From Bacteroidaceae bacterium (GTDB lineage: Bacteria > Bacteroidota > Bacteroidia > Bacteroidales > Bacteroidaceae): DNA of 64,000 nucleotides. The notes under the pieces are model-generated. The model was given only the letters and a program-made list of their open reading frames with translations. It ran no database searches and had not been told where the DNA came from. Positions within the stretch are counted from its first letter, which is position 1. Each line of letters opens with the position of its first letter. The DNA is taken from positions 77 through 64,076 of the forward strand of contig JAFUGG010000016.1 of NCBI GenBank assembly GCA_017469525.1, read 5' to 3'. Position numbers and translations under genes: made by a program. Below are positions 1 through 64,000 of this stretch, piece by piece.

Positions 1-75
1 GCAATAAAAGAAAATCTTAGAAGTCTTAGCGGACAGCAATGATTAAGAATGCGGCTATTGTTCGCCCATACATAC

Positions 76-166
76 AAAAAAAAACTCTTCGGAGGAGTTT
101 TTTCTGCTCTTCGGAGGAATATTTTTCCCTCTTCGGTCGCGTAAAAACTCCTCCGAAGAGGAAAAA
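76..166. terminator. Cluster of short CTCTTCGG-type hairpins with flanking A/T runs, downstream of the GH43 gene
   Basis: CTCTTCGGAGG occurs at 85-95 and 107-117. CCTCTTCGG at 128-136 pairs with its reverse complement CCGAAGAGG at 153-161 (9-bp stem). An A9 run (76-84) and a T6 run (98-103) flank the first hairpin. Confidence 0.4.
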
Positions 167-189
167 GGGGGGCTTAAGCTCTGCGTTCC

Positions 190-1302
190 TTATTGGCAGA
201 CAATCTCCTGCGGCTCGGTGGTCGGGCCATCGACCGTGAGGACGCCATTCTCGTCGATGTTGAGTTTGTCCATCAGGACGACGCGTTCGGCGGGATTGCT
301 TGTCATACGACCATGATAGACGCAGTAGCGCTGGCCGTCAGGCATCGTGAGGACCATGTTGTGGCCTGTGCCCATCACCGTGCCGCCGCGGCTCACGTTC
401 TCCTGCAGCACGGGATTGTTCTCGGCCTTCGTGAAGGGACCGAGCGGGTTGTCGGCTGTGGCGTAACCTACGGCATAGTACTGTCCTCCATAATGGTTTG
501 CGCTATACATTATATAATATGTGTCGCCTTCGCGGAACAGGTAGCTGCCTTCCGTCCAACGGCGGTTCACCTCACCATGCGTGGCGCTGCGGCTCTCCCA
601 TTCGCTCTGTTTGTCGGAAAGTTTTGTAGGCGGCTGAAGCAGCAGCACAGGTTCGCCGATGACGCCGCTGAAGTCGGGCTTCAGTTCTACACCATACACC
701 CAGCTCTCCTCTATTTCCTGGAAGCTGCCGGCCTTGCGGAGGCTGTCGGCAATCTCGCTCTCCACGGCGTGCTTATAGCAGCAGCGACTGAAGTAGAGGT
801 AGCACTTGTCGGTCTTGTCGTCGAAGTAAACGTTGGCATCGATGATGGGATAGGGTGGATTGAAGACAGGACGGTCGTAGAGGTCCTTGAAGGGGCCAGC
901 CGGCGACTCGCTGACGGCCACGCCAATCTTGAAGTTCTCGCCTTCGTTCGTGGGGTTCTCCCTGTAGTTGGAACTATAGAAGAGATAGTACTTGCCGTCG
1001 CGCTCGTAAACCTCCGGTGCCCAGAAGCAATCGACGTTCCACTGGGTGGAGTCGCCGCCCTTATAGACTTGTCCGCAGGAGTCCCAGTCGATGAGGTCGT
1101 CGCTCACAAAGGCTTCGAAGCCGTCGCCCAGCGAGGTGCCGTACATGTAGTAACGCCCGTCGCTGGCATGCAGCAGGAAGGGGTCGCCGAACTTCAATGG
1201 GATGGGGTTCGTCACGGTGCTTGTCTTCATCTCGGCCTCCTTGCCAGAATTGCAAGCGAGGAAGCATAGGCACAGGAGTGCCGTTAAGAGTTTTGCTTTC
1301 AT
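190..1302 (-). CDS. Glycoside hydrolase family 43 lipoprotein (xylosidase/arabinofuranosidase-like)
   Basis: 370-aa ORF with lipoprotein-type signal MKAKLLTALLCLCFLAC. GH43-like motifs are present: FGDPFLL, WAPEVYERDGKYYLFYS, GTGHNMV. Confidence 0.8.
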   Translation of the reverse strand: MKAKLLTALLCLCFLACNSGKEAEMKTSTVTNPIPLKFGDPFLLHASDGRYYMYGTSLGDGFEAFVSDDLIDWDSCGQVYKGGDSTQWNVDCFWAPEVYERDGKYYLFYSSNYRENPTNEGENFKIGVAVSESPAGPFKDLYDRPVFNPPYPIIDANVYFDDKTDKCYLYFSRCCYKHAVESEIADSLRKAGSFQEIEESWVYGVELKPDFSGVIGEPVLLLQPPTKLSDKQSEWESRSATHGEVNRRWTEGSYLFREGDTYYIMYSANHYGGQYYAVGYATADNPLGPFTKAENNPVLQENVSRGGTVMGTGHNMVLTMPDGQRYCVYHGRMTSNPAERVVLMDKLNIDENGVLTVDGPTTEPQEIVCQ

Positions 1303-1304
1303 AA

Positions 1305-1880
1305 TTAGTGTTTATAGTCTTCGCTGGTTGTGACTGTTTGCGTGTTCTTCGGGTCGCTGTCGGCTTCGCGGAACCAGTCGCTGTATTCGATGTAGTGCCG
1401 CGCGTAGGTTTTGTTCAGGGCTTGAGCCTGTTCGGGGTCAACCTTCTTGATGAACTTGGCAGGCACTCCGCCCCAAAGCTCGCCGTCGCCTATCTGAGTA
1501 TTGCTCAGCACGAGTGCTCCTGCAGCTACGATGGCGCCCTTTCCCACTACGGCGTGGTCGAGCACTGTTGCGCCCATGCCAACCAATGCACCGTCCTTGA
1601 CTTCGCAACCATGCAGGGTGACGCAGTGTCCGATGGTCACGTCGTCGCCCAAGATGCAAGGCGCTTTGCCGTTGAGCGTATGGATACATGAGTTGTCTTG
1701 GACGTTCGTGCGATTGCCTATCTTGACGAAATGTACGTCGCCACGAATGACGGCATTGAACCAGACGGTGCAGTCGTCGCCCATCTCTACGTCGCCCACT
1801 ATCACGGCACCCTCGCTGAAGTAGCAATGTTTGCCAAATCGGGGAGCAGGCATCCCCTTGAGTGTCTTTATGATTGCCAT
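1305..1880 (-). CDS. Gamma-carbonic-anhydrase-like / hexapeptide-repeat (LbH) protein
   Basis: Left-handed beta-helix hexapeptide repeats (VIVGDVEMGDDCTVWFNAVIRGDVHFVKIGNRTNVQDNSCIHT). I chose the internal start MAIIKTLKG at 1880 because the upstream extension has no family-like sequence. Confidence 0.7.
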   Translation of the reverse strand: MAIIKTLKGMPAPRFGKHCYFSEGAVIVGDVEMGDDCTVWFNAVIRGDVHFVKIGNRTNVQDNSCIHTLNGKAPCILGDDVTIGHCVTLHGCEVKDGALVGMGATVLDHAVVGKGAIVAAGALVLSNTQIGDGELWGGVPAKFIKKVDPEQAQALNKTYARHYIEYSDWFREADSDPKNTQTVTTSEDYKH

Positions 1881-1967
1881 GTGGCCTCCTCCATACCTCC
1901 CCCTAAAGGGAGAGGCTTTATATTTGTTGTTACTATATTTTCTTGTTTCTGCCAATCTCCCTTCCCT

Positions 1968-3653
1968 TTAGGGGAGGGTTGGGGAGAGGCTTTCCTTCTC
2001 CTCTTCCGTCAAGTAGGGCGAGAGCTCGTCATATACTTTCTTATGATATGTATTGAGGTAAGTAATTTCTTCTGGCGTCATCATGTCCCAGATGACGGGT
2101 GTGAGGTCGATTGGGCAAAGCGTGAGGGGTTCGAGATGCAGGAAGCGGCCGAACTCCGTTTCGCCGTCCTCGACGATGAGCATCGTGTTCTCGATGCGCA
2201 CGCCATGCTTGCCTTGTCGGTAGATGCCGGGCTCGTTGGTGACCGTCATGCCTGCATGCAGCGGGGCAGGCTTCCATGTGTGTCGAATCTGATGAGGCCC
2301 TTCGTGCACACACAGATACGAGCCGACGCCGTGACCGGTGCCGTGTCCGTAGTTGATGCCGTGCTGCCACATCGCATAACGTGCCAGGGCATCTATCTGC
2401 GTGCCGCTTATTCCGTCGGGGAACCTGGTGAGCGCCAAACGGATATGTCCCTTGAGAACCAAGGTGTAGTCAAGTCGTTCCTCGTCCGTCAAGGGACCGA
2501 GCGCGATGGTTCGCGTGATGTCTGTCGTGCCGTCTTGATATTGGGCGCCGCTGTCCAGCAGCAGCAAGCCTTTCGGTTTGAGCACGACATCCGACTCCGG
2601 CGTGGCTTCGTAGTGGACGATGGCACCATGCGGTCCGTAGGCAGCAATCGTGTCGAACGAGAGGCCTCGATACAGGTCTTGCTCTGCCCTGAGAGCCGTC
2701 AACTTCCTGTCGATGCTGAGTTCTGTCTCCTTTCCTGCTTCTACGGCTGGCTTCAACCAACGCAGGAACCGCACCATCGCCACGCCATCTCGAATCATCG
2801 CCCTGCGGAAACCTTCAATTTCAGCATGGTTCTTAATCGATTTCATAGCGGGAATAGGGTCGAAAGCCTTGCTTTCAAAGCTTGGTTTGCCATAAGGAAG
2901 AACCTTTACACCTATTCTATTTAGGTAGTTCTTAACGCTGTCATCGAGCTTTTCGCTGTCGATGAAGAGCGTCACATCATCTTGCGTGAGCAAGACATAG
3001 CAGACGAAAACGGGGTTGCAATGTACGTCGGAGCCTCGCATATTGAGGAGCCAGGCGATTTCATCCAGTTGGGAGATGACGAGATACTCAGCCTTTTGCT
3101 CCCTCATGGCCTGCCGCACGCGCTCAATCTTGCTTTCGGCCGACTCGCCGGCAAACTCCAGAGGCTGAATCTCGACCTTGTTCTTGGGGATGGGCGGGCG
3201 GTCTGTCCATAGTTCCTGGGCTGGGTCGAGGTCCGTTCTGAGCTTGATGCCAGCCTTGCCCAACGCAGCTTCCAACTCCTCGATTTCAGTTGCGGTAAAG
3301 ACTTCGCCGTCGATGCCAACCACTTCCCCTTCTTTGAGTTGCTGACAAAGCCACTCAGTGATGGTCGGCGTCTCTGCCAATCCTTCCTTCATTAAATGGA
3401 AGGGTGTGCCACTGAGTTGCTGCTCGGCTGCGATGAAATAACGGCTGTCCGTCCAGAGTGCTGCGTCGGAAAGGGTGACGACAGCTGTTCCGGCACTTCC
3501 GTCGAAACCGCTTATCCACTGCCGCGTCTGCCAATGCCGAGGCACATACTCGCCCTGATGCGGGTCTGTGCTGGGGAAGATGAAGGCCTGCAGGCCGTTA
3601 CGTCGCAGATATTCATGTAGTTCCTTGACTCTTTCTTCTATGCTTGTTGCCAT
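1968..3653 (-). CDS. Xaa-Pro aminopeptidase (peptidase M24B, aminopeptidase P family)
   Basis: 561-aa ORF. It has a creatinase-like N-terminal region (GFDGSAGTAVVT) and an M24 pita-bread metal-site context (DSGAQYQDGTTDITRT, GHGVGSYLCVHEGP, TNEPG). Confidence 0.8.
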   Translation of the reverse strand: MATSIEERVKELHEYLRRNGLQAFIFPSTDPHQGEYVPRHWQTRQWISGFDGSAGTAVVTLSDAALWTDSRYFIAAEQQLSGTPFHLMKEGLAETPTITEWLCQQLKEGEVVGIDGEVFTATEIEELEAALGKAGIKLRTDLDPAQELWTDRPPIPKNKVEIQPLEFAGESAESKIERVRQAMREQKAEYLVISQLDEIAWLLNMRGSDVHCNPVFVCYVLLTQDDVTLFIDSEKLDDSVKNYLNRIGVKVLPYGKPSFESKAFDPIPAMKSIKNHAEIEGFRRAMIRDGVAMVRFLRWLKPAVEAGKETELSIDRKLTALRAEQDLYRGLSFDTIAAYGPHGAIVHYEATPESDVVLKPKGLLLLDSGAQYQDGTTDITRTIALGPLTDEERLDYTLVLKGHIRLALTRFPDGISGTQIDALARYAMWQHGINYGHGTGHGVGSYLCVHEGPHQIRHTWKPAPLHAGMTVTNEPGIYRQGKHGVRIENTMLIVEDGETEFGRFLHLEPLTLCPIDLTPVIWDMMTPEEITYLNTYHKKVYDELSPYLTEEEKESLSPTLP

Positions 3654-3713
3654 ACCTAACGAGGTGGGGAGTTTGCAGGTACATGAACCTGCAAACCATC
3701 CATGCTATTGCGT

Positions 3714-6700
3714 TTATTGAAGGACCACTTTGTGTCCGTTCGTTATGTATATTCCTTTTTGTGGTTTTCCGCTGAGCTGTCGTCCGCTCAGGTCAAAGTA
3801 TCTGCCATCGGACGATGTGCCGTTAGCGAATGGAGTGCGGATGCCGTCGGGATCCTCATTGAAGTAGGAGCCGTCGTAGTACCATACGGGCAGGTGAGAC
3901 CTGTCGGGCACGGGGTGTGCATCCTCGTCGAGCGTCTGCGTCCATGCCTGCTTGTCGTCCGTCCTGCCAGCGTTGAGCTGGTAGCAAAGCTTTCCGCTTG
4001 CCATGTCGAGCGCGTCTGTGCTGATGGCATCGGCAGGTTTCGTGGCCTCCCACTCCGTTAGGTAGTAGGTGTTGGAGAGTATGGCACGGCCGTTGTTGCG
4101 CGAGATGATGTCGCCGCCTTCGGTGCTGATGTTCATATTGCCGAGCATCAGGCAGTTCGAGATGAAACAGGTCTCGGTGGCCCATCCCACGAGTCCGCCG
4201 CAGCTGTTGACGCTTTCGCCGTTGATGGAGCCGGCGAAGATGCAGTCTTGCATCTGGCTGATGTTGCTGCCTCCGCTGGTGAGGCCTGCCAGCCCACCGT
4301 GGGTGCCGTCGCCGACTATGGTTGCGTTGATGTCGATGTAGCTCTGGCAGCGCAGCAGCGTACCGCCCTTGAGGTTGGCGGCAAAGCCGGCGTACTTGCG
4401 GCTGGTGGCAATTGTTCCGCGCAGGATGAGGTCCTTCACTGTGCCAGACAGGTGGCAGAACAGCCCTGCATAGTCAGCGTTGCGGGTCAGGCCGATGGTG
4501 ATGGTGTGCCCGTTTCCGTCGAAGATTCCTTCGTAGTCCTTGCCTTCGCCAATCATCGTGGTGGGGTAGGCGGTGAAATCTATGTCGTCGGTGAGTACAC
4601 CGCAGATGTCGGTGTGGCCGTTCTCCACGAGCTGGGCGAAGGCACGGAGCATCTCGGGCGAGCCGATGAGGTAGTATCCTCGTTCGTCGCGAGGCATGCT
4701 GTCCATGTCAACGTAGCCGCAGTACTGGCACGTTCCTCCTTGGAACTCGTGCTCGTCCTGCCCGTTGCGCGAGGCGTCGTTGGTGAAGCCGTCGATGGAC
4801 GTATAGGGCGAGCCGTCACAATGAACACGGGAGAAACAATAAACGATGCCATGCGATGTGTCCGGCACGGGCGTGATGTCCGAGCCAAGCGTCTGCCTCC
4901 ACGATGTGCTGCCGGGTTGTCTGTCTTCGAGCATGAAGCAAGCCTCGCCGTAGGCCAGTTGGCTTTCCGTCAGCATGAATACGTCAGAGCATCCGTTTGC
5001 GGCACCCCAGTCGCCCTGGATATAGTTGTTGACAGAGACGACGTTGTCTGGGTTGCGGGCCAGCACATCGCTGTTGCTCGTGCCAACAGTATAGCTGCTC
5101 GTGACGAGGCAGTTCGATATGTGAGTCGTGCCGTCCGCCCATCCCGACACGCCGGCGCAGCAGCTGGTGCTGCTCCCGAGTATGCTTCCGCTGACGAGAC
5201 ACTCGCGGATGACTGTCCCGCTACGCGATACACCGACGATGCCGCCGTGTGTGCCGTCGCCATTCACCGTGCTGGAGATGCTGACACGGCTCTGGCAGCG
5301 CTCGATGGTAGCGTTCTCCGTGTTGCCGGCAATGCCGCCGGCATACTTTGCAGAGGTCGTTATGGTGCCCGTCGTGGTGAGGTCGTGGACGTACCCCGAT
5401 AGGTAGCAGAACAGTCCGGCATGTTCTGCGTTGCGGCGTTGAGCCAGTTTGATGGTGTGCCCCGCCCCGTCGAACTCGCCCTTGTAGGCGCCGCCTGTAC
5501 CTATCATGACGCCAGGATAGTCCGTGAAATCAATGTCGTCTTTCAGCACGCCGCACAGAGAAAGTTGTCCCGCATTGACCTGCGCCGCAAAGTCCGCCAA
5601 GGCTTCTGCCGAAGCAATCTCTACGGTGTCTGGCATCTCGACGTCCTCCTCCTGGTTGATTATCTCGTCGAGCCACGGGATGCGGTTCTCTACGTATTCC
5701 TTTATCCACCCCACCTCGACCTCATACGAGCCGCCGGCCCTCGGATTGACCTGTATCAGCTGGTTCAGGATAGGCCATCGCATGAAGTTGAGCCGCTGCG
5801 ACTGCAAGAGCTCGTTGGCTGTCGAGTCGATATAGGCAGTGAGGCTCTCTGCCGTGACATCCCTTTCCGCCCGTGCCTCGTTCCACATTGCGGCCATAGA
5901 GTCGCGCAGAGCTTGGTCGGTGAACAGCCTTTTGAGAAAGGCCGCCGAATTGCCTGCGCCACCCTTGGAGAGCGAGAGGAAGTTGCCGAGATTGTTAATG
6001 GGGAAGTAGCGATTGTCGTTGTCGAAGGCATTGTCAAAGTCCCAGACTGGACCGACATGGAAGTGGTCGTCACCTCGTTCCTTGGTCAGGTAGCAGCTCC
6101 AGAAAGCGTCGGGATTGCCGGCTAGCTCTTCCGAAAGGAAGTACTGAACAAGGCTCCTCTCGTCGAGCCTCGTGCGGAAACCGACGTCTGGGTCGCTGAA
6201 GTTCGAAGACAAAATGCTTGCCTCCATCTGATTAAACTCGCTGCGTATGTATGCAGCCTGCTCCGTTGTGATGTCATCTTCGCCGGGGCTCTTGATGGTA
6301 ACAGGGTTACCTGCGGCGCTGGTGAACCATGAGACCTCTCGGTCAGCATATCCGTCAAGCTCGAGCAGGTAGCCGCCCGTGAGGAATTCGCCTTCCGTAT
6401 CGTAGGGTGTCATCTCGGTGATGTCGATACGGTTCCTGTCTACTGTCAGCTGGTCGGTGAGCTGATAGCAGCCACGATACTCGCCGTTGACGATGACATC
6501 CACAGGCTTGCTCCACGGCACATAGTCCATGCCGATGCGACGAGCTATCTCGAATGCCACGAGGTTGCGCATCAAGGTCTTGTCGTCATAGTTATTGATG
6601 AGTGTCCACTTCCTGGCTTTTGCAGGGGATCGCATCGTCGAACCTTTGAACAAGCGCGACGAGGTGTCGAGTTTGATGCGGTAAGGCTTCTTGGGATGTG

Positions 6701-8255
6701 CCATCGAAGCGTTGCCTCGAAGACGCGTCGTGCCCGTCTCCTCCTGTATCATTGTGCCGTCGGCATAGATGAAAGTGATGGACGAGGTGATGTCGTTGAC
6801 CTTGTCATACGGCTCGACATTATCGACAGTCCTGAAGGAAACGGTCGGGAGATTAGTCAGCTGGTAGAACTGCGAGTCGTCGCCCTCTCCTGCATGGCCA
6901 TAGAACTCAACCTCCGCAACGTTGCATCGTCCATCGGCCGGGCCGACGTAGCGAACGTAGCGGAAGCCTCTCGATACATTCACATCGGCATAGCTCATCT
7001 CGCCAATCGTTCCTTCCTTATCTATAATATATAAAGGAACGGCATCCATGAAGTCGGGGCTGTTGGCTCCCTCAAAGATGGCCAGGAGCATTCGCCTTGG
7101 TCCGAGACCATCATTGCGAGGCGACCATCCGAGACGCGTGATGATGTGCGGCTCACCGAGGTCAAGGCCTACCCACGTCCTGCTACGTTCATAGGAGGCA
7201 AAGAATGTGGAGAGGTCCCCGTCGAAGGCGTTGGCAGCGGTGTTGACCGTCGTGCTTGCCTGCCCTGTCGAATAGTCCACGCTCAGCTCTGTGCCTATGA
7301 CATTTCCGAGGAGCAACTCGTCTTGAGCGCTCATCCTTGCCGAAAAGCAAGGCGTCATCAAGCAAAGGAGCAGAGCCAGAGGCAATGCTTTGCTTGCCGG
7401 AGGGAGTTTTGTCTCTTGCTTCAAACCACAGAATGGGCAGTAATGTGCATCGAAGGGTAGGGGCGAGCCGCATTCCGGGCAAGTGTCTTCCTTGCGTTTC
7501 GTCTTATGGTCGTGCACCATCTGTGCGCTGACGATGCCTGTCGGGACAGCCATGATGGTGTAGCCCATCAGCATGACTATCATGCAGAGGACTCTCCCGA
7601 GGGTCGTTGCCGGAGCGATGTCGCCGTAGCCCACCGTCGTCATCGTCACGACGGCCCAGTAGATGCTCGTCGGGATGTCGGTGAAGGGAGTGCCCGGGAT
7701 GTTGCCTTCCACCATATACATGAGGGTTCCCATGCTGATGACCATGATGACCATGAAGAGGAAGAAGACGCCAATCTTCGGGGCGCTGATGATGAGCGAA
7801 CGCATCAGCAGGTCGCCCTCTTGCAGGAAGCTGAAGAGCTTAAACACGCGGAAGACGCGAATGAGGCGGAAGGTTCGCACTATCATCAGGTAGCGAACGG
7901 GACCGAATATCCAGCCGATGTATAGCGGCAAGGTGCTCAGCAGGTCAATGATTCCGAAGAAGCTCAAGGCATACTCGCGTGGCTTGTCGGAACAGTAAAG
8001 GCGACAAAGGTACTCGAGCGTAAAGAAGAACGTGAAGACGTACTCCAGTATGGTGAACACCAACTTAGCCGTCGGCGGCATCGTCTGCAGGCTTTCCAGT
8101 ACGACAACCAGTATGCTTGCGACTATGCAGCAGAGAAGCGTGACATCAAACGTCTTTCCGAGAGGTGTGTCGCTCTGGAAGATGATGACGCGCAACTTCT
8201 CCCTAAGCGCTTCATTTCGCATGGCTTTCTGCCAAAACCTTCGGATGGTGTTCAT
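3714..8255 (-). CDS. 1513-aa in-frame fusion: voltage-gated K+ channel, zinc ribbon, signal-like segment, discoidin (F5/8 type C) domain, CotH kinase-like domain, two GLUG-motif modules and a T9SS C-terminal sorting domain
   Basis: Single uninterrupted ORF. It contains an S4-like RTFRLIRVFRVFKLF segment and the selectivity filter TTVGYGDI, followed by CPECG..CPFCG. The next stretch, KALPLALLLCLMTPCFSARMSAQ, looks like a signal peptide. CotH-like motifs (YRIKLD, GPVWDFDNAF) follow, then two roughly 300-aa paralogous modules (DIDFT.YP...AGLFC.LSG...DGTHGG). The tail GIYITNGHKVVLQ is typical of T9SS sorting domains. Confidence 0.75.
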   Translation of the reverse strand: MNTIRRFWQKAMRNEALREKLRVIIFQSDTPLGKTFDVTLLCCIVASILVVVLESLQTMPPTAKLVFTILEYVFTFFFTLEYLCRLYCSDKPREYALSFFGIIDLLSTLPLYIGWIFGPVRYLMIVRTFRLIRVFRVFKLFSFLQEGDLLMRSLIISAPKIGVFFLFMVIMVISMGTLMYMVEGNIPGTPFTDIPTSIYWAVVTMTTVGYGDIAPATTLGRVLCMIVMLMGYTIMAVPTGIVSAQMVHDHKTKRKEDTCPECGSPLPFDAHYCPFCGLKQETKLPPASKALPLALLLCLMTPCFSARMSAQDELLLGNVIGTELSVDYSTGQASTTVNTAANAFDGDLSTFFASYERSRTWVGLDLGEPHIITRLGWSPRNDGLGPRRMLLAIFEGANSPDFMDAVPLYIIDKEGTIGEMSYADVNVSRGFRYVRYVGPADGRCNVAEVEFYGHAGEGDDSQFYQLTNLPTVSFRTVDNVEPYDKVNDITSSITFIYADGTMIQEETGTTRLRGNASMAHPKKPYRIKLDTSSRLFKGSTMRSPAKARKWTLINNYDDKTLMRNLVAFEIARRIGMDYVPWSKPVDVIVNGEYRGCYQLTDQLTVDRNRIDITEMTPYDTEGEFLTGGYLLELDGYADREVSWFTSAAGNPVTIKSPGEDDITTEQAAYIRSEFNQMEASILSSNFSDPDVGFRTRLDERSLVQYFLSEELAGNPDAFWSCYLTKERGDDHFHVGPVWDFDNAFDNDNRYFPINNLGNFLSLSKGGAGNSAAFLKRLFTDQALRDSMAAMWNEARAERDVTAESLTAYIDSTANELLQSQRLNFMRWPILNQLIQVNPRAGGSYEVEVGWIKEYVENRIPWLDEIINQEEDVEMPDTVEIASAEALADFAAQVNAGQLSLCGVLKDDIDFTDYPGVMIGTGGAYKGEFDGAGHTIKLAQRRNAEHAGLFCYLSGYVHDLTTTGTITTSAKYAGGIAGNTENATIERCQSRVSISSTVNGDGTHGGIVGVSRSGTVIRECLVSGSILGSSTSCCAGVSGWADGTTHISNCLVTSSYTVGTSNSDVLARNPDNVVSVNNYIQGDWGAANGCSDVFMLTESQLAYGEACFMLEDRQPGSTSWRQTLGSDITPVPDTSHGIVYCFSRVHCDGSPYTSIDGFTNDASRNGQDEHEFQGGTCQYCGYVDMDSMPRDERGYYLIGSPEMLRAFAQLVENGHTDICGVLTDDIDFTAYPTTMIGEGKDYEGIFDGNGHTITIGLTRNADYAGLFCHLSGTVKDLILRGTIATSRKYAGFAANLKGGTLLRCQSYIDINATIVGDGTHGGLAGLTSGGSNISQMQDCIFAGSINGESVNSCGGLVGWATETCFISNCLMLGNMNISTEGGDIISRNNGRAILSNTYYLTEWEATKPADAISTDALDMASGKLCYQLNAGRTDDKQAWTQTLDEDAHPVPDRSHLPVWYYDGSYFNEDPDGIRTPFANGTSSDGRYFDLSGRQLSGKPQKGIYITNGHKVVLQ

Positions 8256-8305
8256 TTCTTTATCAGTGTAGTTGAGTTAAGGCGGTGTCTTGTCTTGCCT
8301 GGTTC

Positions 8306-9469
8306 TCAGAAGAGCGTGTTCTCGATTATCTTGCCCATCTGCCAAACGCAACGTACGTTGAGCTTCTCGTCGAGTATGACAATGTCGGCATCCTTGCCTC
8401 GAGCCAATGCGCCCTTTCTGCCAAAGACGCCCATGATGTGTGCCGGCGTTTCGCTTGCCATGCGGACTGCATCCTCCAGAGGCACTTCTGCTTGCTGCAC
8501 CATGGTGCGGACCAGTCGGTCGGTTGTAGCGATGGATCCTGCCAAGGCACTGCGGTCGGCGAGCTTGCAGACGCCGTCCTCGATGATGACACGGTCGTCG
8601 AAAGCCTTTGCGTCCGACGGAGCTGCAGCCACAGCCAAGGCATCCGTGATGAGAGCCATGCGTTCGACGCCCTTAATCTTATAGGCCATGCGGAGGATTG
8701 TGGGCGGAACGTGGATGCCGTCGGCAATACATTCGATGGTCATATCGTCAATGAGATAGACGCTTTCGACAGTGCCCTCGTACTTGTAGCCCATTTTGTT
8801 GTGGAAGCCAGGCATGGCGTTGTAGAAGTGCGTGACATGGGTGAAGCCTGCTTCGAAAGCGGCTTTCACATCGTCGTACTCAGCGTTGGTATGTGCTATA
8901 CTTGGCAAGATTCCCTTCTCTGCGCAGTAGCGTCCGAACTGCAAGGCGCCCGGAAGCTCCGGGGCAGCGTCCCATCGTGCCAGACATTCCGACTTTTCCA
9001 CGATGGGGATGTACTCGTTGGGGTCAGGGTTCTTAATCCATCCCGGTTGCTGTGCCCCTGCTTTTGTGGGGTTGAGGTAGTGTCCCTCGAGGTGCAGGCC
9101 GAGGATGGGCGAGTCCTTCTCCTGCATGAGTTTGGCGCAGGTCTGTACTGCTTTCTCAATCATGGGCACCGTACTGCTCGAGAGCGTCGGGAAGATGGCG
9201 GTTGTGCCATGCTTTGCGTGAGCGGCAACGGCGGTACGGAACGCTTCGGGCGTACCTTCTTGGAAGTCACGGCCGCCGCCTCCGTGGACGTGCATGTCGA
9301 TGAATCCTGGCACGACGCACATGCCTTTTGCATCGACGAGGTCCGCTCCGATGACGGCCAAATCGCAGTTCGTAACTTCAAGAATCTTGTTGTCTCTGAG
9401 GATGACGCTGCCGTTCTTGAGCCATCCCTGCGGCGTCAAGATTTTGGCATTGATGATTTGTGTTAACAT
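8306..9469 (-). CDS. nagA: N-acetylglucosamine-6-phosphate deacetylase
   Basis: 387-aa amidohydrolase with FIDMHVHGGGG, the typical NagA metal-binding motif, and overall NagA-like length and layout. Confidence 0.85.
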   Translation of the reverse strand: MLTQIINAKILTPQGWLKNGSVILRDNKILEVTNCDLAVIGADLVDAKGMCVVPGFIDMHVHGGGGRDFQEGTPEAFRTAVAAHAKHGTTAIFPTLSSSTVPMIEKAVQTCAKLMQEKDSPILGLHLEGHYLNPTKAGAQQPGWIKNPDPNEYIPIVEKSECLARWDAAPELPGALQFGRYCAEKGILPSIAHTNAEYDDVKAAFEAGFTHVTHFYNAMPGFHNKMGYKYEGTVESVYLIDDMTIECIADGIHVPPTILRMAYKIKGVERMALITDALAVAAAPSDAKAFDDRVIIEDGVCKLADRSALAGSIATTDRLVRTMVQQAEVPLEDAVRMASETPAHIMGVFGRKGALARGKDADIVILDEKLNVRCVWQMGKIIENTLF

Positions 9470-9541
9470 GGGAAGTTAGTTGTTAGATTTATCATTCAGT
9501 CGTGTTTCATTTTTTATTTGGGTTTCTCCCCTTTGGGGGAG

Positions 9542-10936
9542 TTAGTGGGGGGCCACCATGCTGTAGACGACGTCCATGATTTTCTTGCCGATGGCGTCGG
9601 CGTCCTCCATTGTGCTGGCTTCGCTATAGACGCGGATGATGGGCTCCGTATTGCTCTTTCGGAGATGCACCCACTTGTCGGGGAAGTCTATTTTGACCCC
9701 ATCTATGTCGTTCACCTCTTCGTTTGCGTACATTTCCTTGACCTTGGCGAGTATAGCATCGACGTCCGTCTCGGGAGTCAGGTCGATGCGGTTCTTGGCG
9801 ATGAAGTATGGGGGATATGTGGCACGCAGTTGGCTGGCCGTCATCTGCCTTTTTGCGAGGTAGGTGAGGATGAGTGCGATGCCAACGAGAGCGTCGCGTC
9901 CGTAGTGAGCCGCCGGATAGATGACGCCGCCGTTGCCTTCTCCGCCGATGACGGCGCCCGTCTCCTTCATCTTCGTCACGACGTTGACTTCGCCCACGGC
10001 TGCAGCGTTGTACTCGCAGCCGTACTTGCGAGTGACGTCACGCAGGGCGCGGGTCGAGCTGAGATTGCTGACCGTGTTGCCCGGCGTATGCTGCAGGATG
10101 TAGTCGGCCACCGTGACGAGTGTGTACTCTTCGCCGTACATTGTGCCGTCTTCACAGAAGAGGGCGAGGCGGTCCACATCAGGGTCAACGACAAAAGCGA
10201 TGTCGTGCTGGCCCTTTTGCATCAGTGCTTTGATGTCGGCGAGGTTCTTCTCGAGCGGTTCCGGATTGTGCTGGAAGTCGCCGGTCGGTTCGGTGAAGAG
10301 GCCGGTGACGGTCTTCACGCCGAGCTGTTCGAGCAGTTTCGGCAGGATGACACCGCCGACGCTGTTGACGCTGTCGAAGGCTACGCGGAAGTTTGCCTTC
10401 TTGATGGCTTCCACGTCCACCAGGTCGAGTCCGAGCACGAGGTCGATGTGTTTCTGGTCGTAAGTATTGTCCTCGCGGTAAGAACCCATGTGGTCGACGT
10501 CAGCGTATTCGAAGTCTTCGGCTTCTGCGATGCGGAGCACCTCGTTGCCTTCCTCTTTGTTGAGGAACTCGCCCTTCTCGTTGAGAAGCTTCAAGGCGTT
10601 CCACATGCGTGGATTGTGGCTGGCTGTGATGATGATGCCGCCGCATGCTCCTTCCATGGTGACGGCAATCTCGGTGGTGGGTGTCGTGGCGAGTCCGATG
10701 TCAACCACGTCGAAGCCCATTCCCATGAGCGTGCCGCAGACCACGTTCTTCACCATGGGGCCGGAGATGCGGGCGTCTCTGCCGACCACTATCTTGTTGC
10801 TTCCGACCTTAGCCTGTCGGCGGATGAGGGTTGCGTAGGCAGATGTGAACTTCACGATGTCGAGGGGATTGAGCGTATCGCCCGTCCTTCCTCCGATGGT
10901 TCCTCTGATTCCAGAGATTGATTTGATGAGACTCAT
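9542..10936 (-). CDS. glmM: Phosphoglucosamine mutase (alpha-D-phosphohexomutase family)
   Basis: N-terminus MSLIKSISGIRGTIGG, active-site loop TASHNP and GGEGNGG. I chose the start at the second ATG (10936), which matches the usual Bacteroidota GlmM N-terminus. Confidence 0.8.
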   Translation of the reverse strand: MSLIKSISGIRGTIGGRTGDTLNPLDIVKFTSAYATLIRRQAKVGSNKIVVGRDARISGPMVKNVVCGTLMGMGFDVVDIGLATTPTTEIAVTMEGACGGIIITASHNPRMWNALKLLNEKGEFLNKEEGNEVLRIAEAEDFEYADVDHMGSYREDNTYDQKHIDLVLGLDLVDVEAIKKANFRVAFDSVNSVGGVILPKLLEQLGVKTVTGLFTEPTGDFQHNPEPLEKNLADIKALMQKGQHDIAFVVDPDVDRLALFCEDGTMYGEEYTLVTVADYILQHTPGNTVSNLSSTRALRDVTRKYGCEYNAAAVGEVNVVTKMKETGAVIGGEGNGGVIYPAAHYGRDALVGIALILTYLAKRQMTASQLRATYPPYFIAKNRIDLTPETDVDAILAKVKEMYANEEVNDIDGVKIDFPDKWVHLRKSNTEPIIRVYSEASTMEDADAIGKKIMDVVYSMVAPH

Positions 10937-10990
10937 GGTTATATACAATTTAATGATTTACGATTGCAAGATTGTTGCGATTTGAGAATC

Positions 10991-11986
10991 TTACTGTTTA
11001 TCCACCCTCTGCAAAGGAGAGACAGAGGGGGTTCCAACGTAAGGCCAGCCCTCTTTGTCCCATTGGATGCGGTCGATGAAGAGTGGCCGGCTGCCTTCTC
11101 TTCTGCTTCCCGCCACGTGGCAGTGGTAGAAGATGTATTCGTTTCCGTCCTTTGCCTGGAATATCTCTCCGCAGTGGCCGGGGCCGTAGAACTGGTCGCC
11201 CTCGTCGCTATGGAGCACTGTGGTGGCAAAGCCTTCCTTCATGAGGTGGCCTTCTTTGTCGACAAAGTCGTCGGTCAGTTTCTTTGCACGGCCCACTTTG
11301 AGCTGATAGGTGTGGTCGCCGAAGAAGCCGGAGCTGACGAAGAGGTACCAGTACTTGCCGTGGCGATGCAGGTAGGAGCCCTCGAAGACCTTCGAGCGAT
11401 TGGGGCATTCCTCAACTTTCAGGCCTGCCACGTGCTCGTACTTCGCTCCTTCCTTCAGGGAGAGCCCGTCCTTCTCGAGCTCCACGCGATGGATGCCACC
11501 CACGGAACCGAAGAAGAGCCACACTTTGCCCGTCTTCGGGTCGGTGACGACTTCGGGGTCTATGGTGTCGTGGATGCCTGTCTCTCGGCTGCTTGTGATG
11601 ATGCCGCGGAACTGAAACTGCCCCGGAGCATACTCCTGCAGGACGCCGATGTTGCTGTCCTCCGCACTGTTGTAGAGCGTCAGGTAGAGGTTTCGCTTGC
11701 CTGCGACGGTAGCCACGTCGGGAGCCCAGAAGCGTTGAGCGATGATTTGCATCTTGCCCCACGACTCGATGTCGATGGGAGCAATCTTCGACATCTCCCA
11801 ATGGAACAGGTCGTCCGAGACGAGGGAGCGCGTCGGGTTCGTGGCGAGGCAGTAGTAGCGGCCGTCATCGGCGAGCCAGACGGTCGGGTCCGGCCAGTTG
11901 CCTCGCCAGACGGGATTAGTGACCTCCTGCGTCATGGCTGAGCCCGTCCACAGAAATGCCAGCAAGAGAGAAAGCGTGCGAAACAT
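10991..11986 (-). CDS. Glycoside hydrolase family 43 (secreted)
   Basis: Signal peptide MFRTLSLLLAFLWTGSAMTQ followed by GH43-like motifs (WPDPTVW, RFWAPDV, GSYLHRHGKYWYLFVS). Confidence 0.8.
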   Translation of the reverse strand: MFRTLSLLLAFLWTGSAMTQEVTNPVWRGNWPDPTVWLADDGRYYCLATNPTRSLVSDDLFHWEMSKIAPIDIESWGKMQIIAQRFWAPDVATVAGKRNLYLTLYNSAEDSNIGVLQEYAPGQFQFRGIITSSRETGIHDTIDPEVVTDPKTGKVWLFFGSVGGIHRVELEKDGLSLKEGAKYEHVAGLKVEECPNRSKVFEGSYLHRHGKYWYLFVSSGFFGDHTYQLKVGRAKKLTDDFVDKEGHLMKEGFATTVLHSDEGDQFYGPGHCGEIFQAKDGNEYIFYHCHVAGSRREGSRPLFIDRIQWDKEGWPYVGTPSVSPLQRVDKQ

Positions 11987-12146
11987 GATTTGCTATACCT
12001 TATTATAATGTAATGGCGTACGTATACGTCTGTATATTTCCGCGCAAAGTTACGGTTTTTTTTCGACATCTGCAAGAAAACGTCCGAAAATAAGGCGAAG
12101 TTGGCCTGTCCAGCAGGGTTCGTCGCCATGGAAGGCAGTATGGTTT

Positions 12147-12216
12147 GTTTGCATCAACATGTAGATGCAATTGCATCTACATGTATGTGCAATTGCATCT
12201 ACATGTTGATGCAAAC
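12147..12216. repeat. 70-bp nested palindromic element (family member 1)
   Basis: GTTTGCATCAACATGTAGATGCAATTGC at the left is the exact reverse complement of the right end GCAATTGCATCTACATGTTGATGCAAAC. It contains a perfect 26-bp palindrome, CATGTAGATGCAATTGCATCTACATG. It sits in the divergent GH43/GH31 intergenic region. Confidence 0.85.
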
Positions 12217-12345
12217 TCCCCCCTGTGCTGAATGTGGTATTCCAAAGTGCCGGAACGAGCGTTTTATGTGCCTGAATGTATCATTTTATCACATTTCCTT
12301 TGCAGGTTTCGCAGGAAAAGTGTAATTTTGCAGGCAAAAGAAGCA

Positions 12346-14697
12346 ATGTCCATAACCATCATGAAGTACAAATCCAGGCTTTCATCGTTTTGTTTCCTCC
12401 TCGTCTCGTTGTTCTGCGCATCGCTCAGCGTCGCCGGTCAGGACGAGTTGAACCCAGTGGCAGACCCAGCGGCTGTCGTCACATCGGGCAATGCCCGCTT
12501 CACGGTCCTCACGTCGAAGATGATACGCATCCAGTACAGCCAGACCGCTCAATTCGAGGACCGCGCCACCTTCGCTATTGTGAACCGACGCCTGCCCGTG
12601 CCCGAGTTCACCACCGAAACGAGCGACGGCTACCTCTACATACGCACACAAGACCTCGAGCTCCGCTACAAGGAAGGCAGCGAATTCAAGGCTGCTGACA
12701 AGAAACCCGATAACCTGATGATAACCTTCCAGATGAACGGACGCACCGTCACGTGGTATCCCGGCAAGGACGACAAGCTGAATCTGCTGGGCACCTGCCG
12801 CACGCTCGACCAGGCATGGGGCGACAATAAGCGGGGCAACCTGGAGAAAGGACTCCTCTCGAGAGCCGGATGGAGCATCATAGACGAGAGCCCGGCCACG
12901 ACCAGAGGCGATGGCAGTACCACATACGCCTTCGAACCGAAGGAGGAAGGCATCACCTGGTGGGCAAACCCCGTGGACAAGGCAGCCATCGACTGGTATT
13001 TCCTCGGCTACGGACACGACTACAAGGGGTGCCTCGGCGATTTCATCAAGGTGGGCGGACGCGTGCCTCTGCCTCCCAAATACATCCTCGGCTACTGGTA
13101 CAGCCGCTATTGGGCGTACACGCAGGCCGAGTTCCAGCAGATAGTCCGCGATGTGGAAAACAACGACATCCCGATGGATGTGCTCATCATGGACATGGAC
13201 TGGCACAAGAGCGGCTGGACAGGCTGGAGCTGGAACACCAGTCGCATCCCCAATCCCAAGTCGCTCATTAACTACATGCATAATCATGGACTCAGGACAG
13301 CCCTCAACCTCCATCCCTCCGACGGCGTGGGAACCCATGAGGACTACTACACGGCGATGGCCAGCGACCTGGGCGACACCTCCGGCGGAACCATTCTCTG
13401 GAAGGTGGAGGACTACGATTTCATGCAAGCTTTCTTCAAGGACATCATCCGACCCCATGAGCAGGAAGGCGTCGACTTCTGGTGGCTCGACTGGCAGCAG
13501 GCACTCACCGTAGGCAAGCACGGACAGGAGAAGAACTACACGCCCGCCGAAGGCTCCGAAACCTTGGGCGAGACCTTCTGGTGCAACCATACGTTCTTCG
13601 AGGACATGCAGAAGAACCGTCCCGACCTCCGTCCCGTCATCTATCACCGATGGGGAGGCCTCGGCTCGCATCGCTACCCCATCTGTTTCTCCGGAGACGC
13701 ATGGGCCGCATGGTCGATGCTTGGGTATGAAATCTTCTTCACAAGCAATGCCAGCAACGTCCTCTATGCCTATTGGGGACACGACCTCGGCGGTCATCAG
13801 GGCGGCAACAACGACCCGGAACTCCTGCTCCGCTGGCTTCAGTTCGGTGCCTATACACCCATCTTCCGCACACACGCCACCAATGACAGTAAGTTGGAAC
13901 GCCGCATCTGGAAGTACAGCAACTTCCAACAGCTCAGGGAGGCAGTCCGTCTGCGCTATCAGTTATTCCCCTATATCTATACAGCCGCAAGGCAGACCTA
14001 CGACACAGGCATCGGCATGAACCGACCCCTCTATTATGATTATCCCGAAGAGAGCAATGCCTACACCTATGAAGACGAATATATGTTCGGCGACGACATG
14101 CTCGTTGCCCCCATCTACACGCCCTCGCAGAACGGCTACAGCGGCCGCATGATATGGTTCCCCGTCGGGAAATGGTGGGACGTCACAAGGTCGCGGCTCG
14201 TCAGCGGCAACCAAGCCTACTACAGCACCTACACCCTCGACGACTTCCCCGTCTTCTATCGTGCCGGAAGCATTATTCCCTTCTATCCCGTCCGCCGTAC
14301 TGTCGTGAACGACCCGGGCGAGATTATCCTCAAGGTTGTGCCTGGTGCAAGCGGCACAGGCAAGATGTATGAAGACCGGGGCGAAGGGCAGGAATACAAG
14401 ACAGATGCCTGGACGATGACAAACTTCGTGCAGAACCGCTCGGAGAATAACGTCTCTCTGACCATCGGCCGACGCAATGGCAGCTTCGAAGGAATGCCGA
14501 CAGAAAGGAAATGGACCGTTCAGTTCCTCGGCACGCCAGCCTCCTTCATCCGCGAAGGCATAACAGTCAATGGCAATCCTGTCCCTGATGCAGACGTCGC
14601 ATACGACGAGGAGACTAAGACGCTCACCATAACCGTCAGCACGAACAACCTTTCTGCTCCCATCACCATCAACGTTCCGCTAAGCGAAATGGCATAA
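12346..14697 (+). CDS. Glycoside hydrolase family 31 (alpha-xylosidase/alpha-glucosidase-like), secreted
   Basis: Signal peptide MSITIMKYKSRLSSFCFLLVSLFCASLSVAGQ. GH31-like catalytic-region motifs are present (DVLIMDMDWH, VDFWWLDWQQ, FSGD, WLQFGAYTPIFRTH). The start at 12346 is chosen to give the signal peptide. Confidence 0.8.
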   Translation: MSITIMKYKSRLSSFCFLLVSLFCASLSVAGQDELNPVADPAAVVTSGNARFTVLTSKMIRIQYSQTAQFEDRATFAIVNRRLPVPEFTTETSDGYLYIRTQDLELRYKEGSEFKAADKKPDNLMITFQMNGRTVTWYPGKDDKLNLLGTCRTLDQAWGDNKRGNLEKGLLSRAGWSIIDESPATTRGDGSTTYAFEPKEEGITWWANPVDKAAIDWYFLGYGHDYKGCLGDFIKVGGRVPLPPKYILGYWYSRYWAYTQAEFQQIVRDVENNDIPMDVLIMDMDWHKSGWTGWSWNTSRIPNPKSLINYMHNHGLRTALNLHPSDGVGTHEDYYTAMASDLGDTSGGTILWKVEDYDFMQAFFKDIIRPHEQEGVDFWWLDWQQALTVGKHGQEKNYTPAEGSETLGETFWCNHTFFEDMQKNRPDLRPVIYHRWGGLGSHRYPICFSGDAWAAWSMLGYEIFFTSNASNVLYAYWGHDLGGHQGGNNDPELLLRWLQFGAYTPIFRTHATNDSKLERRIWKYSNFQQLREAVRLRYQLFPYIYTAARQTYDTGIGMNRPLYYDYPEESNAYTYEDEYMFGDDMLVAPIYTPSQNGYSGRMIWFPVGKWWDVTRSRLVSGNQAYYSTYTLDDFPVFYRAGSIIPFYPVRRTVVNDPGEIILKVVPGASGTGKMYEDRGEGQEYKTDAWTMTNFVQNRSENNVSLTIGRRNGSFEGMPTERKWTVQFLGTPASFIREGITVNGNPVPDADVAYDEETKTLTITVSTNNLSAPITINVPLSEMA

Positions 14698-14773
14698 GAA
14701 AGGTTGAAAAGGTAAAGAAATAAAAAGTTAAAGAGATTATACAGTTATGTTATAACCATAAACGGAAATTCAC

Positions 14774-15727
14774 ATGAAAACATATTCTACATTGTTATAT
14801 TATTTAGTGTTTTACCTTTTCACCTTTTTACCTTCTCACCCTTTAATGGCCCAGACTCGTCTCTACATACGAGGCTCTGCAGTGCCCGGCGGCGTACAGC
14901 AGCTGACACGCTTCTCGACAAATGTGACCGGCAAATATTCCTTCAAGTTCCACGGCAAGCTGCTCCCTGGCGACCTTTATATCACAACGACCGACACCCC
15001 AAGGTCCTCCTCCCGCTACTACGCACCGAAGCTTGTCGACACAAACATCGTGACTGACCAGGCAGATTATGTCTCCAAGACAGACAGTACAGGAGCCGAG
15101 TGGACAGTCCTCTTCGAAGCAGACAACTACCGCTTCACCGTTGATGTCACAAGCAAGCAGGTTACGGGCGAACTCTTTGCCCGATGGTACGAAGCATGGA
15201 TATGCGGCGGCTGCGTCGAGGACGAGCAAGGCAAAGGCATCTCTGGGCAGGAAGGCCATTGGCAGATAACAGCCGGCAAGCAAATGGAACAAAGCCAAAG
15301 CAACCCCAACGTCTTCGAATGGATAGGACTCTTGAAAGCTTATACCTACAACGATGAACCCAAGCGCTTCAAGATTAATGGACAGTACGGCTGGAGCCCC
15401 AAAGTGCTTCACCCCTTCACACAGGATGCATCCATCCTCACGGCAAAGCAAGTGTGGTACAATGGCTCGCAGGACTACAAATGGGCCATCAGCAAGGATG
15501 GCTACTACCGCATCAAGATTAATGTCTTCGAGGAAACCATCGAAGCCGAATATCTTGGGACGGAAGAGAACCCCGATGGCATCGATTCTGTGAATGAAGA
15601 ATTAAGAGTGAAGGATGAAGAATTTATACTTTCTGGCTGGTACACTCTCGACGGGCGCCGCCTCGACGGCCGTCCTGCACAGAAGGGAATCTATGTCTCC
15701 GACGGCAAGAAGGTAGTGATTCGCTGA
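14774..15727 (+). CDS. Secreted protein with T9SS C-terminal sorting domain (possible glycan-binding protein)
   Basis: Signal peptide ending PLMAQ. The C-terminus WYTLDGRRLDGRPAQKGIYVSDGKKVVIR is typical of a T9SS sorting domain. The function of the body cannot be read from the sequence. Confidence 0.6.
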   Translation: MKTYSTLLYYLVFYLFTFLPSHPLMAQTRLYIRGSAVPGGVQQLTRFSTNVTGKYSFKFHGKLLPGDLYITTTDTPRSSSRYYAPKLVDTNIVTDQADYVSKTDSTGAEWTVLFEADNYRFTVDVTSKQVTGELFARWYEAWICGGCVEDEQGKGISGQEGHWQITAGKQMEQSQSNPNVFEWIGLLKAYTYNDEPKRFKINGQYGWSPKVLHPFTQDASILTAKQVWYNGSQDYKWAISKDGYYRIKINVFEETIEAEYLGTEENPDGIDSVNEELRVKDEEFILSGWYTLDGRRLDGRPAQKGIYVSDGKKVVIR

Positions 15728-15735
15728 GGAAACCC

Positions 15736-17541
15736 TCACTTCACCCTCTTCCCGTCGATGGAATAGGTTTCATTATTCTTTATGATGTAGAGGTGCCCAG
15801 CTAGGATGACCTTGCGTGTATCAACCTTTTGTTTGTCCGATGCCAAGTCTGTTATTCTGTCGGGGTCGAACGAGAAGTATTCGTCAAGGAGAAGAATACG
15901 TTCTTTTATCCAATTTTCAATTCTTTCTTGACTATCGACCTGTCCTATCTGTTTATAGGGTCGTACTCCTTTTGTGGTGCCAGTCGCAGTCCAAATACGA
16001 TATGCGACCTTGCACCTGTCACCGGTGTGATAGGTTGAGTCTGGCGAGTAGGTCGGATAACTGCCATAGTTCTCCCAGTTGTCTTCTGTTTCCCAATTAG
16101 GATTTACAACTGTTTCGATGAAACATGGACTGTTCCCCCATTTCGTGTGTTCCATCTCATATCCCTCCTCCCCAATCCTTTCTGCCCAGTTCCTAAAGTA
16201 CTGAGAGTACCTGTCTCCGTCAATAAGTTTTTTTACTCGCAATTCAATGTAACGGTTCTTAATGTTTTCGAAGAAATACTCTAAGAAAAGTTTTTGTATG
16301 CCTGCATTTACGGGGAACTGGTAGAAATGGCTGCAATAGAGAGAGTTCCATTCAGGAGGGAAAATAATAGTGCCAGAGTCATGATGCCCGAATGTACAAT
16401 CCAAGTCATATGGCTCGACGTACCATTTGACACCATCATAAGTGAACCATTGCCAGTTCTTCCAATGGCCATCGTAGTTGTTGGTAACCAGCGAATGCAC
16501 AATGTAGTCAGTAAAACCTTGGGTGTCAAAACAATTAGAGAATTCTGTCTTAATAGTTTCAGGGACAGATCCTGCAGAAACCAGTTTCATCAAGTTTGCA
16601 TAATAATTGCTGAGGGCAATTAAGGATTTCTTAACCTGATTTGTGATGAGGTGGTTTTCGTTATTAGGGTCAAAATAAGGCATGGAGTTGTCAATGAGCT
16701 CTAAGGGGGCATCACCATCATAGACTTTGTATTGTGGAGTGTAATTACCAGGCAGTTGTTCTTCTGTTGCAATGCTGTATAATATTTTTGGTGTTCTTAC
16801 ATCAAATTTGCTCCAGTCGATGTTTCCCTTAAAGATTGTGTTGTCTGCCAATAAGCCATCAATATGAATATGTTGTGCATTATCCTTTTCTTGTCCCATG
16901 TTTTTGTGGTTCTTTTTTAGTGACCACACATACAATCCATAAAACTGGCAATTAAGATAGACATAGCATGGAAACCCGTTGGGGTGGCACATTGCTTTAT
17001 CGGAAGCTGTGGTAACTCCAGCCCGCTGCCAGGGTAGGGGCTGTTCTCTGTCAGAGACGATGTCATCATAGATGTCGTATGCGATTTTCCCTGCTCCGCG
17101 GAAATAATCCGTGTAATAGGCTTTCAGATGGAACTCATCCTGTTTAACCCAATCCCCCCATGTGATGTCTGTTGTTTTACCATTTCCCCACGAGGTTTCA
17201 TAAAACTCGATAGAGATATTTTTCTTTGGATAGGCTAATGAAGAGTTCCCCTGAGCATTCAGTATTACACGCTTCTTGAAATAATTTCCATTGCCGTCAT
17301 AACATTCCAGCCAAGCATGCAAGTTCTGTGTCTTGCTGGTTGGCATTTTGTCTATTCCTGTGATGTTTACATATGCACAATATGGTTCGGCAAGTTCTAT
17401 TTTTTGCTTTCCGGACAGGTCTCTTGCTGTTGTCGCCTCATACCCATATTTGTCTAGGATGTATTGGTAAGTGTTGTCGGCAAGCAAAGGAGCAGACTGA
17501 TACACAAGCGCTAAAAGCAATGTCGTATATATCTTTTTCAT
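15736..17541 (-). CDS. CotH kinase-family protein with T9SS C-terminal sorting domain
   Basis: 601-aa ORF with a signal peptide (MKKIYTTLLLALVYQSAPLLA). It has CotH-like motifs (KKNISIEFY, YVEPYDLDCTFGHH) and the tail GHLYIIKNNETYSIDGKRVK. It is visibly AT-richer than its neighbours. Confidence 0.75.
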   Translation of the reverse strand: MKKIYTTLLLALVYQSAPLLADNTYQYILDKYGYEATTARDLSGKQKIELAEPYCAYVNITGIDKMPTSKTQNLHAWLECYDGNGNYFKKRVILNAQGNSSLAYPKKNISIEFYETSWGNGKTTDITWGDWVKQDEFHLKAYYTDYFRGAGKIAYDIYDDIVSDREQPLPWQRAGVTTASDKAMCHPNGFPCYVYLNCQFYGLYVWSLKKNHKNMGQEKDNAQHIHIDGLLADNTIFKGNIDWSKFDVRTPKILYSIATEEQLPGNYTPQYKVYDGDAPLELIDNSMPYFDPNNENHLITNQVKKSLIALSNYYANLMKLVSAGSVPETIKTEFSNCFDTQGFTDYIVHSLVTNNYDGHWKNWQWFTYDGVKWYVEPYDLDCTFGHHDSGTIIFPPEWNSLYCSHFYQFPVNAGIQKLFLEYFFENIKNRYIELRVKKLIDGDRYSQYFRNWAERIGEEGYEMEHTKWGNSPCFIETVVNPNWETEDNWENYGSYPTYSPDSTYHTGDRCKVAYRIWTATGTTKGVRPYKQIGQVDSQERIENWIKERILLLDEYFSFDPDRITDLASDKQKVDTRKVILAGHLYIIKNNETYSIDGKRVK

Positions 17542-17968
17542 AAGTTCTGTATGATATAATCATGTTACAAAGATAAACATATTTCCACACTTTACCTCCC
17601 TCCTTGTGTTAAAATATATTAAAAAGGGCCGATATTGTAAAGAAATTTCCGGGATGCATGCGATTTAAGCGCGTTTTTTTACCTTTCCGGCACTTTTGTC
17701 CACTCGAGCCAAGAAAATGGCTTAAATCGAATTGCCGCTGATAGTCAGTGTGTTACAAATGCGATTTTTGCCCATCTCCTGCGAGAAAACAACGACGATG
17801 CGTGGTTTGGGGTAGGAAAAAGGTGTTTTGGGTTGCAAAATCGCTGTAGAGAATTTGCCAAGGAACTATAGGGGATTTACCAAGGCAATACAATACTTTG
17901 GCGAAATCACTATAGTACCTTGGCTGGTGCTTTATTCTTCGTCGGTCAATCCGCTGTGGTTTGTCGGT

Positions 17969-17992
17969 AAAAAAATGTAAAGATTTTTTACA
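17969..17992 (-). terminator. Candidate intrinsic terminator of the exopolysaccharide operon
   Basis: The minus strand reads TGTAAA-AAATC-TTTACA followed by T7, 12 nt after the stop codon of the last GT2 gene. The stem is AT-rich and only 6 bp. Confidence 0.4.
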
Positions 17993-18003
17993 GGAGAAGG
18001 CTT

Positions 18004-18846
18004 CTATCCGTGGCGGGCAAATATGCGCCTGAGCTTGCTGTCGTAGATGAAAGATACCAGGGATGCTGGCATGAGACGGAAGCACATGCGCATGAAGGAA
18101 TAGATGTACTTGTAGCTGAACCTGCCGTAAAGTCTGCTTATGCCGTCGTTATATGCAAGAAATTCGCTCCAGGCTTTCTCGCGAGACCTCCGTTGCAAGA
18201 CAGAGGGATTGCGCCGGAATTCCAGCAAGACATCCTGCAGGCTGTTTATCACCCGCCCGCCTGCAGCTGCGTCGTACCACATCGTCACATCCTCGCAGAT
18301 ATGATATTTGCTGCTGTATCTGTAGCCAGCCTCGAAGAAGGACGAGCGATACATCACCGTAGGATGGGCCAGGGGCGATGCCTTGTACATCGTGCATAGT
18401 ACTTCCTGCATCGTGGCAGGGTAACGCTGGATGGCCGAGAGAGTGCCCTCGTCGTTGAACTCACGTATGGACCCTCCCAGTATGTCCACCTCGGGGTGCT
18501 CGTCCATGTATTGCTCCTGAAGCAAGAATCTATCGGGGAGGCTGATGTCATCGCTGTCCATGCGAGCGACGAGGTCGCCGTGAGCCGCACCGATGGCATC
18601 GTTCAGGGCTGCTGCCAGACCTCCATTCACAGGTTTCTCTATGACGGCGAGCTTGCTGCCCAGTTTCTTTTCCCATGTCTCTATCACGTCATAGAGTTCC
18701 TTCGTCAATGGTCCGTCCTCCACCAGGACAATCTCGTCGGGCTTACGCTTCTGGTCGTCCCAGATGCTTTTCAGTGCCCTGTCGAGATACGCCGGCTTCT
18801 CGCACTTGTATGTGGATATGATGACAGAGATGTAATGTTCTTTCAT
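18004..18846 (-). CDS. Glycosyltransferase family 2
   Basis: MKEHYISVIISTYKCEKPAYLDRALKSIW followed by VLVEDGP and DSDD (DxD). The ATG at 18846 overlaps the upstream stop by 4 nt (ATGA), which suggests translational coupling. Confidence 0.8.
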   Translation of the reverse strand: MKEHYISVIISTYKCEKPAYLDRALKSIWDDQKRKPDEIVLVEDGPLTKELYDVIETWEKKLGSKLAVIEKPVNGGLAAALNDAIGAAHGDLVARMDSDDISLPDRFLLQEQYMDEHPEVDILGGSIREFNDEGTLSAIQRYPATMQEVLCTMYKASPLAHPTVMYRSSFFEAGYRYSSKYHICEDVTMWYDAAAGGRVINSLQDVLLEFRRNPSVLQRRSREKAWSEFLAYNDGISRLYGRFSYKYIYSFMRMCFRLMPASLVSFIYDSKLRRIFARHG

Positions 18847-19631
18847 GCTTCCTCCTTCCTGTATCTTATTTTTCTTATCCAGTCGATGCCTGTCAGGCGG
18901 AGTGCCTTCTTGACGGTCTGCGTGCATACGAGGAAGGCGTAGAAGGTGTATGCCTGAAGCCTCGAGCCACCGTTTCCGCGGATGAGGGCCACATACTCTT
19001 TTCTCTTCTTGAAGATGCTTTCGTTGGTGGCGCCCCCCAGACGGAACACGGAGACCACTTCCGGCACATGCTTGAATCTCATTTCTGCCGAGGTGGCCCT
19101 CATGAGTAAGTCGAGATCCATGGTGTAGTGAAGTGACGTGTTGTAGCCGCCCAGCCGCTGGTATGCCTGCCTTGTGACGAACACGCCCTGATGCCCAGGC
19201 CTGCGGAAGAAAGGCATGAGGGGGAAGTGGGTTGACGGGTGTTGTATGCGCTTCTCGCCAGTCCTCGTGTCCAGCAAAAGGAGGTCGCAGCTGTAGATGT
19301 CCGTCTCCTCGTCATAGTATGCAGCCACCTTCTCCAAGGCTCCAGGCAATAGCTGGTCATCGGAATTGATGCATACGATGAGCTCGCCTGTGCTGTGCGC
19401 AATACCTTTGTTGAAGGCATCGCTGATGCCGCGGTCAGGTTCGGAGACATAGAATGAGATGTGGCTGCGGTATCTGTCGATGATGCGCTGCGTGCCGTCG
19501 GTGGAGCATCCGTCGATGACGACGTACTCCATGTTCTTGTAGTCCTGTGCGGTTACGCTCTTGAGCGTTTCCTCTATCGTGGCAGAACTGTTGTAGGATA
19601 TGGTGATGACGGTAATCCTTGGGATGGTCAT
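18843..19631 (-). CDS. Glycosyltransferase family 2
   Basis: ITVITISYNSSATIEETLKSVTAQDY...VIDGCSTDGT and NSDD, the standard GT-A signature. Confidence 0.8.
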   Translation of the reverse strand: MTIPRITVITISYNSSATIEETLKSVTAQDYKNMEYVVIDGCSTDGTQRIIDRYRSHISFYVSEPDRGISDAFNKGIAHSTGELIVCINSDDQLLPGALEKVAAYYDEETDIYSCDLLLLDTRTGEKRIQHPSTHFPLMPFFRRPGHQGVFVTRQAYQRLGGYNTSLHYTMDLDLLMRATSAEMRFKHVPEVVSVFRLGGATNESIFKKRKEYVALIRGNGGSRLQAYTFYAFLVCTQTVKKALRLTGIDWIRKIRYRKEEA

Positions 19632-19638
19632 AGGTAGG

Positions 19639-20532
19639 TCAGTATTTGTTGAAAAGTAGATTGATCCAAAAGAGCAACTGTGTTGTGCGGTCTGCGCAGC
19701 GCAGGCTCCTGGATGTAAGCATTCTTAATCTTTTGCCCACACTCGTCTTTCCCTCGAGGAAGAGCGTGAGCAATGCAGCGTTGGGAGCGGTGAGTTTGTC
19801 GTGGTAGCCATTGGAGAGCTCACGGGCCTGCAGGTATCGTTCGTCGTTCTTGGCGGTAAACCTTCTGAACCGCTTCTTCCACTCGTATGCGGCTCCCTGT
19901 CCAAGCCCCACAGTGTTGTCGCCGTGTTGTCTGTAGAGTATATGTGGACGGGTGTCGAAGTGGAGGAAGGCACCTATGCCGAGTGCAATGGAGTAAATCC
20001 AGATGTCGTGCATAGGCATTATCTCGGGCAAGAAATTGCCAACGGCCTCACGCATGCGGTGGTTCATCACCATAGTACAACCTCCTATGAACTTGTATAT
20101 GAGCGACTCCCCAAATGTCAACTTAGGGTGTATTATGACGCTTGGTATATTGTTCAGCCGGGCATCGACGAGCTGTGTCTGCGAGAAATACAGTGCCGGC
20201 TCGCTTTCGTGACCTTCCAACGAGGTAATGGCGGCGAAAAGCTTGTCGTCCATCCATTTGTCATCCTGGTCAGAGAATGCGTAGAAGTCGCTTGCAGGAG
20301 CATTTTGCAGCAGATGCATGAAACTGCGTGCCGGGCCGAGATTGTTACCGCAGTAGTAGTCGAGCCGCCCGGATTCCTTATACTCGTCGAGTATCGTCAG
20401 GGTTGCATCGGTTGAACCGTCGTCCCTGACAAGAAGACTTACCTCCACGCCCCGCTGCCCAAGGATGCTGTCTATCTGCTCCCTTAGGTATTTCTCCCCA
20501 TTGTAAGTTGACATCAAAACGAGTACTTTCAT
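19639..20532 (-). CDS. Glycosyltransferase family 2
   Basis: MKVLVLMSTYNGEKYLREQIDSILGQ...LLVRDDGSTDAT and SDQDD. Confidence 0.8.
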   Translation of the reverse strand: MKVLVLMSTYNGEKYLREQIDSILGQRGVEVSLLVRDDGSTDATLTILDEYKESGRLDYYCGNNLGPARSFMHLLQNAPASDFYAFSDQDDKWMDDKLFAAITSLEGHESEPALYFSQTQLVDARLNNIPSVIIHPKLTFGESLIYKFIGGCTMVMNHRMREAVGNFLPEIMPMHDIWIYSIALGIGAFLHFDTRPHILYRQHGDNTVGLGQGAAYEWKKRFRRFTAKNDERYLQARELSNGYHDKLTAPNAALLTLFLEGKTSVGKRLRMLTSRSLRCADRTTQLLFWINLLFNKY

Positions 20533-20546
20533 GTATCAATTCGTAG

Positions 20547-21368
20547 TTAACTATGCACGATTCCAGATTTTAAGTAGGCCTTCAGGTAGCGGAGTGTGCG
20601 TTGCCTGATGGTATGCGAGAGGGTAGGCCGCAGCGTCGTTACTGTCAGGGCAAGAGTGTCCGTCCAACTGTCCCTTGGATAGGCAGCGGCACATTGCAGG
20701 TATATGCAGAAGCGGTGGAACACCTTCTCTGGGTCAGTGTCAAGGCCTGAGTAGCTCTGTTGGCATACGAGGTCTGGCATGACGTAGAAGGTATTGTAGT
20801 GCTTGCGGTATTTCTCGATGAAACGTATGTCTGAGAAGTCAAGCCACACCGGTTCGTCATATCCGCCTGCCTTTATGAAAGACTTGACGCTGACAAGTAG
20901 TCCGCTGTTGATGGGGCAGGCATCCTTGAAAGCTACGGTGCCCGTGGGCGTGGAGTTCTGGAGGTGCGATGTCTTCATCCTGTAGTGCGTTGGCGAGAGG
21001 TACTTGCCGCCATTCACCATGTGTCGCGGTGCAATCATGTCTGTCTCGGGATGAGTGGCCATGGCACTCTCATACTTGTCTATGGCATCGGGCGGGAACG
21101 TTGTGTCCTGGTCGAGCAGGAGCAACCATTCGTAGCCTTTTGTTTCCGCATAGCGGCAGGCGGTGTTATAGGCGCGACCAAGTCCGCCGTTCGACGGGTC
21201 GTGGACATAATGTGCTATGCCCTGAGGAGGCGTATGGGGCGAGGGCGAGTTGTCGTAGATGAACAGATGTTGCAACTGGTCTTCCCTACCAGCAAACAGG
21301 GTCCGCATGGCCTCTGCTTCTGCAGCTTCCCTGCCATATATCACCAATATGTATAGAACCGACGGCAT
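20547..21368 (-). CDS. GT2-type (rhamnosyltransferase-like) glycosyltransferase
   Basis: NGGLGRAYNTACRYAETKGYEWLLLLDQDTTF, typical of WbbL-like GT2 enzymes. Confidence 0.7.
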   Translation of the reverse strand: MPSVLYILVIYGREAAEAEAMRTLFAGREDQLQHLFIYDNSPSPHTPPQGIAHYVHDPSNGGLGRAYNTACRYAETKGYEWLLLLDQDTTFPPDAIDKYESAMATHPETDMIAPRHMVNGGKYLSPTHYRMKTSHLQNSTPTGTVAFKDACPINSGLLVSVKSFIKAGGYDEPVWLDFSDIRFIEKYRKHYNTFYVMPDLVCQQSYSGLDTDPEKVFHRFCIYLQCAAAYPRDSWTDTLALTVTTLRPTLSHTIRQRTLRYLKAYLKSGIVHS

Positions 21369-21390
21369 TTGCTGTTGTCTTTTTGTCCCT

Positions 21391-22506
21391 TTATTTGTCC
21401 CTCATGATAAGTATGTCTCCGGCAGTGAGTGTGTAGGCAGATTTCACCAGCTCGGCTTTCATGTCCTTGCGGATGCGCACAAGATGGTCACTTGGGCGAA
21501 TCTTTACTGTCACATCCTTGTCTGCGCTCTTGTTGACGTAGCATGTGTAGCTCTTTCCTTCTTTTGTGAAGTGCGACACGACGACTTCGCCATTGATGCA
21601 TTTCCTATGTTCAATGCCTGTCACTTTGCTTTGCCAGAAGAGGCTTGCTACAGGTTTCAACTCAGCGTTCATCTTCTTCACGACCTTATAAGTCTTGCCC
21701 TTCTTTCCGTTGCGAAGCAGAGGACCGTCGTGGAAGTCGTAGCTCTTGGTCGGTTCAGGAGTGGCATAGGAGAAATAGCTGATGGCTTGTGCTCCATATG
21801 CAAGGTTGACGTAGCATTGCAGTCGCAGATGGGCGAGGGTAGGCATCGGATAGGGTCCGTGTGGCACGCAGAGGATGTAGGCCCAAAATGGTTTTCCCGT
21901 GCGAAGGCTCTCACCGCGGATGTCATCAAGGGTGGCATACCATTGGCTACCGGCCACCTTCCCTCCTTTTCTCACCGGGTAGAAATCGTAGGAGATTTGT
22001 GGCTGTTCGATCTTAGAGAAGGCTTTGATATACTCAGGATACTTTTTAACCCCGATATCATCGAGCAGCCACTGGCCTGCGTTGGGGAAGAGGTTGATGT
22101 AGCACTGCCCTTCAGGATGTAGCCTGGATATGCGCTTCTGCAGGTCGTTCAGTTCTTGCCATCGCTTCATCTTCGGTTCGTCAGCCAGAATGTACTGCCA
22201 AAGGGCAGGATGGTCCTTGATATGTGGCACTATGGTCTCCGGCCGCCTTTCTATTTCCACATTGAAGATGAGCACTTTCAGCCCGTTGGCTTCAGCCGCG
22301 TTGAGTGCCTTGTAGATGTTCGGAGTGGATTTGGGCCATACCATTATGGCATTGAAGCCGGCCTTTCGTATATCATTGAAACGTGTGTGGTCATAAAGTT
22401 CTGTAGGCAGAATATCGGCAATGATGGGGAATCCCTGTGGCTCGCTGGCCTTAGTTATGTGCAGAGATAAGATGCTTAGAACAATCAGTAAGATTCGTGC
22501 CTTCAT
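21391..22506 (-). CDS. Secreted hypothetical protein, possibly a TIM-barrel glycoside-hydrolase-like enzyme
   Basis: Signal peptide MKARILLIVLSILSLHITKAS. Alternating beta/alpha-like segments are visible (FNAIMVW, GLKVLIFNV, ILADEP). Only the position inside the EPS operon supports a polysaccharide role. Confidence 0.45.
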   Translation of the reverse strand: MKARILLIVLSILSLHITKASEPQGFPIIADILPTELYDHTRFNDIRKAGFNAIMVWPKSTPNIYKALNAAEANGLKVLIFNVEIERRPETIVPHIKDHPALWQYILADEPKMKRWQELNDLQKRISRLHPEGQCYINLFPNAGQWLLDDIGVKKYPEYIKAFSKIEQPQISYDFYPVRKGGKVAGSQWYATLDDIRGESLRTGKPFWAYILCVPHGPYPMPTLAHLRLQCYVNLAYGAQAISYFSYATPEPTKSYDFHDGPLLRNGKKGKTYKVVKKMNAELKPVASLFWQSKVTGIEHRKCINGEVVVSHFTKEGKSYTCYVNKSADKDVTVKIRPSDHLVRIRKDMKAELVKSAYTLTAGDILIMRDK

Positions 22507-22530
22507 ATCTATTCTATGGGAATGTTAGGT

Positions 22531-23574
22531 TCAGTGGAAATATATCTCGTTTATCATATGCACGATATAATGGGTGAGGCAGAAGGCCGCCAGTCCTATA
22601 CGGGCCACATAGCGAGGCCGTATGATGTAGAGCAGACAGGTGAAGGAGAGTGTGTTGAATATGCCAAAAAGGTCATGGAGGCGTTTGCCCAGTACTTCGA
22701 TGTCGGCAAAAAGGATGAGAAAGCCCATCTCGAGGGCGAGCACTTTGATGAGTATTGGGGCATAGCGGCAGTGGCGGTGGATAGTATCGTAGAAAAAGAT
22801 GAAGATGTAGAGCATGATGAATTCAGCCATAAACGCAATCTGCTTATAGGGCACATATTTCACGTCGGCTCCGGTTTCACTGACTTCCCTATAGTGGTCA
22901 AGTTTTCCTTCAATTGCTTCTCCTGGGATAAGGCTAAAAGCACCGAAACCAGCTATATAGAGCAGTATGCAGATGGGTATGCTAAGGCCGAGAATCCATT
23001 TCCAGTACTTACCAATCTCCATGTTTCCTACAAACAGGATTGGCAGGAAGGCCAAGCTGGAATAGTGGAACAGTGCAGCGACAATCAGTAGAGCTGCAGC
23101 TTTGAAGTATTGCCGTTTTTCCAGAGGGATGATTGTCCAAAAGAGAAATGCAGTGGCTACGCCGCAACGTATCTGTACGACATCCTGCATGGGATAGTAG
23201 ATGCCCACATAGACTATCATGGCGGTGAAGACGAAGGGGGTGAGTTTCCAGAGAAGTGTCAGTTTGATGGGTATAGCTATCAAGGCATAGGTAAGGAACA
23301 TAGCGATGACACCGAAACCCAACGAGAGGTAAAGCCGGCTGAGATATATGTAGGTGGGCTCCGTCATGGTCTCGATGAGGATGTTGTCATGGAAATAGAA
23401 GAATTTCTCGTAGTTGGCGGCATCTGCTGTTGTCATGGGCTTGAAGGTGGAAATGCAGATGAGGGCGATGGCGATGGAGAAGAGTAGAATGAGTTTTTGC
23501 CATGCGGGCATGTGGTCCTCCATAAGGGAAAGGACTACAACGATAGCGAATATGGATAGAATGAGTATATCCAT
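22531..23574 (-). CDS. EpsG/Wzy-like polysaccharide polymerase (polytopic membrane protein)
   Basis: 347 aa, almost entirely hydrophobic helices. It lies between the Wzz-like gene and the glycosyltransferase genes. Confidence 0.65.
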   Translation of the reverse strand: MDILILSIFAIVVVLSLMEDHMPAWQKLILLFSIAIALICISTFKPMTTADAANYEKFFYFHDNILIETMTEPTYIYLSRLYLSLGFGVIAMFLTYALIAIPIKLTLLWKLTPFVFTAMIVYVGIYYPMQDVVQIRCGVATAFLFWTIIPLEKRQYFKAAALLIVAALFHYSSLAFLPILFVGNMEIGKYWKWILGLSIPICILLYIAGFGAFSLIPGEAIEGKLDHYREVSETGADVKYVPYKQIAFMAEFIMLYIFIFFYDTIHRHCRYAPILIKVLALEMGFLILFADIEVLGKRLHDLFGIFNTLSFTCLLYIIRPRYVARIGLAAFCLTHYIVHMINEIYFH

Positions 23575-23579
23575 GATTA

Positions 23580-24647
23580 TTAACCAATGCTGTCACCCCT
23601 CCAGCTATTGTCTGTACAGATGATATAAACAGAGCAGAAGAAACATACAAGAAAAATCAAGGCAAATGTGATGAGTGCTCGTCTTGGTCCTGCTGGCTTT
23701 TGTGGTACAGAGGCTCCTTGCAGGACTGTAATTACAGGAGTGACTTCCTGTAATTTCGCTTTTGCAGCTTCCAATTTTTGAGAGGCAGCGGAAAAAGTCT
23801 GATATTTCATTCTCTGCTCATTGTTCAGTGCTTCCAACTGTGCCTTCGCTGTCTCGTTGATGATGTCCCAATTGGCATCTACTGCTGCAACATACCGTCT
23901 GTTACTTACTTCGTATTCATCTCTCGTCTGTGAGTAGATAAGTTGTGCATACTCCAAGTCATTGCGGGCTTTCTTGGTGCGATAGTCCAGAATGAAGTCC
24001 TGCAACTTGTTGCTGACAGTGTCGGCGATTAGTGCGCAGACCAATGGGTCAAAGTCGTTAACTATGACGGAGATAACTCCAGTTTTCTTATCATAACTGT
24101 ATTGTATCTTTCCGCCTATAACTGCAGCAATTTCGTTTTGTTTTTTTGTCAGCAGAAAGCTGGGGGAATAGGTTTTTCCTTCTGCTCCAGAGGTGTTTAC
24201 TTCAGCTTTCTTGGGCTTCACCATCTTTTTAAGCTTTCCCCATAGCTTCATATACCATGAATTCTTGTTGTGCTTCTGCAAGTAGTCGTAGTAGGTTGTA
24301 TTAATGGAGCCGTCAAGAGTGGTAATCTCAACAGGGAACATTGACACGATGAAGTCCTTTGATTGCATCAAGTCAGGGTACAAGTTGGGCGAGATTGCGT
24401 CGCTTGTAGATTGTGTCTCCCCAAAACCGAAAGAACTCAGTATGGAGTTCATTCCTCCACTGCCCGATTCTGGAGCCAGCATGACTTGACAGCTGTAATA
24501 GCGTGGCATCGTGAATACAAATATTAGAGAGAAAATGATAACACCTGTCATACATGCGGCATATAATTTCCATCTCTTTAGTAGCACCGGGACGATTTTC
24601 GTCAAGTCCAGTATTTGGTCTTTCTTTTCTTCCATATCTGTGGGCAT
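23580..24647 (-). CDS. Chain-length determinant (Wzz-like) protein
   Basis: An N-terminal TM segment (LYAACMTGVIIFSLIFVF) and a C-terminal TM segment (ALITFALIFLVCFFCSVYII) enclose a coiled-coil periplasmic region. It is adjacent to the Wza-like exporter. Confidence 0.7.
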   Translation of the reverse strand: MPTDMEEKKDQILDLTKIVPVLLKRWKLYAACMTGVIIFSLIFVFTMPRYYSCQVMLAPESGSGGMNSILSSFGFGETQSTSDAISPNLYPDLMQSKDFIVSMFPVEITTLDGSINTTYYDYLQKHNKNSWYMKLWGKLKKMVKPKKAEVNTSGAEGKTYSPSFLLTKKQNEIAAVIGGKIQYSYDKKTGVISVIVNDFDPLVCALIADTVSNKLQDFILDYRTKKARNDLEYAQLIYSQTRDEYEVSNRRYVAAVDANWDIINETAKAQLEALNNEQRMKYQTFSAASQKLEAAKAKLQEVTPVITVLQGASVPQKPAGPRRALITFALIFLVCFFCSVYIICTDNSWRGDSIG

Positions 24648-24672
24648 TGAAAGTTGGTTAGGCTCAATAATC

Positions 24673-27045
24673 TTATCTTCTCAGAGCGCTAATAAGTACA
24701 GCTCCGACGGTAGAGAGTGCGCTGACACCAGCCAGAGCGACGGATGTCTTCTTGCCGTTGTCATCTTTCTCTGGTTTTGTCGGTATGACTATCTCGCATC
24801 CAGGGCGGACCCGACCGTGGTTTATACGGCTCACCTGTCCATTGGCATAGATGATAAACGCTTTGCTGCGCTGTCCCTTACTGTTGGTGCCGCCAGCTTG
24901 GTTAATGTAGTATGATACGGACTTGTCTTCAATGTATGGCACTGTGTTGGGATATAGGACCTCACCACTGATGCGAACGGTGCTATTATATCGTGGGATA
25001 GTGATTTGATCTCCATTTCTCAGAATGACATCTTTGGTACAGCCCGGATTCTTTAAAGCAGCAATAAGGTCAATTCCTACGGTATATCTGTCCTTTATGG
25101 TAATCTTCTCGACATCAACAGTATCTGCGCTATGGGCAATATCCAAAAGTTGTAAGGAGCGTTCTTTTTCGTTTTGGCTTATGGCTCGGGTGAAGCGTGC
25201 TCCTTCAGCAAAACCTGCTTCGGTCAGTCCTCCTGCACGTTTTATCAAGTCGCTAAGACGGTCTTTCCTGCTTTGGAGACTGTAGTTCCCTGGATACTTG
25301 ACTTCGCCGCCAATATGAACGATGGCAACATCGGCAAACTCTGGGTTTCTCTTGATTGTAATCACGTCGAAGGGTTTAAGGGCAAAATTCTGTCCTTCTT
25401 TTACCATGAGCCCATTTTCGATGTTGAATGTATATATTTTAGCTTTCTGGTTATATGTGGTATCTCGTTCGTCAGTGTATTGCAGGCGGCGTGCTATTTC
25501 TATGTTGCTTAGCAGGGCTTCTTCTCTCAGTCCCCCTGCAGCTACGATGGCGTCCTCGAGAGTCATATTCTCGACATATGGGAATGCGCCTTGTTTCGCA
25601 AGAGGACCGTAGATGTGGTATTTGCGAGCTCTTGTTATTTCTTCATTTGAAGAAACGACCAGTGAGTCTTCGTTTTCTAATATGACATCAGGAACGTTGT
25701 TGCTCATGATACCTGCCAGGTCGATGCTCATAGCTTTACGGGTACGGTTCTCATTCATGCGGAAGAGAACGATAAGATTGGTGTATGCGTTTTCTTTTAC
25801 ACCTCCAGCTTTCTCAATTAAGGTGCGAACGCTGTTGCATTCGTTAGAGATGGAGTAGTGTCCGGGATAGAAGACAGCACCGGAAACTTCGACCATGTTC
25901 TGGTACCGGTCGATAATGCTCTTGACATTGATACTGTCTCCATCTTGAACAATGAAGGTGGCGTAGTCCCATTCATCGACAGAATGAACGGTAAGTCCAT
26001 CGTTGTTTTTACGTTCAACGCTAATAATACTTTTGTTGGCTTCGCTCTTGAATCCTCCGGAATAATCCAGCAGCGACTTCAGAGTCTCGCCTTCTTTCAT
26101 TTCGTAGAACATCGGTCGTTTGATGGAACCGCTGATGTTGACGAGGACGTCATAGGCTCCTACAATGATGGCATCGTTGTCCTGCAGCATGACGTTGCCG
26201 GTCAGCTTGCCGTTTAGGATGTAGTCATAGACGTCTATCTTCGAGATGATCTTTCCTCCGCGACTCACTTTGATGTTTCTCAAAGTACCTATTTCGGTGA
26301 CGCCTCCAGCCAGGTAAAGAGCGTTGAAGACGGTGGAGAAAGCCGACAGCGTATAAGTGCCAGGGTTGATAACCTCGCCCAGGACGTTAACGATGACTGT
26401 ACGTGTCTGTCCGACGGTGAGCTTGATGCTGGATCCTTGGTAGTGCTCTCCCATTTTGCTTCTTATTTTTGCCTGGGCTTGCTCTGCAGTTAGTCCAGCT
26501 ATTTCTACGGGGCCTATCTTTTCGATGATAATGAGTCCTTCTGGTGAGATGGCATATTTCTGGCTGCTTTGCGAAGTGCCGTAAATGTCAATCAGCACTT
26601 CGTCTCCAGGGCCGAGTACATAGCCGGCTGGAGTTGCAATGTTCATATTGGGCTCAAATGTCAGCTTGTCGTTCTTGAAGATGTCGTGGCCGAAAATCTC
26701 TTTGACATTTGATACGACATTGGCAACGGTGGCATCGTTGCTTCCATTGCTTGATTGAGTATCACCATTGGCTTTTCGAATGCGGTCACCAGCAGCTTGG
26801 GAAGATGTGCTGGCTGAATTTCCTATACCGCTTTGAGATTGGGCTGCATCGTACTGCTCCTTGAGTCGAATAAGCTGGTCTCTGCTTACACCCTTTCTTT
26901 GCAACTCCAGAAGGATGGTAGTCTGGCTTTTGCCTGCTTCGTGCTGTTCCTGGACGTATTCGATTACCTCCTCGTCGCTCATCTGTGCCGATGCTTGGCT
27001 GGCTGCGAACAGGGCTAACATCAGGGCAAATAAAATTCTCTTCAT
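24673..27045 (-). CDS. Polysaccharide export protein (Wza/BexD-like with multiple SLBB domains)
   Basis: Signal peptide MKRILFALMLALFAASQASAQ. A Poly_export-like segment (YVLGPGDEVLIDIYG) is followed by repeated SLBB-like units (PG.Y.L....L.D.I..AGG). The start at 27045 gives the signal peptide; the longer ORF runs into the promoter region. Confidence 0.8.
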   Translation of the reverse strand: MKRILFALMLALFAASQASAQMSDEEVIEYVQEQHEAGKSQTTILLELQRKGVSRDQLIRLKEQYDAAQSQSGIGNSASTSSQAAGDRIRKANGDTQSSNGSNDATVANVVSNVKEIFGHDIFKNDKLTFEPNMNIATPAGYVLGPGDEVLIDIYGTSQSSQKYAISPEGLIIIEKIGPVEIAGLTAEQAQAKIRSKMGEHYQGSSIKLTVGQTRTVIVNVLGEVINPGTYTLSAFSTVFNALYLAGGVTEIGTLRNIKVSRGGKIISKIDVYDYILNGKLTGNVMLQDNDAIIVGAYDVLVNISGSIKRPMFYEMKEGETLKSLLDYSGGFKSEANKSIISVERKNNDGLTVHSVDEWDYATFIVQDGDSINVKSIIDRYQNMVEVSGAVFYPGHYSISNECNSVRTLIEKAGGVKENAYTNLIVLFRMNENRTRKAMSIDLAGIMSNNVPDVILENEDSLVVSSNEEITRARKYHIYGPLAKQGAFPYVENMTLEDAIVAAGGLREEALLSNIEIARRLQYTDERDTTYNQKAKIYTFNIENGLMVKEGQNFALKPFDVITIKRNPEFADVAIVHIGGEVKYPGNYSLQSRKDRLSDLIKRAGGLTEAGFAEGARFTRAISQNEKERSLQLLDIAHSADTVDVEKITIKDRYTVGIDLIAALKNPGCTKDVILRNGDQITIPRYNSTVRISGEVLYPNTVPYIEDKSVSYYINQAGGTNSKGQRSKAFIIYANGQVSRINHGRVRPGCEIVIPTKPEKDDNGKKTSVALAGVSALSTVGAVLISALRR

Positions 27046-27116
27046 GTATGTTTTTGGTTTTGTTATTATTCTTCTGCGTAATCCTTTTGCTGTTGCCGTT
27101 AAGGGCAAAAGTTTTG

Positions 27117-27124
27117 CAAAGGTA
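27117..27124 (-). promoter_or_regulatory. Bacteroidota -7 box (TACCTTTG) for the wza-led operon
   Basis: The reverse complement of CAAAGGTA matches TAnnTTTG, about 72 nt upstream of the ATG at 27045. Confidence 0.4.
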
Positions 27125-27228
27125 TGATAATTTGTTTTATTTATAACGTGCGCGAGGCTTCTTTTATTGTGTTTGCCGCAGAGAAATGAAAAAAAAGCGA
27201 ATAAATTTGCATATTCAAAAATTATTTG

Positions 27229-27236
27229 TACCTTTG
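27229..27236 (+). promoter_or_regulatory. Bacteroidota -7 box (TACCTTTG) for ssrA
   Basis: A TAnnTTTG match lies 29 nt upstream of the mature tmRNA 5' end. Confidence 0.5.
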
Positions 27237-27264
27237 CACCCCAAACGACGTTGCATGTCACTTC

Positions 27265-27666
27265 GGGGCTGACTGGATTTGACAGCAGGATGAGGTGCCA
27301 GTGTAAGCACGCAGAGAGTTGGTAGCCGCTCTCTTTAATCTCTGACTTCCGACAATTTAATTGGCGCAAACAACTACGCTCTCGCTGCCTAACCGAAGCA
27401 CAGTAGGTTACTGGCTTTATCCGGACACTAGGTGTCTGGACGAGACATCGCTCAGAAGCTGTTGTTCCGAAGCGTCTGGCAAAGCGGTGCTAAAAAATCG
27501 GAGATAGTCAGGGGAGATGTTCCTATCCCATGATGAAAGCTTAGGAAATAAGGCATTGGTTGGTGGTCCAGGTCTTGCCGGTGCTCGAAAACTTAGTCTG
27601 GAATAAGCGTGTAGAAAGCCTGGGATGTCCCTGTTTGGACGAGGGTTCAATCCCCTCCAGCTCCAC
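27265..27666 (+). ncRNA. ssrA: tmRNA (transfer-messenger RNA)
   Basis: The 5' end GGGGCTGACTGGATTTGACAGC pairs with the 3' end GGACGAGGGTTCAATCCCCTCCAGCTCCA (acceptor/T-arm). The internal tag ORF GCA AAC AAC TAC GCT CTC GCT GCC TAA encodes ANNYALAA-stop at 27366-27392. Confidence 0.95.
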
Positions 27667-27828
27667 TTCGTTTCGCCCTCCAGGGATTAAACCCTCGTGA
27701 GGGTTGACCATTGTCGAGCTAAAGCTTCTTGCGCTCTGCTTTTAGCAGATGCTCAGGCGGCAAAGCCGGACTTCCGTTTTACTCAAGCGGGTGGTTAGGA
27801 TTGTAGGTGTTTGTGCGGCTTAGGGGAT

Positions 27829-28632
27829 TTATATACGTTTTGTGAGCCCAGCATAGCATCCACGTAATATGGATATCAATTTCCCCACTTTGTTACCTTC
27901 GAACAGGAGTACCCACACGACATTTTTCAGCCAGCCCTTAAAGTCTTCCCTGATGTAGGCGAATTGTGGAAACTTCCGAATGAGTAGGATGTTGTTTCTG
28001 TAAATGCCGTATAGACGATGAGCTGAGTAGTTCCTCAGGATGATTTTATGTCCCAAGAACATTCGCGTTACAGGTTCTCCTAAGCGGTGTTGCATCACGA
28101 TATTCTTCACGACGAATATCTTGATGCCGAGTGTATGGGCATGCAGGCAAAAGTCGTCATCCACAGCATCTATTTTGAATTCTTCATCCCAACCTCCAAT
28201 CTTGTCAATCAGTGTTACAGGTATCAGCATTCCTGATGTTATTGGTCGCTCTACTTCTTCAAAATCTTCGGTAATCTTTCTTCCTTCAATTGGTGGGGTG
28301 TATATCCCTTTCGGTGCATTCTTGTTGAATACAGTCCGTTCTAAGTAATAGGGAAAGTTCCCGAAGCAGGAGTCCTGGTCCATTGTCAGCAGGTGGTCAT
28401 ATCCATTCCGTAGGGCATACTGCCATGCATAGTTCAAGGCGTGTGATATGCTGTTGATGCCGTCTCCGCAGTATTCTATTTTTTCGTGGTGGATAAACCT
28501 GTAGTCCTTGCGCTTTTCGTGAGGCGTGTTCTCCCAGATTAGCACTTTATCTACATTATCAATGAGTGCGTTGATGTTTTTGGAGAGAAGCCCTTTTTCG
28601 GGGAAATAGGTGACGACAACTGCTAATAACAT
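27829..28632 (-). CDS. GT2-type (rhamnosyltransferase-like) glycosyltransferase
   Basis: MLLAVVVTYFPE...SHALNYAWQYALRNGYDHLLTMDQDS. It belongs to the same family as the 20547-21368 gene. Confidence 0.7.
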   Translation of the reverse strand: MLLAVVVTYFPEKGLLSKNINALIDNVDKVLIWENTPHEKRKDYRFIHHEKIEYCGDGINSISHALNYAWQYALRNGYDHLLTMDQDSCFGNFPYYLERTVFNKNAPKGIYTPPIEGRKITEDFEEVERPITSGMLIPVTLIDKIGGWDEEFKIDAVDDDFCLHAHTLGIKIFVVKNIVMQHRLGEPVTRMFLGHKIILRNYSAHRLYGIYRNNILLIRKFPQFAYIREDFKGWLKNVVWVLLFEGNKVGKLISILRGCYAGLTKRI

Positions 28633-28634
28633 TT

Positions 28635-29390
28635 TTAGTCAAGCGCTTTAAATGAATAGGACAGGCATTTCCTTATGCGATATTGTTGACGATATATGAA
28701 TGTGTTTTCGGGCTGGACATGGTGGAAGTGCCATTTCAGGAAATCTACATTTCGTGTGTTGCGGTCTGGGGGTAATAATAGTCCTGGCATGAAATGATTC
28801 TTCCAATACACATACATGAGGTTGAACTGGTCTCTCTTTGTGTATTTCATGAATTCTGCCCACCATTCTTCTGATATCTTCTTTACCAGGGGGGCGCTGT
28901 GCTTCCTTAGGATGAAGTTGTTCTCGAACAGTCCCCAATGTGCAGGAAAACCTTCTTTTTTCAGATGTTGGTACTGAAGGAATGTCTTGAAGAACCCGGA
29001 ACGTCCGCATTGATAGGCACGCTTTATCTCTTCGTAGGTGCAGTCGCAGGGCGGAAGGCAGTGAGTCACTTGATATATCTTTCCGCCCTCTGACATCTTG
29101 TCTTCCAGGATTGAGTATAGTTCCTTTCCTGTAATCTGGATGTTTGCATCCATCCATAGGCTCCACTCGTAATCCTTCAGTGCTCGGTGGGGGAGTAGCT
29201 TGACGTAGCGCGACAGGCGGGCCTTGTCTTTGTGCTCGAAGGGGATGGGACGTATCTGCCAGACGCCTACTCTTTCCTCTTTTATGTCGTTCGAGAAGCA
29301 GATGTAGTCGTAGCTGTCGTCGACGACTTCGGGCTGCCGGATGACGTCATAGCTGCCTACCAGGCATGTGTATATCACCTTCTTGTTCAT
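28635..29390 (-). CDS. DUF616-like glycosyltransferase-domain protein
   Basis: MNKKVIYTCLVGSYDVIRQPEVVDDSYDYICFSND matches my recollection of the DUF616/TOD1-type N-terminus. It lies 2 nt from the next gene. Confidence 0.55.
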   Translation of the reverse strand: MNKKVIYTCLVGSYDVIRQPEVVDDSYDYICFSNDIKEERVGVWQIRPIPFEHKDKARLSRYVKLLPHRALKDYEWSLWMDANIQITGKELYSILEDKMSEGGKIYQVTHCLPPCDCTYEEIKRAYQCGRSGFFKTFLQYQHLKKEGFPAHWGLFENNFILRKHSAPLVKKISEEWWAEFMKYTKRDQFNLMYVYWKNHFMPGLLLPPDRNTRNVDFLKWHFHHVQPENTFIYRQQYRIRKCLSYSFKALD

Positions 29391-29489
29391 ACGTTTTTAT
29401 TATATATAACGTGTGTACTGCTTGTTTTATTGTGTCCGACTTGTAGGAAATAAAAGGCAGAATTGTTTTGTTGTTTCCGATAATATGTG

Positions 29490-29497
29490 TACCTTTG
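29490..29497 (+). promoter_or_regulatory. Bacteroidota -7 box (TACCTTTG) upstream of the flippase gene
   Basis: A TAnnTTTG match lies 66 nt upstream of the ATG at 29563, in the divergent intergenic region. Confidence 0.4.
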
Positions 29498-29562
29498 CAT
29501 TCAGATTTGTATAGAATGCATATTCCTTACAGGCTGTTGTGAGGAAGAATAGACGAGGAATA

Positions 29563-31101
29563 ATGTCTCAAGAGAGCGATAATAAGAAGACTTTGGCAAG
29601 GAACACTATCATTGTCTATGTTCAGATGTTTGTGACGATGGCAGTGAGCCTTCTTTCTGTGCGATTGGTCTTGAGGGCACTTGGGGACTCTGACTACGGA
29701 TTGTTCAATATCGTGGGCGGGGTCATTGCCATGTTCATGTTCCTGTCCACTTCCATGAGTGTCACGACGACGCGCTTCCTCAATTACGAGAGGGGGAAGA
29801 AGGATGGAGACACCAACCGTATCTTCAACCAGAGCAATGTGCTGCACATGCTCTTTGCTTTGGTCGTCTTCCTCTTGCTCGAGACGGCAGGCGTGTATTA
29901 CATCATCCATTATCTTAACGTCGCACCAGGCAAGGAGGCCGATGCCATGTTTGTCTTCCAGGTGTCCACGATTACTGCGTGCCTGGGTATAACGAATGTG
30001 CCGTTCCAGAGCATCTTCATTGCCCACGAGAAGTTCTCCGTCGTGGCTGTGGTTGAGATACTGAACGTGTTGCTGAAGTTGCTGCTTGTCTTGGTGATGC
30101 TGTGGGTATACGAGGGCAACGCCTTGCGCTTCTATGCCATCTGCATGTGTATGGTGACGGTGTTCTCCTTCGCTATCTATCATGTACTGGCCATAAGGCG
30201 ATGGCCGGACATCGTACGGTGGAAGCCGGTGAAGGGCTGGCGTTCCTACAAGGAGCAGCTGTTCTTCAGCAATTGGAATTTGCTGGCTACGTTCTCGCTG
30301 ATGCTTAGGGGGCAGGGTGCTGCGCTTATTATCAATCATTTCTTCGGTACTGTGGTGAATGCTGCTTTCGCTGTGGCAAACAATGTGCAGCAGCAAGTGA
30401 ATACTTTCATAGGCAACTTCGATACGGCTGTCTCTCCGCAGATAGCCCGCAACGTAGGCGCAGGCGATACTGGGAGGTCGCTGACTTTGGCCTGCACCAC
30501 TTGCCGTATGTGCGTGCTGCTCATGGAGGTGGTGTTCTTCGCGCTTTACGTTGAGCTGGAGTTCGTTCTGCGCTGCTGGCTGGGCGACGACATGCCTGAG
30601 GGGACCGTGACCTTCTGTGAATACACGCTTTTCATTGCCGTCGTGTCGTCCACCTCGGCGGGCCTTGTGCATCTGATTAACGGTTTGGGCAAGATAAAGT
30701 GGTTCAAGATACAGGGATGCTTCTGGCAGGTGCTGCCCTTGATGTTCGGTTGGGTGGCCTATTCCCGAGGCATGCCGCCCCATACCATCGTGCTGTTCTT
30801 TGTCGTGAGCGACGCCATGAGCCGCATCACTCAGTTCTGGCTCCTCCACCGCATCTACGGCATCAAGGTGATGACCTACGTCCGTGAGGCCTACACACGT
30901 CCGGCCATCGTCTTCGCCATCATGCTGCTGTACATGTTGCTCTACCGTCTGATGCCCATCGAGTCCTTCGTCGTGCATGCCTTGGGCATACTTCTTACGC
31001 TGCTCATTGCTGCAGGGCTGGCTTTCTCGATAGGCTTGCGCGAGGGTGAGAAGCGCATGCTGACTGATTTCCTCAAGACTAAACTTAACCGTCATGCTTA
31101 A
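29563..31101 (+). CDS. Oligosaccharide flippase (Wzx / MOP superfamily)
   Basis: About 512 aa and polytopic. The N-terminus TLARNTIIVYVQMFVTMAVSLLSVRLVLRALGDSDYGLFNIVGG is typical of Wzx. The long ORF on the opposite strand is H/Q/R-rich and was rejected. Confidence 0.75.
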   Translation: MSQESDNKKTLARNTIIVYVQMFVTMAVSLLSVRLVLRALGDSDYGLFNIVGGVIAMFMFLSTSMSVTTTRFLNYERGKKDGDTNRIFNQSNVLHMLFALVVFLLLETAGVYYIIHYLNVAPGKEADAMFVFQVSTITACLGITNVPFQSIFIAHEKFSVVAVVEILNVLLKLLLVLVMLWVYEGNALRFYAICMCMVTVFSFAIYHVLAIRRWPDIVRWKPVKGWRSYKEQLFFSNWNLLATFSLMLRGQGAALIINHFFGTVVNAAFAVANNVQQQVNTFIGNFDTAVSPQIARNVGAGDTGRSLTLACTTCRMCVLLMEVVFFALYVELEFVLRCWLGDDMPEGTVTFCEYTLFIAVVSSTSAGLVHLINGLGKIKWFKIQGCFWQVLPLMFGWVAYSRGMPPHTIVLFFVVSDAMSRITQFWLLHRIYGIKVMTYVREAYTRPAIVFAIMLLYMLLYRLMPIESFVVHALGILLTLLIAAGLAFSIGLREGEKRMLTDFLKTKLNRHA

Positions 31102-31990
31102 GATAGGTAGATTTGTTCCCGATGTCGTCCGCCACATGTGGATGGAGTATTGTCACAGGTCGTATATTGACCGCCAGTGGAAGATACGCTATGGCTACAA
31201 GGTGGACTGGCAACATCCCAGGGACATCAACGAGTGTATCCAGTGGGTGCTATGCCATGGCGACCAGGAGCGGATGGCGTTGTGCTCCGACAAGTATGCT
31301 GTCCGCCAGCTCCTTCAGGACAAAGGTCTGGGCGACATGCTTGTGCCCCTTTGCGGACGCTGGGGCAAGGCTTCCGATATCGACTTCGATGCTCTTCCCG
31401 AGAAATGCGTCCTGAAGTGCAACCACGACAGCGGTTCCTACCATTTCCTCGATAAGTCCCGGCCTTATGACAAGGAGGCAATCGTCAGGGACCTCACGGA
31501 GCATCTGCGCGTCAAATACGGCTATGTCCACGGCGAGCTCTACTACAACCGCATCGAGCCTTGCATCCTGGCCGAGCAGTGGCTTGTTCAGGACGAGCAC
31601 CCCTTCACCCAGTCGTTGATTGACTACAAGGTCTGGTGCTTCAACGGAAAGCCCTATTGCATCTGGACCTACCATAACCGTACGCGCGACTGTGTCTATA
31701 TGAACATCTACGACCTCGACTGGCAGGCGCATCCCGAGCGTCTTGTCCCCACGGAGCACTACCGCGACGGCGAGGGCGTAGTGCCGCGCCCGAAGAACCT
31801 CCAGCAGATGCTCGACGCCGCGAGCATGCTTTCCGAGGGCTTCCCGGAGGCGAGGGTGGACTTCTACATCGTGAGGGACAAGATATACTTCGGCGAGATT
31901 ACCTTCGCCACTTCCTGCGGCCACATTGACCACGTCGCGCCTGAGTTCCTCAGGGAGATGGGCAAGATGTGCAACATCTCAGGCAGGTAA
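31094..31990 (+). CDS. ATP-grasp fold amidoligase (TupA-like) protein
   Basis: DKYAVRQLL...VLKCNHDSGS...DYKVWCFNGKP...RVDFY resembles TupA-like ATP-grasp proteins of polysaccharide loci. It overlaps the flippase gene by 8 nt. Confidence 0.6.
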   Translation: MLKIGRFVPDVVRHMWMEYCHRSYIDRQWKIRYGYKVDWQHPRDINECIQWVLCHGDQERMALCSDKYAVRQLLQDKGLGDMLVPLCGRWGKASDIDFDALPEKCVLKCNHDSGSYHFLDKSRPYDKEAIVRDLTEHLRVKYGYVHGELYYNRIEPCILAEQWLVQDEHPFTQSLIDYKVWCFNGKPYCIWTYHNRTRDCVYMNIYDLDWQAHPERLVPTEHYRDGEGVVPRPKNLQQMLDAASMLSEGFPEARVDFYIVRDKIYFGEITFATSCGHIDHVAPEFLREMGKMCNISGR

Positions 31991-32587
31991 GTCCTCCGTC
32001 GAGGTGTCAATCTGATACTTTTCCGTCTTTATTGCTTCCGTTTTGATAGTTTGGTTTTCGAAGGCAAAGTAGGGCAAAAAAGTGTTAACAAGGGTTAAAT
32101 TACCATTCCTCAATGGTGAGTCGGCTCACTCGGCAGGGAGGGTTGGACGATCCTTTAGCCTTTGTTTATAAAATCGGCAGTATTCATTTGCCCAAGAAGC
32201 AGTGTTGTCTGACCCCAATAAATACGATAAAATGGTCACTTTTCAGTGCTTTTTCATGTGCTTTTCCTGTAAGCTTGAGGTGGCTCTCTGTGTAAGTTGT
32301 TCAGTCATAGGGGCTTGCTGAATTTTGAATTATTCTCGTGGGCGTGGGGTGGGGTACAGGGCCGAGATAAATTTTCAATTCTCAGCGATTATGGAAAATA
32401 CAAAGTGTAAGCAAATGGGTTGTATTGCGTGACATTTTGTCGGGCAAGGGGAGCGCGGCTGAGAATGTGTGTATGAGACGATAAATGCCGAAAAGTGGCC
32501 GTTCGTAAAATAAATATGGCTCTGCGGCAACATACTTTGATAAATTTTTCGTAACTTTGTGCCATAAATCCTAAAACTATTCGCTTT

Positions 32588-33805
32588 ATGAAAAAGTTGT
32601 TTTTCCTTTTGGCCTTATTGCTCTGCCTGAGCGCAGGCGCACAGAAGAAGGTCGTCGATTCCAAGACAAATTTTGCCCGCGAGGCACTTCAGCCCTACGT
32701 TGACAGCGGCCAGCTGCCGGGCGCCATCAGCATTTTCTACAACAACGGCGTGCAGGAGACGTGCTGCATCGGCTATGCCAACGTGGAGCAGAAACGTCCC
32801 ATCCGGCTCGACAACGTCTATATGCAGTGCTCGCAGACAAAGGGCTTCTGCGGCGTCACCATCGCCAAATTGGTGGAAGAAGGCAAGCTTTCGCTCGACG
32901 ACCCCGTGTCGAAGTACCTGCCGGAGTTCAAGGAACTTTGGGTGCAGGATAGCGACAAGGACGGCATTAAAACGCTCCACAAGGCCAAGAACGTGCTCAC
33001 GGTCCGCATGGTACTCAACCATACCGGCGGCTTCCCCTTCGAGTGCAGCGCCAAGCGCAATGACGTGAGAGGCGGCGGATGGTCGGGCGGTGCGCCGCTC
33101 CGACAGGTTGCGTCCATCGCGGCAGGCTCCCCCATCATGTTCGAACCTGGCACTCGCGACATGTACTCCAATACTGGCATCGACATCGGTGCTGCCGTCG
33201 TCGAAGTCATCACTGGCATGAAATGGGAGAACTACCTGAAGCAGGAAGTCCTCGACCCGCTCGGAATGAAGTCCACATGGTTCTGGCCCACCGACAAGCA
33301 GCTGAAGAAACAGGTCGAGATGTACGACACCCACGACAATGCTCCCGCCACCTATCGCCTCGAGAACGACTGGGAACAGCGTCCCTACAACGACAGCCAT
33401 GTCTTCGCTTCCGCTGGCGCTGGCCTCTGGACAACTGCCAACGACCAGCTGAAGTTCTATAAGATGCTCATGAACCTCGGCATCGGCGACAACGGCGTGC
33501 GCATCCTCAAGGAAGAAACCGTCAAGTCCATCCTTGCCGTAACCACGCGCCCCGACAACCTCGGAGGCTATTCCCTCGGCCTCAATGCACCGAAGGTGGA
33601 CGGCGAGAACGAATGGTTCGGCCACGGAGGAGCATGGGGAACGAACTGCATGGTCAATTGGCACAAGAAGCAACTCAAGCTCTGGGTCGTACAACTCAAT
33701 GGCCCGCAGCCATGGAACAGTGCTAAGGACAAGGCAGCAGAGAAGTTCTTCTCGCAGACAATCGACACGTCCGGTGTTGACGCCTATACTGGCAGGGTGA
33801 AATAA
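32588..33805 (+). CDS. Serine hydrolase (beta-lactamase/transpeptidase-like, class C related)
   Basis: A signal peptide followed by an SxxK motif (CSQTKGF) and a YSN motif (MYSNTG). Confidence 0.75.
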   Translation: MKKLFFLLALLLCLSAGAQKKVVDSKTNFAREALQPYVDSGQLPGAISIFYNNGVQETCCIGYANVEQKRPIRLDNVYMQCSQTKGFCGVTIAKLVEEGKLSLDDPVSKYLPEFKELWVQDSDKDGIKTLHKAKNVLTVRMVLNHTGGFPFECSAKRNDVRGGGWSGGAPLRQVASIAAGSPIMFEPGTRDMYSNTGIDIGAAVVEVITGMKWENYLKQEVLDPLGMKSTWFWPTDKQLKKQVEMYDTHDNAPATYRLENDWEQRPYNDSHVFASAGAGLWTTANDQLKFYKMLMNLGIGDNGVRILKEETVKSILAVTTRPDNLGGYSLGLNAPKVDGENEWFGHGGAWGTNCMVNWHKKQLKLWVVQLNGPQPWNSAKDKAAEKFFSQTIDTSGVDAYTGRVK

Positions 33806-33809
33806 ACAG

Positions 33810-34586
33810 ATGATAATAAGCACTCAAAATCCACGCATCAAGCATCTGCTCCTGCTCGGACAGAAGTCGTCGCAGCGTAGGGCGGACGGATTGTTCGTGG
33901 TCGAAGGCCGGCGGGAAGTGGAGCATTGCCTCGGGGCGGGCTATACCTTGCGGACAGCTTTCGTCTGCGAGGAGATAGCTGGCGCACCGCTTTCCCTGCC
34001 ACAAGGCACTGAGGTGGTTCCCGTCTCGCCCAACGTCTATGAGCGCATCGCTTATCGTGGCAGCACGGAAGGCATTGTGGCGGTAGTGGAAACGCGTCAC
34101 CTTGGGCTCAACGACCTAAAGCTTTCCCCGTCGCCTCTCATTGTCGTGCTCGAAAGCGTGGAGAAGCCTGGCAACCTCGGGGCAGTACTCCGAAGCGCCG
34201 ATGCAGCTGGGGCCGATGCCGTCATCGTATGCGATCCGCTGACCGACCTCTATAATCCCAACCTCATCCGCTCTGCTGTCGGTGCCCTCTTCACCGTGCC
34301 TTGCGTGGCTTGCACTACTGAGGAATGCATCAAATTCTTCAAGGCACGAGGCATCAAGATACTGACCGCCCAGCTGCAAGACTCTTCTCTCTATTATGAC
34401 ACGCCTATGACTGGCCCCACCGCAATAGTGATGGGGACCGAAGCCACAGGGCTGACCGAGCAGTGGCGACAGGCTGCCGATGCTCACATACGCATCCCGA
34501 TGCTGGGCCGTCTCGACTCTTTGAACGTCTCTGTCAGTGCTGCGATACTCCTCTTCGAGGCTGTCAGGCAACGACAAATACAATAA
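33810..34586 (+). CDS. TrmH/SpoU-family RNA 2'-O-methyltransferase
   Basis: SPOUT motifs LESVEKPGNLGAVLRSADAAG, IVMGTEATGL and IPMLGRLDSLNVSVSAAILLFE. Confidence 0.8.
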   Translation: MIISTQNPRIKHLLLLGQKSSQRRADGLFVVEGRREVEHCLGAGYTLRTAFVCEEIAGAPLSLPQGTEVVPVSPNVYERIAYRGSTEGIVAVVETRHLGLNDLKLSPSPLIVVLESVEKPGNLGAVLRSADAAGADAVIVCDPLTDLYNPNLIRSAVGALFTVPCVACTTEECIKFFKARGIKILTAQLQDSSLYYDTPMTGPTAIVMGTEATGLTEQWRQAADAHIRIPMLGRLDSLNVSVSAAILLFEAVRQRQIQ

Positions 34587-34678
34587 AGGAGAAAATAATT
34601 GACGCTAATGTGAGGCTGTATTATAAATAATGATATATTTGCATAGGTAATATTCATAAAACAAATAATAAGGTAAAA

Positions 34679-36295
34679 ATGATGAAAGCAAAACGACTTT
34701 TTGGTATAGCCTTGCTTATGCTGGCTATCTGTTCTGTTGCTTCGGCGCAGAAACGCTTGGACATTATGCTCAAGGACAAGAGTATTCTGTCTTGTCCGGT
34801 AGAGGACGTCAACTACATGGAAATAGTGGAGGGTGCGGCCGAGGGCGAGCTTGACGGCGTCTGGTATTTAGGTTGGAAGTTCGCGAACAGTGGCTCTGGC
34901 ACCAAGTCTCATTATGATGGCACGGAGCTGATAATCTTTACTGCCGGCCCCAAGATGAAGTGGGTCAAGTCAAATTCAGAGGTTGTTTACAACCTGACTT
35001 ATGGTGAGAATGGTGCCCGGCCGGGCGAGAGCTTCACTGCTGTCAAGGAGGGTGCGACGTACAAGTACACCTATACAATCTATGCTATGGAGGAAAACCT
35101 GCTTTCCTTCAAGCAAGGTTCGAACATTTACTATTTCTATAAGTCGCGCGATGCAGCGTCGTTGGCTGCACAACCCACTGGCTATTATACGCGTGCCCAG
35201 TATGGTACTGGCGAGGCACTGTGGGCTTCCAACCTCAAGGGAGGCTATTCTGGCTCGACGGTTACGCCTATGGGCAGCCACTTCGCTAAGTTCTCTGCTG
35301 CCACAGAAGAGGACAAGGCTTGGCTGGCCGACCCCAATAACCAGCCCGACTTGGATTGGCACGAACTGAGCGGATGGCAATGGACGGCCAAGACCATTAC
35401 CCTCTATCCGATGTCTTCCTCGCCTGTCCCTGCCGACATCAACCAGCACAGCATCGGCGACTGCTGCATGTGTGCCGTCTTCGCTTCGTTTGCCTATATC
35501 TATCCCGAATGGATTAAGACGATTATTGAACCCAATAAGACGACCAACCCGACACTCTTCACCGTCCACATGTTCGACCCGATGGGCAATCCCATCGACG
35601 TCGTGGTGGACAACAAACTGATGTGCAACTCCGGAGGCAGCTGCGGTCAGGTGTATGGAAAGAACACCAAGTACAACTGGGCAACCATCATGGAGAAGGC
35701 GCTCATGAAGTGGGAGACGCGCTTCCAGTGCAACAAGATTGGCGGCATAGGCACGGAGCACGCCGCACCTCCCTTCACGGGCAACGGCGTGAGCTACAGT
35801 TTCAACTGGGGCGACTACCTCTACAATGCCGAGTACTCGCTGATTGTCGATTACGCCTTGAGCAACGGCATGATCAGCGTGGGCGGCTTCCACGAGAGCG
35901 ACGTCATGATGGGTGAACTGAAGACAGTCACTGGTCACGCCTTCACCGTGATGTATCCCGACGAGGGTGCCGACTATCTGTTCGTGATGCGCAATCCTTG
36001 GGGCAACGAACCAGACGGCTCCACCTCCAGCAACCGCACCGATGGCAAGCTCAAGATTCCTAATGACCACGAGAAGCTTCGCCTCGTCGACTTCCGTCTC
36101 GTCTATCCTGGCGAGCAGATGGCGCAGTATAAGAAGGAGAACCTGGGTGGCTACACGCCGCCACGCTTCATTGCAACATACGAGGATATGAATCCTTCGG
36201 AAGACATGCTCCGCATGTACAACGTGAAGAACTACGTTCCCGTCTTCCCCTACGAGGCTGAGGCGACGGACGACACGGTGCTGGAGAAGAAGTAG
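34679..36295 (+). CDS. Calpain-like cysteine peptidase (family C2), secreted
   Basis: A signal peptide is followed by the catalytic Cys context QHSIGDCCMCAVFAS, the His context GHAFTVM, and MRNPWGNE (the calpain Asn/Trp motif). Confidence 0.7.
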   Translation: MMKAKRLFGIALLMLAICSVASAQKRLDIMLKDKSILSCPVEDVNYMEIVEGAAEGELDGVWYLGWKFANSGSGTKSHYDGTELIIFTAGPKMKWVKSNSEVVYNLTYGENGARPGESFTAVKEGATYKYTYTIYAMEENLLSFKQGSNIYYFYKSRDAASLAAQPTGYYTRAQYGTGEALWASNLKGGYSGSTVTPMGSHFAKFSAATEEDKAWLADPNNQPDLDWHELSGWQWTAKTITLYPMSSSPVPADINQHSIGDCCMCAVFASFAYIYPEWIKTIIEPNKTTNPTLFTVHMFDPMGNPIDVVVDNKLMCNSGGSCGQVYGKNTKYNWATIMEKALMKWETRFQCNKIGGIGTEHAAPPFTGNGVSYSFNWGDYLYNAEYSLIVDYALSNGMISVGGFHESDVMMGELKTVTGHAFTVMYPDEGADYLFVMRNPWGNEPDGSTSSNRTDGKLKIPNDHEKLRLVDFRLVYPGEQMAQYKKENLGGYTPPRFIATYEDMNPSEDMLRMYNVKNYVPVFPYEAEATDDTVLEKK

Positions 36296-36487
36296 AGCAC
36301 TGCGCCTCTGCGGATGCGGCTCCCGCATTCCCCGGGCGTCATATACATTATTATATATGCGCGTGCCTGCACGCGAGGGACGGAACCTCGTGCGTGGGCA
36401 CGCGTTTTATTATGCCGCCTGTCGCCATTCCCTACTGTTTGTTGCCCCGCCAGGCAGGGAGTGTTGCACGACTCGCCAAGGCTGAGG

Positions 36488-36535
36488 GTTTGCACATACA
36501 TGTAGATGCAATTGCACATACATGTACGTGCAAAC
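36488..36535. repeat. 48-bp palindromic element (family member 2)
   Basis: GTTTGCACATACATGTAGATGCAATTGCACATACATGTACGTGCAAAC. The arms are complementary with one mismatch. It shares the GTTTGCA...CATGTAGATGCAATTGCA...TGCAAAC core with 12147-12216. Confidence 0.8.
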
Positions 36536-36970
36536 AACCCGACGTGATGCATCTGCCGATGCTTCGTAAAGAGTCGGCTTGCCTCGGGTGTCTCTCGGGC
36601 TGGCGAAGGCGGGTGTGCCGCTCGGGTTATGCTTTCGGATAGGGACAAAAAAAAGAAGCTGTCCTCACGGATCGCTTCTCCAAAAACTAAAACTAACAAC
36701 TATTATTAACCTTCAAACAAATCTTTCTACCTTTTAGCAAAATAATTTTGCTGAGAACTTCTCTTGTTCCTTTTTGCACTGCAAAGGTACGATGTTTCTT
36801 TTATTCTGCAAGGGAAATGAGTAGAAATGTGCGCAAAATATCATTTTTGTTGACATAAATCAAGCGTTTGACACTTTGTTGATAGGTATCAATACTATTT
36901 TTGCGTACAAAGGGAAACCGCGAAGGGCAGAAGCAAAGGTATAGTTTGAAGGTTTTGCCAGCTGTATCCG

Positions 36971-39310
36971 CTAATCCTCGAAGTCGAAGTCAAACTCGTC
37001 GAACTCTTCTTCCTCCTCTTCTTCCTCGCCTTCTGTGAGGACACTGCCGCAGGGGTCGAAGCCTGCCGGAATGTCGAAGTTCTCCGACTGGCTATAGCCA
37101 AGCTTGCTGTCGGCATAGACCTTCTGGAGGAAATAGGCAGCGATGGGGAGCGCTGCGTTTGCGCCCTGGCCGTATGCCATACTCTGGAAGTGGATGTCAT
37201 GCTCGTCGCCACCCACCCAGGCGCCGAAGCTAAGTCGGGGAGTATAACCCACGAACCAGCCGTCGCTATTGTCGTTGGTCGTACCCGTCTTGCCGCCCAT
37301 GGGCGCAGTAATATTGTAGCGGTTGCGCATGCGAGAGCCTGTGCCGCCGTCGACGACGCCTCGCATCATGATAATCATCTTGTAGGCGCTCTCCTCGGAA
37401 ATAACCTCTTTCACCCTCGACTGGAACTGTGCCAGCACGTTTCCGTCGCTGTCCTCGATGCGTGTGACATAGAGGGGCGTGCGGCGTACGCCTTTCTGCG
37501 GGAAGGCAGAGTAGGCTCCCACCATCTCTGCAACGGAGATGTCGCACGGACCGAGGCAGAGGGAAAGCGAAGGATGGATGCTTTGGTTCTGGATGCCAAA
37601 GTCGTGCAGGAGCTTGACGAAGAGGTCGGGACTGAGCTGGCTCAGTATGTAAGCGGAAATCCAGTTGTTACTCGTTGCCAAACCCCACTTCAGTGTCACC
37701 ATCTCCCCATAGCGTGCCCGACTGCCATTGCGAGGAGTCCAGGTGCCACTGCCTGGTATGGAGTAGGTGCGTTGCTCGTTTGGAGCCACGTCGCAAGGCG
37801 ACCATCCGCTCTCCATTGCCAGCGAGTAGAGGTAGGGCTTGATGGTAGAACCGACCTGGTTCTTACCCAGCGTGCACATGTCATACTGGAAGTGGCTGTA
37901 GTCGACACCGCCCACGTAGGCCTTCACATGCCCCGTCTCGGTGTCCATGCACATGAAGCCTGTGCGCAGGAATGACTTGTAGTAGCGAATGCTATCCAGC
38001 GGAGACATCAAGGTGTCCTTGTCGCCCTTCGTCGTGTAGACCGTCATCTCGATGGGCGTATTAAAGGCCTTTTCGATTTCCTCGTCGGAATATCCTGCCT
38101 TCCTCATCTCCGTGTAGCGCGGGCTTTGCCGCTTCGCCCTGGCCAGGTTCTCTTTGGCCTTGGCAGCAGAGATGGAAGAAGAGTAGGGGGCATTCCTGCT
38201 GTTGCGCAGCTCCTTGTTGAAGAGCGGCTGCAACTCGCCAGTGACGTGCTTGGCCACAGCCTGCTCGGCATATTCCTGCATGCGGCTGTCGATGGTGGTA
38301 TAGACCTTCAGGCCGTCGGTATAAATGTTGTAGGGACGTCCGTCTCGGTTATAGTTCTTGTTGCACCAGCCATAGATGGGGTCGCGTTCCCAAGCAATCG
38401 AGTCCTCATAGAACTTCTGGTGTTGCCAGGAGGCATAGTCGCTGCGGACAGGCTTCTTAGCCATCAGGATCTGGCGCAGGTAGTCGCGCAGATAGGTGGC
38501 ATGCCCTTCCTTGTGGCTCACACGATGGAAGTTGAGTCCCAGGTCACGCTCTCTGAGTTCCTCCCTTTGCTCTTCTGTGAGGAAGCCTGCCTTCTCCATT
38601 TGCATCAACACCGTATTGCGGCGGTTGATGCAACGTTCCGGACGACGGACGGGATTGAAATAGCTGGGGTTTTTGCACATGCCTACAAGCAAGGCACATT
38701 GGCAAGTGTCGAGGTCAGAAGGGTTCTTCCCAAAGTAAGTCTGGGCAGCTGTCTTGATGCCCACGGCATTATGGAGGAAGTCGAAGTAGTTGAAGTACAT
38801 GCCGATGATTTCCTCCTTCGTGTAGAAACGTTCCAGCTTGAGCGCAATCACCCATTCGATAGGCTTTTGCAGGAGACGCTCCATCGTCGAGGCAGCCTTC
38901 TCGGAGTATAGCTGCTTGGCAAGCTGCTGCGTGATGGTACTTCCGCCACCGGCACTCTTCTGCTGGAGTACTCCTCGTTTCACGATGGCTCGCAGGAGGG
39001 CTTGGAAATCAATGCCATTATGTTCGTAGAAGCGCACATCCTCTGTCGCGATAAGTGCCTGGACGAGTGCAGGAGGCAGTTCGCTGTAGTCGGCAAAGAC
39101 ACGGTTGGCGCTGCTGTAACTCCAGGTCCCGAGTTGCTTCCCGTCGGCAGAGAAGACCTGAGTGGCGAACTTGTTGACGGGGTTTTGCAGCTGCTTGATG
39201 TCGGGCATATAGCCGATGGCACCTGTAAAGATACAGAAAAAGATGATGCCAACTGCAAGAATTCCCAAGATGTAGCACATCCAAAGGAAGCGGAAAACTT
39301 TCTTTCTCAT
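36971..39310 (-). CDS. Penicillin-binding protein 1A (bifunctional transglycosylase/transpeptidase)
   Basis: GT51 motifs (ATEDVRFYEHNGID, GGSTITQQL) and transpeptidase motifs (STIKP, KTGTT). The tail is acidic (EEEEEEEEFDEFDFDFED). I chose the start at MRKKVF (39310), which lies downstream of a -7 box. Confidence 0.85.
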   Translation of the reverse strand: MRKKVFRFLWMCYILGILAVGIIFFCIFTGAIGYMPDIKQLQNPVNKFATQVFSADGKQLGTWSYSSANRVFADYSELPPALVQALIATEDVRFYEHNGIDFQALLRAIVKRGVLQQKSAGGGSTITQQLAKQLYSEKAASTMERLLQKPIEWVIALKLERFYTKEEIIGMYFNYFDFLHNAVGIKTAAQTYFGKNPSDLDTCQCALLVGMCKNPSYFNPVRRPERCINRRNTVLMQMEKAGFLTEEQREELRERDLGLNFHRVSHKEGHATYLRDYLRQILMAKKPVRSDYASWQHQKFYEDSIAWERDPIYGWCNKNYNRDGRPYNIYTDGLKVYTTIDSRMQEYAEQAVAKHVTGELQPLFNKELRNSRNAPYSSSISAAKAKENLARAKRQSPRYTEMRKAGYSDEEIEKAFNTPIEMTVYTTKGDKDTLMSPLDSIRYYKSFLRTGFMCMDTETGHVKAYVGGVDYSHFQYDMCTLGKNQVGSTIKPYLYSLAMESGWSPCDVAPNEQRTYSIPGSGTWTPRNGSRARYGEMVTLKWGLATSNNWISAYILSQLSPDLFVKLLHDFGIQNQSIHPSLSLCLGPCDISVAEMVGAYSAFPQKGVRRTPLYVTRIEDSDGNVLAQFQSRVKEVISEESAYKMIIMMRGVVDGGTGSRMRNRYNITAPMGGKTGTTNDNSDGWFVGYTPRLSFGAWVGGDEHDIHFQSMAYGQGANAALPIAAYFLQKVYADSKLGYSQSENFDIPAGFDPCGSVLTEGEEEEEEEEFDEFDFDFED

Positions 39311-39332
39311 GAGAGATATAGTTTTAAGACTA

Positions 39333-39340
39333 CAAAGGTA
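39333..39340 (-). promoter_or_regulatory. Bacteroidota -7 box (TACCTTTG) for the PBP1A gene
   Basis: The reverse complement of CAAAGGTA matches TAnnTTTG, 23 nt upstream of the ATG at 39310. Confidence 0.45.
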
Positions 39341-39462
39341 CGACATTTAATTGAAAATTAAAAATGAAAAGTGAAAAATTATAAGAATTATAAAATAACT
39401 ATGAACTATGCGCTATGAACTATGAACTTTTTACTATCTTTGCACAGAAAAACTGTAAAGCA

Positions 39463-40410
39463 ATGCAAATTAGAAGTCTTGTAACCATTGCCTACCATAC
39501 GCGTGAGAAGATAGAATATCTTATCCGTATGGCACAAGAGTTTGAGAAGCACCCCAACCGCCGCCTTCTCGAGGGCAGGATAGTAGCCACATTGTTCTTC
39601 GAACCCAGCACTCGCACCCGCCTCAGCTTCGAGACAGCCGCCAATCGTCTTGGTGCGAAGGTCATTGGATTCGCCGACCCGAAGGTGACAAGCGGCACGA
39701 AGGGCGAGACCCTGAAGGACACGATTATGATGGTGTCGAACTATGCCGACATTATCGTGATGCGTCATTATCTGGAGGGTGCAGCCCAGTATGCCAGCGA
39801 GGTGTCGCCTGTGCCCATCGTCAATGCAGGCGATGGAGCCAATCAGCATCCCAGCCAGACGATGCTCGACCTCTATACCATCTATCAGACGCAAGGAACG
39901 CTCGAGAACCTCAACATCTATCTGGTTGGTGACCTCAAGTATGGCAGGACGGTTCACAGCCTCCTGACGGCTATGCGCCACTTCAATCCGACCTTCCACT
40001 TCATTGCTCCCGACGAGCTTGCCATGCCTGAGCACTACAAGATGTACTGCCGCGAGAAAGGCATCAGATTCGTGGAGCATCAGGACTTCGATGCTGACAC
40101 AATTGCAGGAGCAGACATATTATATATGACGCGCGTGCAAAGGGAACGCTTCACAGACCTCGACGAGTACGAACGTGTCAAGGACCGTTACCTCCTGACC
40201 CTCCCTATGCTTGCGAAGGCAAAGCCAAACATGAAGATACTTCATCCGCTGCCTCGCGTCAACGAGATAGAGTATAGCATCGACGACACGCCCTATGCCT
40301 ACTATTTCCAGCAGGCTCGAAACGGCCTCTATGCGCGTCAGGCTATCCTTTGCGACACGCTTGGCATTACACTCGAAGACATTATCAACGACAAAACAAT
40401 CATCTCATGA
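39463..40410 (+). CDS. pyrB: Aspartate carbamoyltransferase catalytic subunit
   Basis: [17 protein letters not shown] and HPLPR motifs. The start at MQIRSLV follows a TATCTTTG box at 39435-39442. Confidence 0.9.
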
Positions 40411-40862
40411 AAAGACAGGAACTCCAGGTGGCTGCCCTCGAGAACGGCACAGTCATCGACCACATACCTTCCTCTAAGCTCTTCGAAGTAATCAGCCTGC
40501 TCCATCTTGAGGGAGAGCGGTCGGCAGTGACTGTTGGCTACAACCTCAAGAGCAAGAAGATGGGCAGTAAGAGCATCATCAAGATTGCCGGCAAGTTCTT
40601 CTCCGACGACGAGATTAACCAGCTGAGCGTTGTGGCTCCCAATGTTACGCTAAGCGTCATTCGCGACTATGAGGTGGTGGAGAAGAAGGAAGTAAGGATG
40701 CCAGAAGAGCTGATTGGCATCGTGCGTTGTGACAATCATAAATGCATCACCAACAATGAGCCGATGCAAACGCGCTTCCATTTTCTTGGCAAGGAAAGAG
40801 GAACCCTTCAGTGCCACTACTGTAACAGAGAAATAAGTCTGGCAGACGTCAAATTGGTATAA
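40407..40862 (+). CDS. pyrI: Aspartate carbamoyltransferase regulatory subunit
   Basis: [16 protein letters not shown] is followed by a C-terminal zinc domain (CDNHKCITN...CHYC). The ATGA overlap with the pyrB stop suggests translational coupling. Confidence 0.9.
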
Positions 40863-40941
40863 GGAGCCCCCTCCCCATCCACCCCGAGGGGAGGGGATGT
40901 TTAAGCAAACAAGTATTTAATTGTTAATAGTGTAATCGTAA

Positions 40942-42222
40942 ATGAATCAGGATTCAACAATCTTCTCCCTCATTGAGAAGGAGAACCAGCGACAGCGTCG
41001 AGGCATGGAACTCATTGCCTCAGAGAACTATGTGAGTGACCAGGTTATGGCAGCCATGGGCTCGTGCCTGACCAATAAATATGCCGAGGGCTATCCTGGC
41101 AAGCGCTATTATGGCGGCTGTCAGGTGGTGGATGAGGTGGAGCAACTTGCCATCGACCGCATCTGCAAGCTCTTCGACGCAGAGTATGCCAACGTGCAGC
41201 CTCATTCGGGCGCTCAGGCCAATGCAGCCGTCTTCCTGGCTTGCCTGAATCCTGGTGACACCTTTATGGGCTTGAACCTCGACCACGGTGGGCACCTCAG
41301 CCACGGTTCTCTCGTCAACACGAGTGGCATCATCTATAAGCCAATCGGCTACAACCTGAAGAAGGAGACTGGTCGTGTGGATTACGACGAGATGGAACAG
41401 CTCGCTCTTGAGCACAAGCCTAAGCTCATCATTGGTGGTGGCTCTGCTTACAGCCGTGAGTGGGACTATAAGCGCATGCGTCAGATTGCTGACAAGGTGG
41501 GTGCCATCCTGATGATTGACATGGCACATCCTGCAGGCCTTATCGCCGCTGGCCTTCTCGACAATCCCGTGAAGTATGCTCACATCGTGACCAGCACAAC
41601 CCACAAGACGCTTCGTGGCCCTCGTGGAGGTATCATCCTCATGGGCAAGGACTTCGACAATCCTTGGGGCAAGACGACTCCAAAGAGCGAGGTCAAGAAG
41701 ATGTCGGCTTTGCTGAACAGCGCTGTCTTCCCTGGCATTCAGGGCGGTCCGCTGGAGCACGTCATCGCAGCCAAGGCTGTTGCTTTTGGCGAGGCTTTGC
41801 AGCCTGAGTTCAAGGAGTGGGCAAAGCAGGTAAAGAAGAACGCTGCTGTGCTGGCAGACGAACTGATGAAGCGTGGCTTCGACATCGTCAGTGGTGGTAC
41901 GGACAATCACTCAATGCTGGTTGACCTGCGCTCGAAGTATCCTGACCTCACAGGTAAGGTGGCAGAGAAGGCACTTGTGGCAGCCGACCTGACCGTGAAC
42001 AAGAACATGGTTCCCTTCGATAGCCGCAGCGCTTTCCAGACTTCAGGCATCCGTCTTGGCACGCCAGCTCTCACGACTCGTGGTGCTAAGGAAGACTTGA
42101 TGGTGAAGATTGCTGAGTTCATCGAACGCGTGCTGAATGCTCCAGAAGATGAGGCTGTCATCGCTCAGGTACGCAGCGAGGTGAACGCCATCATGGAGAA
42201 GTACCCCATCTTCGCTTACTAA
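40942..42222 (+). CDS. glyA: Serine hydroxymethyltransferase
   Basis: [20 protein letters not shown] and [14 protein letters not shown] (PLP lysine context). Confidence 0.95.
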
Positions 42223-42268
42223 GGTTTCGACATATCTCAGAACAAAGAAGGCACTTTAAATTACAAAG

Positions 42269-42364
42269 TAGCATTATAAAAACAACGGATTTCACAGATT
42301 TTACGGATTTAGTCTATGCGAATAATCCGTTTAATTCGTGGAATCCGTTGTTTTTATAATGCTA
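42269..42364. terminator. Long bipartite hairpin between convergent glyA and purU (bidirectional terminator candidate)
   Basis: The 27-nt arms TAGCATTATAAAAACAACGGATTTCAC (42269-42295) and GTGGAATCCGTTGTTTTTATAATGCTA (42338-42364) are complementary with one mismatch. An inner ACGGATT/AATCCGT stem is also present. The spacer carries the CACAGATTTTACGGA motif. Confidence 0.6.
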
Positions 42365-42381
42365 TTATGTGTCCTCGTGGC

Positions 42382-43254
42382 TTAGCTGAAGATGACCGTC
42401 TTGTTCTTGTAGGTCAGAATCTTTCGCTGGATGTGTTTTGATACGGCACGCGAGAGGACAATCTTCTCCAGGTCTTTACCTTTCAGGACGAGGCTTTCGG
42501 GCGTGTCTTTGTGAGTGATTCGTGCTACGTCCTGTTCGATGATGGGGCCTGCATCGAGTTCAGCCGTGACGTAGTGGCTGGTGGCACCAATGATTTTGAC
42601 ACCTCGCTCGTAAGCCTGATGATAAGGCTTCGCTCCGATGAAAGCGGGCAGGAATGAATGGTGGATGTTGATGATGTGATGCGGATAGGCGGCTATCATC
42701 TCGTCGCTGATGATTTGCATGTAGCGTGCCAGGACGATGAACGAGACGTCCTCCTTCCTGAGCAGTTCCATCTCTGCAGCCTCCACTTCTGCCTTGTTCG
42801 AGTGGTCTTTGTTGATGCTCCAGACGTAGAAGGGAATGCCGAACTGGTCGGCTACGTAGCGTAAGTCCTCGTGGTTCGATATGATGCAGGGAATCTCGCA
42901 GTCGAACTCTCCAGCCTTCCATCGCGCCAGCATGTCGTAGAGGCAATGGCTCATCTTGCTGACGAAGATAGCCATGCGTGGACGTTTGTCGCTGTAGTAG
43001 AGACTGAACTTCATCTGGTAGCGCTGCGAATAGAGCGTGTCGATGTAGTCGTAGAGCTTGTCGCGCGGAATCAGGAACCCTTCCAGTTCCCATTCTATGC
43101 GCATGAAGAACATCCCTTCTATCTTATCGACGTACTGGTCCAGATAGACGATGTTGCCCTTGTTGTCAGTGATGAACTTCGTCACTTCCGAGATGATGCC
43201 CTGCTGGTCGGGGCAGTGAAGCAGGAGTATGGCAGTGGTGTATGGCTTGCTCAT
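42382..43254 (-). CDS. purU: Formyltetrahydrofolate deformylase
   Basis: An ACT-like N-terminal domain (ILLLHCPDQQGIISEVTKFI) precedes the formyltransferase core (IINIHHSFLPAFIGAKPYHQA). Confidence 0.9.
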   Translation of the reverse strand: MSKPYTTAILLLHCPDQQGIISEVTKFITDNKGNIVYLDQYVDKIEGMFFMRIEWELEGFLIPRDKLYDYIDTLYSQRYQMKFSLYYSDKRPRMAIFVSKMSHCLYDMLARWKAGEFDCEIPCIISNHEDLRYVADQFGIPFYVWSINKDHSNKAEVEAAEMELLRKEDVSFIVLARYMQIISDEMIAAYPHHIINIHHSFLPAFIGAKPYHQAYERGVKIIGATSHYVTAELDAGPIIEQDVARITHKDTPESLVLKGKDLEKIVLSRAVSKHIQRKILTYKNKTVIFS

Positions 43255-43389
43255 TGTGATGGAATTGTGTCAGTTATCTGAAATCGGGTGCAAAAGTAGT
43301 ACAAATTCTTCAAATAGGCAAGAAAAATCGTACAAATCGAGAATGCGGATAGAAATGACAGGTCTCTAAGGCAAAAGGGACTCGTCCCT

Positions 43390-43647
43390 AAAATCGACGT
43401 GAGGATTTGGCAAAATCGACGTGAGGATTTCATCAAATCCACTGCAGGATTTGGGCAAATCCTCTGCAGGATTTTCCGAGTTTTGCAAGTGATTGGGAAA
43501 CAAAGCTATAGAAAAACGTAAAAACTTCTCTGCAGAAGTTGGCCAACTTCTCTGCAGAAGTTGTCAAAGTTCTCTGCAGAAGTTTGCGAAGTTCTCTAGT
43601 CAAGCTTTAGCTCGACGCCAGTCAAGTTTCAACTCGACGCCAGTCAA
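43390..43647. repeat. Array of doubled/tripled short words, several palindromic around CTGCAG
   Basis: AAAATCGACGTGAGGATTT occurs twice (43390, 43412). AAATCCNCTGCAGGATTT occurs twice (43435, 43457). TTCTCTGCAGAAGTT occurs three times (43526, 43548, 43570). CTCGACGCCAGTCAA occurs twice (43611, 43633). Confidence 0.85.
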
Positions 43648-43749
43648 CCGACAGGTCGACGTCTGTCAAGTTTTTTCGTTTTGTTTGGTGTTTGACTCAG
43701 AAAATCGAATCTTTGTGGCAGATATATTAACCTAAAAAAATAAATAATT

Positions 43750-44058
43750 ATGATTCGTAAACTTTTACTCCTTCTTTTTGCTCTGTTGCCTTTGGTGGCA
43801 AGCGCTTATGATGTCGAGTCAAATGGCGTCTATTACGACATCTCGGAAGACGGAGCAACCGTGACTTATCGTGACGGCAACTACAACTCCTATTCTGGTA
43901 GAGTTTACATTGCCTCATCTATTGATTATGGTGGCAAGACTTACCCTGTGACCAGCATTGGAGACTATGCTTTCTATGAGTGCGAGGAATTGACCTATGT
44001 CTATATTCCTACCTCTGTGAAAAGTATCGGCGATTGGACTTTCTATTATTGTATTTAG
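43750..44058 (+). pseudogene. Truncated BspA-type leucine-rich-repeat surface protein (N-terminal fragment)
   Basis: A signal peptide is followed by LRR-like [35 protein letters not shown], and the ORF stops after 102 aa. Proteins of this family are normally much longer. Confidence 0.5.
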
Positions 44059-44201
44059 AGGTCTCTAAACAACCACAAACAACGAAAAACACATAGAGAT
44101 AAACATTTGTATATTAATCGCTTTTAGATTTTAACACTTCGGAAGCTGTTTTTGGCCGCTTCGGAAATTCCCTATAAATTTGCAACGTATGTATTGAGGT
44201 C

Positions 44202-44582
44202 TTGGTGGAGCCGATGATGCAGGCTATCCTCGAGCGCTATCCTTCGCAGACGGTCTACCTGCTACCTATCTTGTCGAAAACGGAAGGCCCGGAGGCTGTC
44301 TATCAGCAATACCGCTATGCCCTCTGGCGATACAATGCTTGTCTTGACATGTTGGGAAGGATGCTCGGCGGACTGAAACTCACCTCCTACGTCAGCCGAC
44401 ATTCTTGGGCATCAGCAGCACGACAGCAGAATGTGCCTCTGTCCGTCATTAGCCAGTCCATGGGGCACGACGGCGAGAAGGCAACGGAGATTTATCTGAA
44501 ATCTCTCGAAGAGGGCGTCATCAACAAGACAAACCACGACCTGCTGAACAATGTGTTTGGGAAAACTGGAAAGAAAATGTAA
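44202..44582 (+). pseudogene. Tyrosine recombinase/integrase, C-terminal fragment only
   Basis: SRHSWASAARQQNVPLSVISQSMGHDGEKATEIYL carries the HxxR, GH and Y catalytic context of the last third of tyrosine recombinases. No N-terminal core-binding region is present upstream. Confidence 0.65.
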
Positions 44583-44823
44583 GAAACAAACAAGAATGTC
44601 TCTCTTAATAAGAAAGGCAGAGCACTCGCATCTGTTTGAAATACAAACTGTCCGAAAGATGTTGATTTGTAAGAAAGCGAAACTTTTGCTTGTTTCTGCC
44701 TTTCTACATAAAGTAATACATCACTATGTAATATCTACTGACAATTTGTGAATATGGAACGAAAGCAATTGACAATAAGTTAAATTTTCTTCAGGTTTAT
44801 TTTGTTGGTATTGTTATATTTCG

Positions 44824-44831
44824 TACCTTTG
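44824..44831 (+). promoter_or_regulatory. Bacteroidota -7 box (TACCTTTG) of the capsule locus
   Basis: A TAnnTTTG match lies about 140 nt upstream of the UpxY-like gene. This is consistent with the long leaders of Bacteroidales CPS operons. Confidence 0.5.
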
Positions 44832-44970
44832 CATTTGAATTAACAACATCTCTTAGTAAGAGTAAGAGAGGCAGTGCTTTTTGTAATGCAACAACGTCCA
44901 TGGAGAAGGATGGCATGTGCATCAAGAAGTCGTTAGCCTATGATTACGAGAGAGTTGTTATGAAGCATTA

Positions 44971-45576
44971 ATGGCGAAAAGAGAAGGGAAAACGATAGGC
45001 ACAGCCTGTATGAGTCCGGATGTCTTGCATACGGATTGTGGCCTTGCCGTACCCGAAACTCACTTGCGATGGTTCATTGCCGAGTGCATGCCGACCAAGG
45101 AAAAGACCGTCCGCACCTTGCTTCAGAACGCCGGATACGAGGCATATCTGGCCAGCCACAGCGAGACCGTCGTCTACAAGAGTCGCAATCGTCGCGTCAA
45201 GGAGAAAATCATCATCCCCGGGAAAGTATTCGTTCGCACGGAAAAAAGAAAGCTCATGAGCATCTTGCTTGCCTTTTCTTCCGTGTGGCGCTTCATGCTC
45301 GACCGTTCGACGAAGGACAGAAGGTTTGCCTATGTCTCTGACCTTGAGATGCAAAACCTTCAATATATGCTTGGCAGCGCAGCCAGTCCGGTGCACATCA
45401 CGGCCGACAGCCTCAAGGTGGATCAGCCAGTTCGGGTGGTGAGAGGCGCGCTGGCAGGGCTCGAAGGTTGGTTCTACAAAGAGGGACACGCCTCTTTCGT
45501 CGTCATCAAAATGACGATGGGCACCAGCCATTATGTCTATACCGAAGTCCCTTTGGACGACATTCAGCTTCTTTAA
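44971..45576 (+). CDS. UpxY-family (NusG-like) transcription antiterminator
   Basis: WFIAECMPTKEK...AYLA (NGN-like) and a KOW-like segment GQPVRVVRGALAGLEGWFYKE. It is the first gene of the capsule locus. The true start may be an internal ATG. Confidence 0.7.
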   Translation: MAKREGKTIGTACMSPDVLHTDCGLAVPETHLRWFIAECMPTKEKTVRTLLQNAGYEAYLASHSETVVYKSRNRRVKEKIIIPGKVFVRTEKRKLMSILLAFSSVWRFMLDRSTKDRRFAYVSDLEMQNLQYMLGSAASPVHITADSLKVDQPVRVVRGALAGLEGWFYKEGHASFVVIKMTMGTSHYVYTEVPLDDIQLL

Positions 45577-45666
45577 GAAAAAACTTTCTCTTCCAAGTAA
45601 CCCAATATCCTGTATGGGGCAATCAGCATCCCCATAAAGGGTAATAAATTTTCTATACCTAAACTT

Positions 45667-46830
45667 ATGAAACAATTCAAGAACGACGGCAGGTTGAAGC
45701 TGCTGATTATCGTGGGCACGCGGCCTGAAATCATACGTCTGGCTGCCGTCATCAACAAGTGTCGGCAGTATTTCGACTGCCTTTTGGCGCACACAGGACA
45801 GAACTACGACTACAATCTCAATGGGGTTTTCTTTAAGGACCTCAAGCTTCAGGACCCCGACATCTACATGGAAGCTGTGGGCAATGACCTGGGCGAGACG
45901 ATGGGAAACATCATTGCCAAGAGCTATCAGCTCATGGTTGAAGTGAAGCCTGAAGCTGTTCTGGTGCTCGGAGACACCAATTCCTGCCTCTCCGTCATCG
46001 GTGCCAAGCGCCTGCACATCCCCATCTTCCACATGGAAGCAGGCAACCGCTGCAAGGACGAATGCCTTCCCGAAGAAACGAACCGCCGCATTGTGGACAT
46101 CATTTCTGACGTCAACATGGCCTACAGCGAGCATGCCCGCCGCTATCTTGCCGACACTGGTCTGCCAAAGGAACGCACTTATGTGACGGGAAGCCCCATG
46201 GCCGAGGTGCTTCACAACAACTTAAAGGAGATAGAAGCAAGCGACATCCACAAGCGCTTAGGCCTAGAGAAAGGCAAATACATCCTGCTTTCCGCCCACA
46301 GGGAAGAGAACATCGACACGGAGAAGAACTTTCTCTCGCTCTTCAATGCCATCAATAAGATGGCGGAGAAATACGACATGCCCATCCTCTACAGCTGTCA
46401 TCCACGCTCCCGAAAGCGCTTGGAGCAGTCGGGCTTTCAGCTCGACAGGCGCGTCATACAGCATGAACCCTTGGGCTTCCATGACTACAACTGCCTTCAG
46501 ATGAATGCATTTGCCGTGGTGAGCGACAGCGGAACCCTTCCGGAGGAAAGCAGTTTCTTCACCAGCATCGGGCATCCTTTTCCTGCCGTCTGCATCCGCA
46601 CCAGTACCGAGCGCCCCGAGGCCTTGGACAAAGGCTGTTTCGTGCTGAGCGGCATCGACACGAAGGGCCTGCTGCAGAGCGTTGATGTGGCAGTGAGCCT
46701 CATCCGCGACGGTCTGCCCGGCATCCCCGTGCCCGACTATGTCGATGAGAATGTCAGCACCAAGGTTGTCCGCATCATCCAGAGCTACGTTGGCGTCGTG
46801 AACAAAATGGTCTGGAGGAAAGAGCAATGA
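45667..46830 (+). CDS. fnlC: UDP-N-acetylglucosamine 2-epimerase, FnlC/CapG type
   Basis: LLIIVGTRPEIIRLAAVI...HTGQNYDYNLNGVFFKDL is typical of the non-hydrolysing FnlC/Cap5G epimerases. It overlaps the next gene by 4 nt. Confidence 0.7.
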   Translation: MKQFKNDGRLKLLIIVGTRPEIIRLAAVINKCRQYFDCLLAHTGQNYDYNLNGVFFKDLKLQDPDIYMEAVGNDLGETMGNIIAKSYQLMVEVKPEAVLVLGDTNSCLSVIGAKRLHIPIFHMEAGNRCKDECLPEETNRRIVDIISDVNMAYSEHARRYLADTGLPKERTYVTGSPMAEVLHNNLKEIEASDIHKRLGLEKGKYILLSAHREENIDTEKNFLSLFNAINKMAEKYDMPILYSCHPRSRKRLEQSGFQLDRRVIQHEPLGFHDYNCLQMNAFAVVSDSGTLPEESSFFTSIGHPFPAVCIRTSTERPEALDKGCFVLSGIDTKGLLQSVDVAVSLIRDGLPGIPVPDYVDENVSTKVVRIIQSYVGVVNKMVWRKEQ

Positions 46831-48032
46831 AGATACTTGTTACAGGCGCCAAGGGGTTTGTAGGAAAGAACCTCTGCTGGGCGTTGAGGAACATCAAGGA
46901 AGGCAAGGACAGGCGTTTCCCAAACCTACAGATTGAGGAAATCTTCGAGTACGACCTGGATTCCACTCCCGAGGAGTTGGACGCCTGGTGCAGTGACTGC
47001 GACTTCGTCTTCAACCTTGCTGGGGTGAACCGTCCGCAGAACCAGGAGGAGTTCATGCAAGGCAACTTCGGCTTTGCCAGCACGTTGCTCGACACGCTAA
47101 AGGTTCACGGCAACAAGTGCCCCGTTATGCTTTCGTCGAGCCAGCAGGCATCCTTGACGGGTCGTTTCGGCAACTCGGAGTACGGACGCAGTAAGAAGGC
47201 CGGCGAGGACTTGTTCCTGGCCTATGGCAAAGAGGTCGGTGCGAGGGTCTTGATTTATCGTTTCCCCAATCTCTTCGGCAAGTGGTGCCGTCCTAATTAC
47301 AATAGTGCTGTCGCCACCTTCTGCAATGCCTTTGCCAACGACCTGCCCTATACCGTCAACGATCCCAGTGTGGAGCTGGAGTTGCTGTATATTGATGACC
47401 TCGTTGATGAAATGATTGCCTGCCTGAAAGGTGAGGAGCATCATTGTGAGTTCAATGGTCTTGACGTGCTGCCACAGGCAGATGGCAGATACTGCTATGT
47501 CCCCACAACTCACAAAGCAACATTGGGTGAAATTGTCGAACTTCTAAAGTCCTTCGCAGAACAACCCAAGACTTTGATGATTCCTGAAATTGGGGAGGGT
47601 AGTTTTGCCAAGAAACTCTACTCCACGTATCTCAGTTATCTGCCTAAAGAGAAGGTGGCTTTTCCGCTAAAGATGAATGTCGATGACCGTGGCTCTTTTA
47701 CAGAGTTAGTGCATACTCTGAATGCTGGTCAGGTAAGCATCAACATCTCTAAGCCCGGTATCACGAAGGGGCAGCACTGGCACAACACCAAGTTCGAGCA
47801 GTTCATCGTAGTCAAGGGCCACGGCCTCATCCAGCAGCGTAACTTGAATGACCCCGAAGGTAAGGTGCTGGAGTGGGAGGTTTCAGGGGATAAGATTGAG
47901 GCCGTCCACATGCTCCCTGGCTATACGCACAATATCATCAACCTTTCCGAAACAGAGGACCTCGTCACGGTCATGTACTGCAACGAGATATTCAACCCCA
48001 ATAAGCCCGACACCTTCTTCGAGAAAGTTTAA
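46827..48032 (+). CDS. fnlB: CapF/FnlB-type reductase-epimerase (SDR domain plus C-terminal cupin)
   Basis: MKILVTGAKGFVGKNL Rossmann motif, YGRSK, and a C-terminal cupin-like region (DDRGSF...GQHWH). It lies between the CapG-like and CapE-like genes. Confidence 0.7.
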   Translation: MKILVTGAKGFVGKNLCWALRNIKEGKDRRFPNLQIEEIFEYDLDSTPEELDAWCSDCDFVFNLAGVNRPQNQEEFMQGNFGFASTLLDTLKVHGNKCPVMLSSSQQASLTGRFGNSEYGRSKKAGEDLFLAYGKEVGARVLIYRFPNLFGKWCRPNYNSAVATFCNAFANDLPYTVNDPSVELELLYIDDLVDEMIACLKGEEHHCEFNGLDVLPQADGRYCYVPTTHKATLGEIVELLKSFAEQPKTLMIPEIGEGSFAKKLYSTYLSYLPKEKVAFPLKMNVDDRGSFTELVHTLNAGQVSINISKPGITKGQHWHNTKFEQFIVVKGHGLIQQRNLNDPEGKVLEWEVSGDKIEAVHMLPGYTHNIINLSETEDLVTVMYCNEIFNPNKPDTFFEKV

Positions 48033-48034
48033 GG

Positions 48035-48087
48035 CACACGGAGAAGTAATTTAAAGGTCACACAGATTTTACGGAATACACAGATTC
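48035..48087. repeat. CACAGAT/CACGGA word repeats upstream of the GxxExxY gene
   Basis: CACACGGAGAAG...GGTCACACAGATTTTACGGAATACACAGATTC. It shares CACAGATTTTACGGA with the hairpin spacer at 42291-42306. Confidence 0.7.
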
Positions 48088-48102
48088 TTTTGCTAAGCAA
48101 AA

Positions 48103-48474
48103 ATGACGGACAACGAGCTGACTTACGAGATTAGAGGTGCTATTTTCGATGTATGTAATGAACTAGGTCCAGGTTTACTGGAGTCAGTTTATGAAGAAGC
48201 CTTGGCTTTCGAGCTCAAAGGAAGAGGGTTGAAAGTAGAACGTCAGGTTGAGGTTCCTATTCGGTACAAAGGAAATGAGCTCAAAACCCCTCTTCGACTT
48301 GATTTGCTCATCGAGAATCAAATTGTCGTAGAGTTAAAGTCAGTTGAAGAGATGAAGCCGGTGTTTGCAAAACAACTGCTTACATATTTAAGGCTTCTTA
48401 ATAAACGTGTTGGATTATTGGTCAATTTTTCGTCAAACAATATTCGTGAGGGAATAAGGCGAATAGTGAATTAG
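48103..48474 (+). CDS. GxxExxY-family protein (PD-(D/E)xK-like, PDDEXK_3)
   Basis: The 123-aa sequence has GPGLLESVYEEAL (the GxxExxY motif) and DLLIENQIVVELKSV (D...E.K). Confidence 0.85.
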   Translation: MTDNELTYEIRGAIFDVCNELGPGLLESVYEEALAFELKGRGLKVERQVEVPIRYKGNELKTPLRLDLLIENQIVVELKSVEEMKPVFAKQLLTYLRLLNKRVGLLVNFSSNNIREGIRRIVN

Positions 48475-48476
48475 TT

Positions 48477-48551
48477 GTCACACGGATTGCACAGATTACA
48501 CGGATGTTTTATAAAAAAAAGAATCTGTGATATCTGTGGTATCTGTGTGAG
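48477..48551. repeat. Imperfect inverted repeat of CACGGAT/CACAGAT words downstream of the GxxExxY gene
   Basis: The left arm GTCACACGGATTGCACAGATTACACGGAT and right arm ATCTGTGATATCTGTGGTATCTGTGTGAG are imperfectly complementary around an A8-containing loop. Confidence 0.7.
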
Positions 48552-48610
48552 ATAATAAGAGTTAATTTCTGTGTGAGACATAAGTAAGAACAAAATAATC
48601 AGTGTGAAAT

Positions 48611-49657
48611 ATGAGTTTATTCAAAGACAAAGTCCTCCTTATCACCGGAGGCACAGGTAGTTTCGGTAACGCAGTTCTTAACCGCTTCCTCAAGACAGAT
48701 ATCGGTGAGATCCGCATCTTCAGCCGCGACGAGAAAAAGCAGGACGATATGCGGCACGACTTCCAGGCACGTATGCCGGAGGTGGCGGGCAAGATCAAAT
48801 TCTACATCGGCGACGTGCGCAACAAGAGCACGCTGAAGTACGCGATGAAAGGTGTGGATTATGTCTTTCACGCTGCTGCGCTCAAGCAAGTCCCTAGCTG
48901 TGAGTTCTTCCCGATGGAGGCCGTCAAGACCAATGTCATCGGCACGGACAACACCTTAGATGCTGCTATCGACGCAGGCGTGAAGTGCGTCATCTGCCTC
49001 TCCACCGACAAGGCTGCGTATCCGATCAATGCGATGGGCATAACCAAAGCCATTGAAGAAAAGGTGGCCATCGCCAAGAGCCGCTACAGTGGTGATACGA
49101 AAATCTGCTGCACCCGCTACGGCAACGTGATGTGCTCGCGTGGCTCTGTCATCCCTCTCTGGATTGACCAGATCCGCAAGGGCAACCCCATCACGCTCAC
49201 TGAGCCGAAGATGACGCGCTTCATCATGTCGCTCGAAGAGGCCGTCGACTTGGTGCTCTTCGCCTTCGAGAACGGAGATAATGGCGACATCCTCGTCCAG
49301 AAAGCTCCCGCCTGCACCATCGGCACCCAGGCCGAGGCCGTCTGCGAGCTCTTCGGCGGCAAGAAAGAAGATATCAAGGTCATCGGCATCCGCCACGGCG
49401 AGAAGATGTACGAGACGCTCCTCACCAAGGAAGAGGCAGCCAAGGCGGTGGACATGGGCAACTTCTACCGCGTGCCGGCTGACAACCGCGACCTCAACTA
49501 CGACAAGTATTTCAAGGAGGGCGATGCCAAGCGGGCCACCATCGAGGAATTCAACAGCGACAACACCCGTCGGCTGAACCTCGAGGAGACGAAAGAGAAA
49601 ATAGCCAGCCTACAGTATATTCAGAATGAGCTGAACGGGATTCCGAATCTGGTTTAA
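48611..49657 (+). CDS. fnlA: UDP-GlcNAc 4,6-dehydratase/5-epimerase, CapE/FnlA type
   Basis: MSLFKDKVLLITGGTGSFGNAVLNRFLKTDIGEIRIFSRDEKKQDDM...KFYIGDVRN is the characteristic CapE/FnlA N-terminus. The length (348 aa) also fits. Confidence 0.8.
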   Translation: MSLFKDKVLLITGGTGSFGNAVLNRFLKTDIGEIRIFSRDEKKQDDMRHDFQARMPEVAGKIKFYIGDVRNKSTLKYAMKGVDYVFHAAALKQVPSCEFFPMEAVKTNVIGTDNTLDAAIDAGVKCVICLSTDKAAYPINAMGITKAIEEKVAIAKSRYSGDTKICCTRYGNVMCSRGSVIPLWIDQIRKGNPITLTEPKMTRFIMSLEEAVDLVLFAFENGDNGDILVQKAPACTIGTQAEAVCELFGGKKEDIKVIGIRHGEKMYETLLTKEEAAKAVDMGNFYRVPADNRDLNYDKYFKEGDAKRATIEEFNSDNTRRLNLEETKEKIASLQYIQNELNGIPNLV

Positions 49658-49677
49658 CGGGTCAAGGGGTTAGACCC
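49657..49677. repeat. Left copy of a 21-bp inverted repeat flanking the two Mfa2-like genes
   Basis: ACGGGTCAAGGGGTTAGACCC. The reverse complement of 51645-51665 is ACGGGTCAAGGGGTCAGACCC (20 of 21 identical). Confidence 0.8.
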
Positions 49678-49777
49678 GCCTTCCTGTGTATTTGCTGAAA
49701 AAAGAGCTAAATCAGGAGCATCCGTGTGAGCATCCTCCTGATGTAATCAATTATAAATCAATAAATACATTCAAACA

Positions 49778-50675
49778 ATGAAGAATTTATTTTTTTTTAA
49801 TTGCGGCTCTTTGCATCACGTTTGCAAGCTGCAGTAACGAGAGTGAAGCAACAGTAGAGAATCTGACGGAGATAGGACTTGCACCCGTAACGGTGCAGGT
49901 GAGCGACTTCTCCATGTCTCAGGAGGACTTCTCGGACGGAACGACGAGAGCGGCATCTTCCGTGGCCGACTACACGGGAGTAAAGTCCATCACCCTGGCT
50001 TTCTTCAAGGCCGACGGCACGAAGCAGAGTGAACTGACACAGCTCCGCTCCGACGCCTCTACCTATGAGACCTTCGGCCAGTTTGCACTTGAGTTGCCAG
50101 TGGGCGGCTACAAGATGGTCGTCATTGCACATGCCAACGACATGGCCATCGTGCTGCCCAGCATGACGGAAGCAAACTTCGGCGAGGAGAAGACTCGCGA
50201 AACATTCTGCTACACGCAGGATGTCGTCATTAGCAATGCAACTCCCAACGCCTTCACCCCTACGCTCAACCGCATCAACTCACGTGTGTGCGCCATCTCT
50301 ACCGACCAGCGTCCGGCTGATGTAAATATCGTTCGCATTACATTCTCTGCAGGCAGTAAGAGTTTCAACCCGCTGACGGGACTGGCAACTGCAAATACAG
50401 GCTATACCAGCAGCATAGTTGTCAACACACCGCTTACTGACGTTGTGAAGACTCGTGCCGACATCTTCCTCACGACTGATGAGCAGACGATGGATGTCAC
50501 CATCGAGACGCTCGATGACAACGGCAATGTGCTCTTCAGCAAAGTCGTCAAAGACGTGCCCTTCAAGCGTAACCGCGCCACTTTACTCACAGGCTCGATG
50601 TACTCGCCCGGCAGTGTCTCTGCCTCGTTCTCTGTAGAGGCTGCCTGGCAGAATGATTACAACATTAACTTCTAA
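49778..50675 (+). pseudogene. Frameshifted lipoprotein gene (FimB/Mfa2-like fimbrial-anchor family, tentative)
   Basis: The ATG at 49778 encodes MKNLFFF and then goes out of frame at a T9 tract (49790-49798). The +1 frame continues IAALCITFASCSNE... into the 260-aa ORF that ends at 50675. Removing one T restores MKNLFFLIAALCITFASC (lipobox). Confidence 0.65.
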
Positions 50676-50677
50676 AC

Positions 50678-51577
50678 ATGGAGGAGCAGACTATGTTTAG
50701 AAGATTGATATCCCGCGGTTTCGTCAGCGCATTGGTGCTGATAGCCGCAATGGCGATGGTATCCTGCGAGAGAGTTGTGTCCTCTGACGGAGACGAAATC
50801 TCTGCCGACAAGAGCGGTAACCTGCGTGTTCGGGTGTTCCAGATAGACAAGACACCGTTCGCTGCTACGCGTGCCGCAGCTTCCGAGGCTTGCTCAAGGC
50901 TGAACTTCGCCATATATAATAATGATGGTTCGCGCGTGAAGCAACTGAATCAGCTCGCTACCGACAAGAACTTCGGCATGGCGTCGTTCCAACTCGACAA
51001 GGGCGACTACATGCTGGTGGTCGTGGGCCACAGTGCCAATGGTAACCCCACGATGACGAACGCTCAGAAAATCTCGTTCACCAATGCCCAGGGCTATACC
51101 GATACGTTCCTCGCCAGCGGCGACATTACTATCGGCGATGAACCCGAGGAGATGGACCTGACGCACGAACGCATCGTGGCGCTCTGCTGTTTCTGCATCA
51201 CCGACGACTTCCCAGCCGATGTGGCGAAGATGCAGTTCTACTACACAGGCGGCTCGGGTGCTTTCAGTGCCTACACGGGCCTGGGCAGCGTGAACAGCAA
51301 GCAGACGGTGACGTTCGATGTCTCCTCGGTAGCACAGAAGCAGTTCGACCTCTACACCTTCCTGCACGAACCGGCGGACAACATCGCCCTGAAGGTGACG
51401 GCATTCGATGCCGCAGGCAACACACTCTACGAGCGCGACTTCGATGTGCCGATGGAGCAGAACCACATCACATGGCTCGCAGGTGACTTTTTCAACGGCT
51501 CCGGCTCCTCATCGACCACAGTGACCGGCGTGACGGTGAATACCGACTGGGCCGGTGAGACGCATCTGACCTTCTAA
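50678..51577 (+). CDS. Lipoprotein paralogous to the preceding gene (FimB/Mfa2-like, tentative)
   Basis: The lipobox context is LIAAMAMVSC. The layout matches 49778-50675 (RVFQIDKT...LNFAIY...YMLVVVGH versus VQVSDFS...ITLAFF...YKMVVIAH). It starts 3 nt after the previous stop. Confidence 0.6.
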   Translation: MEEQTMFRRLISRGFVSALVLIAAMAMVSCERVVSSDGDEISADKSGNLRVRVFQIDKTPFAATRAAASEACSRLNFAIYNNDGSRVKQLNQLATDKNFGMASFQLDKGDYMLVVVGHSANGNPTMTNAQKISFTNAQGYTDTFLASGDITIGDEPEEMDLTHERIVALCCFCITDDFPADVAKMQFYYTGGSGAFSAYTGLGSVNSKQTVTFDVSSVAQKQFDLYTFLHEPADNIALKVTAFDAAGNTLYERDFDVPMEQNHITWLAGDFFNGSGSSSTTVTGVTVNTDWAGETHLTF

Positions 51578-51644
51578 GGCCTGACTTTATGGCAAGCCGA
51601 CCGGAAGGATGCAACGGATGCTTCCAGCCGGCTTCCGGGTCAGA

Positions 51645-51665
51645 GGGTCTGACCCCTTGACCCGT
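51645..51665. repeat. Right copy of the 21-bp inverted repeat flanking the two Mfa2-like genes
   Basis: GGGTCTGACCCCTTGACCCGT. It overlaps a local hairpin, GGGTCAGA-GGG-TCTGACCC, at 51637-51655. Confidence 0.8.
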
Positions 51666-51823
51666 GAAAAAGATGCCGGAAAGAGGCAAGAGCAAACAAA
51701 GATAATTCATAGAGAATTTATTAATTAATAGAACACACCTTAAGAGTTCTTGGACGAGCCAAGCGGCAAAGCCGAGCGAAGAGTGAAAAGGTAAAAGTTG
51801 TATTGCACCGAATTGGGGTAGAG

Positions 51824-51889
51824 ACAGATTTCTGTGATATCTGTGCTTTCTGTGAGACGAAACGAAATAAACAATAACGATAACGATAA
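51824..51889 (+). repeat. CTGTGA word repeats plus a wecB leader copy (AACGAAATAAACAATAACGATAACGATAA)
   Basis: ACAGATTTCTGTGATATCTGTGCTTTCTGTGAGAC resembles 48523-48551. The leader at 51861-51889 is repeated at 62228-62257 with a one-base difference. Confidence 0.75.
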
Positions 51890-52411
51890 ACGCAAGCTGG
51901 TGCTGATAACCGGTCACCGCCGCGAGAACTTCGGCGAAGGCTTCATTTCGATGGTCACGGCAATGAAAGACCTCAGCGAGAAATACCCCGACGTGGACTT
52001 CGTCTATCCGATGCACCTCAATCCCAACGTGCGCAAGCCCATCCACGAGGTGTTCGGCGAAGACCTCACCAAGTACAGCAACTTCTTCTTCATTGAGCCG
52101 CTGCAGTACCTGGGGTTCGTCTATCTGATGGAGAAGTCCACCGTCGTCCTCACCGACAGCGGCGGCATCCAGGAAGAGGCCCCCGGCCTGGGCAAGCCCG
52201 TCCTCGTGATGCGTGACACCACCGAGCGTCCCGAAGCCTTCAAGAGCGGCACCGTCCACCTCGTCGGCACCAACCACGACCTCATCGTCAGCGAAGTCAG
52301 CACCCTCCTCGACGACCCGCAGGCCTACGTGCGTATGTCCAAGGCCGTCAACCCTACGGCGACGGCAAAGCCTGCAGCCGCATCGTCCGGGCGCTCAAGG
52401 CTGCGAATTAG
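51888..52411 (+). pseudogene. wecB: UDP-GlcNAc 2-epimerase (WecB) remnant: N-terminal half deleted and a 3' frameshift
   Basis: It starts at KRKLVLITGHRRENFGEG, which is mid-protein, directly after the leader. It contains DSGGIQEEAPGLGKPVLVMRDTTERPE. At 52353-52357 one base is missing, so NPYGDGKACSRIVRALKAAN-stop is read in another frame and ends at 52411. Confidence 0.8.
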
Positions 52412-52639
52412 CGAGAGGAGAGCCGAACTTGTTTGAGCTATCCCGAGCGTGAGCAGACTCGACAATAGTCAAGGACGAGCAGGTGGATAGATACGAAGTG
52501 AAATAGGACCTCCTTACATCCTCCTTGGGTGTTCCTTAAGTTTTCCTATAGTCTCCTTTGAACTACAAGCAACATAATTGGTGAGAAGTTAAGAAAAATA
52601 AAAGTTGCTAACGGATGCGATTTTGTTGCCGCAAAACGT

Positions 52640-52647
52640 TACCTTTG
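52640..52647 (+). promoter_or_regulatory. Bacteroidota -7 box (TACCTTTG) of the PtuA-led operon
   Basis: A TAnnTTTG match lies 31 nt upstream of the ATG at 52678. Confidence 0.5.
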
Positions 52648-52677
52648 TAGAAAAACATATATTATAGTTTAAGTGTT

Positions 52678-53904
52678 ATGCTGATAACCGGAATCGAAAT
52701 ACACAACTTTAGAGGCATCAGAGAATTGTCTATATTGGATTTTGACCGCCATGCAAATCTCTTTGTTGGAAAGAACGGTGCGGGCAAGTCTTCGCTCCTT
52801 GATGCCATATCCAATGTAATGTCCTGGTTTGTGGCGCGTATGCTTTCAACTACGGGTCGCGGACGAGACATTGCCGTCAACGATATAGGCTTCCGTTCCA
52901 GGGAAGGTTCTGTTATCAGATTACAGATAGACGGCGGCGAGTGGAGCAGTCTATACCGCAGCAAGGAGATGAAGAAGGATGGAAAGTCGGATTTGTCACC
53001 ACTAAATGCCGTAGTAAAGACCTTACGTGAGAATATTGAAGATAATCCACGTACGTCAGTACCAATATACGTTCATTATGGTGTTGGACGAGTAGTGGCG
53101 GACATCCCTCTGCGAATCAGGAAGAATCCCAGACGGGATGTTACCAATGCATACGTTGAAGCACTGGAGAGTAGTGCTTCATTTCGTGACTTTTTCGCAT
53201 GGTTCCGTGAACAGGAAGACCTGGAAAACGAACATATCCGTGAAAACCCGCATTATCGTGACCGTGGGATGGAGGCCATCCGCGATGCAATGTCAAAGAT
53301 ATTCTCGGAATTCAGTGAGATGCGTGTGCGCCGCAGTCCTCGCTCCATACAGATAAAAAAGGAAGGGGAAGTACTGCGACTTGAGCAGTTGTCCGACGGG
53401 GAGAAATGCTATATCGCCTTGGTGTGCGATTTGACAAGGCGTCTTACCATTGCGAATCCGGGACTTGAGAACCCACTGGACGGGGCCGGTGTCGTACTCA
53501 TCGACGAGATAGACCTACACCTCCACCCTGAGTGGCAAATGGATGTGGTGTCGAGGCTTATTACCACATTCCGTAATTGTCAGTTCTTTGTGACGACTCA
53601 CTCCCCGATAGTAGCGTCCGACGTGAAAGGACGCGTTTTTGTCATGGAAGATGGTCAGGCATACCCGCGTGTCACTTATGGCAAGGATAGTGAACAGATT
53701 CTCGCTTCCGCATTCGGTGTGGCAAATCCCAGAAACAAGACTGTTCAAGGTATGATAGACAATGCTTACAAGGCCATACGTGAAGGTAGTATGGAAGTTG
53801 CGAAGGACATTCTGGCGGAAATCGTATCTGCTGTTGGACAGGATGATCCAGTTGTGAGTGGTATAAAGTTGGAAATGGCTCGCAAGAGTAGGGGAGGAAG
53901 ATGA
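52678..53904 (+). CDS. ABC/SMC-like AAA ATPase, PtuA-like (Septu-type)
   Basis: Walker A GKNGAGKSS, signature-like LSDGEK, Walker B VVLIDEIDLHLHP and H-loop TTHSP. An HNH partner gene follows. Confidence 0.8.
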   Translation: MLITGIEIHNFRGIRELSILDFDRHANLFVGKNGAGKSSLLDAISNVMSWFVARMLSTTGRGRDIAVNDIGFRSREGSVIRLQIDGGEWSSLYRSKEMKKDGKSDLSPLNAVVKTLRENIEDNPRTSVPIYVHYGVGRVVADIPLRIRKNPRRDVTNAYVEALESSASFRDFFAWFREQEDLENEHIRENPHYRDRGMEAIRDAMSKIFSEFSEMRVRRSPRSIQIKKEGEVLRLEQLSDGEKCYIALVCDLTRRLTIANPGLENPLDGAGVVLIDEIDLHLHPEWQMDVVSRLITTFRNCQFFVTTHSPIVASDVKGRVFVMEDGQAYPRVTYGKDSEQILASAFGVANPRNKTVQGMIDNAYKAIREGSMEVAKDILAEIVSAVGQDDPVVSGIKLEMARKSRGGR

Positions 53905-54533
53905 GAACGATAATTAAAAATGAGGCACCAGCCTGCCTCTCCGAAGCAGAGAAGAAGGGATGGAAATGGGACGAGTTTGTTCTAAATGACCGTCTTGGCT
54001 ATCAGACCTGTCGTCAGCAGGCGTATGACGAGCAATCCGGTGTATGTGCTTACACCGAGTTGCCACTTGATTCGGCGAGGTCAACCATCCATCTCGACCA
54101 TTTCAGGCGGAAAGGCATTTATCAGCGTCTCCGGTTCGAGTGGAACAACCTGTTTGCCGCTGTCAAGGACAACCGTTTCGGGTCGGATTATAAAGACAAT
54201 ATCGTCAAAAGCAACAACGAGCAAAAGATATACAACGTAATTCTCAGCCCGTTAGTGCCTCAACTTCAACGGTATTTCCACTATGCTACCAATGGCGAGG
54301 TAGAGCCTTCATCAGAATTGTCAGATGATGATAAGGAAAGGGCAAAGGCTACCATCGATATCTTTCATTTGAACGAAAGTGAATTGGTCAGTCGTCGTAG
54401 AACTATGATGGTGCAGATTTCCACTTACCATGATTTACCCGAGGAAACCATCCGCCAGAGTTTTGTCGGCGCAGGTTTTCCGTCGGTCGTGGATCAGGAG
54501 GTTGGTTTTATGATTTTAGGACATGAAGCGTAA
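53901..54533 (+). CDS. HNH-type nuclease, PtuB-like (TIGR02646-like)
   Basis: CAYTE...IHLDHFRRK...WNNLFAAV...N..K is an HNH core arrangement. The ATGA overlap with the ATPase gene suggests translational coupling. Confidence 0.7.
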   Translation: MRTIIKNEAPACLSEAEKKGWKWDEFVLNDRLGYQTCRQQAYDEQSGVCAYTELPLDSARSTIHLDHFRRKGIYQRLRFEWNNLFAAVKDNRFGSDYKDNIVKSNNEQKIYNVILSPLVPQLQRYFHYATNGEVEPSSELSDDDKERAKATIDIFHLNESELVSRRRTMMVQISTYHDLPEETIRQSFVGAGFPSVVDQEVGFMILGHEA

Positions 54534-56544
54534 ATTATCCACAAGCAGCAGAAGCGTACTTAATTCCGGATTGACCGAGGATTATAAAAAGGCGATTGCT
54601 GAGTATATCTGGAACGGATTCGATGCCGGTGCAACCTGTGTTGAGATTCGTTACACTGCCAATCCGCTAGGCGGAGTAGATGATTTGTGGGTTATCGACA
54701 ATGGCAGTGGTATCAACTATGGTACTCTTGATCTGACATTCGGAGCTTTTCTTGACTCTAATAAGATACAGTCCTTTCAGCGTTCTTCTGAGGTGAGAGG
54801 CAGAAAAGGAAAAGGGCGTTTTTCATACAATGTCATATCGGGCGGTGCTTCATGGCAAACAAAGTACAAGGATGACGAGGGAGTTCTCAAACAATATGAA
54901 ATTAAAATTTATTCATCTGACAGATCCGAGTATGATGCATCAGAGCCAGAATCTGTGCTTGTAGCGGAAGGACAGGAAACAGGCACTGCCGTTCATTTCC
55001 TTGATATGCGTTCTAATCTTGTCGAGGATGATTTGACAAGCGATTCTTTCTGCAATTACTTGTCAAGCGAGTTCGCATGGTTCTTGGAATTGAACAAGTC
55101 AAAAGGATATGCTATCAAGATTGAAGGTGTTGTTTTGGATTATCGGAATCTGATAGGAGAGACGGAAGAACAAACTATAGAAATTGGAGAAGAATCCTTT
55201 AGAATCAACTTTATCCGCTGGTCGCGGAAAATAGGTGATAAGTACTATTATTACCTGATGAATTCCAATCTACGGGAAGTTTGTAAGGTCTTGACCTCAT
55301 TTAATAACAAGTCCACAACTTTCCATCATAGCGTTTACGTCACCTCTCAGTATTTTAACAAGTTCGAGTGGGATAAGGAACCTGGTGCTCGTCTTGATGG
55401 ACTCTACAATCAGAGCCATGAGGCTTATGAGGCTTATAAGACTCTGATGAAACGCCTGCGTGCTTATCTGTCTAAGAAAGAGAAGGAGTATATACGAGCA
55501 GTTGGAGCAGCCCAACTGATAGCACAGTATGAGAAAGATGGCATTCTGCCTAAGTTTTCCGATGACAAATATGGAAAGGCACGAAAAAAAGATTTGGTGG
55601 AAGCCATACAAGGTATCTACGCTGTGCAACCCAAGATTTTCTTGAAACTTGCTACCGAACAATGCAAAACTATGGTGGGTTTTTTGAACCTGCTTCTTGA
55701 CTCTAATGAGCGAAACAACGTAATAACTATCATTGAAAGTGTTGTTCACTTAACGCCAGAGGAACGGGAAGAGTTGGCTGCCACTTTGCGTACTACAACG
55801 CTAAGTCGTATCAATTCTGCTATCAGTCTGGTTAAAAATCGCCTTATTGTTATTGAGGGACTTAAGAAGTTGGTTACGGACAACGAGAAGTTCACAACAG
55901 AACGTGACCATATTCAGAAGATAATTGAAGAGAATTACTGGCTGTTTGGAGAACAGTTTAATCTTGTAACCGCAGACAAGCCCTTCACAGCAGCTCTAAT
56001 GGAATTTACTTACTTACTGGATGGTAAAGTTGAGAAAGGAAGTTTCACGGCAGAAGATGCTCGTCGCAGACCGGATATCTTCATATGTAGAGGACAGGCT
56101 TTGCCAGGTTACCAATATTCTTCTTTCCTTGAAGAGCAGATTATAGTGGAGTTGAAGAGACCTTCCGTTGTGATCGGAACCACGCAGTTGAGGCAGATAC
56201 AAGACTACCGTGATATTATTCTGAAAGAGCCGACTTTTAATTCTCAGATGCGGAGATGGAAGTTCATAGTTGTGGGGAAAGAAGTTGATGAATCTGTAAA
56301 AAACGAGTACAAATCATTTGCCGACAAAAACCGGCCAATGCTTGTTCATTATAGAGAGAATTTTGAAATATATGCCATGACATGGGATGATGTGTTCGTG
56401 ACATTCGAGCACCGTGAGAATTTTATCCTTGAGAAACTCCAATTTGACAAGCAAATGATTCATAATGAAGTTGAGGCTTATGCTAAGTCAAGAGAGGGTT
56501 CTGATGCATTAACGAAGGACATCTTGAGTTTGAATACCAAATAA
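54523..56544 (+). CDS. GHKL (Bergerat-fold) ATPase fused to a C-terminal PD-(D/E)xK nuclease (Shedu/DUF4263-like)
   Basis: N-terminal motifs are EYIWNGFDAGAT (ExxxNxxDA), VIDNGSGI (DxGxG) and GRKGKGRFS (Gly-rich lid). The C-terminal motifs are NYWLFGEQF, RRPDIFIC and IIVELKRP (D...ExK). It overlaps the HNH gene by 11 nt. Confidence 0.7.
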   Translation: MKRKLSTSSRSVLNSGLTEDYKKAIAEYIWNGFDAGATCVEIRYTANPLGGVDDLWVIDNGSGINYGTLDLTFGAFLDSNKIQSFQRSSEVRGRKGKGRFSYNVISGGASWQTKYKDDEGVLKQYEIKIYSSDRSEYDASEPESVLVAEGQETGTAVHFLDMRSNLVEDDLTSDSFCNYLSSEFAWFLELNKSKGYAIKIEGVVLDYRNLIGETEEQTIEIGEESFRINFIRWSRKIGDKYYYYLMNSNLREVCKVLTSFNNKSTTFHHSVYVTSQYFNKFEWDKEPGARLDGLYNQSHEAYEAYKTLMKRLRAYLSKKEKEYIRAVGAAQLIAQYEKDGILPKFSDDKYGKARKKDLVEAIQGIYAVQPKIFLKLATEQCKTMVGFLNLLLDSNERNNVITIIESVVHLTPEEREELAATLRTTTLSRINSAISLVKNRLIVIEGLKKLVTDNEKFTTERDHIQKIIEENYWLFGEQFNLVTADKPFTAALMEFTYLLDGKVEKGSFTAEDARRRPDIFICRGQALPGYQYSSFLEEQIIVELKRPSVVIGTTQLRQIQDYRDIILKEPTFNSQMRRWKFIVVGKEVDESVKNEYKSFADKNRPMLVHYRENFEIYAMTWDDVFVTFEHRENFILEKLQFDKQMIHNEVEAYAKSREGSDALTKDILSLNTK

Positions 56545-56561
56545 TTTACTTTGATATCGCA

Positions 56562-57023
56562 ATGTCTCCCGAGGATATAATAGCATTACTTTCAGTACTA
56601 TTATCAGCCATTGTTGCTGTTGCTGGCATTGTCATTGCGCGACAGTCGGAGAAATTGCGGACAATGAGAAAACAACTCTCCGAGAAGAAGTGTGAAGCCT
56701 ATGCAGATGCGGTGGAATTATTCTATTCTTTATTGAAGGATTCAAAATCTCATCGTGTAACTAACAACGACAAGATGATGCAGAAGATGATTGATATCAA
56801 ACGAGACATCTTTATGTATGGTTCTGATAAGGTGTTTAGAGCGTTCAATACTTGGTTACTGTACACAACAAAGAATAACGATAAAGCTCAGTTTGCTGCT
56901 TTTTTGGATTTCGTTTTGGAGATGCGAAAGGACTTGTGTAATAACAAAACAAGATTGACCAAACAAGATATACTCCTGAACCTTACTCAAAGCGAAGAAG
57001 AAGTTAGAAAACTAAATAATTAA
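56562..57023 (+). CDS. Small membrane-anchored helical protein (unknown function)
   Basis: 153 aa with one N-terminal TM segment (IIALLSVLLSAIVAVAGIVIA) and a helical cytoplasmic part. It starts 17 nt after the previous stop. Confidence 0.55.
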   Translation: MSPEDIIALLSVLLSAIVAVAGIVIARQSEKLRTMRKQLSEKKCEAYADAVELFYSLLKDSKSHRVTNNDKMMQKMIDIKRDIFMYGSDKVFRAFNTWLLYTTKNNDKAQFAAFLDFVLEMRKDLCNNKTRLTKQDILLNLTQSEEEVRKLNN

Positions 57024-57025
57024 GT

Positions 57026-57430
57026 ATGTCTATGCTCACTACCTTTCAACAACAATACATAGCCCAGTGGCATGATGGGTTCATGAGTTACGTCGGAAGT
57101 TTGCTCGGGGTGATTGCCGGACTTGTGACAAGACCTGAGGCGACGCGCGAAGATAAGGAGGCGCTGGAAGCTGTAAAGATGATGCTGACAGGCAAGGATG
57201 CTGAGGATGTGGAGCGGGATTTGTCCTCAGGCATCATTAAGAAGAGTACACTGGATAAGATAGAAAAGATCAATGGGGATTTGGTTGACACTTGCCTGGC
57301 GCATATTCAGATGAATCCCTTGGTACGGGAGTTCTGTAAGCAAATGATGCATATCCAGATAACTCACAATAGAAGAGCTGAAGCGATGAGGCTACAGGCA
57401 TTGCATATACCGATTATTGAGAATCTGTAG
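57026..57430 (+). CDS. Small hypothetical protein (unknown function)
   Basis: 134 aa with one hydrophobic segment (YVGSLLGVIAGLV). It starts 2 nt after the previous stop and is the last gene of the AT-rich operon. Confidence 0.5.
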   Translation: MSMLTTFQQQYIAQWHDGFMSYVGSLLGVIAGLVTRPEATREDKEALEAVKMMLTGKDAEDVERDLSSGIIKKSTLDKIEKINGDLVDTCLAHIQMNPLVREFCKQMMHIQITHNRRAEAMRLQALHIPIIENL

Positions 57431-57686
57431 ATAAAAATCACTTGACGAGTGATCAATTGCTGTTTATAGGCGAAAACTGGCATCAACTTCCTTGTTTTGA
57501 ACAAGTTTACAGTCCTCTGGCGAAAAGGTCGGTTGTGACGGTTATATAATGGGTGAAGCGAGTGGCTTCGCTAATAAGTTCATTGGTGGATGCAGCCCGA
57601 GTTCAGGCCAGTTTGGGCTGCCCTCTTTTCTCGAGCGGGAAAGAGGTTCTCGAGAAAAAACAGAAAAAAACGAAAAAAATTGGCTT

Positions 57687-57718
57687 GATGGAGAAAAGCT
57701 GATTTTCGGCGGTTAATA
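57687..57718 (+). repeat. Copy A of a 32-nt element ending GGCGGTTAATA
   Basis: GATGGAGAAAAGCTGATTTTCGGCGGTTAATA matches 59618-59649 at 26 of 32 positions. It lies 73 nt upstream of the ATG at 57791. Confidence 0.7.
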
Positions 57719-57790
57719 CATAAGTGTGAGACGTAAGTCTTGCGAGAGTCAACTAAAGTTTAAGTAAACACTTTAAAATGATGAAAAATT

Positions 57791-58342
57791 ATGTTAGACC
57801 GTTTGAAACAACTGGAAAAACTTGACCGCGTTACCGAGGCGGAGTGGCGGGAGGCGCTATCGGCGCTGACCGCCTGGATTGCCTGGCGGCTCCGGGGCAA
57901 AACGAGCTACGGAGCCCATTCGGAAGAGGAGTTGGGGATGCCCGCTGCGGATTATTACATAGGCGAGGCCGTGATGCGGCTCTTTGAGTGCCGCTGGGAA
58001 TGGCAGGACCGCTTCTCTCTGAAGGATCAACTTATCAGGATGGTAGGCAGCCTTATCGACACGCAGCTGAAGGCCTATCAGCTGAAGGTGGAAGAGGGTC
58101 GGTGCTCTACGGGCGAAGTGGATGCGTCCACGCTCTCCGACAGCCTGCCCGACGATGACTACACACTGGACGTGGCCTATGAGATAGCGCAAGCTAAAGT
58201 GAAGGGCGACAATGAGCTGGAGTCTTTCCTCGATGCTATCAGGACGTTCAATGATTTCAAAGCTATCAGCTCGCATTTAAACATCACAATTGATCAAGTC
58301 TATAACCTGCAGAAAAGGCTTATGCGGAGACTTGGAAAGTAA
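57791..58342 (+). CDS. Hypothetical protein with C-terminal HTH (sigma-70 region-4-like)
   Basis: 183 aa. The C-terminus FKAISSHLNITIDQVYNLQKRLMRRL resembles a region-4 helix-turn-helix. I could not recognise a region-2 motif. Confidence 0.5.
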   Translation: MLDRLKQLEKLDRVTEAEWREALSALTAWIAWRLRGKTSYGAHSEEELGMPAADYYIGEAVMRLFECRWEWQDRFSLKDQLIRMVGSLIDTQLKAYQLKVEEGRCSTGEVDASTLSDSLPDDDYTLDVAYEIAQAKVKGDNELESFLDAIRTFNDFKAISSHLNITIDQVYNLQKRLMRRLGK

Positions 58343-58352
58343 ATCAAGAATA

Positions 58353-58712
58353 ATGAACTTATTAGATAAAATCAACGCCCTGCGCGTTGAATCGATAACC
58401 CCAGAGGAAATCAAGGAGACTCTGGGAGTGAGCCAGGACGAACAGGTAGAGAAGATGATGAAGACGGTGCGCCGTCTCAAGTTCAAGGCCAAGGCCGAGC
58501 AAGGCCGTCTCAAGAGCGAACGGGCCGCGAAGCTGCGGCGCATCATCTCCGGCAGGGGCGAGAACTCGGTGCGGCTGCGCTCAAGGATCCAGTCACGCTA
58601 TCCGGCTATGCAGTTCCGTAATCTGGAGCAACTGACCGACGAGCAGCTGGCGCAAATCGCCGACGACCTGGAAATCTTGGAAATCCTGGAGAGCGAGAAT
58701 GAGCAGGGGTAG
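58353..58712 (+). CDS. Small charged helical protein (possible partner or regulator of the ImmA-like peptidase)
   Basis: 119 aa, K/R/E-rich with an acidic tail. Its 3' end overlaps the ImmA-like gene by 14 nt. Confidence 0.5.
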   Translation: MNLLDKINALRVESITPEEIKETLGVSQDEQVEKMMKTVRRLKFKAKAEQGRLKSERAAKLRRIISGRGENSVRLRSRIQSRYPAMQFRNLEQLTDEQLAQIADDLEILEILESENEQG

Positions 58713-59562
58713 CGAGGCGGCCCAGCAAATGCTGGACGAATTCGGCTTAGACAGCGTCATAGACGAGGATCTGTGTGACCTCGTCTATGCACGCGGTCTG
58801 GTGTTTCAGGAAGTGCCGCTGTCGGGATGCGAGGGCAGGATTATTTACAGCCCCTCGGGACAGACAGCGGTGGTGACAGTGAACAGCAACACCCGCTACC
58901 GGCCCCGCAAGCGCTTCTCCATTGCGCACGAGCTGGGACACTATGAACTCAAGCATAACAAGATACATTGTGAAAACGAAGGTACGCTGGACTGCTACCG
59001 CAAAGGCCATCAGGAGGCCGAGGCCAATGAGTTTGCCAGCGAACTGCTGATGCCTGCCGCCTTGTTCGACAAGGCCGTGCAGGGACGGTGCTTCTCTCCT
59101 GCGTTGGTTGAGGAGGTGGCCGAGCAGTTCGGGACGAGCGTTTCCAGCGTCGTCTATCGCTACCTGATGAGCGGCCCCGTGCCTGTGGCAGCGGTCTATT
59201 CCTACTGCGGCAAGGTAGTGTGGTGGCGCAAGTCACAGGGGATGCAGCGGCGGATGATCGACTGGACCGGCCGCGAGGTGCCGCACAATTCCGTGAGCGA
59301 GGAGTGGTTTCAGGACCATACGGTCTATGCCACCAACGATATTCAGGACGTTGACCTGAATGTCTGGTTCGACTTGGGAATGTATCGGACCTATACGCAT
59401 ACCAGTAGCAAACGCTTCGGTATGGAACAGATGGGCATCCGCGGATGGGATAGCTGGGATGAGGCCAAAGAAGATACCTCCACAGGAGAGCCGATGTGTC
59501 ACGAGCACTGCTTCGTGTCCCGCGACTTCGGGAGCGCACTGGCGGTCATCTGGGAGGACTGA
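58699..59562 (+). CDS. ImmA/IrrE-family zinc metallopeptidase
   Basis: FSIAHELGHYELKH (HExxH) and EANEFASELLMP, as in ImmA/IrrE (DUF955) proteins. Confidence 0.75.
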   Translation: MSRGSEAAQQMLDEFGLDSVIDEDLCDLVYARGLVFQEVPLSGCEGRIIYSPSGQTAVVTVNSNTRYRPRKRFSIAHELGHYELKHNKIHCENEGTLDCYRKGHQEAEANEFASELLMPAALFDKAVQGRCFSPALVEEVAEQFGTSVSSVVYRYLMSGPVPVAAVYSYCGKVVWWRKSQGMQRRMIDWTGREVPHNSVSEEWFQDHTVYATNDIQDVDLNVWFDLGMYRTYTHTSSKRFGMEQMGIRGWDSWDEAKEDTSTGEPMCHEHCFVSRDFGSALAVIWED

Positions 59563-59617
59563 GAACGAAAACGTTAACGATAACGAAAGCGAAAACCTTT
59601 GTACAGAAAATGCCATA

Positions 59618-59685
59618 GGTGGAGAAAACCAGACTCTGGGCGGTTAATATAGGAGTGAAGCAGCTTCAAAAACAAGTATTAACCG
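59618..59685 (+). repeat. Copy B of the GGCGGTTAATA element plus a hairpin
   Basis: GGTGGAGAAAACCAGACTCTGGGCGGTTAATA. CGGTTAATA (59641-59649) pairs with TATTAACCG (59677-59685). It lies upstream of the ATG at 59709. Confidence 0.7.
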
Positions 59686-59708
59686 TTTAAAAATAGGAGG
59701 AAACAACT

Positions 59709-60755
59709 ATGGCAAAGATTAGTGGAATCAACACGAAGATCAGTGGTCAGGTGGGTGAGTATTTGTTCCGCCAGACCAAGTATGGAACGATTGTGAGCGA
59801 GGCTCCGGTGCGTAGCTCGACGCCGCGCCGCAGCCAGCTGCAGATGAACACGCGGACGCAGTGGGCGAACCTGGGGGCGATCTACCGCCAGTTCGACGAT
59901 ATGCTGAAGCGGGGGTTCGAGAGTCTGCCGACGGGGATGAGCGTGTACAACGCTTTCGTGCAGGCGAACCTGGGAGTGGTGAAGGTGTATATCACCAAGA
60001 CGATGCGGCTGAACGGCGGCTCGGTGTTGGCACCTTACCAGATTACCCGCGGCACCCTGCCCAGCATCCCGATGGGCCTCAGCACCGACGGCCTGCTGAT
60101 GAGCGGACTGAGCGTAGGCTCGCTGAGCATCGACGCGGCCACCACCATCGGGGCTTTCAGCGAGGCCATCCTCGCGGGTAACTTCGGCTGGCAGGAAGGC
60201 GACCAGCTTTCGTTCTTCCACGGGGTGCAGACAGTGGACCAGGTGACGGGCATCCCCCGCGCCACCATCACCGGCTATCGCGTGGTCATCAACACCGCCG
60301 ACGAGACGCCCCTGTGGGATGTCGTCAATCCCATCGGATTCAGCACCGTGGCCTCGGGCAGCGCAGGCATCAACGTCATCGCCACCAGCCAGGCTATCCA
60401 GAGCGGCGCCGGTGTGTGGGTACACAGCCGCGAGACCGACAGCGGCCTGAAGGTAAGCACCCAGTTCTTCTATGTGGAGAACGCAGCCCTAGCCACCTAC
60501 CAGAGCAGCGCTGCCCAGGTCGCCAGCGCCAACAGCTACGGAGGCATCAACACCAGCCAGGTGTTCCTGCAGCCCAGTGTGAGCGGCAGCAACGGCGTTG
60601 CTAACGTTAACCTTAACGCTAACGATAACCAGAGCGGCAGCGGCTCGGGCACCGATGGAAACGATAACCCTAACGAAAACCAGGGCGGAACTGGTGGAAA
60701 CACGGGTGGTAATACCGGCGGTGACGGTGGCGACGGCGACGATATGAGCGACTAA
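59709..60755 (+). CDS. Hypothetical protein with G/N/D-rich low-complexity tail (possibly DUF6266-like)
   Basis: 348 aa, N-terminus MAKISGINTKISGQVGEYLFRQTKYGTIV, tail NVNLNANDNQSGSGSGTDGNDNPNENQGGTGGNTGGNTGGDGGDGDD. The family assignment rests on my recollection only. Confidence 0.5.
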   Translation: MAKISGINTKISGQVGEYLFRQTKYGTIVSEAPVRSSTPRRSQLQMNTRTQWANLGAIYRQFDDMLKRGFESLPTGMSVYNAFVQANLGVVKVYITKTMRLNGGSVLAPYQITRGTLPSIPMGLSTDGLLMSGLSVGSLSIDAATTIGAFSEAILAGNFGWQEGDQLSFFHGVQTVDQVTGIPRATITGYRVVINTADETPLWDVVNPIGFSTVASGSAGINVIATSQAIQSGAGVWVHSRETDSGLKVSTQFFYVENAALATYQSSAAQVASANSYGGINTSQVFLQPSVSGSNGVANVNLNANDNQSGSGSGTDGNDNPNENQGGTGGNTGGNTGGDGGDGDDMSD

Positions 60756-60850
60756 ACTTCATCTTTCAGAGCGGGTGGGTGGCAACCCTGCCTCCCGCCT
60801 CCCTCTGAATCTTTAGACAGTAAATGTTGAACAGTAAACGCTAAAGGAAG

Positions 60851-61321
60851 ATGAAGTACTTTACGATTAGCGAGATGCTTCACAGCCCGACGGCTGTGGC
60901 TCGCAAGATATGGAACGGCTGTGGCCGCACCGAGGAGGACAACCTCACGGCCCTCATCGAGAACGTGTTGGAACCCACGCGTGAACGCTATGGCAAGGCC
61001 ATCCACGTGAGCAGCGGCTTCCGCTGTCCGCAGCTGAACAGCCTCATCCACGGCGCCACCCAGAGCCAGCACCTTCGTGGCGAAGCCGCTGACATCTATA
61101 CCGACGCAGGCCCGGTGGGCAACCTTGAGGTGGCACGCCTTATCATCGCCTCCGGTTGCTTCGACCAGGTCATCCTGGAGAACGTCCCCGGCAACCAGCT
61201 CCTGCCTCAGTGGATTCACGTCAGCTGGAAGCGCCTCGGAGCCAACCGCCGGGAGATACGCAAGAAGGTCATCGGTAGCAATAGCTACCCTGTGCTGACG
61301 CGAAAGGAGGTGGGCCTATGA
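60851..61321 (+). CDS. Peptidase M15 (zinc D-Ala-D-Ala carboxypeptidase / phage endolysin-like)
   Basis: SGFRCPQLN, the H-x6-D motif (HLRGEAAD) and WIHVSW (third zinc ligand). Confidence 0.75.
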   Translation: MKYFTISEMLHSPTAVARKIWNGCGRTEEDNLTALIENVLEPTRERYGKAIHVSSGFRCPQLNSLIHGATQSQHLRGEAADIYTDAGPVGNLEVARLIIASGCFDQVILENVPGNQLLPQWIHVSWKRLGANRREIRKKVIGSNSYPVLTRKEVGL

Positions 61322-61635
61322 CACTGGATTGGACCAACATTATCCTCGCCGTGCTGACCCTCATCGGAGGCTGCGGATGGATTGTGAACCACCGCAAGTA
61401 CCGTCAGGAAGTACGGAGCCTTCAGGCCGACAACCGGCAGAAGGATATGAACCTGAGTAAGGATTATGTGACCGAGTGGCGCACCTACATCGCTGAGCCC
61501 TTGCAGCGTGAGGTGAACGAGCTGCGGCAGGAAGTGGCCGAGCTGCGGTATGCGATACAGCGTATTAGCGACTGTGCTCATCGCGCTAAGTGTCCTGTGC
61601 TGGAGCAGTTGCAGCGTCAGCCGGAGGGCGAGTAG
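61318..61635 (+). CDS. i-spanin-like protein (N-terminal TM segment plus coiled coil)
   Basis: The TM segment IILAVLTLIGGCGWIV is followed by a heptad-like region, [20 protein letters not shown]. It overlaps the endolysin-like gene by 4 nt. Confidence 0.55.
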   Translation: MTLDWTNIILAVLTLIGGCGWIVNHRKYRQEVRSLQADNRQKDMNLSKDYVTEWRTYIAEPLQREVNELRQEVAELRYAIQRISDCAHRAKCPVLEQLQRQPEGE

Positions 61636-62044
61636 CAGCGAGCGGAGCCTTCGCACGGAGACAGTGACAAGGGATACGGTCTGGCAGCAAGTGGTGGTGG
61701 CCGTCCACGACACCCTTTGCGAGGTGACCACCATCACCCTCCAGCAGAACGACCAGGGCGACACCCTCAAGCTGCTGCAGGTCACAGACCGCACACGCGC
61801 CTCCCGTAGCAGCGACCTACGAGAGAATAAGAAACGAACGGAAGTAAGAGTTGATACCGTGTATGTAGAGAAGCAGTCAGACAACACCGTGGCCGTTGCG
61901 GGCCCTGGAGTAACGGTAGACAAAGACGGAACATTAACCGTGAACCGTTCACCTTTAACCTTTATGAAGTGGCTTTTTGCCATACTATGTGCATTGATAG
62001 TATTGATAATAACCATTAAAGTCTGTTTGCGGAAGGCTCTCTGA
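61550..62044 (+). CDS. Lipoprotein overlapping the previous gene out of frame (o-spanin-like, with an extra C-terminal TM segment)
   Basis: Lipobox context [22 protein letters not shown]. It overlaps the 3' end of 61318-61635 by 86 nt. The C-terminal TM segment is [16 protein letters not shown]. Confidence 0.5.
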
Positions 62045-62090
62045 CGAGGGCCTCCGCAGACTGCGTTTACGAGATAAAACACGTTTTAAC

Positions 62091-62228
62091 ATGAAAGGAA
62101 TAGTACTCGCCGGAGGCTCCGGCACGCGGCTTTACCCGATTACCAAGGGCGTTAGCAAACAGTTGTTGCCCATCTACGACAAGCCGATGGTGTATTACCC
62201 CAGCAGTGCGCTGATGCTGGCAGAATAA
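62091..62228 (+). pseudogene. rfbA: Glucose-1-phosphate thymidylyltransferase (RfbA/RmlA), 5' fragment of 45 codons
   Basis: [37 protein letters not shown] is the canonical RmlA N-terminus. The reading frame stops where the wecB leader copy begins. Confidence 0.85.
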
Positions 62229-62256
62229 ACGAAATAAACAATAACGATATACGATA

Positions 62257-62388
62257 ATGAAGAAAGTAATGCTTGTTTTCGGGACACGGCCAGAGGCTAT
62301 TAAGATGTCTCCTTTGGTTAAGGAGTTTCAGAAGTATCCCAAAGATTTAATGCCACAGCACGCTTCAAAATCAAATCCTATTCTATAA
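62257..62388 (+). pseudogene. wecB: UDP-GlcNAc 2-epimerase (WecB), 5' fragment
   Basis: MKKVMLVFGTRPEAIKMSPLVKEFQKYP is the canonical WecB N-terminus. Similarity ends near 62345, and the frame stops at 62388, overlapping the next ATG. Confidence 0.8.
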
Positions 62389-62816
62389 TGGAAGAAACAA
62401 GAGTAATAAGTGATGAAAATCCTAATGATGGAAAACTAGCTGCTGCAGCGCCAGCCGTCAGTAAGGGTGAATACCCCACTTTAGTAGAATTGTCTGAGAA
62501 GGAGCAAAAATCATCAGCAGCCTGGAAATGGGCTATTAGCGAAAATCAAAGACTACAAAAGTATGAAACAAAATACTATGAGTTAGAGGCCTCTTATCAC
62601 AATATACATGAAGACTTTGAGGTGTTCAAGGCAAAGAATAGTAAGAATCCATTACTTGACACAATCTCCTGTATTTTATTTGTGCTAGGACCTTTAGCCC
62701 TTGGATGGCTCACATCTTTAACAGACTGCAATTTAAGACTCCTTATAGGTTTTATTGGAAGTGGTCTACTGGTCGGTGCAGTAATAATAAAAATCGCTCA
62801 ATATTTTAAGTCATGA
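62388..62816 (+). CDS. Small protein with coiled-coil N-terminal part and two C-terminal TM helices
   Basis: 142 aa. The TM helices are ISCILFVLGPLALGWL and LLIGFIGSGLLVGAVIIKI. This is the first gene of an AT-rich three-gene cassette. Confidence 0.55.
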   Translation: MEETRVISDENPNDGKLAAAAPAVSKGEYPTLVELSEKEQKSSAAWKWAISENQRLQKYETKYYELEASYHNIHEDFEVFKAKNSKNPLLDTISCILFVLGPLALGWLTSLTDCNLRLLIGFIGSGLLVGAVIIKIAQYFKS

Positions 62817-63184
62817 ACATAGCTATCGATTATATTAAAAATCCGGGAGATCTTGATAAAGAGAGAATCGTGTTTGCTGTGAAGAATGACGAACAACTTG
62901 GCAAGTATCTTATCGCAGAGAGTGTTTTGACTGAGGATGCTCGTTTTTCTGCAAGAATCAAGAATGTATTTTGGTTCCCCGATCAAGAATTAAAACAAGG
63001 TGATGTTGTTGTCCTTTACACAAAATCAGGCAGTAATAACACTATTAAGAATGAAGATGGAAGTACGACATACTTCTATTACTGGGGACTATCGGAACCA
63101 CATCTTAACGACAATAAACCATGTGTAGTGTTATTTGAGGCAACGTGGGAAGTACGTGCAATTCAAAAATACGAAAACCAATAA
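62813..63184 (+). CDS. Small soluble hypothetical protein (beta-rich; weak lamin-tail-domain-like pattern)
   Basis: 123 aa. It overlaps the upstream gene by 4 nt. The segment ERIVFAVKNDEQLGKYLI...FWFPDQELKQGDVVVLY is only weakly suggestive. Confidence 0.5.
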   Translation: MNIAIDYIKNPGDLDKERIVFAVKNDEQLGKYLIAESVLTEDARFSARIKNVFWFPDQELKQGDVVVLYTKSGSNNTIKNEDGSTTYFYYWGLSEPHLNDNKPCVVLFEATWEVRAIQKYENQ

Positions 63185-63185
63185 T

Positions 63186-63548
63186 ATGGAGATTACACTA
63201 TATGAACGCGATGGTCATCCTGTAGCCTATATTGCTGATGATTTTGAGAATTCTATTTATACTTGGGATGGGCACGCTGTATGCTACATCCTTGACGAGA
63301 AAATCTACGGGTGGAAAGGACATCATATTGGATGGTTTCATCAAGGAATAGTATATGATACACATGGATACAGAGTGGGCTATACAAAGCAAACATGCCC
63401 TTCGGTAACATACGTAGAACCTATAAAGTATGTTAAATATGTAAAGTATGTTAAATATGTGCGTTACATTCCATATATACGACCATTGTTTTCTACTATG
63501 CAAGCATCTATCTCTCTTGCAGATTTTATACGTCAAGATGCAATCTAA
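63186..63548 (+). CDS. Small repeat protein (4-fold beta-flower-like, tentative) with KYV tandem repeats
   Basis: It has repeated G-H-x-V-x-Y units (DGHPVAYI, DGHAVCYI, KGHHIGWF, HGYRVGYT) and then IKYVKYVKYVKYVRYIPYIRP. I chose the start at MEITLY (63186), 2 nt after the previous stop. Confidence 0.5.
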   Translation: MEITLYERDGHPVAYIADDFENSIYTWDGHAVCYILDEKIYGWKGHHIGWFHQGIVYDTHGYRVGYTKQTCPSVTYVEPIKYVKYVKYVKYVRYIPYIRPLFSTMQASISLADFIRQDAI

Positions 63549-63610
63549 ATGAGATTTCCCATTTATAATTCTGCAAGATATTAATATAGAACAAATAAAA
63601 TAATAGCGAT

Positions 63611-63632
63611 ACATGAAAGGAATAGTACTCGC
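63611..63632 (+). repeat. Second copy of the rfbA 5' end (22 nt identical to 62089-62110)
   Basis: ACATGAAAGGAATAGTACTCGC is identical at both sites. Here the reading frame decays immediately (MKGIVLARSIGKRS-stop). Confidence 0.85.
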
Positions 63633-63713
63633 TAGAAGTATCGGCAAACGTTCTTAACCATTAAACGTTTTAAATTCTTCTTGAAATTCTTCTTTCATAA
63701 GAAAAATTTTCCT

Positions 63714-63721
63714 TACCTTTG
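63714..63721 (+). promoter_or_regulatory. Bacteroidota -7 box (TACCTTTG)
   Basis: A TAnnTTTG match lies 41 nt upstream of the ATG at 63762. Confidence 0.45.
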
Positions 63722-63761
63722 CCTTTAATGTTATTCAGGTATAAATTATATAAATCTTTCT

Positions 63762-63962
63762 ATGACAGAACTTAAAAAAATACAGGTAGAACTAACACGC
63801 AAAGGACGGGTAGCCTACGACAGAGCAAAAAGCGATAATAATGCGTATGTCGTTAGAGGAAACGCCATTTACAGAATTTACTCCGATGGCAGAAAAGAGT
63901 TGATACAGTCAATTCCATCCACTAAAGCAAAAGCGATTAAAAAGAGAATTGTTCTCGATTAA
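63762..63962 (+). CDS. 66-aa basic protein (antitoxin-like position)
   Basis: Short ORF behind a -7 box. Its stop overlaps the next ATG (TAATG). Confidence 0.45.
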   Translation: MTELKKIQVELTRKGRVAYDRAKSDNNAYVVRGNAIYRIYSDGRKELIQSIPSTKAKAIKKRIVLD

Positions 63963-64000
63963 TGTCTCTCATGCTAAAAAGACTGAGAATATTTGCGGGA
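63962..64000 (+). CDS. 5' end of a gene running off the window (13 codons: MSLMLKRLRIFAG)
   Basis: The ATG overlaps the upstream stop. RIFAG could lead into a P-loop (G-x-x-G-x-GKS/T), but that part is not in the window. Confidence 0.3.
   Translation, partial: MSLMLKRLRIFAG

Follow-up and report, generated by a model that had tools for sequence, protein, structure and literature searches.

The analysed window, a stretch of 64,000 nucleotides from a Bacteroidaceae bacterium, holds on its minus strand a single open reading frame of 1513 codons plus stop (3714..8255), which begins with ATG and encodes 1513 amino acids. Its product starts as a six-TM cation channel with a zinc ribbon, continues through a signal-peptide-like segment and ends as a very large multidomain cargo. 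The first-pass annotation had noted that no stop codon separates the two halves, and this is borne out: two independent metagenome assemblies from other studies cover the junction (X11 record 1 at 6900-7766 and X6 record 22 at 7161-7616) with 0 differences and 0 gaps. The 1513-codon frame is genuine and an assembly error is excluded.

Conservation of the open frame

The orthologues do not uniformly carry a stop codon after the zinc ribbon, which is the pattern that the first-pass annotation had set against a fusion. When a junction-spanning query was compared with the 179 species genomes of the genus and matches had to run end to end without stops, the frame was open in 24 of them, this genome included. 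Moreover, at least 61 database clusters combine Ion_trans and CotH with the junction fully covered. The junction codons vary among species and the frame nonetheless remains open; given a median pairwise dS of ~1.1-1.5 between fused orthologues and an open frame in 24/24, this openness lies far above chance expectation. Judged by sequence comparison, the gene is a true fusion conserved across deeply diverged species, with purifying selection on both halves (median dN/dS of 0.056 for the channel and 0.105 for CotH, and 0.16-0.19 for the C-terminal modules). The linker and signal segment has a dN/dS of 0.32. The carriers of the fusion form a group of animal-gut Bacteroidaceae, and annotation pipelines label the fused proteins by one half, either as "CotH kinase family protein" or as "Kch".

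RNA libraries were also compared with the locus. One contig of 480 nt (X16 record 14) aligned to 7414-7856 with 42 differences and a 37-nt loose end, which, read by eye on the gene strand, continues into linker sequence like that of a fused G091-type allele. It indicates at most that a fused-type stretch occurs in an RNA library and says nothing on transcript structure or start, and a further library (X15) contained short pieces of the locus only.

Channel and cargo domains

Residues 34-250 (7506..8156, minus strand) form a six-TM cation channel of the voltage-gated type, matching Pfam Ion_trans with E 4.8e-34 and 118.1 bits against a cut-off of 25; Ion_trans_2 matches residues 168-245, likewise above its Pfam cut-off, and NCBIfam equivalog models for channels remain far under theirs (44 vs 300 bits). 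The S4 segment (7833-7895, minus strand) is basic at every third position (R127, R130, R133, R136 and K139), and both these charges and the TVGYGD selectivity filter (7620-7637, minus strand) are invariant in 24/24 orthologues, in full agreement with the initial description of the channel. The CPxCG...CPFCG zinc ribbon described behind it (residues 259-277; 7425..7481, minus strand) is also borne out and would lie in the cytoplasm. Its four cysteines (C259, C262, C273 and C276) are invariant in 24/24 orthologues, although Pfam zinc-ribbon families match residues 253-277 below their cut-offs only, and the same ribbon is found on unfused channels of the genus. An AF2 model of residues 1-360 with 24 close orthologues reached a pLDDT of 46.7 and was taken for secondary structure only; a model this poor is uninformative on the placement of a seventh helix.

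The first domain of the cargo is a galactose-binding-like carbohydrate-binding module (CBM; residues 331-461; 6873..7265, minus strand), whose solved relatives are a cellulosomal carbohydrate-binding module (PDB 2yb7, E 2.5e-24; 5g56, E 1.2e-22). The earlier label of a discoidin domain thus has a clear structural relative, although Pfam F5_F8_type_C falls just under its cut-off (27.3 vs 28.2 bits). The CotH domain that follows (residues 511-861; 5673..6725, minus strand) was recognised correctly at the outset (Pfam CotH with 143.5 bits where 23.8 is the cut-off, E 1.4e-41); a sequence search against the PDB found no solved relative of it. Two modules of ~290 aa complete the bulk of the cargo, at approximately residues 880-1166 (4758..5618, minus strand) and 1197-1485 (3801..4667, minus strand). 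They are internal repeats and paralogues of each other (42% identity, E 3e-56), and their positions are close to those first given for two paralogous modules of ~300 aa. Their designation as GLUG-type fared less well, since Pfam GLUG stays below its cut-off of 20.5 bits on both (E 0.067 with 14.1 bits and E 1.3 with 10.1 bits). On the other hand, an AF2 model of the second module of moderate quality (pLDDT 62, pTM 0.61) has its best fold match in the beta-helix of a putative IgA1 protease from B. ovatus (3n6z, E 1.3e-5, TM 0.48), with streptococcal IgA1 proteases next, and we refer to the modules as GLUG-like beta-helices in this qualified sense.

The last 43 residues (1471-1513; 3717..3845, minus strand), counted from the G of a DPD/GI cleavage-type motif, form a short C-terminal domain (CTD). 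The first-pass annotation had called this end a T9SS sorting tail, a label that general profiles do not recognise: the tail has no Pfam or NCBIfam match, and comparison with TIGR04183/Por_Secre_tail, the curated type-A CTD, gave nothing at E up to 10. TIGR04183 matches nine places in this genome, and the tail is at none of those nine. However, it fits the short CTDs of Prevotella intermedia, which many T9SS cargos per genome bear according to PMC11969387, a fit judged by inspection against the description given there. With an iterated profile, 135 ORFs of this genome (median 965 aa) were seen to bear this tail, among them 2/9 of the TIGR04183 places. The tail is consistent with a Prevotella-type short CTD and hence with a predicted T9SS sorting signal. 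Of the 21 orthologues retrieved as far as the stop codon, 19 have a tail that ends in the D-L-S/N-G and G-I/L/V-Y-I motifs. Two fused orthologues (G076 and G112) end in a type I dockerin in its place, so that the T9SS step is not universal. The machinery for such an export is encoded in this genome, with matches to SPase I (104.4 bits), SprA/Sov (2659 bits) and GldM/PorM (568 bits).

The internal signal-peptide-like segment

Between the ribbon and the CBM, comparison of the orthologues delimits a linker and a Sec-type signal-peptide-like segment (residues 278-310; 7326..7424, minus strand), which begins at residue 278 behind the six-TM channel and not at the N-terminus of the precursor. The TTG codon reported at 7424-7422 is indeed codon 278, with the quoted signal-like sequence directly after it, and the comparison with a Sec signal peptide stands as a prediction that fits 24/24 copies in n-region, core and the residues at -3 and -1. 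The n-region is basic and the core Leu-rich with an uncharged run of 10-20 aa in every copy; position -1 is A in 23/24 and G in 1/24, position -3 is small or aliphatic throughout (L, S, G, A, V, I or M), and a helix breaker (P or G) lies between -4 and -9 in 17/24. The linker occurs in seven different lengths of 29-46 aa, every one in frame. The predicted signal peptidase I site is of the A-x-A type and lies between Ala310 (7326-7328) and Gln311 (7323-7325) on the minus strand. Position +1 is Q in 18/24, E in 5/24 and K in 1/24, and the prevalence of Q agrees with the Bacteroidetes Q-rule, i.e. Gln at +1 after the signal peptidase I cut, as given in PMC5837995. Three stand-alone CotH paralogues of the same genome possess N-terminal signal peptides positioned exactly as the internal segment of the fusion.

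Further, contig C73 of this genome encodes a second fusion of an ion transporter to a cargo, in which a Na_H_Exchanger domain is followed by an A-x-A|Q segment, Peptidase_S8 and a short CTD. It is kept end to end in 42 of the 179 genomes, is present as two pieces in another, and is an independent second join of an ion transporter to a predicted T9SS cargo.

Discussion

We consider it likely that the gene encodes a polyprotein precursor in which the signal segment serves as a seventh helix, is cut by signal peptidase I and releases a CBM-CotH-beta-helix cargo that leaves via the T9SS short CTD. The channel part (N-in, six TM, C-in) would insert co-translationally with the zinc ribbon remaining in the cytoplasm, and the next hydrophobic segment would enter SecYEG as a seventh helix with N-in/C-out orientation, threading the ~1200-aa cargo into the periplasm. 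Signal peptidase I would then cut at the A-x-A-type site, here Ala310|Gln311. The products would be a channel subunit of seven helices, which stays in the inner membrane, and a freed cargo with N-terminal Gln, as the Q-rule predicts. The cargo with its CBM, CotH and two beta-helix modules would finally be exported by the T9SS and probably become attached to the surface. The first-pass annotation had called the linkage of a cytoplasmic-membrane channel to a T9SS cargo topologically remarkable, a paradox that dissolves since a six-TM channel ends in the cytoplasm, a following N-in/C-out segment places the cargo in the periplasm, and cleavage would free it. Of the three explanations offered there, a genuine fusion with release by signal peptidase is favoured by the conservation of the ORF and by the anatomy of the signal, with the cleavage step predicted from the latter.

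A loss of the stop codon, another of the three, is possible as an old event that became fixed. As a recent lesion or error it conflicts with the 24/179 genomes that are stop-free. Removal of one T from GGTTTGAAG would give TGT GGT TGA with a stop overlapping a TTG start, which would suit two ordinary neighbouring genes joined by an indel of assembly or sequencing, or by a stop codon lost only recently. Yet the junction is the same in independent assemblies, and 23 other species and at least 61 clusters have an open frame with junction codons that differ between species, which leaves such an artefact or recent lesion extremely improbable. The specific candidate of a sequencing error, one extra T turning TGA into TTG, was ruled out by the independent assemblies, the orthologues and the database clusters.

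It is also conceivable, though unlikely, that two genes persist functionally. Translation of the cargo would then begin mainly at the TTG or close to it, on the transcript of the channel or on an internal one, and the cargo would have a signal peptide of its own, while the read-through chain would be a side product that the cell tolerates. Canonical starts occupy codon 278 in 16 of the 24 fused orthologues (TTG in 14, ATG in 2), and in 19 of the 24 species some in-frame ATG, GTG or TTG precedes the hydrophobic core, where internal initiation could supplement or replace processing. Since translation in Bacteroidota is said to be independent of Shine-Dalgarno sites, internal starts are hard to exclude by sequence. 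However, codon 278 is CTG in 4, CTA in 3 and ACG in 1 of the orthologues, two of them (G066 and G016) lack any in-frame ATG, GTG or TTG in the stretch of 50 codons from the last CxxCG motif onwards, and three more (G047, G070 and G090) have a start only at or inside the hydrophobic core. Unfused channels with nothing downstream keep the same TTG and the "CPFCGLKQE" tail, which identifies codon 278 as a Leu codon of the channel tail. The promoter motif TAnnTTTG was not found within 400 nt upstream of the junction in any of the 24 fused orthologues, and a ribosome starting at the ATG of the channel meets no stop and makes the fused chain anyway. Initiation at the TTG, the third of the original explanations, is thus not a general mechanism. 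A similarly low probability attaches to an uncleaved fusion, in which the hydrophobic segment would be a permanent seventh TM anchor tethering the cargo to the channel in the periplasm. Uncharged runs of up to 19-20 residues in some orthologues would suit such an anchor, as would the lack of a T9SS tail in two of them, and cleavage is itself a prediction. A plain anchor, however, needs neither the residues kept at -1 and -3 nor the frequent Gln at +1 and the helix breaker, and the sorting tail kept in most orthologues, in this genome as a full short CTD, would be useless on a cargo tied to the inner membrane. Moreover, in the stand-alone paralogues this segment appears to serve at the N-terminus as a cleavable signal.

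A long branch (0.33; SH-aLRT 99 in a quick tree) leads to the fused clade, and we infer that the internal segment was once the signal peptide at the N-terminus of a stand-alone CotH protein. Five members of the clade are entirely without the cargo, hence the fusion is dispensable and may have been selectively neutral once formed. A remnant of the cargo 3' end was sought by local DNA alignment between fused 3' ends and the tails of the clade's unfused alleles (G007, G141, G190, G165 and G105). The alignments were no better than shuffles, of which between 5 and 151 out of 200 scored as high as the real sequence. With no 3' remnant detected, the tree alone indicates whether these alleles lost the cargo or retain the ancestral state. 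The two independent fusions of ion transporters to T9SS cargos in one genus raise the question whether selection favours such joins or only tolerates them. A more far-reaching interpretation sees in them a recurrent device rather than a neutral accident, in which a Kv-type channel and a Na+/H+-exchanger-family antiporter act as built-in co-translational targeting leaders for very large T9SS cargos, set 1:1 amounts and couple inner-membrane ion flux to secretion driven by the proton-motive force; taken as a whole we find it unlikely.

If the precursor is cut as we propose, it would be a natural bacterial polyprotein serving two compartments, with an inner-membrane channel and a ~135-kDa surface cargo. 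Signal peptides in Bacteroidota would then function even when buried behind a multi-pass membrane protein, T9SS cargos of this kind would be obliged to reach Sec co-translationally, and there would be native Kv-type subunits with an additional C-terminal helix.

Comparison with known systems

A literature search, which covered mostly journals outside subscription, returned no paper uniting CotH, potassium channel and Bacteroid*, and no report of internal signal peptides in bacterial polyproteins. The closest precedent is FbcH of Bradyrhizobium japonicum, a precursor of cytochrome b and cytochrome c1 that, according to work by Thony-Meyer and colleagues from about 1989-1991, is reportedly encoded in one ORF with an internal signal and processed into two proteins. 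The fused ORF has the same layout, in which a polytopic inner-membrane protein with a cytoplasmic C-terminus is followed by the signal peptide, here a signal-like segment, of a protein facing the periplasm, here predicted to be exported. The two FbcH products belong to a single complex, whereas the parts joined here, a K+ channel and a predicted T9SS surface cargo, are not known to be functionally linked; the cargo would also have to cross a second membrane, and processing into two products is in our case a prediction.

At its other end the protein resembles the short-CTD cargos of P. intermedia (PMC11969387). Shared features are a length of 43 aa from a P-x/G-I type site onwards, motif B with Gly and Tyr, motif D of the form G-x-Y-I and a basic motif E, as well as one tail common to many cargos in a genome. 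Those cargos have ordinary N-terminal signal peptides, and none is described there behind a membrane protein. The tail family found here is predicted to be secreted. The channel half shares its sequence type, the upstream NagA gene and the CxxCG...CxxCG ribbon with the stand-alone Kv-type K+ channels of the genus, which, in contrast, end 3-22 residues past the ribbon, with one exception at 35. The cargo half corresponds to the stand-alone CotH proteins of this genome (on contigs C19, C48 and C52; 46-52% identity), with an N-terminal domain, CotH and a C-terminal sorting tail or dockerin. The same domain order is reportedly found in dockerin-bearing CotH proteins of fibre-degrading anaerobes, and all these stand-alone proteins differ from the fusion in bearing their own signal peptide at the very N-terminus.

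Conservation of the fusion gene

The fusion is a single ATG-started frame of 1513 codons on the minus strand (3714..8255) and, as the first-pass annotation had read it, a voltage-gated K+ channel runs into a CotH protein without a stop codon, with Ion_trans (residues 34-250) and the CotH kinase-like domain (residues 511-861) both far above their Pfam cut-offs. Across 24 aligned orthologues, no variation occurs in the TVGYGD filter, the S4 arginine-repeat charges or the four cysteines of the CPxCG...CPFCG zinc ribbon, though Pfam zinc-ribbon families match residues 253-277 only below cut-off. The junction codons are TGT GGT TTG AAG, with the TTG at 7424-7422 and no subsequent stop. A sequencing or assembly error, where deletion of one T would create a TGA overlapping the TTG, is ruled out by independent contigs and by open-frame orthologues. 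Two other studies yielded contigs that span the junction with 0 differences and 0 gaps (metagenome assemblies X11, record 1, 6900-7766, and X6, record 22, 7161-7616). The uniform stop that orthologues might have carried was not seen: among all 179 species genomes of the genus, 24 (the source genome included) match a junction-spanning query (P0001, residues 151-450, 300 residues) end to end without a stop, with open frames of 1077-1931 aa, of which the shortest are cut by contig ends. In the other 23 fused species, 21 full genes reach a stop and two run off their contigs; 18 of the 21 encode 1512-1527 aa, two 1184 and 1203 aa, and one 1483 aa, a length resting on a start heuristic that probably chose the start too late. 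In a collection of 5.8 billion proteins, the 61 best clusters (P0002-P0062, among the best 120 of 584 matches) fully cover the junction region and hold both Ion_trans and CotH, under source labels such as 'CotH kinase family protein [Bacteroidaceae bacterium]' or 'voltage-gated potassium channel Kch'. The fusion is real and conserved.

Median pairwise dN/dS (Nei-Gojobori, 24 fused genes, with median pairwise dS of 1.1-1.5 near saturation) was 0.056 for the channel, 0.133 for the zinc ribbon, 0.317 for the linker and signal segment, 0.083 for the carbohydrate-binding module, 0.105 for CotH, 0.158 and 0.191 for beta-helix modules 1 and 2, and 0.352 for the tail. Both halves are maintained, and the two sorting signals (linker/signal segment and tail) evolve fast, yet not freely. 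On the same strand, a NagA-like deacetylase gene lies 50 nt upstream (8306-9469), a phosphoglucosamine-mutase-like gene farther upstream (9542-10948) and a Xaa-Pro aminopeptidase-like gene 60 nt downstream (1968-3653), all named from their translations only.

Cargo and sorting tail

The domain at residues 331-461, annotated at first as discoidin, is present but best matches a cellulosomal carbohydrate-binding module (2yb7, E 2.5e-24; also 5g56), labelled 'carbohydrate binding family 6' by the depositors, which we take to be CBM62 of C. thermocellum Xyl5A. CotH comes next, and then two modules of ~290 residues; their proposed paralogy holds (42% identity), while their assignment to GLUG scores below the Pfam cut-off. 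The last 330 residues, modelled with moderate quality (pLDDT 62, pTM 0.61), are closest in fold to a B. ovatus 'putative IgA1 protease' (3n6z, E 1.3e-5, TM 0.48), followed by streptococcal IgA1 proteases and pectate-lyase-type beta-helices.

The source genome encodes SprA/Sov and GldM/PorM. The proposed T9SS tail of the fusion has no match in Pfam or NCBIfam, and TIGR04183, which hits nine places in this genome (six over cut-off), does not hit the fusion frame. When the last 48 residues were compared by phmmer with the C-termini of 4996 stop-to-stop ORFs of at least 150 aa from the source genome, 48 matched at E < 1e-3, and a three-round profile search converged at 135 ORFs (median length 965 aa), among them only two of the nine TIGR04183 places. 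A study on Prevotella intermedia describes 'short CTDs' of 40-55 residues in which P-T/G-I is the favoured cleavage consensus, motif B has conserved Gly and Tyr, motif D reads G-x-Y-I and motif E is basic; cleavage and glycosylation were demonstrated for some (PMC11969387). The fusion tail (D-P-D/G-I ... Y-F-D-L-S-G-R ... K-G-I-Y-I ... H-K-V-V-L-Q, 43 residues from the Gly) fits this description on inspection and is a putative short CTD that the standard models do not recognise. The type-A CTD model mostly misses the ~45-aa tail of ~135 large ORFs, and T9SS cargo counts made with it would fall far short in this genus. Two fused orthologues (G076 and G112; L068:1070-2059 and L081:1070-2059, minus strand) end in a type I dockerin in place of the tail (Pfam E 2.4e-9 and 1.9e-11). 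Dockerins are unexpected in Bacteroidaceae; PF00404 also occurs on several database clusters of the fusion (among the best 120 of 584 matches), and a stand-alone CotH paralogue on contig C52 of the source genome ends dockerin-like, as judged by eye only.

Probable processing at an internal signal peptide

After the ribbon, each of the 24 fused genes encodes K-Q, then a basic stretch, an uncharged run of 10-20 residues rich in Leu, and a short polar end. With the cleavage site placed six residues ahead of a conserved G-T-V-I-G-T anchor, Ala occupies position -1 in 23 genes and Gly in the remaining one, position -3 is L (9), S (6), G (4), A (2) or M, V or I (1 each), and position +1 is Gln (18), Glu (5) or Lys (1); Pro or Gly occurs at -4 to -9 in 17. 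The distance from ribbon to site takes seven values (29, 30, 31, 32, 33, 36 and 46 residues), every one in frame. By these sequence features the segment resembles a cleavable Sec signal peptide, and Gln at +1 corresponds to the Bacteroidetes Q-rule (PMC5837995). Three stand-alone CotH paralogues of the source genome (46-52% identity) carry N-terminal signal peptides in the exact place of the internal segment, with the same conserved stretch immediately after them, which argues that this segment is a former N-terminal signal peptide.

The fusion is most likely a polyprotein cut at this internal signal peptide; we infer all steps after translation. Six TM segments and a cytoplasmic N-terminus would leave the channel's C-terminus in the cytoplasm, in accord with the basic tail and zinc ribbon, and the signal segment would then enter the membrane N-in/C-out, bringing the cargo into the periplasm. 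The joining of a channel to a T9SS cargo, initially considered topologically remarkable, would thus pose no conflict. Cleavage by SPase I, which the source genome encodes (104.4 bits), would make the signal segment a seventh helix of the channel and free a Gln-started cargo for T9SS.

Internal initiation, suggested earlier for the TTG at codon 278, might possibly produce the cargo in the 19 of 24 species where some canonical start precedes the hydrophobic core. G047, G070 and G090 have an in-frame canonical start only at or inside the core, and G066 and G016, sister species counted as a single event, have no in-frame ATG, GTG or TTG over 50 codons counted from the last CxxCG motif. Codon 278 itself is TTG in 14 genes, ATG in two, CTG in four, CTA in three and ACG in one. 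CPFCG-L(TTG)-K-Q is also read in four of the five closest unfused channels, three of these four having Glu next and all ending 7-11 residues past K-Q, so the TTG encodes a Leu that belongs to the channel tail itself. None of the 24 genes has the Bacteroidetes promoter consensus TAnnTTTG within the 400 nt that precede the junction; in two, it lies 46 nt downstream of the junction.

Origin and recurrence of the fusion

In a quick ML tree of the channel part (SH-aLRT supports only), built from 55 genes (24 fused, the five nearest unfused, 20 more unfused from the P0001 search table and six others, the remaining unfused channels of the genus being left out), one clade with support 99 and a branch length of 0.33 holds all 24 fused and the five nearest unfused genes, with the unfused nested inside. 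The tree requires five changes between the fused and unfused states, at least two of them forced by well-supported branches. One origin with later losses, or allele exchange, would be the simplest reading of this tree; no remnant of the cargo 3' end was found in the five unfused loci. These (G007, G141, G190, G165 and G105; L037-L041) have, directly after the channel and within about 150 bp, the same aminopeptidase gene that is found behind the fusion in the source genome; most of the loci examined have NagA upstream. Three of the five have a common 16-residue tail after the ribbon, and short palindromic repeats occur in the post-stop spacer of several.

The 135 tail-bearing ORFs of the source genome were also screened for N-terminal hydrophobic segments by a crude measure, which gave five in the channel fusion and 12 in an ORF outside the window, on contig C73 (L086:724-4995, plus strand, 1423 aa). 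This second fusion consists of Na_H_Exchanger (31-391, E 9.1e-46), a cytoplasmic region, a segment ending A-A-A|Q-R-P, Peptidase_S8 (E 2.3e-27) and a short CTD. A query across its junction (P0122) aligns over its full length, free of stops, in 42 of the 179 genomes and in one more in two pieces (open frames 1378-1649 aa, identity as low as 49%), and the junction is A-x-A|Q in all 12 loci examined; many other genomes of the genus have a stand-alone antiporter of ~700 aa. Its design is that of the channel fusion, with an antiporter of the Na+/H+-exchanger family, an internal A-x-A|Q signal-like segment, a subtilase and a short T9SS tail.

Neither the joining of an ion channel to a T9SS cargo nor a repeat of this design with a second transporter in the genus was found in the literature searched. 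The principle of a polyprotein with an internal signal has a precedent in FbcH, the cytochrome b/cytochrome c1 precursor of Bradyrhizobium japonicum.

Follow-up and report, generated by a model that had tools for sequence, protein, structure and literature searches.

A stand-alone Septu pair, a GHKL-Shedu gene and a recurring small gene pair as probable separable modules of one tightly packed block in a Bacteroidaceae bacterium

Five tightly packed, co-directional ORFs on the plus strand of a Bacteroidaceae contig span positions 52678–57430 of the window, i.e. the whole 64,000-nucleotide stretch of DNA that was analysed. The question raised by this locus is whether the five genes constitute one defence system or several that lie side by side. 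An earlier note on this DNA had argued for one joint system that combines two different ATPases with two different nucleases, in a composition not known to have been described. The analysis presented here favours three separable modules, namely a Septu pair, a GHKL-Shedu gene and the pair formed by genes 4 and 5, gathered in a defence island and probably co-transcribed; the probability of this reading is estimated at about 0.8. The features of the locus are listed in Table 1.

Table 1. Annotated features of the five-gene block and of its left border (window coordinates)
Feature	Position	Strand	Product length	Description
UDP-GlcNAc 2-epimerase remnant, C-terminal half	51834–52436	+		Pfam Epimerase_2
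-7 promoter box TACCTTTG (TAnnTTTG, Bacteroidetes-type)	52640–52647	+		presumed; 30 nt 5′ of the PtuA start codon
Gene 1, PtuA	52678–53904	+	408 aa	ABC/SMC-like ATPase of stand-alone Septu
Gene 2, PtuB	53901–54533	+	210 aa	HNH nuclease of Septu
Gene 3	54523–56544	+	673 aa	GHKL ATPase, Hsp90/MutL-like middle domain, C-terminal E-D-ExK nuclease
Gene 4	56562–57023	+	153 aa	N-terminal transmembrane helix, uncharacterised family
Gene 5	57026–57430	+	134 aa	commonly paired with gene 4
Terminator-like hairpin, 12 pairs (6 G-C), then T-rich tail	57592–57631	+		presumed end of transcription

The near-zero spacing described in the earlier note was reproduced exactly, in the coordinates and at all four junctions. 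The PtuB start overlaps the PtuA stop in an ATGA (53901–53904); PtuB and gene 3 overlap by 11 nt (54523–54533), with no separate intergenic region in front of gene 3; and gaps of 17 nt and 2 nt precede genes 4 and 5, respectively. The box TACCTTTG at 52640 is indeed the sole TAnnTTTG on the plus strand within 51500–58500 and is presumed to be the single promoter of the block, while the hairpin and T-run at 57592–57621, located 3′ of gene 5, are the strongest terminator-like site in a scan of 52300–57900. With one -7 box and one strong terminator-like hairpin, co-transcription is plausible, and the five genes are probably one transcription unit running from the promoter near 52640 to the hairpin near 57600. 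Translation may also be coupled across the gene overlaps. The overlaps themselves are a matter of cassettes packed tightly, and not of a shared complex.

The composition of the block differs from that of its surroundings, again as had been noted. GC content is 0.37–0.49 (0.485, 0.468, 0.412, 0.370 and 0.467 for genes 1 to 5), against 0.54–0.62 in the flanking genes, and GC3 is 0.40–0.56 against 0.67–0.81. GC content is also unequal between the modules of the block.

Genes 1 and 2 had been taken as a Septu PtuA/PtuB pair, and the profile searches bear this out. PtuA matches the PADLOC PtuA profile PDLC00271 (E = 4.8e-126) in full length, residues 1–404 aligning on profile positions 1–415 of 421, and also matches Pfam AAA_21, AAA_15 and SMC_N. 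All the motifs of an ABC/SMC-like ATPase were located in it: Walker A (GKNGAGKS, 31–38), signature (LSDGE, 238–242), Walker B (VVLIDE, 272–277) and H-loop (TTHS, 306–309). PtuB matches the PADLOC profile PDLC00326 in full length (E = 2.3e-50), passes the cut-off of NCBIfam TIGR02646 (83.9 bits; cut-off 52.15) and carries the HNH-core motifs HLDH (64–67) and WNNL (81–84). By sequence, then, genes 1 and 2 are a standard, full-length, stand-alone Septu (type I) pair. PtuAB-like pairs are also known as effectors of type I-A retrons (Ec78/Eco7), which consist of a reverse transcriptase, a ncRNA and PtuAB. This candidate was rejected: no reverse transcriptase lies beside PtuAB, where the flanking ORFs are a Mfa2-like gene and the epimerase fragment upstream and gene 3 downstream; no msr/msd RNA was matched in Rfam at E ≤ 1 in 51000–59000; and the retron models were below their cut-offs (NF041760, the Ec78 PtuA model, 292 bits, cut-off 500; NF041761, 114 bits, cut-off 150). 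Since PtuA falls below the cut-off of the Ec78 model, it is considered not retron-associated.

Gene 3 had been described as a fusion of a Bergerat (GHKL) ATPase and a PD-(D/E)xK nuclease, and this description holds. Its N-terminus matches Pfam HATPase_c_3 (E = 2.8e-14) and contains the GHKL motifs ExxxNxxD (27–34), DNGSG (59–63) and GRKGKGRF (93–100), while the nuclease motifs PD (517–518) and ELK (543–545) are found in its C-terminal part. In an alignment of 36 sequences with 34–85% identity, residues E27, N31, D34, D59, G61, G63, G93, G96 and G98 of the GHKL domain are invariant and T155 almost so; E460, E477, D518, E543 and K545 are invariant in the C-terminal domain. Foldseek searches with the full-length model (pLDDT 76) matched the N-terminal and middle domains of Hsp90 and TRAP1 over 400–465 columns (E ~1e-10), and MLH1 over 298 columns with a TM-score (target) of 0.44; these alignments leave out the C-terminal part of the query, which keeps the global TM-scores low. 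The predicted model thus points to a middle domain of the S5/transducer, Hsp90/MutL-like type. The model of the C-terminal domain (pLDDT 88) matched restriction-endonuclease folds, those of FokI, EndoMS/NucS, AspBHI, Cap4, Bse634I and MspJI.

This architecture is that of paraMORC3 and of Shedu type I-D, so the composition of gene 3 is not new. ParaMORC3 proteins combine GHKL, S5 and a C-terminal restriction-endonuclease-fold E-D-ExK domain and are common among Proteobacteria and Bacteroidetes (PMC2292703); a HATPase_c_3 fold joined to a Hsp90/MORC-like middle domain has been described for Shedu homologues (bioRxiv 10.1101/2023.08.10.552793); and VcSduA of Vibrio cholerae is a validated stand-alone anti-phage gene, in which E27A and K557A abolish defence (PMC12137116). 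By sequence, the assignment of the nuclease domain to DUF4263, the signature of Shedu, is weak. Gene 3 gave no match to Pfam SduA_C (PF14082, DUF4263) at E ≤ 1, and the PADLOC SduA profile gave E = 0.029, below significance. Among 25 homologues, PF14082 matches three (best 1.1e-5), PADLOC SduA matches eight weakly, and HSDR_N_2 matches 21; some homologues with 50–53% identity reach significance against SduA models. SduA was not recovered for gene 3 in profile searches of PDB, and the fold search with the C-terminal domain placed E. coli SduA only at rank 22 (E = 0.29). Full-length relatives with 25–26% identity are carried by a Salmonella plasmid and by Pasteurella phages, and gene 3 matches PHROG 6203 over its full length.

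An alternative to a Shedu-type sensor-nuclease is that gene 3 encodes a BbrUII/HgiDII-like restriction endonuclease, either solitary or dependent on modification. The NCBIfam model of that family (NF050001) matches residues 407–610 (E = 6.6e-14), but the score of 51.4 bits is well below the cut-off of the family (550). FokI, AspBHI, Bse634I and MspJI head the fold search, and the PADLOC REase_II profile matches two of the 25 homologues, beside the frequent HSDR_N_2 matches. Restriction-modification contexts were assigned to paraMORCs by Iyer et al. (PMC2292703); however, the block encodes no methyltransferase, none recurs as a conserved neighbour in the 80 gene 3 loci described below, and VcSduA, the validated relative by architecture, is active without a methylase (PMC12137116). 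We consider the restriction-enzyme reading rather improbable, and gene 3 is treated here as a GHKL-Shedu gene.

A search of species-representative genomes gave 384 stretches that encode a gene 3 relative, and the context was examined at 80 of these loci, with as much as 10 kb on either side. None of the 80 contains PtuB, gene 4 or gene 5 (the last two searched by tblastn and HMM search). The commonest neighbour family occurs in only 9 of them, so there is no conserved neighbour, and gene 3 appears to be a single-gene system without an obligate partner. Its neighbours elsewhere are diverse and include Kiwa, PARIS-like fragments, SIR2, and Mfa2, GmrSD and AbiJ-like genes. A copy with 91% identity (L081-84) follows fimbrial (Mfa2) genes and is followed by an unrelated ORF of 135 aa, and one with 84% identity (L085-87) follows Kiwa; PtuAB is absent from both. 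The blastn homology to gene 3 copies in other contexts covers 54522–56549, with breakpoints approximately at the ends of the ORF, in keeping with an independent single-gene module.

The Septu pair is separable as well. In L111 and L114, with 89% and 73% PtuA identity, PtuAB occurs without gene 3 although several kb downstream are present; gene 3 is also absent from L112, L113 and L115 (68–81% PtuA identity), contigs that end about 0.3 kb past PtuB. Judged by its occurrence without further conserved partners, the two-gene PtuAB unit appears to be sufficient, and Septu is documented as working alone (PMC12819146).

These distributions bear directly on the reading of the block as one obligate system, in which PtuA, PtuB, the GHKL-nuclease and genes 4 and 5 would be co-translated through the overlaps. 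The overlaps and very short gaps, the one -7 box and the one strong terminator agree with it. In addition, the five genes stay together in this lineage, which argues against wholly separate modules: several metagenome contigs (L090-95, L110 and L116) carry all five in the same order, and L088 shares exactly 52511–57432, with both flanks different. However, the adjacency of gene 3 and PtuAB is restricted to near-identical contigs of the same lineage, with gene 3 at least 93% identical (L088-L095, L110, L116). Other contexts break the order, as shown above by the 91% and 84% identical gene 3 copies, by the PtuAB pairs with 89% and 73% identity and by the 80 loci, and below by genes 4 and 5, which follow Hachiman and other cassettes. 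Both Septu (PMC12819146) and the GHKL-Shedu type (PMC12137116) are documented as working alone. Gene 3 relatives thus have unrelated neighbours and lie beside PtuAB in one near-identical lineage only, which is essentially the outcome that the earlier note itself had named as refuting its reading; one obligate five-gene system is hardly credible.

Separable systems may still cooperate. As gene 3 overlaps PtuB and no second -7 box is present, expression of gene 3 in this block probably relies on the Septu promoter, and functional cooperation is therefore possible: co-expression would lead to synergy or a layered response, for instance when Septu nicking or tRNA cleavage and DNA cleavage by the GHKL-Shedu protein act on the same invader, or when one system covers phage escape from the other. 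The inferred shared transcription unit and the block kept whole between the different flanks of L088 are consistent with this. On the other hand, no co-occurrence was found outside one lineage, and the analogous GrwAB-VcSduA cluster is composed of two independent systems (PMC12137116). Cooperation seems unlikely, and the preferred reading remains that of separable modules in a probable common transcript.

Genes 4 and 5 form the third module. Gene 4 is predicted to contain a transmembrane helix at about residues 6–25 (Kyte-Doolittle 19-residue maximum 2.91), the remainder being helical. No match at E ≤ 0.01 was obtained for it in Pfam, NCBIfam or PADLOC, and PHROGs gave only E ≥ 0.05; for gene 5, none of the four collections gave a match at E ≤ 0.01. 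Gene 4 has 431 homologues. Clustering at 50% identity gave 371 representatives, of which the 150 listed are all ≤ 215 aa, so no fusions were seen among these. Gene 5, with 174 homologues, is paired with gene 4 in L096-99, L107-108 and L118-121 and occurs without it in L100-103. At least five cassettes of unrelated kinds carry the two genes at their 3′ end, after gaps of 7–115 nt: Septu plus GHKL-Shedu, Hachiman (7-nt gap), Dcm plus an 839-aa GHKL protein, an Abi_alpha/SMC-like cassette and a small-protein set. Polysaccharide-synthesis genes always lie just downstream of the recurring pair.

An accessory role for genes 4 and 5 towards gene 3, for example in regulating the GHKL-nuclease from the membrane or serving as its membrane-anchored effector, would make a three-gene system beside Septu. 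Gene 4 begins 17 nt past gene 3, and a remnant of the gene 4 C-terminus (26 residues) lies directly 3′ of the 84% identical gene 3 copy, which hints at an older adjacency of genes 3 and 4. This role is nevertheless highly improbable, considering that no relative of gene 4 or 5 lies near the 80 diverse gene 3 loci, that an unrelated ORF follows the 91% identical copy, and that the pair trails Hachiman and other cassettes lacking gene 3. It is possible but doubtful that the ~155-aa single-pass membrane protein and its ~130-aa partner represent a module new to the defence islands of Bacteroidales, whether accessory or stand-alone. If so, the cassettes might share them as a membrane effector or regulator; the two might also act as a small toxin-antitoxin or abortive-infection pair, or anchor a hotspot of cassette exchange through which defence genes come under the control of capsule operons.

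The block had also been placed between capsule-gene fragments, and this stands for the upstream side only. The epimerase remnant matches Pfam Epimerase_2 (E = 6.4e-46) at profile positions 171–332 of 347, is 32% identical to an intact copy at 45667–46827, and is the left scar of a polysaccharide locus. Among the genes scanned and read downstream of the block, to about 63.9 kb, there are no capsule genes.

The block is best read as a small defence island within a capsule-type polysaccharide locus of a rumen or gut Bacteroidales bacterium. The analysis establishes what the genes are, their motifs and folds, how the modules are distributed and where they end, whereas all the biochemical activities that follow are inferred. 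Septu is understood as a PtuA ATPase oligomer that holds the PtuB HNH nuclease until infection releases or activates PtuB and nucleic acid is cut; plasmid DNA nicking and tRNA-Tyr cleavage have been reported for PtuAB. The pair encoded here would follow the same steps. By analogy with VcSduA, gene 3 would likely dimerise through its GHKL domains, with ATP binding or hydrolysis (E27) gating the PD-(D/E)xK nuclease (D518, E543, K545) against phage DNA. Genes 4 and 5, a small membrane protein and its partner, behave as a unit that borders many different defence cassettes on their 3′ side and is either resident there or moves independently.

The significance of the locus is mainly corrective: tight packing, stop/start overlaps and one promoter do not amount to a single system, and cassettes can be joined at ORF-precise boundaries inside polysaccharide loci. 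The recurring gene 4–5 pair and the siting of defence cassettes at polysaccharide loci may deserve follow-up. Polysaccharide loci are phase-variable in other Bacteroides, and cassettes placed there might couple intracellular immunity with capsule expression.

Compared with known systems, the Septu and GHKL-Shedu genes of this block are additional Bacteroidales members of two known defence families. The pair resembles type I Septu in its two full-length proteins, ABC motifs, HNH core, start/stop overlap and lack of a reverse transcriptase or ncRNA; nothing notable sets it apart, except that another defence gene follows PtuB without an intergenic gap. Canonical Shedu SduA (Bacillus cereus, E. 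coli) shares with gene 3 a C-terminal PD-(D/E)xK nuclease, an N-terminal regulatory region and the single-gene organisation, but joins a DUF4263 nuclease to a non-enzymatic N-terminus, whereas the N-terminus of gene 3 is a GHKL ATPase with a middle domain. VcSduA (A1552VC_00276), a Shedu type I-D protein that corresponds to the paraMORC3 family defined by Iyer, Abhiman and Aravind in 2008, is alike by architecture, with GHKL motifs I–IV, a middle domain and E-D-ExK in one polypeptide; the catalytic Glu is residue 27 in both proteins, and the nuclease Lys is K545 in gene 3 and K557 in VcSduA. Both are solitary genes in defence islands beside systems of other kinds; GmrSD-type enzymes are among the neighbours of gene 3 relatives, just as they are in V. 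cholerae, although gene 3 here overlaps PtuB. A parallel to the block is the GrwAB-VcSduA cluster (V. cholerae VSP-II, WASA lineage), in which a GHKL-Shedu gene directly follows a two-gene nuclease system. There the partner is a GmrSD-like type IV restriction enzyme and here it is Septu, and GrwAB, adjoining VcSduA, is by experiment an independent system (PMC12137116).

All five co-directional genes and their junctions agree exactly in ORF position with the earlier note (table below). The sequence TACCTTTG at 52640 is the sole TAnnTTTG, the Bacteroidetes -7 consensus, on the + strand between 51500 and 58500, which bears out the single -7 box described before the block. Of the terminator-like hairpins in the region, the strongest is at 57592-57621, 3' of gene 5. 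The block is indeed AT-richer than its surroundings, with GC of 0.37-0.49 versus 0.54-0.62 in the flanking genes and GC3 of 0.40-0.56 versus 0.67-0.81. The GC content is uneven within it: about 0.47-0.49 for PtuAB, 0.41 for gene 3 and 0.37 for gene 4.

Features of the block and of the phage-like set downstream of it (window positions)
Feature	Position	Strand	Remark
Gene 1, PtuA-like	52678-53904	+	ORF
Gene 2, HNH	53901-54533	+	ORF; ATGA overlap with gene 1
Gene 3, 673 aa	54523-56544	+	ORF; 11-nt overlap with gene 2
Gene 4, 153 aa	56562-57023	+	ORF; 17-nt gap after gene 3
Gene 5, 134 aa	57026-57430	+	ORF; 2-nt gap after gene 4
183-aa protein, then small acidic protein	within 57791-62044		Phage-like set
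ImmA/IrrE M78 peptidase	58699-59562		Phage-like set
348-aa protein, Gly/Asn-rich tail	within 57791-62044		Phage-like set
M15 peptidase	60851-61321		Phage-like set
Two small proteins, transmembrane or lipoprotein-like ends	61318-61635 and 61550-62044		Phage-like set

Genes 1 and 2 encode the Septu proteins PtuA and PtuB, as had been proposed. Both match the PADLOC Septu models over their full length (E = 4.8e-126 and 2.3e-50, respectively), PtuB scores above the cut-off of TIGR02646, and the ATPase motifs of PtuA and the HNH motifs of PtuB are complete. A retron-linked PtuAB was also considered and rejected, with both proteins under the cut-offs of the retron Ec78 models. No Rfam family at all was matched in 51000-59000, and no reverse transcriptase ORF lies beside PtuAB.

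Gene 3 encodes a Bergerat/GHKL ATPase joined to a PD-(D/E)xK nuclease, in agreement with the earlier note. Pfam HATPase_c_3 covers residues 22-136. In an alignment of 36 relatives (34-85% identity), GHKL motifs I-III (E27, N31, D34; D59, G61, G63; G93, G96, G98) and the C-terminal E-D-ExK set (E460, E477, D518, E543, K545) are invariant, and T155 of motif IV is nearly so. The full-length AlphaFold model (pLDDT 76) has matches in the N-terminal plus middle domains of Hsp90/TRAP1 and in MLH1. Since Hsp90/TRAP1 dominated this search, the C-terminal domain was modelled separately; the model of residues 440-673 (pLDDT 88) matches proteins of restriction endonuclease fold, among them FokI, EndoMS/NucS, AspBHI, Cap4, Bse634I and MspJI; E. 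coli SduA ranks 22nd. The predicted fold is a generic PD-(D/E)xK one, not specifically that of Shedu. Sequence and profile searches of the PDB returned only the GHKL domains of MutL, PMS1, MLH1 and Topo VI-B, and no SduA.

This architecture is already in the literature. The paraMORC3 family is defined by GHKL and S5 domains followed by a C-terminal E-D-ExK domain of restriction endonuclease fold, occurs widely among Proteobacteria and Bacteroidetes, and is at times solitary (PMC2292703). Shedu homologues in which a GHKL ATPase fold is combined with an Hsp90/MORC-like middle domain have also been described (bioRxiv 10.1101/2023.08.10.552793). Gene 3 matches the PADLOC SduA model at E = 0.029 only, with weak matches in 8 of 25 homologues; Pfam SduA_C is matched by 3 of the 25 and HSDR_N_2 by 21. 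At the sequence level the DUF4263 link of the nuclease domain is therefore weak, and for this reason we place gene 3 firmly in the paraMORC3/GHKL-nuclease architecture, its membership in Shedu sensu stricto being probable but not proven. Membership in the BbrUII/HgiDII restriction enzyme family was rejected, as the weak match to its model scores 51 bits where the cut-off is 550; the gene has no methyltransferase beside it. The public annotation of four same-lineage contigs (L090, L091, L093 and L094) begins gene 3 at an internal TTG, giving 654-aa proteins without 19 N-terminal residues, conserved positions among them. In the stretch compared at the gene start, their DNA does not differ from that of the window; the short form is an annotation artefact of the gene caller's start choice, not a mutation or truncation.

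The overlaps had led to the proposal of one new multi-component system with two ATPases and two nucleases. Gene 3 relatives are encoded in 384 stretches of species-representative genomes, from Bacteroidota, Clostridia, Cyanobacteria, Desulfobulbia, CPR and one archaeon, of which 80 loci were fetched with flanks of up to 10 kb per side. By tblastn and HMM searches, none of the 80 had PtuB, gene 4 or gene 5 near gene 3; HMMs aimed at more remote homologues of genes 4 and 5 around the gene 3 loci also found none. When the ORFs within 5 kb were clustered, every family was limited to 9 or fewer of the 80 loci.

The closest copies of gene 3 have other neighbours. A 91% identical protein is encoded after Mfa2-like genes with a 354-nt spacer (L081-L084), an 84% identical one after Kiwa KwaA/KwaB (L085-L087), a 77% identical one between a GmrSD-type enzyme and an AbiJ-like gene (contig L001, 7928-13407), and a 70% identical one after SIR2 and PARIS-like fragments. 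In other genomes, 167-396 nt separate gene 3 from its upstream gene; a search for strict-consensus -7 boxes before gene 3 in these contexts gave no match, which is uninformative. Comparison of the window by blastn with the DNA of the 84% and 91% copies (76-81% identical) showed homology that begins at 54522 and ends at 56547-56549, nearly the exact limits of the ORF. Conversely, downstream of PtuAB pairs with PtuA 89% and 73% identical lie glycosyltransferase-like genes or an unrelated 751-aa protein, and not gene 3; three shorter contigs with PtuA 68-81% identical show none either. Only same-lineage contigs, with gene 3 at least 93% identical, showed the five-gene order. One of these contigs, L088, has the window's sequence only over 52511-57432, followed by a SMODS and SLATT pair. 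Gene 3 is not tied to PtuAB. The observation of the earlier note is confirmed, and most of the parts were rightly identified there; the single-system inference is not supported, as gene 3, PtuAB and genes 4-5 are each found apart elsewhere.

For genes 4 and 5, searches of Pfam, NCBIfam and PADLOC gave nothing at E <= 0.01, and PHROGs only matches at E >= 0.02. A strong N-terminal transmembrane helix is predicted for gene 4. Its family comprises 371 representative clusters at 50% identity; no fusions are seen among the 150 listed, because all of these are at most 215 aa, and ten distant members gave nothing above the Pfam cut-offs. The gene 4-5 pair is found 7 nt 3' of Hachiman HamA/HamB (L096-L099); after Dcm, an 839-aa GHKL protein and three ~229-aa proteins, before a TIR/caspase-like cassette (L107-L108); and after a small-protein set including DUF6941 (L118-L121). 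Gene 4 without gene 5 follows Hachiman in L104-L106, a frameshifted gene 4 and gene 5 do so in L122, and gene 5 without gene 4 follows an Abi_alpha/SMC-like/methylase-like cassette in L100-L103. Polysaccharide-synthesis genes lie within a few kb 3' in all these contexts. No conserved DNA motif or site that could mark a recombination hotspot was seen 5' of gene 4. Behind the Kiwa-linked gene 3 copy, 26 residues of the gene 4 C-terminus remain, which fits cassette turnover directly upstream of a resident gene 4-5 pair. Our best guess is that the pair is a locus landmark or a small independent module, rather than a subunit of either Septu or the GHKL-nuclease.

The block had been placed between capsule-gene fragments, which holds only upstream. 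There, the C-terminal half of a gene for UDP-GlcNAc 2-epimerase occupies 51834-52436, with Mfa2-like genes and intact polysaccharide genes before it. As this fragment shares only 32% identity with the intact epimerase at 45667-46827, it did not arise by local duplication but is what is left of a different polysaccharide locus. On the downstream side, the genes scanned to about 63.9 kb include no capsule fragment; an ImmA/IrrE-type peptidase and a lysis-like set lie there instead. This phage-like region (57791-62044) is kept in the same-lineage contigs L090-L095 and has the look of a prophage remnant or a lysis cassette. Positions 62000-64000 are very AT-rich (GC 0.32-0.44), with small ORFs of 142, 123, 137 and 66 aa. 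Contig L092 matches the window here and runs on into a faint zeta-toxin-like gene; in the sister contigs L090 and L091 other genes stand in its place (353-aa, 130-aa and AAA_17/18 proteins), and the segment is therefore another strain-variable cassette site.

Diverse defence cassettes lie directly upstream of or inside polysaccharide-biosynthesis loci, on the same strand, at 45600-57430 and in the rumen/gut Bacteroidales contigs L081-L087, L096, L100-L109 and L118-L122. They include Septu, GHKL-Shedu, Kiwa, Hachiman, SMODS+SLATT, TIR/caspase-like, HigBA and DUF4062, which suggests a cassette hotspot at polysaccharide loci, where co-transcription with capsule genes may occur. In L085 the cassettes are downstream of a NusG/UpxY-like gene; between it and Kiwa (4444-6184), a phosphoribosyltransferase-domain protein and a DprA-like (DNA_processg_A) protein are possibly another defence pair. 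Before the gene 4-5 pair, L107 (1-5521) and L108 encode a Dcm-type DNA methylase, the 839-aa HATPase_c_3 protein (MORC/paraMORC-like) and three proteins of ~224-229 aa; on the 3' side of the cassette are a TIR-like 535-aa protein and two caspase-like (Peptidase_C14) proteins. In L100-L103 (1077-6944), Abi_alpha, a 663-aa SMC-like AAA_23 ATPase and proteins of 199, 369 and 415-432 aa, the last with a faint N6_N4 methylase match, form a candidate multi-gene defence cassette.

A single promoter would transcribe three modules in the block. The ATGA and 11-nt overlaps are a by-product of tight cassette packing, and translational coupling through them is possible. In the published Septu model, a PtuA oligomer would restrain or activate the PtuB HNH nuclease upon infection. 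By analogy with the GHKL-Shedu protein VcSduA of V. cholerae, gene 3 would dimerize via its GHKL domain, with an ATP cycle (E27) gating the nuclease (D518, E543, K545), and its target would be invading DNA. On its own, VcSduA gives protection from T1-like phages and vibriophage X29, and either E27A or K557A inactivates it; it adjoins the two-gene GmrSD-like system GrwAB, yet acts independently of that system (PMC12137116). The GmrSD and GHKL-Shedu neighbourhood of contig L001 recalls this GrwAB-VcSduA arrangement; its GmrSD-type enzyme matches PADLOC HEC-06 (E = 3.7e-201), and the AbiJ-like gene encodes a PDC-S32 protein, with DUF6016 in addition. The remaining novelty is the gene 4-5 pair and the stacking of defence cassettes at polysaccharide loci in these Bacteroidales; the Septu pair and the GHKL-nuclease of the block are further members of already known kinds.

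Follow-up and report, generated by a model that had tools for sequence, protein, structure and literature searches.

A GHKL ATPase-PD-(D/E)xK nuclease fusion encoded next to ptuAB in a Bacteroidaceae genome is a probable member of the paraMORC3/type 1D Shedu type

Genes and Features of the Locus

The window analyzed in this study is a 64,000-nucleotide stretch of contig JAFUGG010000016.1 from a Bacteroidaceae bacterium (assembly GCA_017469525.1). On its forward strand, where all features described below are located, a complete ORF at positions 54523-56544 encodes a polypeptide of 673 amino acid residues in which a GHKL ATPase is fused to a PD-(D/E)xK nuclease, the architecture of paraMORC3 and type 1D Shedu. 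This GHKL-Shedu gene is preceded by ptuA (52678-53904) and ptuB (53901-54533), which encode the ABC-type ATPase of Septu (408 residues) and its HNH-type partner (210 residues), respectively. PtuA matched the PADLOC model PDLC00271 (E = 4.8e-126) as well as Pfam AAA_21/AAA_15, and PtuB matched the PADLOC model PDLC00326 (E = 2.3e-50). The stop codon of ptuB lies 11 nt within the GHKL-Shedu ORF, and the two ORFs overlap at the ATG of the latter. The GHKL-Shedu gene is followed by two small ORFs without family matches, dn1 (56562-57023; 153 residues) and dn2 (57026-57430; 134 residues). A truncated UDP-GlcNAc 2-epimerase fragment (51834-52436), whose 194-residue product matched Pfam Epimerase_2, lies on the left flank of the hot spot that contains these genes. 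The GC content of the GHKL-Shedu gene is 41%, whereas that of the surrounding genes is 51-59%.

A terminator-like hairpin of 12 pairs with a T-run was found after dn2 (57592-57621). It was the one strong hairpin of the block, and no terminator-like site was identified at the ptuA-ptuB or the ptuB-GHKL-Shedu junction. Weaker terminator-like matches occurred inside the ptuA and GHKL-Shedu ORFs in a number close to the chance expectation. A scan for sigma-70 promoters, a model unsuited to Bacteroidota, was uninformative, with 11 sites where 9.2 were expected. The hairpin after dn2 is likely to mark the end of a ptuA-ptuB-Shedu-dn1-dn2 transcription unit, and co-transcription of the GHKL-Shedu gene with ptuAB is plausible within the narrow clade that shares this arrangement.

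The dn1-dn2 pair was also found 3' of an unrelated methylase/HATPase_c_3 operon, and dn2 was the final gene of other unrelated operons. By their sequence neighborhoods, dn1 and dn2 are a portable module or hot-spot flank that is unspecific to Shedu or Septu. A dn2-like domain following the divergent PtuAB of locus L074 raised dn2 as a candidate third Septu gene, which was rejected because dn2 ends several unrelated operons.

Homologs and Conserved Motifs

The search for homologs of the GHKL-nuclease protein returned 1194 sequences at E <= 1e-3, and the polypeptide length among the matches listed was about 670 residues. The nuclease domain family comprised 1068 cluster representatives. Ten distant cluster representatives were annotated solely as "ATP-binding protein" or "hypothetical protein". 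The gene is patchy in its distribution, and it occurs as a cassette among Kiwa, AbiEii, GmrSD, TIR and Septu genes.

To assess conservation, 71 family members with 25-53% identity to the query were aligned. An earlier note on this DNA, made from the sequence, had pointed out the ORF and six motifs in it, three of the Bergerat fold in the N-terminal part and three of a nuclease in the C-terminal part. All proved to be real. The N-terminal ones are the motif I stretch EYIWNGFDAGAT (residues 27-38), DNGSGI (residues 59-64) and GRKGKGRFS (residues 93-101), and the C-terminal ones are NYWLFGEQF (residues 471-479), RRPDIFIC (residues 515-522) and IIVELKRP (residues 540-547). In addition, a TGT at residues 153-155 provides the fourth GHKL motif, and a QxxxY motif is formed by Q558 and Y562. 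Residues N31, G61, G96, G98, R99, E477, K545 and Y562 were invariant in the alignment, and E27, D59, G63, G154, T155, E460, D518, E543 and Q558 were at least 90% conserved. The conservation of these motifs exceeds chance.

N-terminal ATPase, Middle Domain and Helical Region

The GHKL (Bergerat-fold) ATP-binding domain spans residues 1 to about 165 (positions 54523-55017). Its four motifs are E27...N31 (I), D59xGxG63 (II), G93xxGxG98 (III) and T153-G-T155 (IV). Pfam HATPase_c_3 matched residues 22-136 with an E-value of 2.8e-14, above the model cut-off, and was found in 71 of 71 family members. When compared with PDB sequences, the family profile matched the N-terminal domains of PMS1, MLH1, MutL and TopoVI-B with E-values from 1.7e-7 to 7e-5, and the matches of the full protein in PDB sequences were confined to the GHKL core. 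Foldseek with the full AlphaFold2 model retrieved Hsp90, TRAP1, GyrB, MLH1 and MORC2 at E-values from 1.5e-11 to 2e-9 with a probability of 1.00. These profile and structural matches identify the N-terminal part as a Bergerat-fold GHKL ATPase, as the earlier note had proposed.

The mean pLDDT of the full model was 79.5, and its minimum, 56-64, was near residues 390-430. Following the ATPase domain is a beta-rich middle domain (residues about 166-300; positions 55018-55422), with strands at residues 197-274 in the model. Related GHKL proteins have their S5/transducer or "N24" domain at this place. The Foldseek alignments of 313-454 columns extended over the N and M domains of Hsp90/TRAP1, MLH1 and GyrB 43K. 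By its position in the model, this domain is a putative S5 domain, and a linked middle domain has been described for GHKL Shedus (Gu et al., 2023). The helical region between the middle domain and the nuclease covers residues about 301-455 (positions 55423-55887), for which DSSP assigned helices at residues 302-339, 349-368, 378-391, 397-408, 412-424 and 427-453. Thus, the helical linker of about 300 residues that had been suggested from the sequence was too long. In the AlphaFold2 model, the strands through residue 274 are the remainder of the GHKL fold and the middle domain, and the helical part amounts to about 170 residues (about 302-475).

C-terminal Nuclease and Its Relationship to Shedu

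As the matches of the whole model were dominated by GHKL proteins, a separate model of the C-terminal part was built, which had a pLDDT of 85.6 and a pTM of 0.82. The best PDB matches of this model in Foldseek were FokI, EndoMS, E. coli SduA, Cap4, Bse634I, Avs3 and McrC. The E. coli SduA structure (8ps5_A) was matched with an E-value of 1.4e-2 and a probability of 0.47, ranking third behind FokI and EndoMS. The domain model, the Foldseek matches and the conserved residues place the nuclease domain at residues about 456-640 (positions 55888-56442), and its E-D-ExK signature consists of E460/E477, D518, E543 and K545, together with Q558xxxY562. By model and sequence, the C-terminal part possesses a PD-(D/E)xK restriction-endonuclease fold. 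The restriction-endonuclease fold expected in the earlier note was borne out, as PD-(D/E)xK nucleases ranked on top in the separate search.

The specific label "Shedu" proved weaker than the earlier note had assumed. Pfam SduA_C did not match the full protein at E <= 0.1 or residues 401-673 at E <= 10, and the PADLOC SduA model gave only a partial match to residues 408-479 (E = 0.029). In relatives of about 50% identity, positions 5-158 of the 159 of SduA_C aligned to residues 454-619. Four of them (P0052, P0053, P0073 and P0076), which were 50-53% identical over the full length, had scores from 25.3 to 27.7 bits, where the cut-off is 27. Among the 71 sampled members, SduA_C was found at E <= 1e-3 in only two, and HSDR_N_2 matched 20. 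A profile of the C-terminal domain family searched against all PDB sequences at E <= 10 returned noise only, with no Shedu or other nuclease. The SduA_C assignment of the protein is a putative one, made only by transitivity via its relatives of about 50% sequence identity. The part of the earlier reading that concerned a PD-(D/E)xK fold with a D...ExK arrangement held, but the protein itself misses SduA_C at E <= 0.1, and caution is required because the label "Shedu" for the GHKL-nuclease branch leans on borderline profile matches.

Comparison with Described Proteins

The domain combination, which had been regarded as unusual in the earlier note, was described in 2008, classified in Shedu in 2023 and experimentally validated in 2025, and the fusion is not a new defense architecture. 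Iyer, Abhiman and Aravind (Biol Direct 2008, PMC2292703) defined paraMORC3 as a GHKL domain with an S5 domain and a C-terminal RE-fold domain carrying E-D-ExK, found that it was common in Bacteroidetes and, in a reply to a reviewer, discussed standalone versions without linked R-M genes. The protein of this study shares the GHKL domain, the RE-fold domain and E-D-ExK and has a beta-rich domain at the place of S5, and its membership is assigned by architecture and motifs. Gu et al. (2023) later moved the GHKL-nuclease family into Shedu as type 1D. VcSduA (A1552VC_00276) of the Vibrio cholerae WASA lineage is a validated anti-phage defense protein that protects alone and requires both its ATPase and its nuclease activities; its defense was abolished by E27A and by K557A (Adams et al., Nat Microbiol 2025, PMC12137116). 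It was modeled as a dimer with a clamp, and a tetramer model was not supported (PMC12137116). Compared by architecture and catalytic positions alone, the two proteins possess the N-terminal GHKL motifs I-IV, the middle domain and the C-terminal PD-(D/E)xK domain in the same order. The catalytic Glu is residue 27 in both, and the nuclease Lys is residue 545 here and residue 557 in VcSduA. Both are also single-gene systems in defense islands. Different from VcSduA, which is from Vibrio, has a clear reported DUF4263 annotation and adjoins GrwAB, the protein of this study is from another phylum (Bacteroidales) and misses Pfam SduA_C, and its gene abuts ptuAB. The GHKL-nuclease protein is probably a member of this described paraMORC3/type 1D Shedu/VcSduA type.

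Similar to canonical SduA of Bacillus cereus and E. coli (DUF4263/PF14082; PDB 8ps5), the protein has a nuclease core after a helical lead-in. However, canonical SduA has about 400 residues and no ATPase and is reported to be a tetramer that senses DNA ends, whereas the protein of this study has a GHKL head. Residues 407-610 also aligned to positions 433-620 of the 659-position profile of the BbrUII/HgiDII enzymes (NF050001), which are of comparable overall length. The score was 51 bits, however, against a cut-off of 550, and the gene has no partner methyltransferase here. Finally, MutL, MORC and Hsp90, which are ATP-driven dimerizing clamps, share the Bergerat fold and a middle domain with the protein. 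MutL also has a C-terminal endonuclease, but of a metal-site fold instead of PD-(D/E)xK, and the gene of this study differs from those of these ATPases by its location in a defense island and its mobility as a cassette.

Genomic Context of Homologs and Mosaic Structure of the Locus

PtuAB was found beside the GHKL-Shedu homolog in none of 58 species-level loci, in which there was no PtuB match and one weak PtuA-like match. Among 89 upstream neighbors of the homologs, no Pfam family was present more than 3 times, and among 87 downstream neighbors none more than twice. The linkage of ptuAB and the GHKL-Shedu gene was seen only where PtuA was at least 92% and the GHKL-Shedu protein at least 93% identical to the copies in the window, and the block recurred at L059, L066, L077 and L083. 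A 91%-identical GHKL-Shedu gene had no PtuAB and nothing defense-related upstream, and the shared DNA was confined to the ORF. The genes upstream of other close relatives encoded Kiwa (84% relative), AAA_21 with DUF4276 (81%) and divergent PtuAB (79%). The latter arrangement was found at L074-76, where PtuAB was 34-37% identical to that of the window. At L074 the divergence was discordant, with 34% identity for PtuA and 79% for the GHKL-Shedu protein. Conversely, relatives of PtuAB at 89% and 73% identity were found without the GHKL-Shedu gene and were followed by capsule genes or an Mrr-nSTAND3 gene.

At the DNA level, homology broke at the borders of genes. The homology of the GHKL-Shedu gene to other contexts covers positions 54522-56549 of the window, so that its limits coincide with those of the ORF. 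The ptuAB module (52676-54514) is common to L078 and L081, both of which have no GHKL-Shedu gene. The left flank (51894-52398) is 90% and the right flank (57046-57646), formed by dn2 and the terminator-like hairpin, 88% identical to L085-L087, where the cargo differs entirely. In one other context, the five-gene block as a whole was retained with a DNA identity of 94%. Taken together, ptuAB, the GHKL-Shedu gene and two small ORFs make up a mosaic locus in a hot spot adjoining a capsule locus. It is a clean natural case of gene-by-gene cassette shuffling in a defense hot spot that lies within a capsule locus and has conserved flanks.

These results show that the coupling of ptuAB with the GHKL-Shedu gene is not conserved, and Septu and the GHKL-Shedu gene are probably independent systems. 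The earlier note had held that a coupling to PtuAB was previously uncharacterized. Our literature search likewise found no described Septu-Shedu coupling, but the pairing itself is restricted to a narrow clade. Work on the PtuA-PtuB complex describes Septu as a two-gene system. Both the lack of a recurring neighbor in the 58 loci and the cassette exchange that ends at ORF borders indicate that the GHKL-Shedu gene behaves as a stand-alone gene.

Functional Interpretation and Alternatives

The gene probably encodes a self-contained, single-protein GHKL-Shedu anti-phage nuclease that lies directly behind ptuAB because separate defense cassettes were shuffled together in the hot spot. Alternatively, PtuA, PtuB and the GHKL-nuclease protein might form one three-component system that is selected as a unit, with the GHKL protein as a sensor, regulator or second effector. 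The 11-nt overlap, the gene junctions that have no terminator-like site, the block at four further loci and in another context at 94% DNA identity and the divergent PtuAB upstream of the 79% homolog are all consistent with such a unit or with some functional linkage between the two systems. Nevertheless, it is very unlikely, given the count of 0 in 58 loci, the 91% homolog whose DNA homology is limited to the ORF, the PtuA relatives at 89% and 73% that precede other genes and the discordant divergence at L074, as well as the solo protection by VcSduA (PMC12137116) and the two genes reported for Septu. The related proposition that ptuAB and the GHKL-Shedu gene were joined in one operon of the Bacteroidales clade because they cooperate is also unlikely. 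If it were true, the HNH nuclease of Septu could make ends or nicks for loading of the GHKL-Shedu clamp, or, where phages make inhibitors, one of the two could stand in for the other, and the independently assembled PtuAB-Shedu pair at L074-76 would reflect selection for the pairing and not chance.

The other two alternatives dispense with PtuAB. NCBIfam NF050001 ("BbrUII/HgiDII family restriction enzyme") matched residues 407-610 with an E-value of 6.6e-14, and of the 71 relatives 16 were matched as well, the best at E = 3e-20. Furthermore, paraMORC families have been placed mainly in R-M contexts (Iyer et al., PMC2292703). Both observations would be consistent with the protein being the restriction subunit of a BbrUII/HgiDII-type system whose methyltransferase is encoded elsewhere. 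The score, however, was 51.4 bits against the family cut-off of 550, and no methyltransferase was called at about 45.7-63 kb of the window. Moreover, the 176 neighbor genes contained no recurring methylase family, N6_Mtase being present in 3 of 89 upstream neighbors as part of type I systems, and for most species with standalone paraMORC3 no solo R-M system was found (PMC2292703, reply to reviewer). This reading is highly improbable and was rejected after the methyltransferase scan of those neighbors. A housekeeping role in DNA repair or chromosome organization, MutL-like or MORC-like and with no immune function, might be suggested by the MutL models, which were the commonest NCBIfam match (44 of 71 relatives), and by PMS1, MLH1 and MutL as the best PDB sequence matches of the N-terminus. 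But the MutL-type matches span only the ATP-binding core of about 60-180 residues, at E-values from 1e-4 to 1e-8, and the patchy distribution, the cassette position among the defense genes listed above (Kiwa, AbiEii, GmrSD, TIR and Septu), the GC content of 41% against 51-59% and the experimentally demonstrated phage defense by VcSduA of homologous architecture (PMC12137116) render such a role extremely improbable.

For the self-contained nuclease, this study established directly what its domains are, which residues are conserved, that no partner gene is conserved and that the locus is a mosaic, and the mechanism is proposed by analogy with VcSduA and with GHKL proteins of the MutL/MORC/Hsp90 type. 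By this analogy, ATP binding at the Bergerat fold (E27/N31, D59xGxG, G93xxGxG and T155) would cause two protomers to dimerize, the middle domains would then form a clamp around DNA, and the conformational cycle would license the C-terminal PD-(D/E)xK domains (D518, E543 and K545) to cut invading DNA. We infer from the same comparison that the protein probably functions in defense of its Bacteroidaceae host and that dimer clamping and ATP gating may operate in it. The gating of the nuclease by the ATPase that had been suggested from the sequence agrees with the proposal for VcSduA, in which both activities are needed. The abundant GHKL-Shedu clade of gut or rumen Bacteroidales could offer material for the biochemistry of ATPase-nuclease gating.

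Domain organization and residue conservation

The ORF at 54523..56544 (+) encodes a protein of 673 amino acid residues, in which all six motifs quoted by the earlier note were found: EYIWNGFDAGAT (residues 27-38), DNGSGI (59-64), GRKGKGRFS (93-101), NYWLFGEQF (471-479), RRPDIFIC (515-522) and IIVELKRP (540-547). When the protein was aligned with 71 relatives that were 25-53% identical to it, N31, G61, G96, G98, R99, E477, K545 and Y562 were invariant, and E27, D59, G63, G154, T155, E460, D518, E543 and Q558 were at least 90% conserved. Residue conservation in an 84-sequence alignment was comparable. Conservation among the 71 relatives excludes a chance origin of the motif matches.

The GHKL ATPase that had been proposed for the N-terminus is supported. 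Pfam HATPase_c_3 matched residues 22-136 (E 2.8e-14) and was found in 71/71 sampled relatives. A family profile matched the ATP-binding domains of PMS1, MLH1, MutL and topoisomerase VI-B (E 1.7e-7 to 7e-5). Moreover, a Foldseek search with the full model matched Hsp90, TRAP1, GyrB, MLH1 and MORC2 with E values from 1e-11 to 2e-9, and these alignments were 313-454 columns long and thus reach into the middle domains of such proteins. The AlphaFold2 model (mean pLDDT 79.5) shows β-strands as far as residue 274, with helices confined to ~302-475. Thus, the region previously taken for a helical linker of ~300 residues is modeled as a folded β-rich middle domain followed by ~170 helical residues.

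This architecture, which the earlier note regarded as unusual, has been published as paraMORC3, as GHKL Shedu and as VcSduA. ParaMORC3 was defined in 2008 by a GHKL domain, an S5 domain and, at the C-terminus, a conserved RE-fold domain that carries E-D-ExK; it is prevalent in Proteobacteria and Bacteroidetes, and standalone versions were discussed in the authors' reply to a reviewer (Iyer, Abhiman and Aravind, 2008; PMC2292703). The Shedus with N-terminal enzymatic domains include those with GHKL (HATPase_c_3) and a linked middle domain (Gu et al., 2023 preprint). VcSduA of V. cholerae alone protects E. coli and V. cholerae, and its defense is abolished by E27A (ATPase) and by K557A (nuclease); it was modeled as a dimer whose middle domain resembles a clamp, control of the nuclease by the ATPase was proposed, and VcSduA-like proteins, formerly paraMORC3, constitute type I-D Shedu (Adams et al., 2025; PMC12137116). 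VcSduA has exactly the same domain organization as the window protein, whose E27 and K545 are the equivalents of E27 and K557. The window protein is a further example of an already described architecture, not a new one. The ATP-gated nuclease suggested for it agrees with the proposal for VcSduA and is thus a published hypothesis.

A total of 1194 homologs of the window protein were found in a 90%-clustered database. The nuclease domain alone, clustered at 50%, yielded 1068 representatives, which were mostly ~660-680 residues long with the domain at ~400-650. Plasmid-borne full-length relatives occur in Deinococcus, Sinorhizobium, Salmonella and Streptomyces; in Paenibacillus, a plasmid gave a three-quarter-length match.

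The C-terminal nuclease

Residues 440-673 were modeled separately (pLDDT 85.6, pTM 0.82). The top PDB matches of this model in Foldseek were PD-(D/E)xK nucleases, namely FokI (E 3.4e-3), EndoMS (E 7.6e-3) and E. coli SduA (8ps5; E 1.4e-2), followed by Cap4, Bse634I, Avs3, SgrAI and McrC; nothing fell below E 1e-3 in this search, and SduA was not set apart from the other nucleases. Since such nucleases are its best matches, the model supports a restriction-endonuclease fold that has E-D-ExK (E460/E477, D518, E543, K545) as its signature, plus QxxxY. The specific Shedu label is weaker. A search with Pfam SduA_C gave no match to the window protein, and PADLOC SduA matched at just E 0.029, on the helical lead-in. 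Comparison of the C-terminal domain profile with solved structures by sequence found no Shedu. Four relatives, 50-53% identical over the full length, aligned to SduA_C positions 5-158 (of 159), with scores of 25.3-27.7 bits against the gathering score of 27. In a wider sample, SduA_C was found in 2/71 relatives and HSDR_N_2 in 20/71.

Association with ptuAB and the mosaic locus

The two upstream neighbors, at 52678..53904 (+) and 53901..54533 (+), encode genuine PtuA (PADLOC E 4.8e-126) and PtuB (PADLOC E 2.3e-50). The ptuB gene ends 11 nt into the Shedu ORF, and the Shedu gene is probably co-transcribed with Septu. The coupling mentioned by the earlier note is, however, not conserved: among 58 loci of species-representative genomes, no PtuB match and a single weak PtuA-like fragment were found. 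Upstream genes differ at each identity step among close Shedu relatives, being PtuAB at 96% (P0001), Mfa2-like genes and no PtuAB at 91% (P0006), KwaA-KwaB (Kiwa) at 84% (P0015), AAA_21 plus DUF4276 at 81% (P0021), and PtuAB merely 34-37% identical to those of the window at 79% (P0024). An 89%-identical PtuA is followed by capsule-type biosynthesis genes (glycosyltransferase and others) and a 73%-identical one by an Mrr_cat-nSTAND3 gene, with no Shedu gene in either case. The latter gene (751 aa, Avs-like; L081:7947-10202) fills the slot behind ptuB, so the site takes different single-gene nuclease systems. None of the neighbor clusters around Shedu homologs exceeded four members, and no Pfam family occurred in more than 3/89 upstream or 2/87 downstream genes. 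The recurrent content was that of defense islands: HsdM, AbiEii, GmrSD, Schlafen, TIR and AbiJ.

At L074:180-2705 (also in L075 and L076), genes for divergent PtuA (34% identical) and PtuB (37%) precede a 223-aa gene and the 79%-identical Shedu gene. The C-terminal half of the 223-aa product is 37% identical to dn2, encoded downstream of Shedu in the window; the four gene families are those of the window in a different order.

In DNA comparisons, homology breakpoints coincided with gene borders: the ptuAB module (window 52676-54514) recurred in L078 and L081, the Shedu ORF (54522-56549) in L060, L068, L071 and L074, and dn1-dn2 (56562-57360) in L090. The locus lies in a hot spot and has a mosaic structure, with conserved flanks and variable cargo. 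The left flank, a truncated UDP-GlcNAc 2-epimerase fragment (51894-52398), and the right flank, dn2 plus a terminator-like hairpin (57046-57646; strong hairpin at 57592-57621), are 90 and 88% identical, respectively, in L085-L087, where the cargo (AAA_23 and three others) is wholly different. GC content is 41% in the Shedu gene vs 51-59% in neighboring capsule and phage-like genes. The epimerase fragment (51834-52436) is directly upstream of ptuA and a full-length copy is 5 kb further upstream (45667-46830), which suggests cargo exchange via recombination between duplicated capsule genes. All five genes from ptuA to dn2 are retained in L066 at 94% DNA identity, with SMODS and SLATT genes downstream, and the block thus moves as a unit solely within a narrow clade. 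These downstream genes (L066:5704-7113; 96%-identical context), encoding a SMODS nucleotidyltransferase and SLATT_4, are a candidate defense pair.

Functional interpretation

The window protein is likely a stand-alone GHKL-Shedu/paraMORC3 anti-phage nuclease put behind Septu by cassette shuffling, functionally independent of Septu in the best reading. By analogy with VcSduA and other GHKL proteins, ATP would drive dimerization of the GHKL heads, the middle domains would form a clamp, and the PD-(D/E)xK domains would then be licensed. An integrated three-gene Septu-Shedu system would fit the overlap with ptuB, but is improbable given the changing upstream genes. Slightly less probable still is a restriction enzyme of the BbrUII kind whose methylase is encoded elsewhere: the NCBIfam BbrUII/HgiDII model matched residues 407-610 at E 6.6e-14, but scored 51 bits (cut-off 550). 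Given the defense genes around the homologs, a MutL-like housekeeping protein is very improbable.

Other features of the neighborhood

Neither dn1 (153 aa) nor dn2 (134 aa), at window 56562-57430, had a family match. The start of dn1, read by eye in translation, has a hydrophobic stretch resembling a membrane helix. The dn2 family comprises 174 proteins from metagenome contigs, ~130 aa long among the matches listed, and the single named source is a Bacteroidaceae MAG. In several unrelated defense-type operons, mostly beside capsule-type genes (L085-L092), dn2 is the last same-strand gene, and the dn1-dn2 pair recurs behind a DNA_methylase/HATPase_c_3 (839 aa) operon. They could be a hot-spot boundary marker or a portable accessory module.

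Downstream of the island, a phage-like segment of higher GC (~59%; 57791-62100) contains genes for Peptidase_M78 (IrrE-like; 58699-59562), a protein of 348 aa whose tail is rich in Gly and Asn (59709-60755) and Peptidase_M15_3 (60851-61321), then small ORFs. The segment may be what is left of a prophage, including a lysis cassette. Upstream of the 81% homolog, PfkB/nucleoside deoxyribosyltransferase and QueC domain genes followed by the AAA_21 ATPase and DUF4276 pair (L071:358-4547) may form a DNA-modification or defense cluster. Finally, a 123-aa PDDEXK_3 family gene (window 48103-48474) lies amid capsule biosynthesis genes, and its gene order, Epimerase_2, Epimerase, PDDEXK_3, was found again in L087.
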